DNA from: Cyanophyceae cyanobacterium
GTDB lineage: Bacteria; Cyanobacteriota; Cyanobacteriia; Cyanobacteriales; SIO1D9
DNA length: 47,092 nucleotides
NCBI GenBank assembly: GCA_038320005.1
Contig: JBBQDV010000001.1
Span: 1 to 47,092 of the forward strand
Reading direction: 5' to 3'
The notes under the pieces are model-generated. The model was not told the origin of the DNA. It ran no database searches and worked only from the letters and a program-made list of their open reading frames with translations. The position numbers were made by a program, and so were the translations under genes. Shown here in pieces: positions 1 through 47,092 of this stretch; position 1 is the stretch's first letter; every line of letters starts with the position of its first letter.

Positions 1-287
1 TCTTTAAACATAGGGATTAGAAAGATAGCAATGTTGCTATCAAGTATGTACCCTTATCCCGATAAATCGCAGAGGTGTTACAGAATTTGTAACAGAAAAC
101 AACCGCCAACAGACTAGATAAAATTAAGATTTTAGAACTAGGGTCGCCAGGCTTCCTTTAGATGTCAATGTCTGAGTGAAGAAGGTGTAAGTGAGTGATG
201 TTTACTTAAGTTTTGGTCGTTAGCCAGGAAATAAAACGCGATCGCGAAAACCAATAACAGCCAAACTCTTTTTGAAATATTTAGCTG

Positions 288-1205
288 CTACCGCTTCAAA
301 ATCACCATCTCATTTCCAACTACGGGATTCCTCGCTAATAAAACCCCTTCAGGATCAATAATTTCTAATTTACTAAAGTCTAGTTTTTGGGAACGACTAA
401 ACATTTCGTTTGCCAGCTTATCCTGTTGAGATGACTTCAAACTGTACCATTCAGGACTAACGGTAATAATTAAGCGACTATCAATGAAATTAGCTTCAAT
501 CGAGTCAATCAGTCCTTCCGCATATTGGTTAGTAATTTCGCCCACCTGATTTTGAATTGCAGCAATTAAACTTTGTTCTGGTGTTAATTTTGGCTTTGGA
601 CGAGGTATATCGGGGATCGTTTCTGGTTGTTTTGGTGCAGTCAGTTCTGGAGGGGTTTCAATGGGAGTTTCCAGTTCAGATTGAGAAACTTGAGCAATTT
701 CTGTGGTTCGTGGTGGTAGCAAAAGGACTCCTAGCCAAAGAATTAGAACGATAGCCCCTGTTAAAAATGCCGTTAGTCCCCAATCGGAAAGCTTCTCATT
801 AATTGAGGTGGGTAAAAGTTTGCGAGTGTTGCTTAACAAGCCATCCCAAAGCCTTTGTACTGTGGAAAAACTGGGTAAGAAGCGATCTGTTAAACGGGTT
901 TGCTCAGGGGGTTCAGGTTCGCTAACTGCTTCAGTAGGAGTTATTTCTGGGGGGGTGGTTATGCGTGCCTCAAGGGTGGGAGGAGTTACCTCGATTTGTG
1001 GCGCTGGTTCTGGTTCTGGTTTCGCTTCTAAGGAAGTAGCTAAATCGTTGGTACTAGAAACCAAATTTGCAAAGGCGGTCATGTCAGGAAGTTGATCTGA
1101 GGATACCGCATCAAGTTGACTAATGATACTTTCTAGTTTATCAATAGTTTTATTTAAAGACGCGATCGCGTCAGCTTTGGTTTTCGGAAGGTCGGCTTGT
1201 GACAT
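288..1205 (-). CDS. hypothetical Pro/Glu-rich membrane-anchored protein
   Basis: Long ORF. The track start at 1226 is TTG; the first ATG is at 1203-1205 (MSQADLPK). It has an N-terminal coiled-coil-like region, P/E/T-rich linkers and one hydrophobic segment (LTAFLTGAIVLILWLGVLLL). I recognise no family. Confidence 0.6.
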   Translation of the reverse strand: MSQADLPKTKADAIASLNKTIDKLESIISQLDAVSSDQLPDMTAFANLVSSTNDLATSLEAKPEPEPAPQIEVTPPTLEARITTPPEITPTEAVSEPEPPEQTRLTDRFLPSFSTVQRLWDGLLSNTRKLLPTSINEKLSDWGLTAFLTGAIVLILWLGVLLLPPRTTEIAQVSQSELETPIETPPELTAPKQPETIPDIPRPKPKLTPEQSLIAAIQNQVGEITNQYAEGLIDSIEANFIDSRLIITVSPEWYSLKSSQQDKLANEMFSRSQKLDFSKLEIIDPEGVLLARNPVVGNEMVILKR

Positions 1206-1258
1206 AAGGGCTAGGGGACAAGGCAACCTTACGGTTACCTATTGCATTTTACTTAAAG

Positions 1259-3412
1259 TTAACTCTGGATGTCGGCTCGAGCAGCAGTAGCTTCATCAGG
1301 GTGAATGCCTAGACGGGTTAGGTTAATCCGTCCTTTACTATCTACTTCCCTTACTTTTACTACAACTTCATCACCAACGGCGACTTCATCTTCAACTTTA
1401 CCAACTCGATAGTCTGCAAGTTGAGAAATGTGAACCATTCCTTCTTTCCCTGGCGCAATTTCAATAAATGCACCGATGGGAATAATCCGCACTACAGTTC
1501 CAGAGAAAACATCCCCTTCTGAGATTTTACGGGTCATCCCCTCAATAATCCTCAAAGCAGCTTCCGCGTTTTCCCCTTCTACCGCAGAAACGGTGACAGT
1601 CCCATCATCAGCAATATCAACTTTTGCTCCTGTTTGTTCGGTAATACCTTTAATGGTTTTACCCCCAGGACCAATTAATAAGCCGATGAGACTTGGGTCA
1701 ATTTGCATTGTCAACAAGCGAGGCGCATGGGGCGAAAGTTCTGTACGAGGTTCGCTAATCGCCAGCATCATCTTCTCGAGGATATGTAAACGCGCTGGTT
1801 TAGCCTCATTAACTGCTTGGGCGATAACTTCAATGGGAAGTCCAGTAATTTTCATATCCATTTGCAAGGCGGTGATTCCTGTATCTGTCCCTGCAACTTT
1901 AAAGTCCATGTCGCCCAGGAAGTCTTCCATCCCCTGAATATCCGTAAGAATGCGAACTTCATCGCCTTCTTTGATTAGACCCATTGCAGCCCCACTCACG
2001 GGCTTACTGATGGGTACGCCTGCATCCATTAAGGAGAGGGTAGAACCACAGACTGAACCCATCGAGGTTGAACCATTAGAAGAAAGGACTTCTGAAACCA
2101 CGCGAATTACATAGGGGAAATCTTCCTTTTTGGGGAGGACAGGAACTAAAGCGCGTTCTGCTAAAGCACCATGACCAATTTCTCGCCGTCCAGGGGAACG
2201 CATTGGTCTAGTTTCACCAACAGAGTAGGGAGGAAAGTTATAGTGGTGAAGATAGGTTTTATCTTCCCCAGGATGGAGTTCGTCAGCTAAATCTTGTGCA
2301 TCCCCTGGAGTTCCCAGGGTTGCGATAGAAAGAACCTGAGTTAGTCCGCGATTAAATAAGCCACTTCCATGTACTTGGGAGGGAAGCAGTCCTACTCTGG
2401 CACTAATCGGGCGAACTTGATCCAATTTTCGTCCATCGACGCGGATTCCTTCATCAATAATCTTCTTCCGCATCAATTCTTTGGTGACGGATTTGAAGAC
2501 TTTACCGATAGTTTTGCTATTTTCAGCAACGGCGGTACGAATTGGGTCTTCTTCAGGAAGTTGTTCAATGGCGGTATCAACTTCCATTTTACGCACATCG
2601 TCGAGGGCTTCATCCCGTTGATGTTTGTCGAAGTCGAAATGAGTGAGAACTTTTTGGATACCTTTCGTCGCGCGATCGCGCACAAATTCCTCTAAACTAG
2701 AATCAACTACTGGTGGTTCTTCGGTAACAAGCTCAATGCCCAACTCTGCAATCAGTTCTTCTTGATGCTTAATCAGTTCTTGAACACCTTCATAACCGAA
2801 GTCAATTGCTTCGATGATATCTTGCTCAGGGAGTTGATTCGCCCCAGCTTCTACCATGACAATTCCATCAGGAGAACCAGCAACGACAATATCTAAATCA
2901 CCATCACGCATTTCTTTAAATGTCGGATTAATGATAAAATCATCTCCAACAAGCCCAACGCGCACCGCTGCCATAGGTCCACGAAAGGGAATTTTTGCAA
3001 GTAACACGGCAATAGATGCACCTGTCACCGCTAGAATATCTGGAGGGACATCCTCATCTAATGTTAGGGTTGTTGCTACGATTTGAATATCATCTCGTAT
3101 CCAGTTGGGAAAGAGGGGACGCATAGAACGGTCGATTAAACGACTAGTGAGAGTCACCTTCTCTGGAGGACGACCTTCGCGTCGTAAAAATCCCCCAGGG
3201 ATGCGCCCAGCAGCGTAGAGTCGTTCTTCGTAATCGACAAGTAATGGTAAAAAGTCAATGCCTTCTCGTCCCGTTGAGCGAGTCGCTGTAATCAATACAG
3301 ACGTATCTCCTGCTTCTATCAAAATTGCTCCCCCAGCTTGGGGTGCAAGTAAACCTGCTGTCAGTCGAATATCCCTTCCATAAAAGGATAGTGACTTATT
3401 GAACTCTTCCAT
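1259..3412 (-). CDS. pnp: polyribonucleotide nucleotidyltransferase (PNPase)
   Basis: 717 aa with two RNase PH-like halves followed by KH ([12 protein letters not shown]) and S1 ([15 protein letters not shown]...GMVHISQL) domains. This is the typical PNPase length and order. Confidence 0.97.
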
Positions 3413-3550
3413 GTGGAGCTTTTCCTTGTGCTTTATCGCTTTTCTCTTTATGTCGCAATCCTAGCATTTGTAGGCAACTGCTGCTTAATTGAAATTGATA
3501 AATTTTTGCCAAGGTCACAGTAGAGATTAAAAAATTATAAATATATTATT

Positions 3551-6500
3551 ATGACGACTTTACACGGAAGTTGGATTTTAGAACCAGGATACCTTTTTAT
3601 TTGGGGAGAAACCTGGCGTAGTGTCAGTTCCTATGAATCAGCAACTCTGGCTGAAACACCCTCCCCTTATCCTTACGCGATGACGGAAGAGGAGTTACAG
3701 CAATATCTTAAATCTCACTTTGGAGAAGTGGAATTTAGTGCAGATTGGCAAACTCAAGGGGTGACTCTCCCTTCTATTGTTATTAAAAATCGTACTAAGA
3801 ATAAACCTCTTTTACCACTTTCTTCCGACCGAACTATTCCCCAGGATGCAACTCTACAGCCTTGGACAATTGGGGGCTATAGATTAAGTCCAGAAAATGC
3901 TACCCAACTTTTACAAGCCTTACCATTAGGACTCTCTACACCCAAAACCGCATTTGCAAACATTGATTTACAATTTTGGGCGCAGGTCTATCGTTGGAGT
4001 TTGGATTTAATCGCCCGTAGTAAGTTCCTCCCAGGTGTATGTACTACCGCTACAGGGGAAGGAATGACTTGTTGGCTACCTCTTCTTGATAGTCGCACAG
4101 ACCAAGAACGTTTGCGTGATTTTAGCCAAAATATTGCCCCTCCCTGTTTGAGTTATCAACAACAGCCTGAAGCGACCCCACAGGAGTTAATTCTCGGCTT
4201 TCTCAGTAATATTATCAACGCCCAAGTTCAAAGCTGGACGGAAGCTAATCTGGCTTTAAGTAAGGATACAGAGGTTTTCGAGTGGGCGCGATCGCTTTCT
4301 GGCGAAGAAGTATCATTAGAAGCAAGTAGCATTGACCGCTTCACTAAAGTCCTAGAAAACTGGACAACCCCCATCCAGAATTATTTAGTTAATCCCCTCA
4401 CCCATCAACTCGGAGAAAACCCCTATCGCCTTTGTTTTACACTTATTCCCCCTACTGATGGTGAAATGAATTGGGGACATAGTGACTGGAAGCTACAATA
4501 TTCCCTACAAGCCGTTGATGACCCTAATTTCTTGATTCCTTCCGAAATAGTTTGGCAAAATCCTGTAGATGAATTGGATTATCAAGGAAGAGTTATTGAA
4601 GAACCCCAAGAAACCCTCCTCAAAAACTTAGGTTTAGCAGTCCGTTTATACGAACCCATAGGCGAAAGTTTAGAAAAAGATTTACCCACTCATTCTCTTC
4701 TTAATCCTATTGAAGTTTATACTTTTATTCGCGGGAAAGTTTGGCAACTGCAAAATAGCGGTTTCGGCATCAATTTACCCCCTGGTTTAGAACAAGGGGA
4801 AGAGAAACGTTTAGGAATTAAAATTACTGCGCAAGTTGAGCCTCAAAAAGGGCAAAGTTTAGGCTTAAAAAGCTTATTGCAATACAAACTTGAATTAGCT
4901 GTTGGTGAAGCCACTTTATCGAAAGCAGAATTTGAACGTTTACTAGAACAAAAATCTCCCTTAGTTAAAGTTAAAAGTGAATGGATAGCCCTTCAACCTG
5001 CGGATGTCAAAGCAGCCCAAGAAATCTTAGCAACTAAAAGTCAAGAAAATCTATCAGTTGAAGATGCGGTTCGTCTGACAATGGGAGAAGAACGGGCGTT
5101 TGCGAAGTTACCCGTTGTGGACTTTGAAGCCAAAGGAGTCCTCGATGACTTACTCGCAGCCCTAAATAATAACCAAAAACTCGAACCCATCAGCACCCCA
5201 GAAGACTTTCATGGCGAATTGCGTCCTTATCAAGCGAGAGGAGTTAGTTGGTTAGCTTTCCTCGAAAAATGGAGTCTTGGGGCTTGTCTTGCTGATGATA
5301 TGGGCTTGGGTAAATGTATTACCCCTGAATCTCTAGTTTTTATTAATGGTGATTTAAAATCAGCAGTCGAGATTTGGGATAACTACGCAGGGGAAGAACT
5401 ATTTGATGGCGAAGGTTTTTGGACAACTCCAACAAAGCCCCTTTTAGTGAATGCTATCAACGAGGAAACAGGTAAAATTATTCAATCTCCCATTAATAAA
5501 TTATATCGGCAAAAAGTTAGCGAGAAACTGCATAAGATTAGCTTAAAAAATGGGAGTAATATCACTATTACTAAACGCCATAAACTTTTAACTAATAGAG
5601 GTTGGACAAATCAATTTAAAATAGGTGATCAAGTTGGTGTTCCTTCTCGATTAAATTGGCAAGGAAAAGCAGAAGATGAAGATTTAGTCAAGTTCCATGC
5701 TCGGAAAATTGCAACAGGAAATGAAACTAAAAAAATTCCCTCTTTCATCATGCAATCTGATATAGATACAGTGAGATTATTCCTCATTAACTATTTTTCT
5801 GCTAAGGATTCGGTAGTTTTTAAAAACCAGAGTCTAGAAATTACGGTAACATCATCCCAATTAATGCAACAAATTTCTACATTATTGAGACGCTTAGGGA
5901 TTTGGTTACAAATTAAATGCAAAGTCAAACAGTTAACTAACTCTCAAGATAGCCATGCTGATTATATTGGCACAATTGAAGGCGATGCTGCTAAAAGATT
6001 CTTAGCGGAAATTGGGATTAGTAATGCAAAGAAACAAAACCAACTAGAAGCAATATTTAGTTCTAATCCAGAAAAGAATAGTAAAACCAACTTATTAAAT
6101 CAGGAAGTCTTCTATTCTCCCATAACCTCAATCGAAGAAATTGATTATCAAGGTTGGGTCTATGACTTTGAAGTTCAGCAACACCATAACTTCGTGGCGA
6201 ATAATATTATTTGTCACAATACCATCCAAATGATTGCCTTTCTTCTCAACCTGCGCAAAGAAGAAAAGTTTGATCATCCTACCTTACTAATTTGTCCCAC
6301 TTCCGTATTAACCAACTGGGAACGAGAAGTTAAACGCTTTGCACCAAGTTTATCTACCTTAGTCCATCATGGTGATAAGCGTCACAAGGGTAAGACTTTC
6401 GCTAAAGCAGTTGAGAAGAAAAACCTCGTAATTACCAGTTATCCCCTCGTCTATCGCGACCTAGACACCTTAAAAGCAGTAAATTGGCAAGGGGTGGTAT

Positions 6501-7561
6501 TAGACGAAGCCCAAAACGTCAAGAATCCCCAAGCGAAACAATCTCAAGCAGTACGTCAGTTTAATCCTGGCTTCCGTATCGCATTAACTGGAACACCTGT
6601 AGAAAATCGTTTATCGGAACTATGGTCAATTCTCGACTTCCTCAATCCCAACTATTTAGGAGATAAGCAGTTTTTCCAAAGACGTTTTGCTGTCCCAATT
6701 GAGAAATATGGCGATCGCGATTCCCTCCAAACCCTAAGATCTTTAGTACAACCCTTCATCCTCCGTCGTCTCAAGACCGATAAAGAGATTATCCAAGATT
6801 TACCTGAAAAACAGGAAATGACAGTTTTCTGTGGCTTATCCGCTGAACAAGCAGCCATATATCAAAAATTAGTCGAAGACTCCCTCAAAGAAATTGAAGA
6901 TACCGAAGGAATTAAACGCCGAGGTCTAATCCTCACCCTACTCCTAAGACTAAAACAAGTTTGTAACCATCCCGCCCAATACTTAAAACAAAAGCAGATT
7001 GATTCAGCCAGTCGGTCAGGAAAACTTCAGCGTTTAGTGGAAATACTTGAAGAAATGATCGAAGAAGGAGATCATGGTTTAATCTTCACCCAATTTGCAG
7101 AATGGGGTAAACTCCTACAGACTTATCTCCAACAAAAACTAGGGGTAGAAGCATCCTTCCTCTATGGTTCAACCTCGAAAAAGCAACGGGAAGAAATGAT
7201 CGACCGCTTCCAAAATGACCCTGACGCACCCCCAATCTTAATTTTATCTCTAAAAGCAGGGGGAACAGGACTCAACCTAACTCGCGCCAACCACGTCTTC
7301 CATATCGACCGTTGGTGGAATCCAGCCGTAGAAAACCAAGCCACAGACCGCGCTTTCCGCATAGGTCAAACCCGTAATGTCCAGGTTCATAAATTTGTCT
7401 GTACTGGAACATTAGAAGAAAGGATTCATGAAATGATTGAAAGCAAAAAGCAACTCGCAGAACAAACCGTTGACGCAGGGGAACAATGGGTAACGGAACT
7501 AGATACAGACCAATTACGGAACTTACTGCTATTAGACCAAGGCGCAATTATGGAAGATTAA
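3551..7561 (+). CDS. SNF2/SWI2-family DEAD-like helicase with a long N-terminal bacterial SNF2-associated region; contains an intein
   Basis: Helicase motifs LRPYQ..GVSWL, ADDMGLGK|...|TIQ (motif I, split by the intein), VVLDEAQNVKN (motif II) and LTGTPVENRL (motif III). C-terminal helicase motifs are LIFTQF, LSLKAGGTGLNLT and DRWWNPAVENQATDRAFRIGQ. Confidence 0.93.
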   Translation: MTTLHGSWILEPGYLFIWGETWRSVSSYESATLAETPSPYPYAMTEEELQQYLKSHFGEVEFSADWQTQGVTLPSIVIKNRTKNKPLLPLSSDRTIPQDATLQPWTIGGYRLSPENATQLLQALPLGLSTPKTAFANIDLQFWAQVYRWSLDLIARSKFLPGVCTTATGEGMTCWLPLLDSRTDQERLRDFSQNIAPPCLSYQQQPEATPQELILGFLSNIINAQVQSWTEANLALSKDTEVFEWARSLSGEEVSLEASSIDRFTKVLENWTTPIQNYLVNPLTHQLGENPYRLCFTLIPPTDGEMNWGHSDWKLQYSLQAVDDPNFLIPSEIVWQNPVDELDYQGRVIEEPQETLLKNLGLAVRLYEPIGESLEKDLPTHSLLNPIEVYTFIRGKVWQLQNSGFGINLPPGLEQGEEKRLGIKITAQVEPQKGQSLGLKSLLQYKLELAVGEATLSKAEFERLLEQKSPLVKVKSEWIALQPADVKAAQEILATKSQENLSVEDAVRLTMGEERAFAKLPVVDFEAKGVLDDLLAALNNNQKLEPISTPEDFHGELRPYQARGVSWLAFLEKWSLGACLADDMGLGKCITPESLVFINGDLKSAVEIWDNYAGEELFDGEGFWTTPTKPLLVNAINEETGKIIQSPINKLYRQKVSEKLHKISLKNGSNITITKRHKLLTNRGWTNQFKIGDQVGVPSRLNWQGKAEDEDLVKFHARKIATGNETKKIPSFIMQSDIDTVRLFLINYFSAKDSVVFKNQSLEITVTSSQLMQQISTLLRRLGIWLQIKCKVKQLTNSQDSHADYIGTIEGDAAKRFLAEIGISNAKKQNQLEAIFSSNPEKNSKTNLLNQEVFYSPITSIEEIDYQGWVYDFEVQQHHNFVANNIICHNTIQMIAFLLNLRKEEKFDHPTLLICPTSVLTNWEREVKRFAPSLSTLVHHGDKRHKGKTFAKAVEKKNLVITSYPLVYRDLDTLKAVNWQGVVLDEAQNVKNPQAKQSQAVRQFNPGFRIALTGTPVENRLSELWSILDFLNPNYLGDKQFFQRRFAVPIEKYGDRDSLQTLRSLVQPFILRRLKTDKEIIQDLPEKQEMTVFCGLSAEQAAIYQKLVEDSLKEIEDTEGIKRRGLILTLLLRLKQVCNHPAQYLKQKQIDSASRSGKLQRLVEILEEMIEEGDHGLIFTQFAEWGKLLQTYLQQKLGVEASFLYGSTSKKQREEMIDRFQNDPDAPPILILSLKAGGTGLNLTRANHVFHIDRWWNPAVENQATDRAFRIGQTRNVQVHKFVCTGTLEERIHEMIESKKQLAEQTVDAGEQWVTELDTDQLRNLLLLDQGAIMED
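5315..6220 (+). other. intein (302 aa, Cys589-Asn890) inserted in Walker A of the SNF2 helicase
   Basis: The host motif reads GLGK-[CITPESLVF ... VYDFEVQQHHNFVANNIICHN]-TIQM. The element has Cys1, a block B TKRH (TxxH), a terminal HN, and a +1 Thr that restores GKT. The central region carries LAGLIDADG-like remnants (VRLFLINYFSAKDS, LLRRLGIW, AKRFLAEIGIS). Confidence 0.88.
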
Positions 7562-7563
7562 CA

Positions 7564-7953
7564 TCAAACTAGAGGAGGAAGAAGTTCCACCAAATCTTCA
7601 ACCTTCCTCAAATCTGGGTCTCCAGCTAAATATGCTATACCGCGATGCAGATGTAACTTAAACTGTTGGGCGAGAACCTCCTTATCCGTTCCCAAACCAT
7701 CGTTGTAACAGCGTTGCTTGAGGGCGATAATCAGATAATCAGAGAGTTCCCCCCCAAAGACACGCCAAGTCATTTCGATATTACTATCAGTGACAATAGG
7801 GACAGGGGAAGGAATGCTTGCTTCAGCGAGGGAACGACATAAGCCCCAACGACATAGGACATTCCAGTTGTCTATTTTGGTATAGCGTTTTAGTTTCAGC
7901 AATTGTTCCCTAGCTGTTTGGGAAACACGCACACGCTCAACAGGAGATTCCAT
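7564..7953 (-). CDS. DndE-like protein (DNA sulfur modification protein DndE family), orphan
   Basis: Matches the DndE pattern as I remember it: VRVSQTAREQLLKLKRYTKIDNWNVLCRWGLCRSL ... MTWRVFGGE ... LHLHRGIAYL. The track ORF starts with GTG at 7995; the ATG at 7951-7953 gives about 130 aa, the typical DndE size. Confidence 0.7.
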   Translation of the reverse strand: MESPVERVRVSQTAREQLLKLKRYTKIDNWNVLCRWGLCRSLAEASIPSPVPIVTDSNIEMTWRVFGGELSDYLIIALKQRCYNDGLGTDKEVLAQQFKLHLHRGIAYLAGDPDLRKVEDLVELLPPLV

Positions 7954-8052
7954 AAGTATCGAAAAATAATTATTAACTTTTGGGAATATTGACACTCTAA
8001 AACGTCAGTAAACCATTATAGCTATTGGAAAACTGTTCTTGTTCTATTTTAA

Positions 8053-8502
8053 ATGATGGCATATAAGCTATCATTTGCTATGGCTATTAAAATTGTGGTT
8101 GATACTAGTGTTTTTGTTGCTGGGTTAATTGGTTCGACAGGAGCTAGTCGGGAACTCATTCGACGCTGTTTAACGCTAGAATATCAGCCTTTGATGGGGA
8201 CAACCTTATTTAGTGAGTACGAATCCGTTATAAATCGAGATAAAATTATTTCTCTATCTCCTCTGACGCAGGCAGAAATTATCTCTTTATTAGCCTCATT
8301 TATTAGTGTCAGTGAATGGGTTTCGATTTACTACTTATGGCGACCAAATTTAAAAGATGAAGCAGATAATCATTTAATTGAGTTAGCAGTTGCCGGCAAT
8401 GCTCAATTTATTGCTACTAATAATATTAGAGACTTTCAAAATTCCGAACTGCTCTTTCCAAATTTATCAATTTCAAAACCTGAAAAGATTATAAGGAATT
8501 AA
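8053..8502 (+). CDS. PIN-domain toxin (PIN_3-type putative toxin-antitoxin toxin component)
   Basis: Motifs IVVDTSVFVAGL (first acidic residue), FSEYESV, and DEADNHLIELAVAGNAQFIATNNIRDF, which matches the C-terminal PIN_3 pattern. The start could instead be M10 at 8080. Confidence 0.8.
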   Translation: MMAYKLSFAMAIKIVVDTSVFVAGLIGSTGASRELIRRCLTLEYQPLMGTTLFSEYESVINRDKIISLSPLTQAEIISLLASFISVSEWVSIYYLWRPNLKDEADNHLIELAVAGNAQFIATNNIRDFQNSELLFPNLSISKPEKIIRN

Positions 8503-8508
8503 ATAACA

Positions 8509-8733
8509 ATGGCAACTTTAACAGTTCGTATACCCGATGACAAACATTCAAGATTAAAGCAACTAGCTCAAGCAAGGGGTATCAGTCTGAATAAGCTAAT
8601 TGAGGAGCTTTCGACAATAGCCTTAGCTGAGTTCGATGCTTACACTCGCTTTAAATCAATGGCTGCTAGTGGCAATCCAGAGGAGGGTTTAAGGCTTTTG
8701 GATAAATTGGATGAATTAACAGAAATGGAGTGA
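8509..8733 (+). CDS. ribbon-helix-helix (CopG/Arc-type) antitoxin
   Basis: N-terminal RHH pattern: TLTVRIPDDKHSRLKQLAQARGISLNKLIEEL. It starts 6 nt downstream of the PIN gene. Confidence 0.75.
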   Translation: MATLTVRIPDDKHSRLKQLAQARGISLNKLIEELSTIALAEFDAYTRFKSMAASGNPEEGLRLLDKLDELTEME

Positions 8734-8775
8734 AGATGATGACCCCATTGTTCCGCCTCGTTAAACGAACTAATT

Positions 8776-9774
8776 TCAAGTTAACTTATCCAATTCTTGC
8801 TGAAGTGCGGTTACATCTGCACCGTTCCCTTCTTCCTCTGACACAATAGAGCGCATTCCTTCTAAAGTAGAGAGGATATTGCGAGGGTCCATGAACATCA
8901 CCTTGCTACTTTGGCTGCTACCAATTGTTGCACCCATTTTGAGGTAATCTTGAGTTAGGAGAAACTGAAGGGCTTCGCGAGCAGTGGGATCATTTTTCAG
9001 TTTTTCTCTGATAAGTTCTAGGGCTTTAGCTGTTCCCTGCGCTTTCAAGATTGACTCTTGGGCGTTTGCTTCCGCTTGTAAGACAGTGGCTTTCTTTTGC
9101 CCTTCTGCTTGTAAGATAGCTGCTTTTTGGTCTGCTTCTGCGTTTAATATCCGCGCCCTCGCTTTACCTTCTGCGGAGTTGACGGCGGAATCTCGTTGTC
9201 CTTCTGAGGTGAGGATATTAGCCCGTTTTTGCCGTTCTGCTGCCATTTGTAACTCCATCGAGTCTTGAACGGTTTTAGAAGGAAGGATATCGCGCAATTC
9301 TACCCTTGTTACTTTTACGCCCCAAGGATCTGTGGAAATGTCAAGCTCTTTTAATAAAATGTCATTAATCTCGCTACGGGCGGTAAAGGCTTGGTCAAGT
9401 TCAAGTTGTCCCATTTCTGAACGAATTTGGGTAAGAACTAAGTTAACCATTGCTTGTTGCAGACTTTCTACTTTGTAGTAGGCTTTCTCCATATCCATGA
9501 TTCGCCAGTAAACTACTGCATCTACTTCAATGGAAACGTTATCTCTGGTGATACATTTTTGGGGTGGGATATCAATTACTTTTTCCCGAATTGTTCCTTG
9601 GTAAACGATTTTATCGAGAAAAGGGACCATGAAATTAAGTCCAGGGGTGAGCTTTTTGTTGTAGCTTCCTAGACGTTCGACGAGGGCTTCATTTTTCTCG
9701 TTAATAATTTTAACAGAACCCACTAAACCAGAGCCTCCAAGGGCTAGAAAGACGAGTAGTACAAATTGCTCCAT
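8776..9774 (-). CDS. SPFH/Band 7 (stomatin/slipin-like) protein
   Basis: N-terminal TM segment, then an SPFH core ([13 protein letters not shown]..., [26 protein letters not shown]) and an Ala/Gln-rich coiled-coil tail. Confidence 0.9.
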
Positions 9775-9821
9775 GATCAGTATCCTTTTTTAGAAATTTA
9801 GGTAAGTTAGAAAATTTGCGA

Positions 9822-10253
9822 TTACTCTAAAAGCTGTTGTGGCAATACTACTAAGATATTACCCTCCCGTCGAACCACAAATACTTTTTCGTTGGGCGCG
9901 ATCGCGCAACTTTGATCCGCACAAATAGCTTGCCAAGAATTCCCCTCATATCTTACTCTTCCACCTTTCCCTGGCAAAATTTCACTGATCGTTTCTGCTT
10001 CTTGGGAATCTCCTAAACTAGATTGACGACGGCGAGGCGTAAACCGCTTTCTCACAAACAGAACTAAAATAATTGAGAAAACTAGCCAAAGTGCTACTGT
10101 AGCGGTGAAAGGAACTTGGGGAAAAATAACCGAAATGACCGCCACCAACAAAGCACCCACTCCCATTGTAAAATCAAGAAATGCAGTGGGGAGGAATAAC
10201 TCCGATAGACAAAGAGCAGATCCAATTAAAAGCCAGATGAGAGTGATATCCAT
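9822..10253 (-). CDS. NfeD-family membrane protein
   Basis: Three N-terminal TM segments and a C-terminal OB-like NfeD domain (GGRVRYEGNSWQAICAD...VFVVRREGNILVV). It lies directly upstream of the SPFH gene, which is the classic NfeD-SPFH operon. Confidence 0.85.
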   Translation of the reverse strand: MDITLIWLLIGSALCLSELFLPTAFLDFTMGVGALLVAVISVIFPQVPFTATVALWLVFSIILVLFVRKRFTPRRRQSSLGDSQEAETISEILPGKGGRVRYEGNSWQAICADQSCAIAPNEKVFVVRREGNILVVLPQQLLE

Positions 10254-10373
10254 ATGAGCTAAACTTAGCTAGATATAACAAATATATCCTCTTTATCTTA
10301 ACTTTTCTGGGTAAAACTCTCGAAAGCGAAATTATTTGCTTTGCGAAAGACCCGACATGAACCATAACCCCTT

Positions 10374-12200
10374 ATGAGCCGTTCTGATTTACAGATACCA
10401 TCCTATCTTTGGGCAATAGGGAGTACAGCAGCTAAGTTTACTCCCAATCAATTAGTCCTTGACCGCTACAACGTGATTGCGCCTCAGATTTGGCAAGATC
10501 GCAACACCCTGACGGGTCAGCACCATCGTGATAATCTGACCTACGCGCCAGAGGAATTACCCGCAAGCACGATTCCCTACCTCGCCCTATTTCCCCACCG
10601 TCTTCACCTGCCAGTAATTTATAGCATCTGTTTCGTTAAAGAAGCAGAAATTATCTTATTAGAAAACGTTCCCTTCACCGAAAACGGTCAACTTCTCCCT
10701 ACCTTAACTGAAAGTTGGCAAGAAGCCACTCCTGTACGCCAACTCTACTGGCTTTGGCAGATTTTAGAACTTTGGCAACCATTGATGGAACAAAGGGTAG
10801 GAAAAAGCCTCTGCATTGCGGATAACCTCCACGTAGAAGGCTGGCTTGTCCGATTACGAGAACTCTATCCAGATGAGAAAACCCCCTCCTTAGGGCAACT
10901 GGGTACAACTTGGTCTGATTTAGTTGAACATAGTGATGCCGAAATTGCCCCTCAACTCGAAGCTCTAATTCAGCAACTACAAACCCCTGAGAGCAAGCTT
11001 AAAGACGTACAAACTAACCTGAACCAACTCCTCCTTAGCCAAGCCAGTCAACAACCATTAGGAGTCAGTTTCGCTAGTAGCACGGATCTTGGTGTAAAAC
11101 CCAACCACAACGAAGATAGTCACTACCCCACCGCAGCAGATGTGGAAGACCCCCTGTCCCAATACCTCGCTATTGTCTGTGATGGGATTGGGGGACATGA
11201 AGGGGGAGAAGTGGCGAGTCAGCTTGCGGTACAAACCCTCACCCTGCAAATACGGGCTATTTTGGTGGAACTAGAAGTTGATCCCGAACCCATGACTCCC
11301 CAGATGGTTGCAGATCAACTAAATGCGGTTCTGCGAGTCGTGAATAACTTGATCTGCGCTCGGAATAATGAGCAAGAGCGAGAACATCGTCAGCGCATGG
11401 CAACAACGGTGGTAATGGCTCTACAATTGCCCCAAAGAGTCCTAAATTCGGGTTCAGACCTCAATAGTCATGAACTTTATCTTGCCCATGTGGGAGATAG
11501 TCGGGCTTATTGGCTAACTGCGGAGAGTTGTCATCTGTTGACCGTTGACCATGATGTGACTAATCGAGAGGTGCGCATGGCGCGGAGTTTATATCGCGAA
11601 GCCCTACAACGTCCCGATGCAATTGGCTTAACTCAGGCTTTGGGAACTCGGGATGCGGAATCTTTGCGCCCTACTATCCAAAGGTTCATTTTAGAGGAAG
11701 ATGGACTTTTGCTGCTTTGTTCAGATGGCTTAAGTGATCATCAATGGGTTGAGGAATCTTGGCGAAATTTTGTCCCCCAGGTATTAGGGGGAGAATTGTC
11801 TCTAGAAGCCACTGTGAAGGACTGGATTGCTCAGGCAAAGGAACAAAATGAAGATGATAATATTTCTCTGGTTTTAACCGCTTATCGCGTCTCTCCCCTG
11901 CCTGAAGTGGTAGTTTCTCCAGCGGAAGTCCCTAATTTTGAGCTTGTCCAAGAAATTGAGACGCAACCAATCCCTGAACCAATGCTATCTGCGATTGTAC
12001 CTTTGCTGGCTGTGGAAAAAGAAGAGTTAGCAAAAACTGAGTCTCCTGAACCGATTCAGGCTAGACCTAGTTGGGTGAGAATGATCGCGATCACTTTTAC
12101 CGTCATGGCTTTAATTACCACAACCTTTGCTGTGGGGCTGATTGCTCAACAATGGTTCTTTCCTAGCGAGTCAGAGACAGAAATTGAACAATCCCAATAA
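10374..12200 (+). CDS. PP2C-family Ser/Thr phosphatase with an N-terminal kinase-like (probably inactive) region and a C-terminal TM anchor
   Basis: PP2C motifs NEDSHY, AIVCDGIGGHEGGEVAS, AHVGDSRAY, LLLCSDGLSD and DDNISLV. The C-terminal hydrophobic segment is MIAITFTVMALITTTFAVGLI. Confidence 0.85.
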   Translation: MSRSDLQIPSYLWAIGSTAAKFTPNQLVLDRYNVIAPQIWQDRNTLTGQHHRDNLTYAPEELPASTIPYLALFPHRLHLPVIYSICFVKEAEIILLENVPFTENGQLLPTLTESWQEATPVRQLYWLWQILELWQPLMEQRVGKSLCIADNLHVEGWLVRLRELYPDEKTPSLGQLGTTWSDLVEHSDAEIAPQLEALIQQLQTPESKLKDVQTNLNQLLLSQASQQPLGVSFASSTDLGVKPNHNEDSHYPTAADVEDPLSQYLAIVCDGIGGHEGGEVASQLAVQTLTLQIRAILVELEVDPEPMTPQMVADQLNAVLRVVNNLICARNNEQEREHRQRMATTVVMALQLPQRVLNSGSDLNSHELYLAHVGDSRAYWLTAESCHLLTVDHDVTNREVRMARSLYREALQRPDAIGLTQALGTRDAESLRPTIQRFILEEDGLLLLCSDGLSDHQWVEESWRNFVPQVLGGELSLEATVKDWIAQAKEQNEDDNISLVLTAYRVSPLPEVVVSPAEVPNFELVQEIETQPIPEPMLSAIVPLLAVEKEELAKTESPEPIQARPSWVRMIAITFTVMALITTTFAVGLIAQQWFFPSESETEIEQSQ

Positions 12201-12291
12201 ATAATTCCCTTCTTGTGCAAGAATGGTAAGGTTAATCTTGGGGGTAACTACTGCCTCACCGCTGTAATTAGAGACAAGCAAAAGAAGTTAT

Positions 12292-12513
12292 ATGAAAGTT
12301 GGCGATCGCGTCCGTGTCACCGAATCAGTTATTGTCTATCATCACCCTGAACATCGTAAAGATGCCTTTGACATTAAGGGGATGGAAGGAGAGGTAATTG
12401 GTCTTATTACTGAATGGGAAGGAAGACCTGTCAGTGCCAATTTTCCCATACAAGTCAAGTTTGGTAAAAAATTCCGCGCCCATATGCGAGAAGATGAAGT
12501 CGAAACAGTTTAA
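12292..12513 (+). CDS. ftrV: ferredoxin-thioredoxin reductase variable chain
   Basis: 73 aa: MKVGDRVRV...VYHHPEHR...FDIKGMEGEV...PVSANFPIQVKF..KFRAHMREDE. This is characteristic of FtrV. Confidence 0.85.
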   Translation: MKVGDRVRVTESVIVYHHPEHRKDAFDIKGMEGEVIGLITEWEGRPVSANFPIQVKFGKKFRAHMREDEVETV

Positions 12514-12576
12514 ATTACCGCGACTTTTCATTAAGTCGGTAAGATAAAATACTGAATTGATCCTTTACCTCTAAAG

Positions 12577-13896
12577 ATGCAAAAACTTCCTAGACGAGTC
12601 TCAACGGCACTCCTTAACGCCCTAGCTGCGGGAGTTGTCCCCAGAGTGGGTTTAGATTCTATCGCTGTTGGTCGCGAAAAAGAAGTCAATGCCCTCCGCC
12701 AAGATTTAGAAAATATTGGTGCTGGGGGTGCGACTTTTCGCTTTGTTGTGGGACGCTATGGGGCAGGAAAAAGCTTTTTATTACAGTTACTCCGCAATCA
12801 GGCGATGGAACAGGGGTTTGTGGTGGCGGATGCAGATTTATCTTCTGACTGTCGCCTCGCAGGGAGTCGTAATCAAGGGGTGGCTACCTATCGGGAGTTG
12901 ATGAAAAATCTTGCTACTCAAACTAGTCCCAATGGTGGCGCGATCGCGCTTATCCTGGAAAAGTGGATTAGTAATATTCTCTCTAAAGTTGCGACGCAAA
13001 CGGGTAAACGTCCAGGGGATGAAGAATTTGAAACCCAAGTTGAATCACAAATTATCACCGTTGTCAATGATTTAGAAGGTTTAGTTCACGGCTTTGATTT
13101 TGCCAATGTGATTATCAACTACTGGCGAGGCTACCGTGAAGATAATAACGAACAAAAAGAATCTGCCTTACGGTGGTTGCGAGGAGAATTTAACACCAAA
13201 ACTGAAGCGAAAAATGCTTTAGGTGTGGGGGTAATTATTGATGATGACACTTGGTACGATTATCTGAAACTATTTGCTAAATTCATCGCAGATTTAGGCT
13301 ACAAAGGTTTACTGATTTTCCTTGATGAAGCCATTCATATCTATAAAATTACCCATAAGGGTTCACGCCAAAGCAACTATGATAAGCTTCTCGCCATGTT
13401 TAATGATGCCATGCAAGGGAAAGCAGAACATCTTGGTACAATTATCGGGGGAACTCCCAAATTTATCGAAGATACCAGGCGCGGACTCTACAGTGATGAA
13501 GCTTGGCGAACTCGTCTTGCGACCAGTCGCTTAGTTACCCAAAGTGGAATTACCGACACCTCAGCCCCAACTATTTATCTTAATCCCCTAACCGAGTTAG
13601 AATTGTTGCAACTTCTCCAAAATTTAGTTACGGTTCACAGTACCCATTACCAATCGAAAAGCCAGATTTCCGCAAAGCAAATCAATTCCTTTACCGCAGA
13701 AGTTTCACAACGTTTAGGGGCGGATAAATTAACAACTCCCAGAGAAGTTGTCCGAGATTTTATCACCTTACTGAACCTACTACAACAGAATCCAGAAATG
13801 AAGTTTGAGCAATTACTGACTAATTCTAAGTTACTCAATCCTGAACAAGATAATAAATCTCAGCAGAGTAACGAATTTGCAGAATTTACCCTCTAA
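12577..13896 (+). CDS. DUF2791/BrxC-like P-loop ATPase (BREX-system ATP-binding-domain family)
   Basis: N-terminal pattern AAGVVPRVGLDSIAVGREKEV..L..DL, a Walker A GRYGAGKSFLL, and a Walker B-like LLIFLDEA. Size is about 440 aa. Confidence 0.7.
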   Translation: MQKLPRRVSTALLNALAAGVVPRVGLDSIAVGREKEVNALRQDLENIGAGGATFRFVVGRYGAGKSFLLQLLRNQAMEQGFVVADADLSSDCRLAGSRNQGVATYRELMKNLATQTSPNGGAIALILEKWISNILSKVATQTGKRPGDEEFETQVESQIITVVNDLEGLVHGFDFANVIINYWRGYREDNNEQKESALRWLRGEFNTKTEAKNALGVGVIIDDDTWYDYLKLFAKFIADLGYKGLLIFLDEAIHIYKITHKGSRQSNYDKLLAMFNDAMQGKAEHLGTIIGGTPKFIEDTRRGLYSDEAWRTRLATSRLVTQSGITDTSAPTIYLNPLTELELLQLLQNLVTVHSTHYQSKSQISAKQINSFTAEVSQRLGADKLTTPREVVRDFITLLNLLQQNPEMKFEQLLTNSKLLNPEQDNKSQQSNEFAEFTL

Positions 13897-14036
13897 AGTT
13901 GTCAAGGGGTGTTTGTCGTCCAAATAATAGCTAAGATACGGTTAGATTACTTGGGTCGTGACTCAAGCCTTGACAATAGCTAAATTCGTCTTTTTCCGCT
14001 AAATCTTCACCGCAAGCATCTTTGGGCAAATCGATT

Positions 14037-15215
14037 ATGATATTATTAGTCAAAAGGATGGGTGTCTATTTCAGTTTATTAATTCTGGGGGGGAGTGTGG
14101 GCTACTTCGGACATCGCTATCTAGGACAACCTGGAGGTTTTGAGAGTCCATCTTTACTGGAGACACAACTAGACCCAATTCCCGCACCTTCAGGGGAAGA
14201 CAACCCTACTGATCTTAACTTCATTACCCAAGCGGTGAATCAAATTGGTCCAGCGGTAGTCAGGATTGATGTATCCCGTAGCGTTTCTCTTCGTGATCCT
14301 TTTGAGAATCCTTTTTCCCGTCGTTCTTCTGGGGAAGAAGCACCAAGTTCTGAACGTATTGAACAGGGAACAGGTTCAGGATTTATATTAAGTTCTGATG
14401 GTCGCTTGGTGACAAATTCTCATGTTATTGAAGGTTCTGATTCTGTAAAAGTAACCCTTAGAGATGGGCGCGTTTTTGATGGTGTGGTTTTAGGTTCAGA
14501 TTTGGTGACGGATGTGGCGGTAATTAAGATTGATGCGCAAAATTTACCCACGGTGAAGTTAGGAAGGTCAGAGAATTTAATTCCTGGGGAATGGGCGATC
14601 GCGATCGGTAATCCTTTAGGCTTAGATAATACGGTAACAGTAGGAATTATTAGCGCAATTGGGCGTTCTAGTTCCCAGGTGGGTGTTCCCGACAAACGGG
14701 TTAATTTCATTCAAACCGATGCTGCGATTAACCCAGGTAACTCTGGTGGTCCTTTACTCAACGCTAGAGGGGAAGTTATTGGTATTAATACCGCAATTCG
14801 TGCAGACGCGCAAGGATTAGGGTTTTCCATCCCCATTGAAACTGGAATCCGCATCGCGAATGAGTTATCTAGTAAAGGACGGGTTGACCATCCCTATTTA
14901 GGGGTTCAGATGGTTACTCTCACTCAAGATATACGCAAGGAAGTGAATCAAGACCAAAATGCTGGTTTTACTATTTCCCAAAGTGAAGGAATTTTGATTA
15001 TGCGAGTTATCGCTAATTCTCCCGCAGAGTTAGCTGGTTTTGAGATAGGGGATATTATTATTGCTATTGATAAGCAACCTGTAGAAACCGCAGCAGATGT
15101 TCAGGAAGCGGTTGACAGAAGTGCGATTGGCGCATTGTTACCTGTTGAAGTGATGCGGAGGGGTAATTCTGTTCTTGTTGAGGTTCGCCCTGGCGCGTTT
15201 CCAGCAGATAATTAA
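14037..15215 (+). CDS. HtrA/DegP-family serine protease (trypsin-like domain plus PDZ)
   Basis: Catalytic triad context TNSHV, DVAVIK and GNSGGPL. A C-terminal PDZ is indicated by ANSPAELAGFEIGDIIIAID. The track start at 14022 is TTG; ATGs occur at 14037 and 14058. Confidence 0.92.
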   Translation: MILLVKRMGVYFSLLILGGSVGYFGHRYLGQPGGFESPSLLETQLDPIPAPSGEDNPTDLNFITQAVNQIGPAVVRIDVSRSVSLRDPFENPFSRRSSGEEAPSSERIEQGTGSGFILSSDGRLVTNSHVIEGSDSVKVTLRDGRVFDGVVLGSDLVTDVAVIKIDAQNLPTVKLGRSENLIPGEWAIAIGNPLGLDNTVTVGIISAIGRSSSQVGVPDKRVNFIQTDAAINPGNSGGPLLNARGEVIGINTAIRADAQGLGFSIPIETGIRIANELSSKGRVDHPYLGVQMVTLTQDIRKEVNQDQNAGFTISQSEGILIMRVIANSPAELAGFEIGDIIIAIDKQPVETAADVQEAVDRSAIGALLPVEVMRRGNSVLVEVRPGAFPADN

Positions 15216-15246
15216 AGATATTAAGTTACTGATACAAGGAGTTAAA

Positions 15247-15262
15247 GCTAATGTGTATTAGC
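15247..15262. terminator. weak bidirectional hairpin between htrA and tRNA-Thr
   Basis: GCTAAT-GTGT-ATTAGC (6-bp stem), followed on the plus strand by ACTTGTTTT and on the minus strand by TTTAAC. The stem is AT-rich, so this is tentative. Confidence 0.25.
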
Positions 15263-15275
15263 ACTTGTTTTAAAA

Positions 15276-15348
15276 AGCCTCAGACAGGATTTGAACCTGC
15301 GACCCCGAGATTACAAATCACGTGCTCTACCAACTGAGCTACTGAGGC
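15276..15348 (-). tRNA. tRNA-Thr (anticodon UGU)
   Basis: The reverse complement folds as a cloverleaf: acceptor GCCTCAG/CTGAGGC, D arm GCTC-AGTTGGTA-GAGC, anticodon arm CGTGA-TTTGTAA-TCTCG (one T:T mismatch), variable loop GGGTC, T arm GCAGG-TTCAAAT-CCTGT, discriminator T. No CCA is encoded. Length 73 nt. Confidence 0.9.
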
Positions 15349-15448
15349 AACAAACCTTTATTACTATAACAGATAGTTTCGATTTTTGGGTAACTTTTGA
15401 GAATTTATTTTTAGAAATATTTTCTTGTTACCGCTAAACCTATAACTA

Positions 15449-17191
15449 TCAAGACTTTTGGGCTGCTGCTTGGGTAAGGAGGGAGTCAGCAAACGCGATC
15501 GCGTTCTCCGCAGCGTGTCCTCCAGCGAGTTGGGCTAGTTCCTCTCGGCGAGTTTTCTGGTTATTGAGAACTGTCACGCGAACTACAGTCCTAATTTCAG
15601 GAAATTCTGCCGTTTCCGCATCAAACAGGGGAATTTCATCCGTTATCTGCTTATCAACACGAATATGAGTATCCGCCATCGCAGCAATTAGGGGTTGATG
15701 GGTAACACAAAGGACTTGATGCTGTTGGGAGAGGAAATGGAGTTTCGCAGCAATAGATTGAGCGACTTTCCCCGATACACCAGTATCAATTTCATCAAAG
15801 ATGAGGGTACTTGCTGCTATTTGGGAAAAACAGGCTTTCAAGGCGAGAAGAAAACGGCTCATCTCTCCCCCAGATGCAGTGGCGGAAAGGGGTTGCACTG
15901 CTTCCCCTGGGTTGGGACTAAAATGGAATATGACTTGATCTGCGCCATGAACTGAAGGCGTGGTAGGACTGAGACGACATTCAAAGCGCACTTTCTCCAT
16001 AGCGAGGGGAATTAGTTCTTGGATCAGTTGTTTTTCTAGCTGTGTGGCTGTGGTTTGGCGCAGTTGGGTTAATTCGCTACAAGCGGAGATTAGGTCGGCT
16101 TCTAGGTTGTTGTAGGCTTGTTCTAGCTGTTCTAGAGATTGTTCGCCTTCGGTTAGTTCTTGTAACTCTTGCTGAAGTTTCTCATAAAACGCGATCGCGT
16201 CAGCAAGACTAGGACCATATTTTCGGCAAATTTGCTTAAGCTGACTAATCCTTTCCCCTACTTCAGCAAGGCGTTCAGGATCAGATTCTAAGCTATCTCC
16301 GTAGGTATTTAATTGCTGTCCTGCTTCGACAATCTCAGTTAGGGCGTTTTGTACCATTTCTCGAACCAAAGCCAGTTGTCCATCGTAACGAACCATATCA
16401 TCAAGGATCATTTCTGCTTCCCCCAATAAATCTGCTACCGCAACCCCTTCGCCATCATTATCATTTTGATATAAAAGGCTATAAACCTTGTAACTTAGCT
16501 GTTGTAACTCCACCACATGAGAAAGACGATCGCGTTCTTGTTCAATGTTATCTAACTCCTCAGGATCACTGATATGAGACGCTTCTAACTCATTGAGTTG
16601 ATATTGTAAGAGGTCTAAACGTTGTAATCTTTCTTGTTCAGAATGTCGCCTTTTTTCTAAAGCCTTACTTGCTTCCTGGTAGGTACTGTGAATTGCGCTA
16701 ACTTCTTGTAACTGCTGAAGTAAACCCTTTCCACCATATTGATCGAGAAGGTGACGCTGTAAACCAGGGATTAATAACTGTACCGTTTGTCCTTGGGCGG
16801 TAATTTCGACTAAATTGTTGCGTAACTGTTCAATTAAGCGGAGATTGACGAGGACTCCATTTATGCGCGATCGCGATCGTAAACTTCCCTTGGACAACAC
16901 CAACTCGCGACTACAAACCACACTCCCCTCGTCCAGAGGTTCAATCTGCTGTTCTTGTAACCAATCACTCACCCCCTGATTAGATTGAAAAGTCGCCTCT
17001 ACCATCCCTTGCTGACTTCCAGACCGAATCATACGCCGATCCGCCTTCCCCCCCAAGGTTACATCAATCGCATCGAGAATAATCGATTTTCCCGCTCCCG
17101 TCTCCCCCGTAAAGACCGTTAAACCAGCGGTAAAATCCAACTCAAGCTGATCAATCAAAGCGAAATTAGTAATGCGTAGAGAAAAAAGCAT
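15449..17191 (-). CDS. recN: DNA repair protein RecN
   Basis: MLFSLRITNFALIDQLELDF...FTGETGAGKSIILDAI (Walker A), a long coiled coil, and a C-terminal ASGGEMSRF..LIFDEIDTGVSG. I prefer the ATG at 17189-17191 over the track start at 17236. Confidence 0.93.
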   Translation of the reverse strand: MLFSLRITNFALIDQLELDFTAGLTVFTGETGAGKSIILDAIDVTLGGKADRRMIRSGSQQGMVEATFQSNQGVSDWLQEQQIEPLDEGSVVCSRELVLSKGSLRSRSRINGVLVNLRLIEQLRNNLVEITAQGQTVQLLIPGLQRHLLDQYGGKGLLQQLQEVSAIHSTYQEASKALEKRRHSEQERLQRLDLLQYQLNELEASHISDPEELDNIEQERDRLSHVVELQQLSYKVYSLLYQNDNDGEGVAVADLLGEAEMILDDMVRYDGQLALVREMVQNALTEIVEAGQQLNTYGDSLESDPERLAEVGERISQLKQICRKYGPSLADAIAFYEKLQQELQELTEGEQSLEQLEQAYNNLEADLISACSELTQLRQTTATQLEKQLIQELIPLAMEKVRFECRLSPTTPSVHGADQVIFHFSPNPGEAVQPLSATASGGEMSRFLLALKACFSQIAASTLIFDEIDTGVSGKVAQSIAAKLHFLSQQHQVLCVTHQPLIAAMADTHIRVDKQITDEIPLFDAETAEFPEIRTVVRVTVLNNQKTRREELAQLAGGHAAENAIAFADSLLTQAAAQKS

Positions 17192-17423
17192 GATAGTTGA
17201 AAAACCTATCTTGGGAACAAAGCAGGATTTAAACACTGCACTTCATTTTATCGCAAGAATTAGCAGGAAAATGCGAGTAATCTCTCCTTCGATAGGCACT
17301 TCAGTTAATCGTGTTATCTATCTGTCAGACTTACGCAAACAGAATGATAAACTGAAAGCATTAACAACGGTTCGACTGTTTACTGTCTAGCTAATACTAG
17401 GTTGTTCATTTACCTCTAGAAAT

Positions 17424-20030
17424 ATGACTGCTGCTGATTCCCAACGCCAGAAAACAGACCAGGCTGAACATACTGCTATTAATATTGTTCCTGAAGGTGG
17501 AAATCAGCATTTTGCTCAATCTCCTTCTATTTCGACAAGTTCTCTCGTACAAACTCAGGGAAAATTTTCAGATTTTCTCGCGCCCTTAAAAAAAGATACC
17601 TTTAAGCAAGTAGCCTCTGAAGTAGAAGGAAGGCTCAAAGTTGTCAACCAAACTCTATCAATGTTAGATAGTGTTCTTGACAGTCAAGGGTTTGATGCAA
17701 TTCTTAATGAAATGCTGCGTTCCATCGCCCTCAAAACAGGAGAATTACTAGCAGCAGACCGTACCACTATTTACCTTTTAGACGAAGACCGCGATGAACT
17801 TTGGTCAGTAGTAGCGAAAGGAGAAGATGGTACACCTTTAGAGATTCGCATTCCCAGTAATAAGGGTATTGCGGGAGAAGTCGCCACCTTTAAGCGCGAT
17901 GTCAATATTCCCTACGATTTTTATGATGATCCCCGTTCTGAAGCTGCGAAGACCTTCGATCTCAAGAATGGCTATCGCACCTATACGATGTTGTCTCTAC
18001 CCCTATTAAGTGAGGAAGGGGATTTAGTCGCAGTAGTACAGTTAATTAATAAGCTGAAGCCAGAATATGACCCGAAAGGAGATCTCGCTGACAAAATTGC
18101 TCTCGAAGGCTTTACAGAATGCGATTTACAAGTATTCCGAGAATTTGCTCCTTCTATTCGCCTCATATTAGAATCCTCCCGTCTATTTTATAAAGCAACC
18201 CAACGCCAAAGAGCAGCAACCGCTTTAATTTCTGCTACCAATTCCTTAAGTAAAAGTAGTTTAGATTTAGATGCTACTCTCAAGAAGGTAATGGCTGAAG
18301 CCAAGCAGTTGATGAATGCTGCTCGTGCTACCCTCTGGCTTATTGATGAAGAAAAGCAAGATTTATGGACAAAAATCACCCTAGCTGATGGAACGCTCAA
18401 AGAGTTGCGTGTCCCTTTAGGGGTAGGCTATGCAGGGAAAGTTGCGGTGACGGGAAAACCCCTCAGTATTGGCTATGACCTCTACAATGACCCTGATTCA
18501 GAAAACTCGAAGAAGACAGATCCAGTGACAGGGTTTCGCACTTGTAGTTTATTATGTATGCCAGTCTTTAACGCAGATGGAGAGTTAATCGGTGTTACTC
18601 AACTAGTAAATAAGGTAAAATCGAGAGATAGTCCCAGTTATAATCCCCAAAATTGGCCTCAAGCTCCCAAATGTTGGCAAGCAAGTTTTGACCGTACCGA
18701 TCAGGAGTTCATGACGGCGTTTAATATTCAAGCAGGGGTCGCCCTCCAAAATGCCAAACTCTTTGCTCAGGTGAAGCAGCAGGAGCAAATGCAGCGAGAT
18801 ATTTTGCGAAGTCTCACTAATGGGGTGATTTCCACGGATAAGTCTGGGCGGATTATTGCTGCAAATGAACGGGCGAAAACTCTCTTGGGATTTGAGGAAA
18901 CAAGCTATTTAGAGGGAACTCCCATTCAGGATTTATTTCAAATTAAGGAAGGTCAGTTCAACACTTGGTTTAAGGATGCTTTAGCAGCCAAGAATAATAA
19001 GGCGCGAGAACAATATTATCCTGACCGAACTCTGACAGCGACCAATGGAAATGAGCATAGTATTAATTTATCGATTAATTCCATTAGTGATGCTTCTGAT
19101 GCGAGTAATGTCTATGGCGCATTAGTTGTCATGGATGATATTAGTGATGAGAAACGCCTCAAGAGTACGATGTACCGATATATGACCCAGGAGTTGGCGG
19201 AGGAATTACTCCGTTTGGATGATGCGAAGTTGGGGGGAGATCGTAAGGATGTTTCGGTGTTATTCTCAGATATTCGTAGCTATACCACCTTGACGGAGAG
19301 TTTGGAAGCGGAAGATGTGGTGAGTATGCTCAATGAATATTTCGAGAGTATGGTGGAAGCGGTGTTCAAACATAAGGGAACTTTGGATAAGTATATTGGC
19401 GATGCTATTATGGCGGTGTTTGGTTCGCCTCTCCCCCTCGAAGATCATCCTTGGAAGGCTGTCCAAACGGCTTTGGATATGCGCGAGCGTCTGACTGCGT
19501 TTAATACCCGTCGTTCAATGGATAACCACGCTCCGATTAGCATTGGGATTGGGATTAATTCGGGGGCGGTAATTAGTGGTAATATTGGTTCGAGTAAGCG
19601 CATGGAGTTTACGGCGATTGGGGATGGGGTGAATATTGGGGCGCGTTTAGAAGGGGCGACTAAGCAGTATGGTTGCGATATTGTTATTAGTGAGGCGACT
19701 TATCGACCCTGTGCGGATCAGGTTCGGGTACGGGAGTTAGATAGGATTCGGGCGAAGGGAAAGAATAATCCGATATCTATCTTTGAGTTGGTCGGGCTTC
19801 AGGATGGTGTGATTAGTTCAGATAAAGCTAGGATAATTGATTTGTATCATCAGGGACGGGAATATTATTTAGGGTGGAAGTTTGCGATCGCGATCGCGAA
19901 ATTTGCGGAAATTCTCGAAATCAATAACACCGATAAAGCAGCACAATTACACCTAACTCGCTGTCAGCATTTCCTCACCCAAGCCCCTCCAGATAATTGG
20001 GATGGAGTATGGGATCTCACTCAGAAATAA
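17424..20030 (+). CDS. class III adenylate cyclase with tandem GAF, PAS and cyclase homology domains (CyaB1/CyaB2-like)
   Basis: Two GAF-like regions (ADRTTIYLLDE..., ARATLWLIDEE...), a PAS region (LRSLTNGVISTDKSGRIIAAN) and a cyclase domain (VSVLFSDIRSYTTL, YIGDAIMAVFG, GINSGAVISGNIGS, TAIGDGVNIGARLE). Confidence 0.9.
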   Translation: MTAADSQRQKTDQAEHTAINIVPEGGNQHFAQSPSISTSSLVQTQGKFSDFLAPLKKDTFKQVASEVEGRLKVVNQTLSMLDSVLDSQGFDAILNEMLRSIALKTGELLAADRTTIYLLDEDRDELWSVVAKGEDGTPLEIRIPSNKGIAGEVATFKRDVNIPYDFYDDPRSEAAKTFDLKNGYRTYTMLSLPLLSEEGDLVAVVQLINKLKPEYDPKGDLADKIALEGFTECDLQVFREFAPSIRLILESSRLFYKATQRQRAATALISATNSLSKSSLDLDATLKKVMAEAKQLMNAARATLWLIDEEKQDLWTKITLADGTLKELRVPLGVGYAGKVAVTGKPLSIGYDLYNDPDSENSKKTDPVTGFRTCSLLCMPVFNADGELIGVTQLVNKVKSRDSPSYNPQNWPQAPKCWQASFDRTDQEFMTAFNIQAGVALQNAKLFAQVKQQEQMQRDILRSLTNGVISTDKSGRIIAANERAKTLLGFEETSYLEGTPIQDLFQIKEGQFNTWFKDALAAKNNKAREQYYPDRTLTATNGNEHSINLSINSISDASDASNVYGALVVMDDISDEKRLKSTMYRYMTQELAEELLRLDDAKLGGDRKDVSVLFSDIRSYTTLTESLEAEDVVSMLNEYFESMVEAVFKHKGTLDKYIGDAIMAVFGSPLPLEDHPWKAVQTALDMRERLTAFNTRRSMDNHAPISIGIGINSGAVISGNIGSSKRMEFTAIGDGVNIGARLEGATKQYGCDIVISEATYRPCADQVRVRELDRIRAKGKNNPISIFELVGLQDGVISSDKARIIDLYHQGREYYLGWKFAIAIAKFAEILEINNTDKAAQLHLTRCQHFLTQAPPDNWDGVWDLTQK

Positions 20031-21048
20031 TCTGTAAACTGTTATCCTGAGCGTTCGTACACTTACTAGATTGGGCTAAATAGATTCCCGACAGAACAAC
20101 CGCAAACCCTAACCAAGTGGAGGTACTGATCGCCTCAACAAAGATTATCCAAGCTAAAACTGCACTAATAACAGGTTCTAAAAGCAAGAAGAGGGAAATA
20201 AAACTAGAGGAGAATATATTCATACTTTCTGCTAGTAAACGTTGACCTAAGCCTTCGCAAATTAAACCTAAAGCAAGGACTGCGAACAAAGCGGTTTGGG
20301 TGGTGGGAAATAGTTTACCTCCGCTGAGAAGAATTATGGGGATTAAGATTACACATCCTGTCGCACAACGCCAAAGGAGAATCGTAGTTGCACAAAAGCG
20401 CGATCGCAGTTGCTCTACTATCAGGAAATAAATACCCAGGAACACAGCGGATAATAGAGCATACATATCTCCCATAAAAGATCCTCCTCCTGCTCCCGTT
20501 AAGTCTTCTAATCCTAAAGTTATTGCGCCAGCAACCGCAATCCCCATCCCAATAAGGAACTTGGAGTCGAACTTTTTTCCGAGAAATAGCCAACTTCCTA
20601 GAGTTGTGAAAATTGGCGTTAAGTTATTCAGTAGCATACTTTTTGCCACGGTAGTATATTGCAAAGAGATCGCCCAAAGAATCAGAGAAGTGATCGCGAT
20701 CGGACCAATTAACCATAACAACCACCACTGCTTCCCACTGAAGTCAGACTCTTCTTGATCAACACTAGGAGAAATTTGTTCGCGAATCACTCTTCCGACT
20801 CCAAAGCAAAGCAGGAAAACAAATAAGCGGTTAAATACAGTCGCATTTGCACTCAATTCCGTTTCGCTTAAGCGGATAAAAATAGGCGCAAAGGAAACAG
20901 CACATAAGGCGAAGCAAAGAGTCAAGAAAGCAAAAATAGAGGAACGGTTAAATTTAAACAGTGAAATTAATTTTTGTTGCATTGTTACGCCATCAATCCA
21001 ACGAGTGAGACTCATAGTAGATACAACCCCATAGGCACTAGTACTCAT
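20017..21048 (-). CDS. DMT-superfamily (EamA-like) transporter
   Basis: About 10 hydrophobic segments in two repeated halves. The track start at 21063 is TTG; the ATG is at 21046-21048. Its 3' end overlaps the cyclase gene by 14 nt. Confidence 0.8.
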   Translation of the reverse strand: MSTSAYGVVSTMSLTRWIDGVTMQQKLISLFKFNRSSIFAFLTLCFALCAVSFAPIFIRLSETELSANATVFNRLFVFLLCFGVGRVIREQISPSVDQEESDFSGKQWWLLWLIGPIAITSLILWAISLQYTTVAKSMLLNNLTPIFTTLGSWLFLGKKFDSKFLIGMGIAVAGAITLGLEDLTGAGGGSFMGDMYALLSAVFLGIYFLIVEQLRSRFCATTILLWRCATGCVILIPIILLSGGKLFPTTQTALFAVLALGLICEGLGQRLLAESMNIFSSSFISLFLLLEPVISAVLAWIIFVEAISTSTWLGFAVVLSGIYLAQSSKCTNAQDNSLQIISE

Positions 21049-21266
21049 CTTTACCTTACGCAATTTAAGAAAGATAAACAGTCTCGTAGATCACAAAACG
21101 AATCTTAGTTAAACCAATTTTTGGCTCTCTGGGTAAAGTAATAACCTTTATGCCCTATACTTAACCTATTAAAATCAACTTACTATTTGCTAATGCTAAA
21201 AATATTTAAAACAACCAAAACCTATATTTTATTACCTAATTAGTTAACAAGTAATAGCCGATTACC

Positions 21267-22880
21267 ATGAAACTTATTAAACGCATTTTTATACTGAGTC
21301 TATTTTGCCTTTCTCTCATGCTTTTTCCCTTCATTAGCCATGCGCTGAATGTCGAGAATATGCCTGATCCGCGTCTATCGGGAAGCTGGGTACTGGATCA
21401 AGCACAGGTGCTTTCAGCAGAGACAGAAACTCAACTCAATCAGATGATCTCCTCGATAGAAGCGAAAAATGGGACAGAAATTATTGTCGTCACAGTACCC
21501 GATACTCGCTCCTACCCAACCACGAAGGACTTCACTACCCGTTTATTTAATCATTGGGAAATTGGTAAGGTAAATGTAGATAATGGCGTATTATTTTTGT
21601 TTTCTCTAGGCGATCGCAAAATTGAAATTGAGACAGGATATGGAATTGAGTCAATCTTACCTGATGTCCAAGTGGGCAATATTATAGATACTCACATTGT
21701 CCCATACTTCAGAGAAGATGATTTCGATAGAGGTACATTAGCAGGAACAAGAGCTTTAATCGAAGTCTTAGAAGATGTTGATTATATTTTTACGTTTTCT
21801 GTTCAAGACCATATTGATTTTCTAATTGCTAACGAACCGTTATTGCTGGGACTAGTAATTCTTTTTTATGGCGTTGCTTCCCTCGCTTTTTTATACCGAT
21901 CTCACCTTATTGTTAATACGGATGAAGGTTTCTTTCTTGACGCAGCAGGGCGATCGCGAGTACCAGGAAAGCTTGAAACTATTTTTACACAAGCAATCTT
22001 TCCTACTTTTTCCGGTGTATTTATCGGAATATTTGCTTTGTCTCTATTCGTGAGTACATTGATACCTGCTCCTGCTGCATATATCATCTTATTTTTCGCA
22101 GCACTATTTATTATCGGAATATGGGAAATCCAGTATTCACAAGGAAAGAATGTCAAATACCTTCCGCCTTCCGAAGTAGTTGGAATAATATTAAGTACAT
22201 GCGTATGTATTTTACTTCTAATACCTCCAATATTGCTCATGCTTTTCTTTGCAGCTATCTTTAGCTCTAAGATGAGAACATTTTTCGGATATCAGATGCT
22301 TTTAGTTCTGCTTTTAGTTCCTGCAATTTTGCAAATTTATGTATCAAGAGCAGCTATTATGCCAGATCTGCTAATCGCAGTAGCAGTAGGGATTGTTACA
22401 GCATATCCGATTACAAACTGGATAATTAAACTGTTTCGACACAATAAGTTTTGGGTAAAGTCTGACAATTTACTCACTATTGCTCTTGATTTAAAAAGCG
22501 TTACTAATCACCTCACAGAAATTGAGAAAGTTGCTCAGAAAATGGGGAGTGTCCGCTATGAAGGCTGGAGGTCTAAACAAGGAGAAATACATATTCGTGC
22601 TTATGTTAATGACCAAGAAAACTTCCGTGAGTGTCCTAATTGTCAAGAGTACACATTAAAGGGAACAAAAGAGATATCACGAAAAGCCTCATATAGTAGA
22701 ACAGGAATGGCATTGATTACCTTTAATTGTCAGTGTCAGCATTGCAATCATTCCTTTACCGAGACAGAAATAATTCCCCGTTTAACTCGTTCTAGTGATG
22801 ATGATAGCTATGCTTCTGGTGGTAGCGATACTTCCGGTGGCGGTGCTTCCAGTGGTGGTGGTGGTGGCGCAGATTTTTAA
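21267..22880 (+). CDS. TPM-domain (TLP18.3/Psb32/MOLO-1) protein with an inserted polytopic membrane region, a Cys4 zinc-ribbon-like module and a Gly-rich tail
   Basis: Signal/TM segment, then a TPM core (VLDQAQVLSAETETQLNQ...GTEIIVVTVP...NGVLFLFSLGDRKIEIETGYG). At least 6 hydrophobic segments follow, then CPNCQ...CQCQHCNH and a C-terminal SGGSDTSGGGASSGGGGGADF. Confidence 0.8.
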   Translation: MKLIKRIFILSLFCLSLMLFPFISHALNVENMPDPRLSGSWVLDQAQVLSAETETQLNQMISSIEAKNGTEIIVVTVPDTRSYPTTKDFTTRLFNHWEIGKVNVDNGVLFLFSLGDRKIEIETGYGIESILPDVQVGNIIDTHIVPYFREDDFDRGTLAGTRALIEVLEDVDYIFTFSVQDHIDFLIANEPLLLGLVILFYGVASLAFLYRSHLIVNTDEGFFLDAAGRSRVPGKLETIFTQAIFPTFSGVFIGIFALSLFVSTLIPAPAAYIILFFAALFIIGIWEIQYSQGKNVKYLPPSEVVGIILSTCVCILLLIPPILLMLFFAAIFSSKMRTFFGYQMLLVLLLVPAILQIYVSRAAIMPDLLIAVAVGIVTAYPITNWIIKLFRHNKFWVKSDNLLTIALDLKSVTNHLTEIEKVAQKMGSVRYEGWRSKQGEIHIRAYVNDQENFRECPNCQEYTLKGTKEISRKASYSRTGMALITFNCQCQHCNHSFTETEIIPRLTRSSDDDSYASGGSDTSGGGASSGGGGGADF

Positions 22881-22942
22881 GTAGTCAATAGCGAAAAGAA
22901 CTTTGGCGTTTAGATACTTCGTAAATCTCTGAAAAATAGAAA

Positions 22943-22972
22943 AGTAGAGACATTATTTAAAACATCTCTACT
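22943..22972. terminator. hairpin between the convergent TPM gene and thiC
   Basis: AGTAGAGA-(14 nt)-TCTCTACT, an 8-bp stem. On the minus strand it is followed by TTTCTATTTTTC, which fits an intrinsic terminator for thiC. The loop is rather large. Confidence 0.4.
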
Positions 22973-23054
22973 CTTATTCATTAGTAGTAATAATTTGGAG
23001 AGATTCACTATCGTAATGCTTTCCAAATTTGTCTATTTAATTTTCTGATAGCTA

Positions 23055-24443
<1,389 letters not shown>

Positions 24444-24464
24444 TTATTTAATATTCCTTTATTA

Positions 24465-24550
24465 ACAGCTTCCCTCCGCCAGAATTAACTGGACTCAGGT
24501 TCTAAGGGTCTAATCTCAGCCTGATTAAATTCAGACACCCCTAGCGTTAT
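24465..24550 (-). promoter_or_regulatory. TPP (THI-box) riboswitch in the thiC leader
   Basis: The minus-strand RNA reads CGCUAGGGGUGUCUGAAUUUAAUCAGGCUGAGAUUAGACCCUUAGAACCUGAGUCCAGUUAAUUCUGGCGGAGGGAAG. The GGGGUG, CUGAGA, ACCC, GAACCUGA, UAAU and GCGGAGGGA blocks match the TPP aptamer consensus. It ends about 22 nt before the thiC ATG. Confidence 0.9.
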
Positions 24551-24589
24551 TGCAGATCCTAGCATCTTTAGAGCAACCTATTCACGTTT

Positions 24590-25879
24590 TCAGGTCAATT
24601 CTCTTTGAATTTTAATGATCATTTTCCGTAATGTTGGTGAGGAATAGAGATCTGTTAGTCGTTGTTGAAGCTGGACATTAATATTAGGCAATTTACTTAG
24701 GGCTGTGATACAATGAAGGTAGACCCTATTTTCAGAAACACTTGCTAACTGGAGTAAAGGATCAATCGCTTCGGGCTGTCCTAACTCTCCTAATGATTGA
24801 GCAGTTGCTTGCTGCATCTTGATTTCACCGAGGTTGAATTGTTGGGAGTTGAGAAACTCGACTAAAATTTGCACTGCTTGGGGTTGTAGCCCAGGAGAGA
24901 GGATTCTACCCAATCGGGTGACTATTTCGAGACAAATTTCTGCATCTGACCATCCTAAACCTTTTTGTAAGTAACTTAAAGCAAGGGGAGTTTCTGACCA
25001 AGCTAAGGCTTTGATAACTTCCCGTTTTAGGTATATGGGGGTTAGGGGAGACTTGAGGACATGAAATAGGGCTTCAATTGCGGTTTCTGTGCCAATTTTC
25101 CCGATCGCGATCGCGCTTTCTTTACACACAATAGGATTAAGATCATAAAGTAAAGGTTGCACCGCTGCCACTAAATCATCTGGAATAATATATTCTCCTT
25201 GTCTTCCTAAAGCAATCACCGCTTCTTTTCTCACTTGTGCATTTGTATCCTTCAAAGCTGAGAGTAATACTGTTGTTATTTCGCTGCTGTGGAAGCTACC
25301 AAGGGCTTCAATGCTGAGAAGACGAACTTTAGCATCAGGATCATTAACAACGGTGAGGAGAGGTTCTAGGGTCTGAGGACGGCGAATTTGGGCGAGGGCT
25401 TGGACTGCAATTAAGCGACTTTCGGGATCAGGAAGGAGTTGAGTTAGGGACGCGATCGCGTTTGTGCCAATATGAGTTAAGGCTTCAGCTGTAACCGTAG
25501 CCAAATCAGGATCTTCCGTATTTTGCAGCATTTCCACTAAAGTAGTAATCACCTGGGGATTATCAAACCCTCCCAGAGTCCGACCAGCAAACCAACGGAC
25601 TTCTACCTCTATATCTTCATCCTTTAAAATTGCCATCAATGGCGCGATCGCAACCTCTCCCAATTTAGGGATAAATTTTGTTACCTCCCACCGTTGCTGA
25701 AAATCCCCTTCTCGCAGTACCATCAAAGCAAGATTGAGAGCTTGAGTTACTTCCGTTGCTGTAATCGCAATAGACTTATCCTCCTTTGTCGGTAAAGGAA
25801 TTTGTTGTAAAGCTTGATTAACTAACGACCAGTTAGCAGTCTTAGTTGCGGTGTTTGCTTGCTCAATAAATTTTGACAT
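24590..25879 (-). CDS. HEAT-repeat (PBS-lyase-type) protein
   Basis: Repeated units of about 30 aa of the form D.D..VR..A..ALG (for example DPDAKVRLLSIEALG, DTNAQVRKEAVIALG). The track start at 25900 is TTG; the ATG is at 25877-25879. Confidence 0.8.
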   Translation of the reverse strand: MSKFIEQANTATKTANWSLVNQALQQIPLPTKEDKSIAITATEVTQALNLALMVLREGDFQQRWEVTKFIPKLGEVAIAPLMAILKDEDIEVEVRWFAGRTLGGFDNPQVITTLVEMLQNTEDPDLATVTAEALTHIGTNAIASLTQLLPDPESRLIAVQALAQIRRPQTLEPLLTVVNDPDAKVRLLSIEALGSFHSSEITTVLLSALKDTNAQVRKEAVIALGRQGEYIIPDDLVAAVQPLLYDLNPIVCKESAIAIGKIGTETAIEALFHVLKSPLTPIYLKREVIKALAWSETPLALSYLQKGLGWSDAEICLEIVTRLGRILSPGLQPQAVQILVEFLNSQQFNLGEIKMQQATAQSLGELGQPEAIDPLLQLASVSENRVYLHCITALSKLPNINVQLQQRLTDLYSSPTLRKMIIKIQRELT

Positions 25880-25912
25880 ATTCCTGGTCTGCGATCGCAA
25901 AAAATATTACTA

Positions 25913-26452
25913 ATGAACCTACCCAACTGGATTACTTTTTCCCGTTTACTCGGTATCCCCTTTATTTTATACCTGCTTGTTGACCCCACTTCCCAACAGC
26001 GTTGGATTTGTCTCGCTATTTTCCTCGTAGTCGCAGCAACAGATTGGCTAGATGGCTATTTAGCCAGGAAACTGAATCAAGTTACAGAGTTAGGGAAGTT
26101 CCTAGACCCTTTAGTGGATAAACTGCTAGTGTTTGCGCCCTTTTTATCCTTAATTGAATTAGGACAAATTCCTGCTTGGGGAGTCTTTCTAATTGTGGCA
26201 CGAGAGATTACTATTGCAGGATGGCGAGTTAGTCCGAATTTATCGGGAGGAAAGATTCAAGGGGCAAATATTTGGGGTAAACTGAAGACCATTACTCAAA
26301 TTAGCGCGATCGCGTTTCTGATTGCACCCTTACCTCCAAACTGGGAAACTCCCACCACTATCTTATTCTGGCTTGCTGTTATCATCACGCTTATCTCAGG
26401 CTTAATTTACGTTCTACCCAATAAGGGACAAGGTGAGGGGGTGACTAACTAA
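25913..26452 (+). CDS. pgsA: CDP-diacylglycerol--glycerol-3-phosphate 3-phosphatidyltransferase
   Basis: CDP-alcohol phosphatidyltransferase motif DWLDGYLARKLNQVTELGKFLDPLVDKL, with 4 or more TM segments and 179 aa. Confidence 0.9.
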   Translation: MNLPNWITFSRLLGIPFILYLLVDPTSQQRWICLAIFLVVAATDWLDGYLARKLNQVTELGKFLDPLVDKLLVFAPFLSLIELGQIPAWGVFLIVAREITIAGWRVSPNLSGGKIQGANIWGKLKTITQISAIAFLIAPLPPNWETPTTILFWLAVIITLISGLIYVLPNKGQGEGVTN

Positions 26453-26464
26453 AGTTAATGAATT

Positions 26465-26520
26465 TTCTCAATTCTCAATTCTCCCAACCCTGAACTCATA
26501 ACCCTGAACCCTGAACCCAA
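26465..26520. repeat. STRR-like tandem heptamer block (TTCTCAA x3-like, then AACCCTG x5-like)
   Basis: Read directly: ttctcaa ttctcaa ttctccc aaccctg aactcat aaccctg aaccctg aacccaa. It fills the pgsA-truB spacer up to the truB ATG. Confidence 0.85.
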
Positions 26521-26521
26521 A

Positions 26522-27427
26522 ATGCAATTCGGCTTTATCAATCTCAACAAACCTGAAGGCTTTACCTCCCATGATTGTGTAAGCAAAATAAGACGACTAT
26601 TGAACATGAAGAAAGTGGGACATGGGGGAACACTTGATCCTTTAGCAACAGGAGTATTACCAATTGCTGTCGGTAGGGCGACTCGTTTATTGCAATTTCT
26701 CCCCACCCAAAAAGAATATTATGCGCAAGTCCGCTTCGGAATGCAAACCACGACCGATGATTTAGAAGGGGAAATAATTCGAGATAACCCTGTCCCCAAT
26801 CTCACCTTAGAAGAAATTACACCGTTATTAAAAGACTTCCTTGGTCAAATCAAGCAAATCCCCCCAGCTTATAGTGCGATTCAACAAGATGGTAAACGAT
26901 TGTATGATTTAGCGAGAGCAGGAATAGCGGTGGATGTACCAGAACGGACGGTTGAGATTCATGAAATAGAAGTTATAAACTGGTATCCAGGAGAATATCC
27001 TGAGCTTACTCTTAGAATAGCCTGTGGTAGTGGAACTTACATTCGCGCGATCGCGAGAGACATAGGAGAAAAGCTAAAAATAGGAGGAACATTAGCCTCT
27101 CTCCAACGCACCCTAAGCTGTAACCTCTGTATCGAAAATAGTCTGACCTTCGCCGAAATTGAAACCCAAATTCAAAACCAAACCTTTACACCCATTCCCC
27201 CCGACACCTGCTTAAATCACCTTCTCCCTATTTCCCTAGCCCCTGATTTAGCACAACGTTGGCGACAAGGACAAAAAATCCCCCTTTCCTTAGAAGATTC
27301 CCTAACTAGCCCCGAAAATGTACGAGTGTATCAAACCGAACCTGACTTCTTAGGAATAGGGGAATTAATTCCCACTGAAACAGGGGAGTTACTAATCCCC
27401 AAAACAGTTATTCAACCGAGTAATTAA
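26522..27427 (+). CDS. truB: tRNA pseudouridine(55) synthase
   Basis: GFINLNKPEGFTSHDCV..KVGHGGTLDPLATGVLP contains the catalytic Asp motif. YSA..QDGKRLYDLAR is also typical of TruB. Confidence 0.95.
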   Translation: MQFGFINLNKPEGFTSHDCVSKIRRLLNMKKVGHGGTLDPLATGVLPIAVGRATRLLQFLPTQKEYYAQVRFGMQTTTDDLEGEIIRDNPVPNLTLEEITPLLKDFLGQIKQIPPAYSAIQQDGKRLYDLARAGIAVDVPERTVEIHEIEVINWYPGEYPELTLRIACGSGTYIRAIARDIGEKLKIGGTLASLQRTLSCNLCIENSLTFAEIETQIQNQTFTPIPPDTCLNHLLPISLAPDLAQRWRQGQKIPLSLEDSLTSPENVRVYQTEPDFLGIGELIPTETGELLIPKTVIQPSN

Positions 27428-27497
27428 CCATGACCGATGGTAGATAATTAGTTTATTTTTATCCTTTAAGCTTATAGACAGCTAATATATATACAAA

Positions 27498-28610
27498 ATG
27501 GCAGAAACTGACCTAAAACTTCTCGAACCCTTTCAAATTGGCTCTTACACCCTCAAAAACCGCATGGTGATGTCTCCCCTAACCCGTAACCGCGCTGGAG
27601 AAGGAAACGTCCCAAGAGAAATAAACGCGGAATATTACCAACAAAGGGCGACCGCAGGATTAATCATTAGTGAAGCAACTCAGGTTTCCCTTGAAGGAAT
27701 CGGCTATCCTCTCACTCCTGGTATTCATACCCCTGAACAGGTAGAAGGCTGGAAAAAAGTAACCAAAGCAGTCCATGACAAAAACGGTCTAATATTCCTA
27801 CAACTATGGCACGTTGGACGTATTTCTCACCCATCTTTACAACCAAATGGCGAGTTACCAGTTGCGCCTAGTGCTATTAAACCTGAAGGTGTAGCCATGA
27901 CCTATGAAGGAGAAAAGCCGATGGTGACTCCTCGCGCCCTAAAAACAGCAGAAATCCCCTTAATTGTCGAACAGTACCGTCAAGGGGCGCAGAATGCCTT
28001 AGAAGCAGGGTTTGACGGAGTTGAAATTCATGGTGCTAATGGTTATCTCATTGACCAATTTCTCCACGACGGTACAAATAAACGCACAGATCAATATGGG
28101 GGTTCATTAGAGAATCGCAGCCGTTTTTTGAAGGAAGTAACGGAAGCAGTGGTAAGCGTTTGGGGCGAAAATCGTGTAGGAATCCGCCTTTCTCCCGATA
28201 GTGTTTTCAATGATATGTACGACTCCGACCGCAAATCATTATTTAGCTATGTCGTCAAAGAACTCAATGCGTTTCCCCTTGCTTATCTTCATTTGGTTGA
28301 ACCTCGCACCGATGGAGGTGAAACTATTAAAATTTTATCTGAGGGAGAAAGTCTAAATGCAGCTTATTTTCGTCTGCTTTACCGAGGCGTATTAGTGACC
28401 GCAGGAGGATATAACCGTGAAAGTGGGGAAAAAGTTTTACGAGCAGGAAATGCAGATTTAGTGGCTTATGGTCGTTTTTTCATTGCTAATCCTGATTTAC
28501 CTGAGCGTTTCGCCCTTAATGCACCTCTCAATGATTATGACCGCTCAAGTTTTTATGGTGGAGATGAGGGGGGGTATACGGATTATCCCTTTTTGGAAGA
28601 AACCGAGTGA
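27498..28610 (+). CDS. Old Yellow Enzyme-family NADH:flavin oxidoreductase (alkene reductase)
   Basis: Motifs NRMVMSPLTRNRA, IFLQLWHVGR, GFDGVEIHGANGYLIDQFL and GRFFIANPDLPER. Confidence 0.93.
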   Translation: MAETDLKLLEPFQIGSYTLKNRMVMSPLTRNRAGEGNVPREINAEYYQQRATAGLIISEATQVSLEGIGYPLTPGIHTPEQVEGWKKVTKAVHDKNGLIFLQLWHVGRISHPSLQPNGELPVAPSAIKPEGVAMTYEGEKPMVTPRALKTAEIPLIVEQYRQGAQNALEAGFDGVEIHGANGYLIDQFLHDGTNKRTDQYGGSLENRSRFLKEVTEAVVSVWGENRVGIRLSPDSVFNDMYDSDRKSLFSYVVKELNAFPLAYLHLVEPRTDGGETIKILSEGESLNAAYFRLLYRGVLVTAGGYNRESGEKVLRAGNADLVAYGRFFIANPDLPERFALNAPLNDYDRSSFYGGDEGGYTDYPFLEETE

Positions 28611-28655
28611 TGGGTTATGAGTTTAGGGTTCAGAGTTCAGAATGGAGAATAGGGG
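28611..28655. repeat. STRR-like heptamer block, an inverted copy of the 26465-26520 block
   Basis: Reads tgggtt atgagtt tagggtt cagagtt cagaatg gagaata gggg. This is similar to the reverse complement of the first block (ttgggtt cagggtt cagggtt atgagtt cagggtt gggagaa ttgagaa). It starts immediately after the OYE stop codon. Confidence 0.8.
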
Positions 28656-28831
28656 AACTTTAGCAACTTTAAGCAAAAGAAGAGAGAAAAGAGAGTTATC
28701 AATTTGCTATCAGCTGAAGGGTCTATATTGAAAAATGGCTAAATAAGCTATAATCATTTGTTTGGACATTTCCGTTAAATGTTTGCCCTGTTTGTTAAAA
28801 TCAAAACACGATTATCTATAGGAGACTATTT

Positions 28832-29134
28832 ATGGCAAAGAAAAATATGATTGAGCGGGAAAAGAAACGTCAACGTACGGTCGAAAAGTATGCTGATCAA
28901 CGTAATGAATTACTAGAACAATTCAGAACCGCAAAAAATCAACGGGAAAGACTGGTAATCCACCGTCAGATTCAACAGCTACCCCGTGATAGCGCACCAA
29001 CCAGAGGACGCAATCGTTGTTGGGTGACTGGACGTTCTAGAGGCTACTACCGTGATTTTGGCTTATCTCGCCATGTCTTACGAGAGTGGGCGCACAAAGG
29101 GCTACTTCCTGGAGTTGTTAAGTCAAGTTGGTAG
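28832..29134 (+). CDS. rpsN: 30S ribosomal protein S14
   Basis: 100 aa: [13 protein letters not shown]...[36 protein letters not shown]. Confidence 0.96.
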
Positions 29135-29135
29135 A

Positions 29136-29468
29136 TTAGGTTTGTCCACAACAGCGATCAATGCCCAAACTATCTAAGATTAGATCACTAACGGCATTCG
29201 CGATCGCGAACTCACTATAAAAACTTGCGCTAAAATCGAACGCTTGCATTTCAGTCACAATAGCAATAACCAACGCTCCCAAATCATTTTCTCCCTCCAA
29301 ACGTTGGCGAAGAAAGATTTGGGCTGCACGTTGGGCTATCTCCTGGTTAACGGCTTCAGGAATAAACTCCTCATTTAGCCACTGTTGTAGAGACTGTCGT
29401 AACCATTCCTTCTCCTGTTGGGGTTCTTGGATGGGAGGTAAAGTAATTGGTGCAATTGGTTCAGCCAT
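29136..29468 (-). CDS. hypothetical protein (110 aa)
   Basis: Clean ORF with an ATG start and a HIP1 site inside. It is acidic and helical and ends in CCGQT. I recognise no family. Confidence 0.6.
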   Translation of the reverse strand: MAEPIAPITLPPIQEPQQEKEWLRQSLQQWLNEEFIPEAVNQEIAQRAAQIFLRQRLEGENDLGALVIAIVTEMQAFDFSASFYSEFAIANAVSDLILDSLGIDRCCGQT

Positions 29469-29553
29469 CTTTCTATCCCTGTTATATCAAGAGCGATAAT
29501 GCTCATTTTAACAACAATAGTATTGCTTTTTAATTGTTAATTTCATTAGCATC

Positions 29554-30132
29554 ATGGATAAGATTCAAACTGGAATTATCATGCAGGGATACCTCCAAGG
29601 CTATTTTCTCATGGCAGATGAAAAAGGAGAACTAGGTTGGTATAGTAGTCAGGAACGAGCCATAATCCCCCTAGATGAGCGATTCCGCTATCCAAAATCC
29701 TTAAAACGAAGTTTGAACCAAGAACGCTTCCAAGTTGCCATTAACCGCGATTTCGAGGCAGTGTGCGCAGGTTGTGCTAACCGCGAATCTACTTGGATTT
29801 CCCCAGAACTGCAAGAAGTTTACCTAAACTTAAATAAAGCTGGATTTGCCCATAGCTTTGAAACTTGGCAGGGGGATGAACTAGCTGGAGGGATTCTCGG
29901 TATTACCTACGGGGGCGCATTTTGGGGAGAATCGATGTTTTTTAACATTCCTGAAGGCTCTAAAGTTGCTATGGTAAAGTTAGTTGAACATTTAAAGTCG
30001 CGCAACTTCTTTCTCTTTGATGCCCAAATGCAAAACCCCCATCTAGAAAGATTTGGAGCTTATACCCTCACCGATGACAAGTATCAAGATATGCTTCTCT
30101 ACGCCACCCACCTTAATTGTAAATTCATTTAA
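29554..30132 (+). CDS. aat: leucyl/phenylalanyl-tRNA--protein transferase
   Basis: Motifs [10 protein letters not shown]...[27 protein letters not shown] and GESMFF. Length 192 aa. Confidence 0.88.
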
Positions 30133-31282
30133 CTTCTAGCACTGCTTGTCTTGCCCAAATATCCGCGGAAATAATCTCCTCTAAACTAGGATGAGCTTGA
30201 TTTTTGCCATGATAGCGATCGCAAACCTTTTCAATTACTCTAGGAATATCAATAAACTGAATCTTCTCTTCTAAAAATAGAGCCACCGCTTGTTCATTCG
30301 CAGCATTTAAGACCGCAGGCATAGAACCACCCGCCCGTCCCGCAGCATAAGCTAATTGCATACAAGGATACTTAGCATGGTCTGGTTCTCTAAAAGTTAA
30401 ACTCCCAGCCTTGACTAAATCTAACTGTTCCCAATCCGTAGGCAGCCTCTCAGGATAAGATAACGCATAGAGAAGGGGTAAGCGCATATCCGCCCAACCC
30501 AATTGAGCCAACACCGAAGTATCTTGTAATTCAATTAAAGAGTGGATAATACTTTGAGGATGAATAACAATATCAATATGGTCATAGTCCACCCCAAACA
30601 AATAATGCGCCTCAATCACCTCCAGACCCTTATTCATCAGAGTAGCGGAATCAATAGTTATCTTTTGACCCATTGACCAATTTGGATGCTTGAGAGCGTC
30701 TTGTACCGTTACCCCTGCTAACTTCTCCACAGGTAAATCTCGAAAAGAACCCCCCGAAGCTGTCAGAATAATCCTTTTTAAACCGCCTTCTGGTACACCT
30801 TGAAGACACTGAAAAATCGCCGAGTGTTCCGAATCAGCAGGAAGTAACTTAACTTGATGTTTTTCTACTAAAGGTAAAACCACAGGTGCGCCAGCAATCA
30901 GAGTTTCCTTATTAGCCAAAGCAATATCTTTACCTGCCTTAATCGCTGCTATCGTTGGTAATAAACCTGCACAGCCCACAATTCCCGTTACAACACTTTC
31001 TGCATCACCATAAGCAGCAACTTCTTCTACTCCTTCCTCTCCTGCCACAATAATAGGAGGATTATCTAGAGACGCGATCGCGTCTTTCAATTGGGGTAAT
31101 TTTTCTAAGTTACAAATTGCAACTATTTCAGGATTAAACTCATTAATCTGCTCAATCAGTAAAGATACATTATTTCGGGTTGCTAAACCAACAATGCGGA
31201 ATTGTTCAGGATATTGACGCGCGATATCTAGGGTTTGAGTCCCAATAGAACCAGTTGAACCGAGAATCGTAATAGCTTTCAC
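30125..31282 (-). CDS. dxr: 1-deoxy-D-xylulose-5-phosphate reductoisomerase
   Basis: Motifs [42 protein letters not shown] and NKGLEVIEA. Confidence 0.97.
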
Positions 31283-31414
31283 AGTCTTTTCTTCTTGTTA
31301 AATGGATCGTCACCTTTAGGATAATACCAAGGCGATGTTCACCCTGCGCGGTTTTAGCTTTAATAGCGCAACAAGTCCATATAAATTCTAATCCCGATGA
31401 GGGAGCGAAACAGT

Positions 31415-32161
31415 CTAAACAGTAACGATAGAGACAGAATCATCTTCCGTCACATCCTCATGAATCCCCTTTAAAGCCGTTTCCAAATCCTCAGTCAGCT
31501 TAACCCCACTTTTCTTACCCCCATTTTTGTAATAGTCCTTTACACCAATCGGTTCACTAATCCCGATAGTGACATCACAGCCCCAGGATGGATAGAGTTG
31601 GGAATAACGGATGCTAATGGGAACAATCTTAATATCTTCCTCAATTTGTGCTTGGGCTTGTAGCGCAATGCGGGCTAACCCAGACTTGAGAGGCTTAACG
31701 TACCTTTCGCGAAAGATATCCCCTTCAGGGAAAATAACTAACATTTCACCTGCACATAATAACTTAATGCTATGGCGAAAAGTGCCAAGACTAGGTTGGC
31801 GAGGGTTAACGGGGAATCCCCCCAAATGTTTAACAAACCAGCCCTGTATCCCCTTTATTTCATCTATGCTGACCATGTAGTGTAAATCTCGTCCTGTAAC
31901 ATAGCGACCCGTAGTGTAGGGAACTAACAACGCATCCCAACGAGAACAATGAGTGGGCGCAAGTATGACTGGATTGTTTCGGGGAATATTTTCTTGTCCT
32001 GTTACGGTGATATTCCTAAAGTAGAAAGGAATCACAAGATGACGACCTAGAGGATATACTAAACTAGCTAACCAAGAGGATGTAGCAGATTCTACTTCAT
32101 TGTTTTTTTTGTCTTCTTTTTTATCTATGTTGCTATTAGAAGAATGATTATATTCGGTCAT
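31415..32161 (-). CDS. 1-acyl-sn-glycerol-3-phosphate acyltransferase family protein (PlsC-like)
   Basis: HX4D motif APTHCSRWDAL and block III VIFPEGDIFR. Confidence 0.82.
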   Translation of the reverse strand: MTEYNHSSNSNIDKKEDKKNNEVESATSSWLASLVYPLGRHLVIPFYFRNITVTGQENIPRNNPVILAPTHCSRWDALLVPYTTGRYVTGRDLHYMVSIDEIKGIQGWFVKHLGGFPVNPRQPSLGTFRHSIKLLCAGEMLVIFPEGDIFRERYVKPLKSGLARIALQAQAQIEEDIKIVPISIRYSQLYPSWGCDVTIGISEPIGVKDYYKNGGKKSGVKLTEDLETALKGIHEDVTEDDSVSIVTV

Positions 32162-32274
32162 TGGTTAGTTAAAAGTTAAAGTTTAAAATTCATCCTTTGA
32201 TATCTACTTCTACGGTAGATGCTACAAGCCCCTTTATCTCTACTTTAGGGACACTTGCTCAGTTGTCAAGGGAA

Positions 32275-32766
32275 TTAACGCTTTTGGGCAAACCACAACT
32301 GTAATTGCTCACGACAAGATGATTCTAAAATACCTGCAATCACAGGTAAATTATGATGGCAACAGTCACTATCTGGTAAATTAGTCACTGTCCGAATTGC
32401 TCCTGTTTTCGGGTCATCTGCGCCATAGACAAGTAAACCTAGTCTCGCTTGCGCGATCGCGCCCGCACACATGGGACAAGGTTCTAAGGTGACGTAGAGA
32501 GTACAATGGTTTAAATGCCAGTTTTGTAATTGTCGAGCAGCAGAGCGAATTGCTAAAATTTCAGCATGGGCAGTGGGATCTTTGTCCTGTTCTTTCCTAT
32601 TCCTCGCCGAAGCAATTAACTTTCCCTCTTGGTCAATGATAACTGCACCCACTGGTACATCGCCACAATCTCCAGCTTCTCGAGCCAACCTTAAAGCCTG
32701 TTGCATCCATTTTCGATGGATTAGGTAGATAGGATTATTAATCACAACTAATGGTTCAATAAACAA
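32275..32766 (-). CDS. tadA: tRNA adenosine(34) deaminase
   Basis: Motifs WMQQALRLAREA, VPVGAVI, HAEILAIR (HAE) and LEPCPMCAGAI (PCxxC). The track start is TTG. The conserved W precedes the first internal ATG, so a non-ATG start is plausible. Confidence 0.92.
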   Translation of the reverse strand: MFIEPLVVINNPIYLIHRKWMQQALRLAREAGDCGDVPVGAVIIDQEGKLIASARNRKEQDKDPTAHAEILAIRSAARQLQNWHLNHCTLYVTLEPCPMCAGAIAQARLGLLVYGADDPKTGAIRTVTNLPDSDCCHHNLPVIAGILESSCREQLQLWFAQKR

Positions 32767-32894
32767 AAGTAGTCAGGTCAAACCCCTAATATGGCAACTA
32801 TATTAGTTTAAACTCCGTCTTAGTTAGTAAAGGTAAAGGGCGTTTCTTTTGCCTCCTCCAACTTCAATATACCCTGAATCAAAGACTGAATAAT

Positions 32895-33746
32895 ATGTTT
32901 AAAAAAATCTCTTTATCCCTAAAACGCTCTCAGCGTCGTCTTATTTATTTCCTTATCTCTCTTTTCACAGCTTTGGGTTTAGTGGTCGGAACTGCTCAAC
33001 CTGGCTATTCTTTTTCCTGGCTAGAGCTTCTCTTTCGAGGGGCGCAGATTATCCAAATGTCAAACATGACGGATAGCCAAGAAGTAAATCTCGGTAAACA
33101 GATTAACCAACGATTAATTAGTAGTCGTCAGATTCGCTTGTACGACAACAGACAAATTAATGCTTATGTAGATCAAATTGGACAAAAATTAGTCCCCAAT
33201 AGTAATCGTCCTGATATTCCTTACACCTTCCAAGTAGTGAAAGATGATGCGGTCAACGCCTTTGCGACAATGGGGGGCTACAACTATGTAACCACAGGAC
33301 TAATCAAAGCCGCAGATAATGAAGCAGAACTCGCTAGTGTTATCTCCCACGAAATTGCCCATATCACCGAACGTCATGCAGTTAAGCAAATGCGACAACG
33401 AGCGGTAGCAAGCGGTCTCTTATCCGCAGCAGGACTAGATCAAAATGCTGCGGTAAATATTGGGGTTGAACTTGCTTTGCAACGTCCTAACAGCCGTCAA
33501 GATGAGCTAGAAGCAGATACAGAAGGCTTAAAAACCCTGCGAAATACTGGTTATGCTCCTTCCGCCTTCGCCAGCTTTATGCAGAAACTCCAACGCAATA
33601 GTAACGCGCCCAATTTCTTGAGTACCCATCCTTCTCCAGAAAACCGAGTTGAGCGTTTACAAGCAGGGATTGATCCAGCCACTGCTCAGATTGGTAGAGG
33701 CTTAGATCAAGCAGTTTATCGTCAAAATATCAGTCCTCTTCTCTAG
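32895..33746 (+). CDS. M48-family zinc metallopeptidase
   Basis: N-terminal signal/TM segment, HEIAHITERH (HExxH) and a downstream E..AD motif. Confidence 0.85.
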   Translation: MFKKISLSLKRSQRRLIYFLISLFTALGLVVGTAQPGYSFSWLELLFRGAQIIQMSNMTDSQEVNLGKQINQRLISSRQIRLYDNRQINAYVDQIGQKLVPNSNRPDIPYTFQVVKDDAVNAFATMGGYNYVTTGLIKAADNEAELASVISHEIAHITERHAVKQMRQRAVASGLLSAAGLDQNAAVNIGVELALQRPNSRQDELEADTEGLKTLRNTGYAPSAFASFMQKLQRNSNAPNFLSTHPSPENRVERLQAGIDPATAQIGRGLDQAVYRQNISPLL

Positions 33747-33774
33747 TCTAACTGGGCAATCCTTTGGGTTTGTC

Positions 33775-34524
33775 CTAAGAGGATTGGGACATCATACTAC
33801 GGTGGAGCATCTGTGCTGGATTTACTTTCACCGTAGCTTCTGCTAGGGGTAGTTGGCGTGTAGTCCCCTTAAAGACGTTAGCTTGATAAACTTCTTTGTT
33901 GGTGAGATCGAGGGCGGTAAGCCAACCACTCAGAGGGTGATAAGCCCCAGTGTCAATATTTAACCAGCCTTCACCTTGAGCAAGTTGACCTGGAAATACG
34001 CCTGAGAGGGTAAAGGTAATGGTGTGACCCGTAATAATCAGCTTATCGGGGAAATAGGGTTTTCGCAGAGAATGAAACTCTTCGCGCACCCAACAAAAAT
34101 GCTCTTGAGTTTGCTTTTCTAAAGCGATTTGAGGATGAACCCCTGCATGAACTAACCAAAATTCGCCTAAATCTAGATACAAAGGCAAACGCTTTAACCA
34201 GTCTAAGTGTTTCTTCGGCACACCCTGTCCATAACTTGCGACGGTTTCTCGTCCAATTCGAGATGCCCAAGACGAGAAATGTTCTACCGAAACTCGTTCT
34301 CCCCCCAAAACTTCTAGTAACATCTGTTCATGATTGCCCAGGAGGCAAGGATAACCTGAATTCATGACGAAATCAACTACTTGCGCACTTTTCGGTCCGC
34401 GGTCAATTAAGTCTCCAAGGAAATAAACTTGGTCTTCTTTACTAGGGGCAACTTTTTCGAGTAGAGTGATTAGGGTATCGTAGTGACCGTGTACATCACC
34501 TATAACTATTTGACGTTGAGTCAT
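33775..34524 (-). CDS. metallophosphoesterase (PPP-family Ser/Thr phosphatase or ApaH-like)
   Basis: Motifs VIGDVHGHYDTL, FLGDLIDRGP, LLGNHE and ITGHT. Confidence 0.85.
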   Translation of the reverse strand: MTQRQIVIGDVHGHYDTLITLLEKVAPSKEDQVYFLGDLIDRGPKSAQVVDFVMNSGYPCLLGNHEQMLLEVLGGERVSVEHFSSWASRIGRETVASYGQGVPKKHLDWLKRLPLYLDLGEFWLVHAGVHPQIALEKQTQEHFCWVREEFHSLRKPYFPDKLIITGHTITFTLSGVFPGQLAQGEGWLNIDTGAYHPLSGWLTALDLTNKEVYQANVFKGTTRQLPLAEATVKVNPAQMLHRSMMSQSS

Positions 34525-34713
34525 ATTGATTGTTTTATTAAGCTCTATGTAACTGGAAGAATTTACGCTTCATGACTTTTTCGGGAAAGCCCTGATAGAT
34601 TTTAATCATTCTAGAAAGTTTTTACATCTTTCTAAAAGGTGACGAGAAAAAAATAGGTTAAGTTTCAATTAACTAAATAAGGATTTCAGACGCAAGTAAA
34701 ATTTTTATTCACA

Positions 34714-35985
34714 ATGGCTAATCAGAATCAGATGCAATGGCTTAATGCAATTTCAACTCGCCCTTCTTTAGAAGCAGCAGTAGCGGAGGTGACTGTTGAG
34801 ATTGAGAAGAACTTATCAGGAAGACCAGATTTAGGAATCATTTTTATCTCTTCTGCTTATAAGAGCGAGTATCCACGGTTAGTTCCTTTAATTTTAGAAC
34901 GACTGTCTTTACCTATTCTCATCGGTTGTGGTGGTGGTGGTATTGTGGGGATGACTTCGGAGGAAAAGGCTTTAGAGACAGAGAGTAACCCAGCTTTGAG
35001 TTTAACGGTTGCTTGTTTACCAGGGGTTGAGGTCAAGGCTTTTCATACTCTTGCTAGTGATTTACCAGATTTGGATAGTTCCCCGACAGCTTGGGAAGAG
35101 GTTATTGGTATTGCTGCGGACAAGGAACCTCAGTTTATTTTACTGGGTGAACCTTTTTTTGCGAAGATGAATGATTTCCTCGCAGGGTTGGATTTTGCTT
35201 ACCCTCAATCCCAAAAGTTGGGAGGGTTAGCTAGTACGGGAATGAGGGGAAATAGTAGTGGCTTATTTTTTCATCAGGAAGGTTATTTAGGCTCACATTT
35301 GCGCTCGGAGGGGATGATTGGTGTGGGTTTAAGTGGCAATATTATTTTAGAGACGATTGTTGCTCAAGGCTGTCGCCCGATTGGAAAACCTTTACAAATT
35401 ACCAAAGGGGAGCGCAATATTGTTTTAGAGTTGGCAGAACTAGATAGTAGTAGTGGTCGTTCTTCTCTGGTAATGTTGCGGGAGTTGATGGAGACTTTGA
35501 GTGAGGAAGATCGTCTTCTGGCGCAAAGTTCTCTGTTTATTGGTATTGCCCAAACTGAGTTTAAGATTAGTTTAGAACCTGGGGATTTTCTGATTCGGAA
35601 TCTGCTGGGGGTTGATCCGAAGGTGGGCGCGATCGCGATTGGAGATCGAGTTCGTCCAGGACAGCGGATTCAAATGCACTTACGGGATGCGGATACTTCT
35701 GCTGAAGATTTGGAGTTTCTTCTCAAACGTTACCTACTAGAGAAAGGACAACCTGATCAGGTAGTTGGGGCGTTGATGTTTTCCTGTTTAGGGCGAGGGG
35801 AAGGACTCTATGGTGAACCTAATTTTGATTCTGGACTGTTCCATCATTACTTTCCCAAAGTACCTTTAGGGGGGTTCTTCTGTAATGGGGAAATTGGTCC
35901 AGTTGGGGGTCAAACTTTCTTACATGGCTATACATCTGTCTTTGGTATGATTCGTCAACGAGATCTTGCGGAAGATGGGAGCTAG
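34714..35985 (+). CDS. FIST-domain sensory protein (FIST_N plus FIST_C)
   Basis: About 420 aa with the typical FIST C-terminal pattern GALMFSCLGRGE.LYG....D......F...PLGGFFCNGEIGPV. Confidence 0.75.
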   Translation: MANQNQMQWLNAISTRPSLEAAVAEVTVEIEKNLSGRPDLGIIFISSAYKSEYPRLVPLILERLSLPILIGCGGGGIVGMTSEEKALETESNPALSLTVACLPGVEVKAFHTLASDLPDLDSSPTAWEEVIGIAADKEPQFILLGEPFFAKMNDFLAGLDFAYPQSQKLGGLASTGMRGNSSGLFFHQEGYLGSHLRSEGMIGVGLSGNIILETIVAQGCRPIGKPLQITKGERNIVLELAELDSSSGRSSLVMLRELMETLSEEDRLLAQSSLFIGIAQTEFKISLEPGDFLIRNLLGVDPKVGAIAIGDRVRPGQRIQMHLRDADTSAEDLEFLLKRYLLEKGQPDQVVGALMFSCLGRGEGLYGEPNFDSGLFHHYFPKVPLGGFFCNGEIGPVGGQTFLHGYTSVFGMIRQRDLAEDGS

Positions 35986-36002
35986 ATGAAGATAAGCAAA
36001 AA

Positions 36003-37187
36003 TTAATTAAAGGTTGGTCTAAACTGGGTCATTTCTTTGACTTTACGTAAAGATTGGATATTCGCGATCGCGCTTTCTCCCACCTGATCAATTTCCGCGA
36101 TCGTATTAAACCGCCCAATTCCGAAGCGAATGGAAGCATAAGCCAAATAATCATCATGTCCTAACGCCTTGAGAACATGGGAAGGTTTAGTTGATTCCGA
36201 AGAACAAGCTGAACCCGAAGACACCGCCACAATCCTTTGCAAACCTAGCAGTAAAGCAGCCCCATCCACACCTTCGACACTAATATTGAGATTCCCTGGT
36301 AATCGCTGCGTTGGGTGTCCATTTAAAATCACCCCCTCTAACTGACTCAATTTCTGCCAAAGTCTCTCTCGCAGTTCTATTTGCCTCTGTGCTTCTGCCT
36401 CCATCTCAGCAAGTCCCACCTCAACCGCTTTAGCAAAACCGACAATTTGAGGCGTGTAGAGAGTTCCTGAGCGCATATTTCGCTCCTGTCCCCCCCCTTG
36501 TAACTGTGGGGCTAACCGAACTCGCGGATTGCGTCGGCGCACATATAAAGCCCCAATACCTTTACAACCATAAACCTTATGGGCTGTCAGGGACATTAAA
36601 TCAACTTGCATTTCTTCCACATCTAAAGGAATTTTACCAATCGCCTGAGCAGAATCCGTATGAAAAAATACTTCCCTCTCACGACAAATCGAGCCAATTT
36701 CAGCAATCCGTTGAATAACACCAATCTCATTATTAGCCGTCATGACAGAGACGAGAATTGTCTCAGGACGAATTGCTTTTTTTAGTTGGTCTAAATCCAC
36801 TAAGCCATCAGCTTGGACGGGTAAAAAAGTGACCTCAAACCCCAGAGTTTCCAAATAGTGACAAGGATCTAAAACCGCCCGATGTTCCGTTTGCAGGGTA
36901 ATCAGGTGTCGTCCTTTACTGAAATACGCCTCAGCTATCCCCTTAATCGCCAGGTTATTCGCCTCTGTCGCGCCACTGGTAAAGACGATTTCTTCTGGAG
37001 TCGCGTTAATTGCATCCGCAATCATTTCCCGCGCTTGTTTGACCGCAGCTTGTGCTTCCCAACCGTAAGCATGACCAATACTGGAAGGATTACCAAAGCT
37101 TTCACTAAAGTAGGGTAACATTGCTTCTAGTACCCTTTCATCTACGGGGGTAGTCGCATGGCAGTCGAGATAAATCGGACGTTGCAT
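36003..37187 (-). CDS. class I (NifS/IscS-type) cysteine desulfurase
   Basis: Motifs IYLDCHATTP, FTSGATEANN, SLTAHKVYG (the PLP lysine) and SSGSACSS (the catalytic Cys loop). Confidence 0.93.
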   Translation of the reverse strand: MQRPIYLDCHATTPVDERVLEAMLPYFSESFGNPSSIGHAYGWEAQAAVKQAREMIADAINATPEEIVFTSGATEANNLAIKGIAEAYFSKGRHLITLQTEHRAVLDPCHYLETLGFEVTFLPVQADGLVDLDQLKKAIRPETILVSVMTANNEIGVIQRIAEIGSICREREVFFHTDSAQAIGKIPLDVEEMQVDLMSLTAHKVYGCKGIGALYVRRRNPRVRLAPQLQGGGQERNMRSGTLYTPQIVGFAKAVEVGLAEMEAEAQRQIELRERLWQKLSQLEGVILNGHPTQRLPGNLNISVEGVDGAALLLGLQRIVAVSSGSACSSESTKPSHVLKALGHDDYLAYASIRFGIGRFNTIAEIDQVGESAIANIQSLRKVKEMTQFRPTFN

Positions 37188-37378
37188 TTGAGATTACTAT
37201 TGCTAAACTAAACAGCTTTAATTGTCTTGATCTTGACACAATCTTTACTTAATTGCGGTTTCCTAGCAGCAAATTTCCTCAAATAATAAATATCGAGGGA
37301 AATTTGCTGTAAAGTATCGGAGGACAGGATATTATGCCTGTAGAAGAAAGATACTATAGCTAAACAAGAGTTACTTCT

Positions 37379-37768
37379 ATGAGTGCGCTTCAATATCAAG
37401 AATCTCCAAGAAAACGGCAATCTGGACAAGTTATTCCCTTACGTCCGCGCCAGTCTAAAGCTTCTCACTGGGTAGTTACCGCAGAAGTCGGGGCAAAAGT
37501 CTTAGTAAACGGGGTTTTGTCCGCTGTAGCAGTAACCACTTTAGTTAATCTTCTCCCTTACTATTTATCACAGCAAGCAAAGTTACAAGAGGTTCAAAGT
37601 GAGGTACAGCAGACTTCCGCCCAGGTAAACCAGTTACAAGAGGAATTTATTTATACTTTTGATCCTCAGCAAGCAAGACGGGTTATGCAGGCGCAGAGTG
37701 GACGGGTTGACCCCCATCAGCGTCAGATTGTCTTGATTGACAAGAAGGAAAAGATCGGAGGCTATTGA
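37379..37768 (+). CDS. hypothetical membrane-anchored coiled-coil protein (FtsB/DivIC-like topology)
   Basis: Basic N-terminus, one TM segment (VLVNGVLSAVAVTTLVNLL), then a Gln-rich heptad region (QQAKLQEVQSEVQQTSAQVNQLQEE). The functional assignment is speculative. Confidence 0.55.
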   Translation: MSALQYQESPRKRQSGQVIPLRPRQSKASHWVVTAEVGAKVLVNGVLSAVAVTTLVNLLPYYLSQQAKLQEVQSEVQQTSAQVNQLQEEFIYTFDPQQARRVMQAQSGRVDPHQRQIVLIDKKEKIGGY

Positions 37769-37797
37769 AGCCTCTTACAATGGTTTATTTAGTAATC

Positions 37798-37986
37798 TCA
37801 ATTTCGAGGTGGAATTGAGTAGATGTTTTGTGGTAATGCTTCAGGGACATTGGGAAAAGATGAATAATAGGAAATGACGAAAGGTGGTAATGCTAGGGTC
37901 AGAAGCGCGATCGCGCTTCCTAAGAATATTGCCCATTTACGTTGAGGAGGTTCGGTCGCATTACCAGACGGACTACTGGATTCCAT
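37798..37986 (-). CDS. small hypothetical membrane protein (62 aa)
   Basis: ATG start, one hydrophobic segment (WAIFLGSAIALLTLALPPFVI), and a HIP1 site inside. It could be spurious. Confidence 0.35.
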   Translation of the reverse strand: MESSSPSGNATEPPQRKWAIFLGSAIALLTLALPPFVISYYSSFPNVPEALPQNIYSIPPRN

Positions 37987-38183
37987 AAATTAACAAAATT
38001 CAATAAATGTGGGATTAGTTGGCTTACTGGCTAAAATTTGCGAGAGAGCGAGATACACTCTTAAATTCTAACGACTGAATTTAAAAGAAATGTCTTTTAG
38101 ATAACTAATTTAGTAAAATCTATCGGAAGATAGAAGTTGGGGAAATTAAAGTCTGAATGAATAGGTAGAATTGTTAATTTTAA

Positions 38184-39218
38184 CTAAGATTTTGCTATTA
38201 GCCCCAGGACTTCGCCACTTCCTGTAACAACTTCCCCGAAGGAATAAGCAGCAATTTGTTGGGAAGCAAGCAAATTTAGGATCTCAGCAACAGCAGTCGG
38301 GGGAACAATCACCACAAAACCAATCCCCATGTTAAAGGTTTCAAACATAGCAGCAGGACTTACTTCCCCAACTTCCGCTAACCACTGAAATACGGGGGGA
38401 AGATTCCAAGCAGTAGGATCAACTTGTACTGACTGATTTTGATTAAGACAACGGGGTAAATTTTCTGGTAGCCCACCTCCAGTAATGTGTGCCATGCCAT
38501 GAATCGGAATACCTGCACCCAAAGCAGCTAAAATGGGTTGGACATAGATTTGGGTCGGAGTGAGAAAGACTTCTCCTAAACTTTTCCCCTCTAGTAAAGT
38601 TGGCGAAGAATCCCAGGTTAAACCACTTTTTTCCACAATTTTGCGGACGAGGGAAAAGCCGTTACTGTGAACACCGCTACTTGGTAACGCGATCGCGATA
38701 TCCCCGACTTCCACTTGCGAACCATCAAGAAGTTGGCTTTTTTCCACAATTCCCACACAAAAGCCAGCAATATCATATTCCCCTGACGGGTAAAATCCTG
38801 GCATTTCTGCCGTTTCTCCCCCTAAAAGAGCGCAACCACTCTCTCTGCATCCCTGCGCGATACCAGCAACGACTTCTGCTAGTTGTTCTGGGTCGAGTTT
38901 ACCTGTTGCTAAATAGTCTAAGAAAAATAACGGTTCTGCCCCAGATGTGAGGATATCATTAACGCACATAGCCACTAAATCAATCCCCACGGTGTCGTGA
39001 CAATTAAGGGCTTGGGCGATTTTGAGCTTTGTTCCCACCCCATCTGTCCCTGAAACTAAGACAGGTTTTTTATATCCCGAGGGAATTTCAAAACAGCCAC
39101 TAAAGCCCCCTAAGCCAGCGAGGACTTCAGGACGATAGGTACTTTTTACAGAGGTACTGATTTTATCAACAAAATTTCGCCCCGCTTCGATATCAACCCC
39201 TGCTTCTCGATAATCCAT
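38184..39218 (-). CDS. purM: phosphoribosylformylglycinamidine cyclo-ligase (AIR synthetase)
   Basis: Motifs [38 protein letters not shown] and GGETAEMPG. Confidence 0.96.
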
Positions 39219-39473
39219 ACAGCAAATCTTAGAAAAATTTGAAATTTATTAGTAAATAAATATGAAGCTGATTGCAGCTTCAGCCTCTAAGTATACCGCG
39301 ATTTGACAGCTATTTACTGTTTTTCCACGTACCTCTTTAGATTGGTTTTCTGAGAAAACACTGGTTTAGCAGCGCATTTTTATGTTAGTGTAGTCGGGTT
39401 TGTAATAGACATCGGAAAACATAATGTAGAACAGTAGTCAATCCAACTTTACAATTATTTAAATCAAAGATTT

Positions 39474-39935
39474 ATGCAACCCAAAATTTTGCTTCGTTTA
39501 ACCGTAATCTTGTTAACAGCAACAGTGAGTTTTCCAGTGGTAGCAATCGCAGCCCCCAGTAAACAAACTCAGCCTGATGCCTCTGCAACGGTTGTAGATA
39601 AACCCGTAACAGCAGCATCGAAAGATTTAGAAAGTCTAACGCGCAGAGTTATTCAAGGGGTCGCCTCTTGGTATGGTCCAGGTTTTCATGGTCGTCGCAG
39701 TGCCAGTGGAGAAAGATTTAACCAAAACGCCATGACCGCAGCTCATCGGAGTTTACCCTTTGGAACTAGGGTAAGAGTAACTAATCTCAATAATGGTAGC
39801 TCTGTGGAAGTAAGAATTAATGATCGCGGTCCTTTTACCCGAGGTCGTATTATTGACCTTTCCAAAGGTGCAGCACAAGCCATTGGGCTGATGCGGAGTG
39901 GGGTCGCGCCCGTGGAAGTAGAAGTAATTCAATAA
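39474..39935 (+). CDS. rlpA: RlpA-family septal ring lytic transglycosylase-like protein (DPBB domain)
   Basis: Signal peptide, then GVASWYGPGFHGRRSASGERFNQNAMTAAHRSLPFGTRVRVTNL.NG.SVEVRINDRGPF. Confidence 0.88.
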   Translation: MQPKILLRLTVILLTATVSFPVVAIAAPSKQTQPDASATVVDKPVTAASKDLESLTRRVIQGVASWYGPGFHGRRSASGERFNQNAMTAAHRSLPFGTRVRVTNLNNGSSVEVRINDRGPFTRGRIIDLSKGAAQAIGLMRSGVAPVEVEVIQ

Positions 39936-39976
39936 GAAAATAGCTTAAAAGCAACGGACAAAGTGGAGGGGGAAAG

Positions 39977-41518
39977 GTGAGTTTGTATCAAACCATTGCG
40001 GGTATACGTTCTTATCTAGAACCGCAGCGTTTAGAAAAGAGTATCGCTTTAGTGCCGACGATGGGGGCATTACATTTAGGTCATGTTAGCTTAATTGAGA
40101 ACGCGATCGCGCAAAATGATCTTGTTGTTGTCAGCATCTTCGTTAACCCTCTCCAGTTTGGAGTCACAGAAGACCTAGACACCTATCCACGACAATTAGA
40201 ACAAGATTATCAACTCTGTAAAAAATTAGGAGTTAATGCGGTTTTTGCCCCCACCCCAAGCGCAATGGGCATAACTGAAAATAGTAACTCCGTTGCTACT
40301 ACTTTAGTTGTTCCTCCAAGTGAGATGATCTCCGTTCTCTGTGGCAAATATCGGCAAGGGCATTTTCAAGGAGTTGCGACTATTGTTACTAAACTTTTTA
40401 ACATTATTCAACCCACTAGGGCTTATTTCGGTAAAAAAGATGCTCAACAACTCGCCATCATTCGCCGTCTAGTTACCGACCTTTGTCTTCCCGTCACCAT
40501 TCAAGGCTGTCCGACTATTAGAGACACCTCTGGACTTGCCCTCAGTTCCCGTAACCAGTATCTCACTCCGCAACAACGAGAACAAGCTGTCATCTTATTC
40601 CGTAGCCTCCGTAAAGCCCAAGCACTTTTCAAGACTGGTGAGTATAACAGCAGTATCTTAAAAGAAACCCTCAAGCAAGAATTAGCGAGCGTCCCCGATA
40701 TCAATGTACAATATATAGATTTGGTTGATCCTGTCACTTTAGCCCCCCTAGAGACTATCGAAACAGCAGGACTTTTAGCCATTGCCGTATATATTGACTC
40801 AACTCGCCTAATTGATAACATGATCTTACATCGTCGCCAGCCCATTATTGCCGTTGATGGACCCGCAGGAGCAGGAAAATCTACCGTAACGAAAAGAATA
40901 GCCAAAGCTTTAGGGCTACTATATTTAGATACAGGCGCAATGTATCGTGCCGTAACCTGGCTAGTTTTAGATGCTGGTATCCCTATTAATGATGAACCCG
41001 CAGTTGCGGAATTAGTCAGCCAAGCAAAAATAGAACTAATTCCCACAGATGCAACTAATAGCAACATCCAAGTTACAATTAACGGTCAAGATGTGACCGA
41101 AGCGATTCGCACCCCCGAAGTTACCGCCCAAGTTTCCGCTATTGCTGCTCAAGCTGCGGTGCGTCAAGCTTTAGTGAAACAACAACAAAATTGGGGAGAA
41201 AAAGGTGGAGTTATTGCAGAAGGGCGAGATATTGGCACTCATGTCTTCCCCGATGCGGAACTAAAAGTCTTTGTAACTGCTTCTGTGCAAGAACGCGCCC
41301 GTCGCCGTTGGGAAGAATGGAAAAATCGTGAAGATGTAACCCTTGAACAGTTAGAAGCCGATATTCAACAACGCGATACCCTTGATAGTACCCGTAAAAT
41401 CTCCCCTCTTTGTAAAGCAGATGATGCGGTTGAAGTTGTGACGGATGATTTAAGCATTGAAGAAGTAACCGCTCGAATTATTGAGTTATATCAATCTTTA
41501 GATTCAATCGCTGTTTAA
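39977..41518 (+). CDS. panC: bifunctional pantoate--beta-alanine ligase / (d)CMP kinase
   Basis: The N-terminal PanC part has VPTMGALHLGHVSLI and YFGKKDAQQ. The C-terminal Cmk part has IIAVDGPAGAGKSTVTKRIA..LG..YLDTGAMYRA. The start codon is GTG. This fusion is typical of cyanobacteria. Confidence 0.93.
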   Translation: MSLYQTIAGIRSYLEPQRLEKSIALVPTMGALHLGHVSLIENAIAQNDLVVVSIFVNPLQFGVTEDLDTYPRQLEQDYQLCKKLGVNAVFAPTPSAMGITENSNSVATTLVVPPSEMISVLCGKYRQGHFQGVATIVTKLFNIIQPTRAYFGKKDAQQLAIIRRLVTDLCLPVTIQGCPTIRDTSGLALSSRNQYLTPQQREQAVILFRSLRKAQALFKTGEYNSSILKETLKQELASVPDINVQYIDLVDPVTLAPLETIETAGLLAIAVYIDSTRLIDNMILHRRQPIIAVDGPAGAGKSTVTKRIAKALGLLYLDTGAMYRAVTWLVLDAGIPINDEPAVAELVSQAKIELIPTDATNSNIQVTINGQDVTEAIRTPEVTAQVSAIAAQAAVRQALVKQQQNWGEKGGVIAEGRDIGTHVFPDAELKVFVTASVQERARRRWEEWKNREDVTLEQLEADIQQRDTLDSTRKISPLCKADDAVEVVTDDLSIEEVTARIIELYQSLDSIAV

Positions 41519-41552
41519 TAATTAGCTAAAAGCTCAAGTCCGTTCTTACTAA

Positions 41553-42245
41553 TTAGCTATTTATTCCTATCCCTTCGAGTCGCGATAACCAATCATTAAA
41601 GTGAGGACATTTACTCCGAATTACTTTTAAACCGATTAATTCTGCTAATTGTGAGCCTTCTATAACTTTTGCTTTTTTGTAAGCAGGAAATTGAGCAATA
41701 ATACGCTTACTAGGGGCAGTATTCTCGCCATCGTTAATCAATTCAGGTGTCTCATATTCATCTGCAATATCTTGGAGAGTTTTAATTTCTTCTGTGCAGT
41801 TGTCGTAAAGTTCACTAAAATGACTTAGGTCGGCAAAAAGGTATGCTTCATATTCATGTAACTGGATATAGGGAATAAATCTTGGGTCGTTAATATCTTC
41901 CGCAAAACGTCGTTCTAGAAATTCGACCCACTTTTGAGGAGTAAGAGTTAAATTATTAGCCTCAGACAGTCCTGGAAAATTACCGTGAATTGCGTATAAG
42001 TCAATCATAGTAGTAAAAAAGACATCAGCACTTTTCTCCTGCTTGAGAAAACGTATAATATCGTTTTTCATCGGTTCATAATTACCACGACCACTACCCC
42101 CTCGGTGAATTTTACCCTTTCTCTTAGCATGGGCAATTAATACAGGGTAAATATATATTCCCCATTGAGCCAAATGTAACTGTAATACATTATCAGCAAA
42201 TGTTTGCTCCGTTTGTCCTTCAGCAAATAAATAGAGGCGTACCAT
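41553..42245 (-). CDS. DUF4276-like protein with a Toprim-like N-terminus (putative nuclease partner of the upstream ATPase)
   Basis: 230 aa. The N-terminus MVRLYLFAEGQTEQTF resembles the Toprim/OLD (V)EG.tE glutamate motif. The C-terminus KRIIAQFPAYKKAKVIEGSQLAELIGLKVIRSKCPHFNDWLSRLE matches my memory of DUF4276. It starts 3 nt after the ATPase stop. Confidence 0.7.
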   Translation of the reverse strand: MVRLYLFAEGQTEQTFADNVLQLHLAQWGIYIYPVLIAHAKRKGKIHRGGSGRGNYEPMKNDIIRFLKQEKSADVFFTTMIDLYAIHGNFPGLSEANNLTLTPQKWVEFLERRFAEDINDPRFIPYIQLHEYEAYLFADLSHFSELYDNCTEEIKTLQDIADEYETPELINDGENTAPSKRIIAQFPAYKKAKVIEGSQLAELIGLKVIRSKCPHFNDWLSRLEGIGINS

Positions 42246-42248
42246 TAA

Positions 42249-43343
42249 TTAATGTGGTCCCCCAGCAACAATATTCTTCTCCCAAATTTCTCCTAAGCTA
42301 TACTCCTCAAGCCATGATTCTAGTTCAATAGGATTTAGTCGCTTAAATACAGATTCTTTATCTACTCTATCTACTGCAATTACATCTTCAGGTTCAAAAT
42401 TATCTAAGAAAGAACTTGATTGAGTGCTAATCAGAATTTGTGTATTAGATGAAGCCTTTCCAAACATTGCAGCTACAGCATTTAGGGCATAAGGATGAAG
42501 ACCTAATTCTGGTTCATCGACAACAATAAGTTCCGGCAATTCTTTTTCTGGCTGTAATAGTAGTGTTGCCAGACAGATAGCTCGCAAAGTACCATCTGAA
42601 AGTTGATGTGGTCCGAACACTCTGTCTGTCCCAAGTTCTCTCCAGTTCAAAATAACTCGATTAGATATATCAGGCTGAAGGTCAAAGTCATCAAAAAATG
42701 GGGCAATTAAACGGATACTTCTAATAATACGGCGATAAGCTGTATTGTTTTCCTCACGAAATCTGAGCAGTAAAGCAGCTAGATTGCCAGCATCAGGCAT
42801 TAGCCAACGACTATCACCAATATAGCAAGACTGGCGAACTTCCGCTGTGGACGATGTATCGTGGAAATGATAAACACGGCAACGATGGAGTAAGTAATCT
42901 AAGGTTTTTGCTGTTGGCATTCCGTTCTTGGCTACTTCACTAATTTTTGTTTCTTGATGTCCTGCACTCAAGGAATCAATTCTTGGAGAATCATAGCCCG
43001 TTTGTAAAAAACTTAGTGTTTCCTCGGCGAAGATGAGCGTATCACCCACAGCATGAAATAAACGCATATTATAGGTATCTATGCCATTTTCAACCTCAAA
43101 TTCTAGACATGCTTCTATTTGTGGTGTTATCTTTGCACCATAGTAGAGAAGAGATTGAGCGCGCCCTGAGATTCCAATATATTGTTGTAATCTTCCTGCC
43201 ATCATCTCATTTAGCATCTTGAAAAAGGAAACAAAGTTGCTTTTCCCTGCCCCATTTGCCCCAATTAAGATGTTTAACGAACGTAATTCAATATCTATTG
43301 CCTTAATGGACTTAAACCCTTTTAGGATTACCCGTTGCAGCAT
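42249..43343 (-). CDS. ABC/SMC-like P-loop ATPase (AAA_21/COG4637-like)
   Basis: Walker A GANGAGKS (43239-43262), a signature-like HQLSDGTLR, Walker B/D-loop LIVVDEPELGLHP, an H-loop-like LISTQSS, and the tail LGEIWEKNIVAGGPH. Confidence 0.85.
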   Translation of the reverse strand: MLQRVILKGFKSIKAIDIELRSLNILIGANGAGKSNFVSFFKMLNEMMAGRLQQYIGISGRAQSLLYYGAKITPQIEACLEFEVENGIDTYNMRLFHAVGDTLIFAEETLSFLQTGYDSPRIDSLSAGHQETKISEVAKNGMPTAKTLDYLLHRCRVYHFHDTSSTAEVRQSCYIGDSRWLMPDAGNLAALLLRFREENNTAYRRIIRSIRLIAPFFDDFDLQPDISNRVILNWRELGTDRVFGPHQLSDGTLRAICLATLLLQPEKELPELIVVDEPELGLHPYALNAVAAMFGKASSNTQILISTQSSSFLDNFEPEDVIAVDRVDKESVFKRLNPIELESWLEEYSLGEIWEKNIVAGGPH

Positions 43344-43370
43344 AATAACTTTCTAATTTACTCCAAATTA

Positions 43371-43634
43371 TCACAACTTAGAGCGAAGGGTAAACTGGTA
43401 GTCTCCTCCTGGTTCGAGTTGATAGTCTGACCTTTCCAAAAAGCGACTGAGAGGTTCGGTAATCAGGGCGCGTCCGAGGGAAGGACTCACGGATAATGTT
43501 CCTTTGCGAAATCTCCATTTAAATTGCCACTCATATTCCGCTGCTTGAACTTCTCCTTCTAGTCGTCCTTGTTGCCAAGATTGTTGAGTAATGCGAACAT
43601 GGGCAGTAGTTTGGGGCAAATGTTGAGAACTCAA
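43371..43634 (-). CDS. small conserved hypothetical protein (87 aa; possibly DUF3146-like)
   Basis: The ORF has only a TTG start. Its composition resembles the native genome rather than the adjacent ATPase pair. The sequence HVRITQQSWQQGRLEGEV...SLGRALITEPLSRFLERSDYQLEPGGDY looks like a small cyanobacterial family I cannot verify. Confidence 0.5.
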   Translation of the reverse strand: MSSQHLPQTTAHVRITQQSWQQGRLEGEVQAAEYEWQFKWRFRKGTLSVSPSLGRALITEPLSRFLERSDYQLEPGGDYQFTLRSKL

Positions 43635-43758
43635 TGTATTTCTTGATATCTATAGTCTTCTCACCAATTAAGATAACAAATCTTTGCTGATCATGAGTTG
43701 AATTTTCCTTGCTATCCTAGAAATAGGATGCTGTCTAGATAGTAAATAAGGGACAAGT

Positions 43759-44127
43759 ATGGCTGGTGGATTTGGTAACATTGTACAGAAAGCTTTTTAT
43801 CTAGGGGTGGGTGTAGCTGCCTATGCTGGAGAACAAGCCAGTAGTCGGCTCAAAGAAGTACGCATTCAAGGGCAAAAGTTAGCGGATGAGTTGGTAGCAA
43901 GGGGAGAGATTAAGGCTGAAGAGGCGCAGAAGTTTGTTGATGATTTAGTTCAGCAAGCCCAAAAGCAGGAGACTGTTTCCCAAGAAAAACCTTCTTCTCA
44001 ACCTCGTCAAATTGAGATTCTCGAAGATGATGCGGAAACGGATAGTTCCAAAGCAGGTGAGGATGTAGATAATTTACGTCAGCAGGTGGAAACTTTGCAA
44101 GAACAATTGCGAAATTTAAAAGAATAA
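43759..44127 (+). CDS. phasin-family-like coiled-coil protein
   Basis: The N-terminus GFGNIVQKAFYLGVGVAAYAGEQA...LADELVARGEI..EEA..FVDDL resembles proteins annotated as phasin family in cyanobacteria. The assignment is tentative. Confidence 0.55.
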   Translation: MAGGFGNIVQKAFYLGVGVAAYAGEQASSRLKEVRIQGQKLADELVARGEIKAEEAQKFVDDLVQQAQKQETVSQEKPSSQPRQIEILEDDAETDSSKAGEDVDNLRQQVETLQEQLRNLKE

Positions 44128-44148
44128 GCTAATCTAATTTTTATTAAT

Positions 44149-44523
44149 ATGCAAGACTGGTCAAAAGATTTTTTTGAAGCCATAGATTTTGTTGCCACTG
44201 AACTTGAGCAATTTTTTGAAGAGGTTGAGGAAGTGGTGGAAATGGTTGCTGATGAAATTAATATAATATTGGTTCAAGATTTAGATCAATTTCTGGAAGA
44301 TCTGTTTGAGCCATTTTTAGATGCTGATCAAGATTTTGATTATTTTGGGGATCTAGATCCATCTATGGGCGATAAAGTCAAGCCTTCTTTAGACAAATTT
44401 CCCGCTTGTATTGGTTGTCAAAATTATCATGGTTATTCCCATGGTGGAAATCTGTTGATATGTGGAATGCACCCCTATGGTTGGGATGGAGAAAGTTGTC
44501 CCGATTGGGAAGATGGTAATTAG
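44149..44523 (+). CDS. hypothetical highly acidic protein with a C-terminal Cys/His cluster
   Basis: The first 80 aa are very D/E-rich. The C-terminus is CIGCQNYHG...CGMHPYGW...CPDW. It lies 21 nt after the previous gene and 25 nt before queF. Confidence 0.6.
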   Translation: MQDWSKDFFEAIDFVATELEQFFEEVEEVVEMVADEINIILVQDLDQFLEDLFEPFLDADQDFDYFGDLDPSMGDKVKPSLDKFPACIGCQNYHGYSHGGNLLICGMHPYGWDGESCPDWEDGN

Positions 44524-44548
44524 TTATTGGAATTATAGGTATTAATTT

Positions 44549-44953
44549 ATGAGTCAGGCTGTTGAACCGAAAGAAGAAAGTAAATATGGTGAACGGGAGA
44601 TTGCGTCAGGGGAACTGATTACCTTCCCAAATCCTCGCCCTGGACGGAGATATGATGTCCAGATAACTCTACCTGAGTTTACCTGTAAGTGTCCGTTTTC
44701 GGGCTATCCTGATTTTGCGACGATTTATATTACCTATGTGCCAAATGAAAAGGTTGTGGAGTTAAAGGCGATTAAATTATATATTAATAGTTATCGCGAT
44801 CGCTATATCTCTCACGAAGAATCTATTAACCAAATCCTTGATGATTTTGTGGCTGCGTCTGACCCCTTAGAGGTAAGAATCAAAGGGGACTTCCATCCCC
44901 GTGGTAATGTCCACACTGTGGTTGAAGTACAACATCAAAAATCAGAAAGCTGA
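44549..44953 (+). CDS. queF: NADPH-dependent 7-cyano-7-deazaguanine (preQ0) reductase, type I
   Basis: Motifs EFTCKCPFSGYPDFATIYI.Y.P....VELKAIKLYINSYRD..ISHEE. Confidence 0.95.
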   Translation: MSQAVEPKEESKYGEREIASGELITFPNPRPGRRYDVQITLPEFTCKCPFSGYPDFATIYITYVPNEKVVELKAIKLYINSYRDRYISHEESINQILDDFVAASDPLEVRIKGDFHPRGNVHTVVEVQHQKSES

Positions 44954-45235
44954 TTCGCTTTTGTCCCAGACCATTTTAGAGATCATTTCTAAATCCGCTT
45001 CTTCTGGACGATAGCCATAAGCGGTTTCCCACGCATTCATGAGATTTTGCCATTCCTGGGGAGTCTGGGGCTTCTTCTGGACTAAGGTAAGAAAGTTAGT
45101 TTTATTACGAGCTTTGAGGGGATGCACGCCCATCTGAATTAGGCGTAGTTCTACCTCTGAATTAGTGCTATTAGACAAAATTTCAGCATATTCAGTATCT
45201 AATAAGTTAATTCTTTCTATTGTTGGCTTACTCAT
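44942..45235 (-). CDS. hypothetical protein (97 aa)
   Basis: ATG-initiated ORF. Its 3' end overlaps queF by 12 nt. I recognise no family. Confidence 0.5.
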   Translation of the reverse strand: MSKPTIERINLLDTEYAEILSNSTNSEVELRLIQMGVHPLKARNKTNFLTLVQKKPQTPQEWQNLMNAWETAYGYRPEEADLEMISKMVWDKSESAF

Positions 45236-45416
45236 AGATCTTGAATGACAAAACTCAATGTTTGAGTGTTTTCCGCTAGATTCATAAGTCCAATTGTAAG
45301 CTACTCTAAACTACTGTGAATCATACCAAAGACTGAGGGAAATTCCAGCTATTGTTCTAAAGGGGGAATTAGCTTAACTGGAGAAAAAAAGCCAGAGAGT
45401 TTTCTTTTACCTGAAA

Positions 45417-46022
45417 CTATGCGGTTTCCTGATTGGTTTGTTGCTGTTGAGCCACAGCTTTAAGCTTTTGATAAAATTCAGAACCATCGGGAGGAGGATT
45501 AAAGCGATGGATTGAGGGTTCTGAGGCTAATTCGTGGTTAGAGGGAGGGTTTGACTGTTCTTCTCTTGAGAGGGAGATGGGGGCATAATCTTCAGTTAGG
45601 TCTTCTCGTGGTAATTTATGTTGTTGAATAAGGGGGTTATCCCAGGGATAATCGGGGTCAGGAAGTGACCAATTGAGGTTTGTCGCCTCAAACTCAAGGT
45701 CTGCTTCGGTAGTTGCAGAAATATTACTGAGATGGCGAGGTAGTTTACGACAAATTAGCCTTTCAAATTCATGGTTGAAGTGAAAGATGGGGTGTTGTCG
45801 TCGTGCCCAAAACATCAAAATTTGTTCAATTGAAATTGACTTATACCGACCTAGATATAAGGCTTCGATGATCGCTAGTCTCACCCAATGTTCATGATAA
45901 ACAGTAAGCCATTGGGAGGCAAGTTCTTTGGGAGTATAACCGCGAAGGTCAAAGCCATAGTGACTTAGTAGGGACACAGCTTGTCGCGCGATCGCGGTTT
46001 CGGTACTTCTCAATTCAGTCAT
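45417..46022 (-). CDS. hypothetical protein (201 aa)
   Basis: ATG start with a HIP1 site near the 5' end. The N-terminal half is helical (WVRLAIIEALYLGRYKSISIEQILMFWARR) and the C-terminus is Pro/Gln-rich. I recognise no family. Confidence 0.6.
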   Translation of the reverse strand: MTELRSTETAIARQAVSLLSHYGFDLRGYTPKELASQWLTVYHEHWVRLAIIEALYLGRYKSISIEQILMFWARRQHPIFHFNHEFERLICRKLPRHLSNISATTEADLEFEATNLNWSLPDPDYPWDNPLIQQHKLPREDLTEDYAPISLSREEQSNPPSNHELASEPSIHRFNPPPDGSEFYQKLKAVAQQQQTNQETA

Positions 46023-46115
46023 GAGTCATTATTCGCTTAATAAGACGACTAGCAATCTACGTTAAAAATATCTTCTAATTTATCGCTCCCTAGAGAGAAG
46101 GAAAATTATTTTTAA

Positions 46116-47092
46116 TTAATCCTCCCAAAGACTGATCTCAAATTTACCTGTTGGTTTCAAGATTACTTGATAATGGGCTAAAGCTTCTTGGGGGATGACT
46201 GTGGCATTTTCTCCCGTCCCAGTTTTCGCAGTTTGAGGTTGCAAAAGTTGGGGGAAGGGTGTTTCTTCTGCATAGTCTACCGCAGCTTGGTTGTCTGCTT
46301 CGTAGTCCGCGATCGCGCCTTCACGATTCAAAGCAACCCGATAAACTAATTCTCGGTTAGAATTAGCCAATCCTTGCCACTTTTCCGCCAGGATTTGCCT
46401 TAACTCTCCTTGCAATTGTTGCACTTGATCCGTATCAGTGATTTTCTTTCCCAGGGTGGGTTCTTCTTGAAAACCATTCCAGGGGCTGACTTGAAGCACA
46501 CCTCGACGGGTGAAAACGACTCGATAGGGCGCGATCGCGTTTGTCTGAGTAGTACCTGATTCTGCGGAAATATAAGTCAATTCTGGTAAAGGCGTAGCTT
46601 GGACTTGTCCCTGGGCAGTAGTTCCAGACGGTTCATAATTTACAATCAATCCCCCTTGAGTCACCAATACTTTATATTGTAAAGTCTGATTCACCCCAGA
46701 GCGATTTTTCCAAGCTTGATCAAGGGTACGATAAAGATCGCGCTGTAAATATCTAACTTGAGTAGGATCGCTAATCTCCGTGGCAGCAGCTAAACTTGCC
46801 TCAATGCCTTCACCAGGCAAAGGGTTAGCACCAAGATCATCCTCATTATTTTGCGTTGGAATCGGCTTTTCTAAAGGCTCAGGTTCGACACCTTGAGGAT
46901 CTACAGGAAGCACTTCTTCTCCATTAGTTTCCAGTGGTCTAGGATCAACCTCGCGCACTTCTGGCACAGGGAGAAAGAACAAAGCAGAGGCGACAAGAAG
47001 TAAACCCGATATACCTAAAGCTGCGGGGGCAAATTTTTCTGCTGTTGGGGCTTCGGAAGTCCGATAACGACGCGATAATGGCGCAATTTCTA
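46116..47092 (-). CDS. hypothetical membrane-anchored protein, 5'-truncated by the window edge
   Basis: The track ORF starts at TTG 46982. The frame stays open for all 36 upstream codons to position 47092 (..RRYRTSEAPTAEKFAPAALGISGLLLVASALFFLPV..). This gives a TM helix that the TTG start would cut in half. Two similar halves of about 100 aa follow. Confidence 0.65.
   Translation of the reverse strand, partial: EIAPLSRRYRTSEAPTAEKFAPAALGISGLLLVASALFFLPVPEVREVDPRPLETNGEEVLPVDPQGVEPEPLEKPIPTQNNEDDLGANPLPGEGIEASLAAATEISDPTQVRYLQRDLYRTLDQAWKNRSGVNQTLQYKVLVTQGGLIVNYEPSGTTAQGQVQATPLPELTYISAESGTTQTNAIAPYRVVFTRRGVLQVSPWNGFQEEPTLGKKITDTDQVQQLQGELRQILAEKWQGLANSNRELVYRVALNREGAIADYEADNQAAVDYAEETPFPQLLQPQTAKTGTGENATVIPQEALAHYQVILKPTGKFEISLWED

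Follow-up and report, generated by a model that had tools for sequence, protein, structure and literature searches.

Two adjacent minus-strand genes of a cyanobacterial chromosome, set between housekeeping genes, raise the question of what system they form and whether that system is new. The window (the whole stretch of DNA that was analyzed) is 47,092 nt long. A first-pass annotation had described the pair as an ABC/SMC-type ATPase with a separate Toprim-kind DUF4276 protein, 3 nt apart, and had judged the pairing uncharacterized. Its coordinates, the gap and the protein lengths of 364 and 230 aa hold, all of the motifs that it quoted for both proteins are present in the translations, and the architecture is supported by Pfam and PADLOC. 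The features are named here after the PADLOC candidate system HEC-01:

42249..43343, minus strand: HEC-01A, a 364-aa compact ABC ATPase of the SMC/Rad50/OLD type (ORF list, Pfam, PADLOC)
42246..42248, minus strand: intergenic spacer of 3 nt (TTA), from the HEC-01A stop codon to the HEC-01B start codon
41553..42245, minus strand: HEC-01B, a 230-aa DUF4276 protein, putative Toprim-like metal-dependent nuclease effector (Pfam, PADLOC)
43344..43394, minus strand: upstream region, with the 27-nt spacer past the DUF3146 stop codon and a promoter-like site
41515..41559, no strand: convergent spacer of 34 nt between panC-cmk and HEC-01B, carrying a 14-nt direct repeat

The PADLOC profile for HEC-01A (PDLC04175) matched the 364-aa protein at 2.6e-140 and 465.6 bits, with residues 2-363 corresponding to positions 6-362 of the 363 in the profile, and the profile for HEC-01B (PDLC04188) matched the 230-aa protein at 1.6e-74, with residues 1-226 corresponding to positions 12-226 of 230. 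In Pfam, the ATPase matched AAA_21 (3e-25), AAA_15 (1.5e-15) and also SMC_N, and its partner matched DUF4276 (PF14103) at 9.7e-58 and 196 bits (cutoff, 30.2) over positions 1-192 of the 192-position profile, so that its earlier assignment to this family was correct. With both protein profiles matched and the two genes adjacent on the same strand, the pair is an ordinary further copy of HEC-01 (Hma-embedded candidate 01), a widespread candidate anti-phage system already catalogued in PADLOC-DB v2. The annotation label that fits it is HEC-01 (candidate defense), and not a novel system; the locus contributes a copy that is clean, solitary and intact, in a cyanobacterial lineage that has been little sampled, and leaves the picture of the family unchanged. 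We think it probable that this is a stand-alone copy that was carried horizontally into the cyanobacterial chromosome and that works by a PARIS/OLD-like mechanism.

HEC-01 has been described as an ABC ATPase with a TOPRIM-like partner (Payne et al., bioRxiv 10.1101/2024.01.29.577857). Its gene order, ABC ATPase and then DUF4276 Toprim-like protein, is that of the present pair, and both models were matched end to end; the system was defined from copies nested in Hma/MADS operons, whereas the present copy is solitary and cyanobacterial. In the only systematic test, HEC-01 did not protect E. coli from the BASEL phages or the classic coliphages (Payne et al., 10.1101/2024.01.29.577857), while a 2026 Nature Communications cold-seep study, which gives little detail, reports that, of the three phages tried on E. 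coli B (T4, T5 and T7), one representative protects against at least one. The same study places HEC-01 among the more abundant candidate defense systems in metagenomes. The defense activity of the family is thus in dispute between these two reports, the first negative and the second positive. MAD3-MAD4 of the MADS system likewise combines an AAA_21-type ATPase with DUF4276, and both are required for full MADS defense: deletion of mad3 or mad4 lowers it, and the lethal deletion of mad5 is rescued by deletion of mad3 (Maestri et al., 10.1101/2023.03.30.534895). With HEC-01 catalogued and tested twice in E. coli, and a MAD3/MAD4 pair required in MADS, the pairing can no longer be called uncharacterized or undescribed.

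The outcome of the largest screen, which was without defense (Payne et al., 10.1101/2024.01.29.577857), would also fit a selfish addiction (toxin-antitoxin-like) cassette. HEC-01B would then be a toxic nuclease and HEC-01A its ATP-dependent neutralizer, and the cassette would spread because its loss is harmful, with defense at most a side effect. The Pfam text for AAA_21 ('putative AbiEii toxin, Type IV TA system' domain) points the same way. However, a protective homologue has been reported (the 2026 Nature Communications study), and mad3 and mad4 contribute to MADS defense (10.1101/2023.03.30.534895). We consider an addiction cassette unlikely, and the distribution of the family, discussed below, bears on it further.

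The neighbors of the HEC-01 pair are those that had been claimed, panC-cmk on one side and a small gene, assigned here to DUF3146, on the other. panC-cmk is convergent to HEC-01B at a distance of 34 nt, and the 87-aa DUF3146 gene lies on the same strand, 27 nt upstream of HEC-01A. The junction between the two genes of the pair reads ...GGPH TAA-tta-ATG GTA CGC, a gap of exactly 3 nt, which implies that they would share a single transcript and that their translation is probably coupled. Transcription could come either from the putative upstream site, TTTACC-16 nt-TGTGATAAT, which overlaps the end of DUF3146, or as read-through out of DUF3146; because the promoter scan as a whole was at chance level (8 sites found vs. 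7.2 expected), the site counts as a consensus match only. No terminator-like hairpin was found after HEC-01B or in the spacer toward panC-cmk. The 14-nt direct repeat in that spacer (TTAATAATTAGCTA and TTACTAATTAGCTA) has each copy over a stop codon and may be a chance occurrence. Looking for insertion scars, we found neither a tRNA nor an Rfam element close to the pair, and only short two-copy repeats that chance could have produced.

The ORFs flanking the pair (36003-46022) belong to housekeeping or unassigned Pfam families, and Pfam identified no methyltransferase or helicase among them. The DUF3146 protein had no match in PADLOC, and ten further nearby ORFs (27498-35985 and 45417-46982) had no PADLOC match to MAD or any other defense system. 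On these scans, the pair is solitary among housekeeping genes and the locus lies outside any defense island, which counts against a defense role. The sole PADLOC match in those ten ORFs was a partial dCTPase on a deaminase-family ORF.

Membership in MADS itself was rejected. The ATPase reaches 109.6 bits with the NCBIfam MAD3 model (NF047739), whose cutoff is 420, and 1e-26 with PADLOC mad3, compared with 1e-140 for HEC-01A; no MAD-specific model, in PADLOC or NCBIfam, matched the 230-aa protein. MAD6-8, which are mandatory within ~10 genes, and the methyltransferase were not found in the nearby ORFs scanned, a check of MADS neighbors that is partial on the side where the window stops 3.7 kb past the pair.

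HEC-01A has its Walker A motif, GANGAGKS, at residues 28-35 (with Lys34), its signature, LSDGT, at 248-252, and its Walker B, LIVVDEPELGLHP, at 272-284, with the core LIVVDE at 272-277. The H-loop position is occupied by STQS (306-309), in which Gln308 replaces His. The AF2 model (pLDDT 81) has the ABC head fold according to Foldseek, with PtuA, an SMC head and Rad50 as its top matches (E of ~1e-14, probability 1.00), and hhalign aligned the protein to P2 Old with 95.6% probability over the segment that holds the signature, Walker B and H-loop, with STQS opposite the STHS of P2 Old. All 36 homologues compared carry GANGAGKS, LSDGT and LIVVDE unchanged, and the motifs are kept in three distant ones too. 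RVYHFHDTS, APFFDDF and, toward the C-terminus, YSLGExWxKN are further conserved segments of HEC-01A. The H-loop residue is invariantly Gln, and not His, in close and distant HEC-01A proteins alike, which suggests that HEC-01A works as a slow switch and not as a motor ATPase.

The SMC/Rad50/RecF-like head fold of the ATPase would also suit a housekeeping module for DNA repair or recombination, in which a RecF/Rad50-like ATPase and a nuclease serve the host chromosome; the very high protein conservation and the housekeeping genes all around would agree with such a role. Yet the pair is without a coiled coil and without an Mre11/SbcD-type partner, and, as shown below, its distribution also argues against a role in repair.

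In the partner of the HEC-01 ATPase, LYLFAEGQTEQ stands at residues 4-14 (Glu9/Glu13) and CPHFNDWL at 213-220. DUF4276 is a large family (~3,400 clusters at 50% identity), and column conservation was taken from 69 diverse members at 36-64% identity, all 69 of which also match the HEC-01B models. E9-G10-x-x-E13, D82, H130-E131-x-E133 and the C-terminal C213-P-H215-F...W219 are invariant. In the AF2 model (pLDDT 92), which runs b1(2-8)-a-b2(30-36)-a-b3(75-82)-a-b4(122-127), E9 follows strand 2-8 and thus stands where strand 1 of Toprim domains ends in its conserved Glu, and EGQTE aligns with EGKTE of P2 Old. HEC-01B lacks the canonical DxD motif of Toprim domains: its strand 75-82 closes with D82-L83-Y84, with D82 invariant and Y84 at least 90% conserved, and no second Asp follows D82, including in viral-contig copies at 34-41% identity. 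The remaining carboxylates may come from H130-E131-x-E133, which follows strand 4. The comparison thus singles out Gln308 in the ATPase and E9, E13, D82, E131, E133, C213 and H215 in its partner.

Published analyses place the DUF4276/HEC-01B family in Toprim (Payne et al., 10.1101/2024.01.29.577857; Maestri et al., 10.1101/2023.03.30.534895). In the structural check that the first-pass annotation had proposed, the best-probability Foldseek matches of the model, both below threshold, were GajA in the PDB (0.77, TM 0.40) and a phage RloB-like protein in BFVD (0.80), but neither database gave a match at E<=1e-3. By hhalign, the HEC-01B family aligned to a small six-sequence Old Toprim profile at P=0.008 with the Glu and Asp motifs in register; viral contigs yielded no more diverse Old homologues for that profile, and the DUF4276 profile found nothing in the single P2 Old sequence. 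Three of the 69 DUF4276 members have weak OLD-like_TOPRIM (PF20469) matches (best E, 0.0012), and profile searches returned no credible solved-structure relative of DUF4276.

A kinship of the pair with OLD, PARIS and AbiL-type systems had been proposed rightly, and it is stated in the literature too. PARIS consists of the ABC ATPase AriA and the DUF4435 Toprim nuclease AriB, and its ATPase scaffold keeps hold of the nuclease until a trigger sets it free. HEC-01 resembles it in the split two-gene design, with an ATPase of the AAA_15/21 superfamily and a Toprim-type effector, but its effector is DUF4276 where AriB is DUF4435, and HEC-01A, at 364 aa, is far smaller than AriA (~53-55 kDa) and has the H-loop Gln. 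Membership in PARIS was rejected, as the AriA model gave a partial match at 2.6e-23 against 2.6e-140 for HEC-01A and, for the partner, PADLOC found no AriB match at E<=0.1 and Pfam no family besides DUF4276. OLD and GajA are alike in the ATPase segment aligned to P2 Old, in the EGxTE motif, which corresponds to EGKTE of the Old Toprim domain, and in the top PDB fold probability of GajA. There, however, a single chain contains both ATPase and Toprim, whereas here they are two ORFs split by a stop codon, and for this reason membership in the fused OLD systems (class 1/2, GajA) was rejected. Old also has DxD (D453-C-D455) and an H-loop His (STHS) where HEC-01 has D-L-Y and STQS. AbiL and RloA-RloB share an AAA_15/21 ATPase with a small separate partner of the Toprim superfamily, and PADLOC AbiLi matches the ATPase at 8.8e-22, but the HEC-01 models match far better; membership was rejected, since the partner is without a match to Pfam RloB (PF13707) or PADLOC AbiLii.

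Nuclease activation of the PARIS/OLD kind is the likely mechanism of HEC-01, its steps being drawn by analogy with PARIS, OLD/Gabija and Septu. HEC-01A would form an ATP-dependent oligomer that binds HEC-01B and holds it inactive; an infection cue would alter the nucleotide state or conformation of HEC-01A, and HEC-01B would then be released or activated. Using a metal site bound by the carboxylates of E9, E13, D82, E131 and E133, HEC-01B would cut nucleic acid, either tRNA/RNA, like AriB, or DNA, like OLD and GajA, and phage replication would be halted, probably at the expense of the infected cell. As a counterpoint to defense sensing, a sensor of phage proteins, which evolve fast, would not usually be as conserved as this ATPase.

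Homologues with 74-83% identity to the ATPase and 64-72% to its partner occur across several cyanobacterial orders, in Acidobacteriota/Blastocatellia and in a Chloroflexaceae-labelled MAG, whereas for PanC-Cmk, which flanks the pair, the same protein database offers nothing above 69%, a difference that argues for horizontal spread of the pair under strong purifying selection. dN is 0.12-0.27 and dS is saturated to every homologue examined, so that dN/dS is far below 1 for both genes. The order of ATPase and then DUF4276 recurs in seven other loci, on contigs assigned to Nostoc, Spirulina, Chloroflexaceae (MAG label) and Acidobacteriota and on three IMG/VR contigs, with different neighbors each time. 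The Spirulina copy adjoins a DUF433/DUF5615 toxin-antitoxin-type pair, and on the IMG/VR viral contigs a methyltransferase is adjacent. Tight coupling is conserved in every homologous locus examined, the two genes abutting or overlapping by one base. In the Nostoc commune copy, an IS element has inserted in the DUF4276 (putative toxin) gene and not in the ATPase gene, and this broken copy indicates that HEC-01 is dispensable. The patchy cross-phylum homologues and changing loci bear out the earlier description of the pair as accessory and horizontally spread.

At the present locus, the pair is located where the conserved purM-rlpA-panC/cmk synteny stops, and the two nearest relatives that could be compared (68-69% PanC-Cmk identity) do not have it downstream of panC-cmk. 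The comparison of the panC-cmk interval that had been suggested was thus made with distant relatives only, because the closest PanC-Cmk protein match is at 69%; in genome and metagenome contigs, none exceeded 59%. The DUF3146 and ATPase proteins of the window had no exact-sequence match.

This distribution weighs on both of the readings introduced above. A repair module is at odds with the patchy occurrence at a different locus in every genome, with the absence of the pair beside panC-cmk in the nearest relatives, with tolerated IS disruption, with a cross-phylum identity far above that of true housekeeping genes and with copies beside a methyltransferase on IMG/VR viral contigs, and we regard it as highly improbable. 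The addiction cassette gains from the occurrence of solitary two-gene cassettes in unrelated chromosomal contexts and from the toxin-antitoxin-type neighbors of the Spirulina copy. Against it, the low dN/dS of both genes (far below 1, with dS saturated) points to a selected function rather than mere addiction; the IS insertion in Nostoc commune, which struck the putative toxin gene and not the antitoxin, is compatible with either model.

The high conservation would take on a further meaning if HEC-01 were a fifth class of OLD-like ABC-Toprim immunity with a mechanism of its own, in which an ATPase with a degenerate H-loop (Gln for His) acts as an ATP-bound latch and not as a hydrolyzing motor, and the effector is a DxD-less Toprim variant (EGxTE, single Asp, HExE, CPHF..W tail). 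On this bolder proposal, which we hold to be doubtful, ATPase conservation of 74-83% across phyla with saturated dS would mean that the system senses a universal, slowly evolving cue instead of a variable protein of the phage; a structure in nucleic acid or some process of the host would be examples.

For the stand-alone, horizontally carried HEC-01 copy that we favor, composition bears on the age of the transfer. G+C is 39.3% in HEC-01A and 36.8% in HEC-01B, compared with 43.3 +/- 2.6% in the other 38 ORFs of the window (z of -1.6 and -2.5), 43.8% in panC-cmk and 46.0% in purM; the GC3 values have z of -2.0 and -2.3 against the window. The earlier argument for foreign origin from low G+C stands insofar as the pair is mildly low, but G+C is just as low in two further ORFs of the window, and the codon usage is native-like. 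Codon usage was therefore rejected as a sign of foreign origin, the fit of the pair to the rest of the window being normal (z of -0.5 and +0.35). GC3 below the rest of the window, together with a promoter and terminator of its own that are not recognizable, might mark the pair as an inactive relic of an old transfer that has lost its function; both ORFs, however, are full length against the profiles, all invariant family residues are kept and dN/dS is far below 1, which makes a relic the least credible of the readings considered. G+C that is just 4-6 points low, native-like codons and saturated dS together indicate that acquisition of the HEC-01 pair was not recent.

The first-pass annotation had read two minus-strand genes as a split OLD/PARIS-like module, and both its architecture and its family assignments were right.

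42249..43343, minus strand: HEC-01A ORF, 364 aa (ABC ATPase)
41553..42245, minus strand: HEC-01B ORF, 230 aa (DUF4276 protein)

The 3-nt spacing is borne out by the coordinates and by the junction sequence (...GGPH-TAA-tta-ATG), and every motif quoted is present intact in the two translations: GANGAGKS (Lys34), LSDGT, LIVVDEPELGLHP and STQS in the ATPase, and LYLFAEGQTEQ (Glu9, Glu13) and CPHFNDWL in its partner. HMM searches, which the annotation had recommended, assigned the first gene to AAA_21 (3e-25), AAA_15 (1.5e-15) and SMC_N and the second to DUF4276 (9.7e-58, whole profile covered). Its claim of novelty was too high: both proteins match PADLOC-DB v2 profiles end to end, namely PDLC04175 (HEC-01A, 2.6e-140) and PDLC04188 (HEC-01B, 1.6e-74), with far weaker matches to mad3 (1e-26), AriA (3e-23), AbiLi (9e-22), Old (2e-16) and GajA (2e-14). 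Judged by these profiles, the pair is a further copy of the catalogued candidate system HEC-01, not a new system.

HEC-01 ("Hma-embedded candidate 01") was described by Payne et al. as an ABC ATPase with a TOPRIM protein, the metal site of the latter superposing on the one in Burkholderia OLD, and their representative was not protective against BASEL and classic coliphages (bioRxiv 10.1101/2024.01.29.577857). HEC-01 ranks with the most abundant types of candidate system in cold-seep genomes, and one representative was reported to protect E. coli B from one or more of the phages T4, T5 and T7 (2026 Nature Communications, PMC12881386). A close analogue is MAD3/MAD4, the ATPase-DUF4276 pair of the MADS defence system; the Menshen paper placed DUF4276 (Mad4) in the Toprim superfamily as a new member (PMC12065111). 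MADS defence drops when mad3 or mad4 is deleted, deletion of mad5, lethal by itself, becomes tolerable once mad3 is also removed, and the two proteins are called "accessory" because they are absent from some MADS operons. That HEC-01 is an addiction-type toxin-antitoxin cassette we consider unlikely. Our literature search found no mechanism for HEC-01.

The AF2 model of HEC-01A (pLDDT 81) retrieved PtuA of Septu and retron systems, the Smc head and Rad50 in Foldseek searches (E ~1e-14). When its profile was compared with P2 Old (95.6% probability across the signature, Walker B and H-loop segment), QILISTQSS of HEC-01A aligned with QVIISTHSA of Old, so that Gln308 takes the place of the H-loop histidine.

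42420..42428, within HEC-01A: H-loop with Gln for His, STQS (STHS in P2 Old), residues 306-308

Gln308 is invariant in 36 homologues at 74-83% identity and in three at 41-46% identity, and conservation along the protein is uniform, being weakest at residues 111-150 and 191-210. In ABC transporters, degenerate sites with slow hydrolysis can have Gln at this position, which suggests that HEC-01A may be a switch rather than a motor.

HEC-01B was modeled with high confidence (pLDDT 92, pTM 0.88) in the order b1(2-8)-a1-b2(30-36)-hairpin-a2-b3(75-82)-helices-b4(122-127)-helical tail. Across 69 DUF4276 representatives (36-64% identity), E9, G10, E13, G50, D82, E131, E133, P178, F216 and W219 are invariant, while conservation is at least 90% at T79, Y84, H130, S179, R181, K193, C213 and H215. 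Strand 1 is followed by E9 and E13, within EGQTE, the counterpart of EGKTE in P2 Old, and an invariant HExE follows strand 4. We also looked for the Toprim DxD motif; D82, at the end of strand 3, is followed by Leu-Tyr, so the canonical motif is absent from HEC-01B. In Foldseek searches for the proposed Toprim-like fold, nothing in the PDB or BFVD reached E<=1e-3; by probability, the best match in the PDB was Gabija GajA (0.77; the top 50 included four GajA entries) and that in BFVD, at rank 1, an RloB-like protein (0.80). Pfam OLD-like_TOPRIM was matched by 3 of the 69 DUF4276 members (best E 0.0012). Using hhalign, DUF4276 aligned to six Old Toprim regions (P=0.008) with both motifs, Glu and Asp, aligned in register and gave no match to the single P2 Old sequence; profile searches found no sequence relatives of HEC-01B with a solved structure. 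These independent tests of Toprim membership are weakly positive, and we accepted the published assignment.

Drawing on PARIS, OLD/Gabija and Septu as analogues, we propose a model in which ATP-sandwich dimerisation would oligomerise HEC-01A, which would hold HEC-01B inactive in a putative complex. An infection cue would change the state of the ATPase, and the nuclease, freed or switched on, would cut RNA/tRNA or DNA at a metal site predicted to comprise E9, E13, D82, E131 and E133, with abortion of the infection as the likely outcome.

We also considered how the pair is distributed. No close relative of the host lineage has been sampled: among 5.8 billion proteins, the closest PanC-Cmk sequences, on a JGI contig and in a Xenococcaceae MAG, are 69% and 68% identical, followed by those of Hydrococcus, Pleurocapsa, Stanieria and Gloeothece. 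The purM-rlpA-panC/cmk block is syntenic in both of the nearest loci, the synteny ends directly after panC-cmk, and neither HEC-01 nor DUF3146 was found there. The synteny comparison proposed earlier therefore showed the pair to be missing, though from loci of only 68-69% PanC-Cmk identity. The HEC-01 proteins, unlike PanC-Cmk, have far closer matches in distant taxa. HEC-01A is 74-83% identical to homologues in Nostoc, Coleofasciculus, Pseudanabaena, Microcoleus, Spirulina, Thermosynechococcaceae and Blastocatellia, and HEC-01B 64-72% identical to its own, which include Acidobacteriota and a Chloroflexaceae-labelled MAG; PanC-Cmk is 59% identical to that of Calothrix, versus 81% for HEC-01A and Nostoc commune. 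On contigs that are attributed to four taxonomically different genomes, the ATPase gene is each time followed by an abutting or overlapping DUF4276 gene, and the flanking genes differ among all four. We regard a housekeeping repair module as very unlikely. In Nostoc commune NIES-4072 (L161 11101..13952), an IS66-family transposase divides the DUF4276 gene into fragments of 136 and 98 aa. Pairwise dN values are 0.12-0.19 (ATPase) and 0.23-0.27 (DUF4276) at saturated dS, and it is less probable still that the copy in the window is a dead relic. The G+C content of HEC-01 copies varies widely among host contigs. Taken together, these findings indicate that the pair is a mobile, self-contained cassette that is under strong purifying selection and was gained horizontally here, though not recently.

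The composition argument made for the pair was borne out in part. G+C is low (HEC-01A 39.3%, z -1.6; HEC-01B 36.8%, z -2.5; 43.3 +/- 2.6% for the other 38 window ORFs), and so is GC3 (z -2.0 and -2.3), but codon-usage fit is normal (z -0.5 and +0.35) and the window has two further ORFs that are just as AT-rich. On the Chloroflexaceae MAG contig (L165 8886..10702), the pair has 40-43% G+C, which would be expected to be low in Chloroflexaceae; the contig may have been binned wrongly, or the cassette may be a recent arrival there.

Distant pairs lie on three IMG/VR contigs, one adjoining a DNA methyltransferase. On the putative viral contig L167 (5995..12127; 46% and 41% identity), the neighbours are that methyltransferase, a ParB-like gene and a gene resembling nucleoside 2-deoxyribosyltransferase. 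In Nostoc commune NIES-4072, the gene immediately 5' of the ATPase belongs to the baeRF family (bacterial eRF1-like). In Spirulina subsalsa, a DUF433/DUF5615 toxin-antitoxin-type pair (L163 9057..9556) lies just upstream of the HEC-01 pair, which is otherwise flanked by aspartate kinase on one side and by an amino-acid ABC transporter with recA on the other.

Around the pair in the window are genes for a cysteine desulfurase-like aminotransferase, purM, an RlpA-like DPBB protein, a panC-cmk fusion, DUF3146 and queF. PADLOC on ten further nearby ORFs (27498-35985, 45417-46982) returned nothing significant except one partial dCTPase match on a deaminase-family ORF, which is of cytidine/tRNA deaminase type by Pfam. 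Given these ordinary neighbours and the near-empty scan, the pair lies outside an Hma/MADS operon and outside a defence island. Neither a tRNA nor an Rfam element was found near it, and the sole tRNA of the window is distant, so there is no tRNA-linked insertion site.

15276..15348, minus strand: tRNA-Thr(TGT)

The DUF3146 stop codon is 27 nt from the HEC-01A start codon, and a promoter-like TTTACC-16-TGTGATAAT overlaps the DUF3146 end, in a promoter scan that was overall at chance level; no terminator was found after HEC-01B. Transcription of the pair by DUF3146 read-through or from an embedded promoter is possible. A 14-nt direct repeat, TTA[A/C]TAATTAGCTA, occurs at 41515-41528 and 41546-41559 in the 34-nt convergent panC-cmk/HEC-01B spacer, each copy covering one of the two stop codons. 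A 15-nt repeat (14/15 identical), ATTTACTCC[G/A]AATTA, lies within the HEC-01B 3' end (41609-41623) and in the spacer just upstream of HEC-01A (43356-43370), roughly bracketing the cassette; it may be chance.

Between an unassigned 122-aa ORF and queF is a very acidic 124-aa protein with a Cys-rich C-terminal end (44149..44523, plus strand; G+C 37.1%, z -2.4) and no Pfam match. About 33 kb from the pair, a solitary DndE-family protein (3e-41) adjoins a PIN_3 protein (7564..7995, minus, and 8053..8502, plus), the PIN_3 ORF having the lowest G+C of the window (34.7%, z -3.4); this spot may be another accessory or defence-related site. A 1336-aa SNF2-family helicase (3551..7561, plus; DUF3670, SNF2-rel_dom, Helicase_C) is split at about residues 634-890 by an intein with a LAGLIDADG homing endonuclease. 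Finally, thiC (23055..24443, minus) has a TPP riboswitch (24454..24552, minus, 65 bits) directly upstream.
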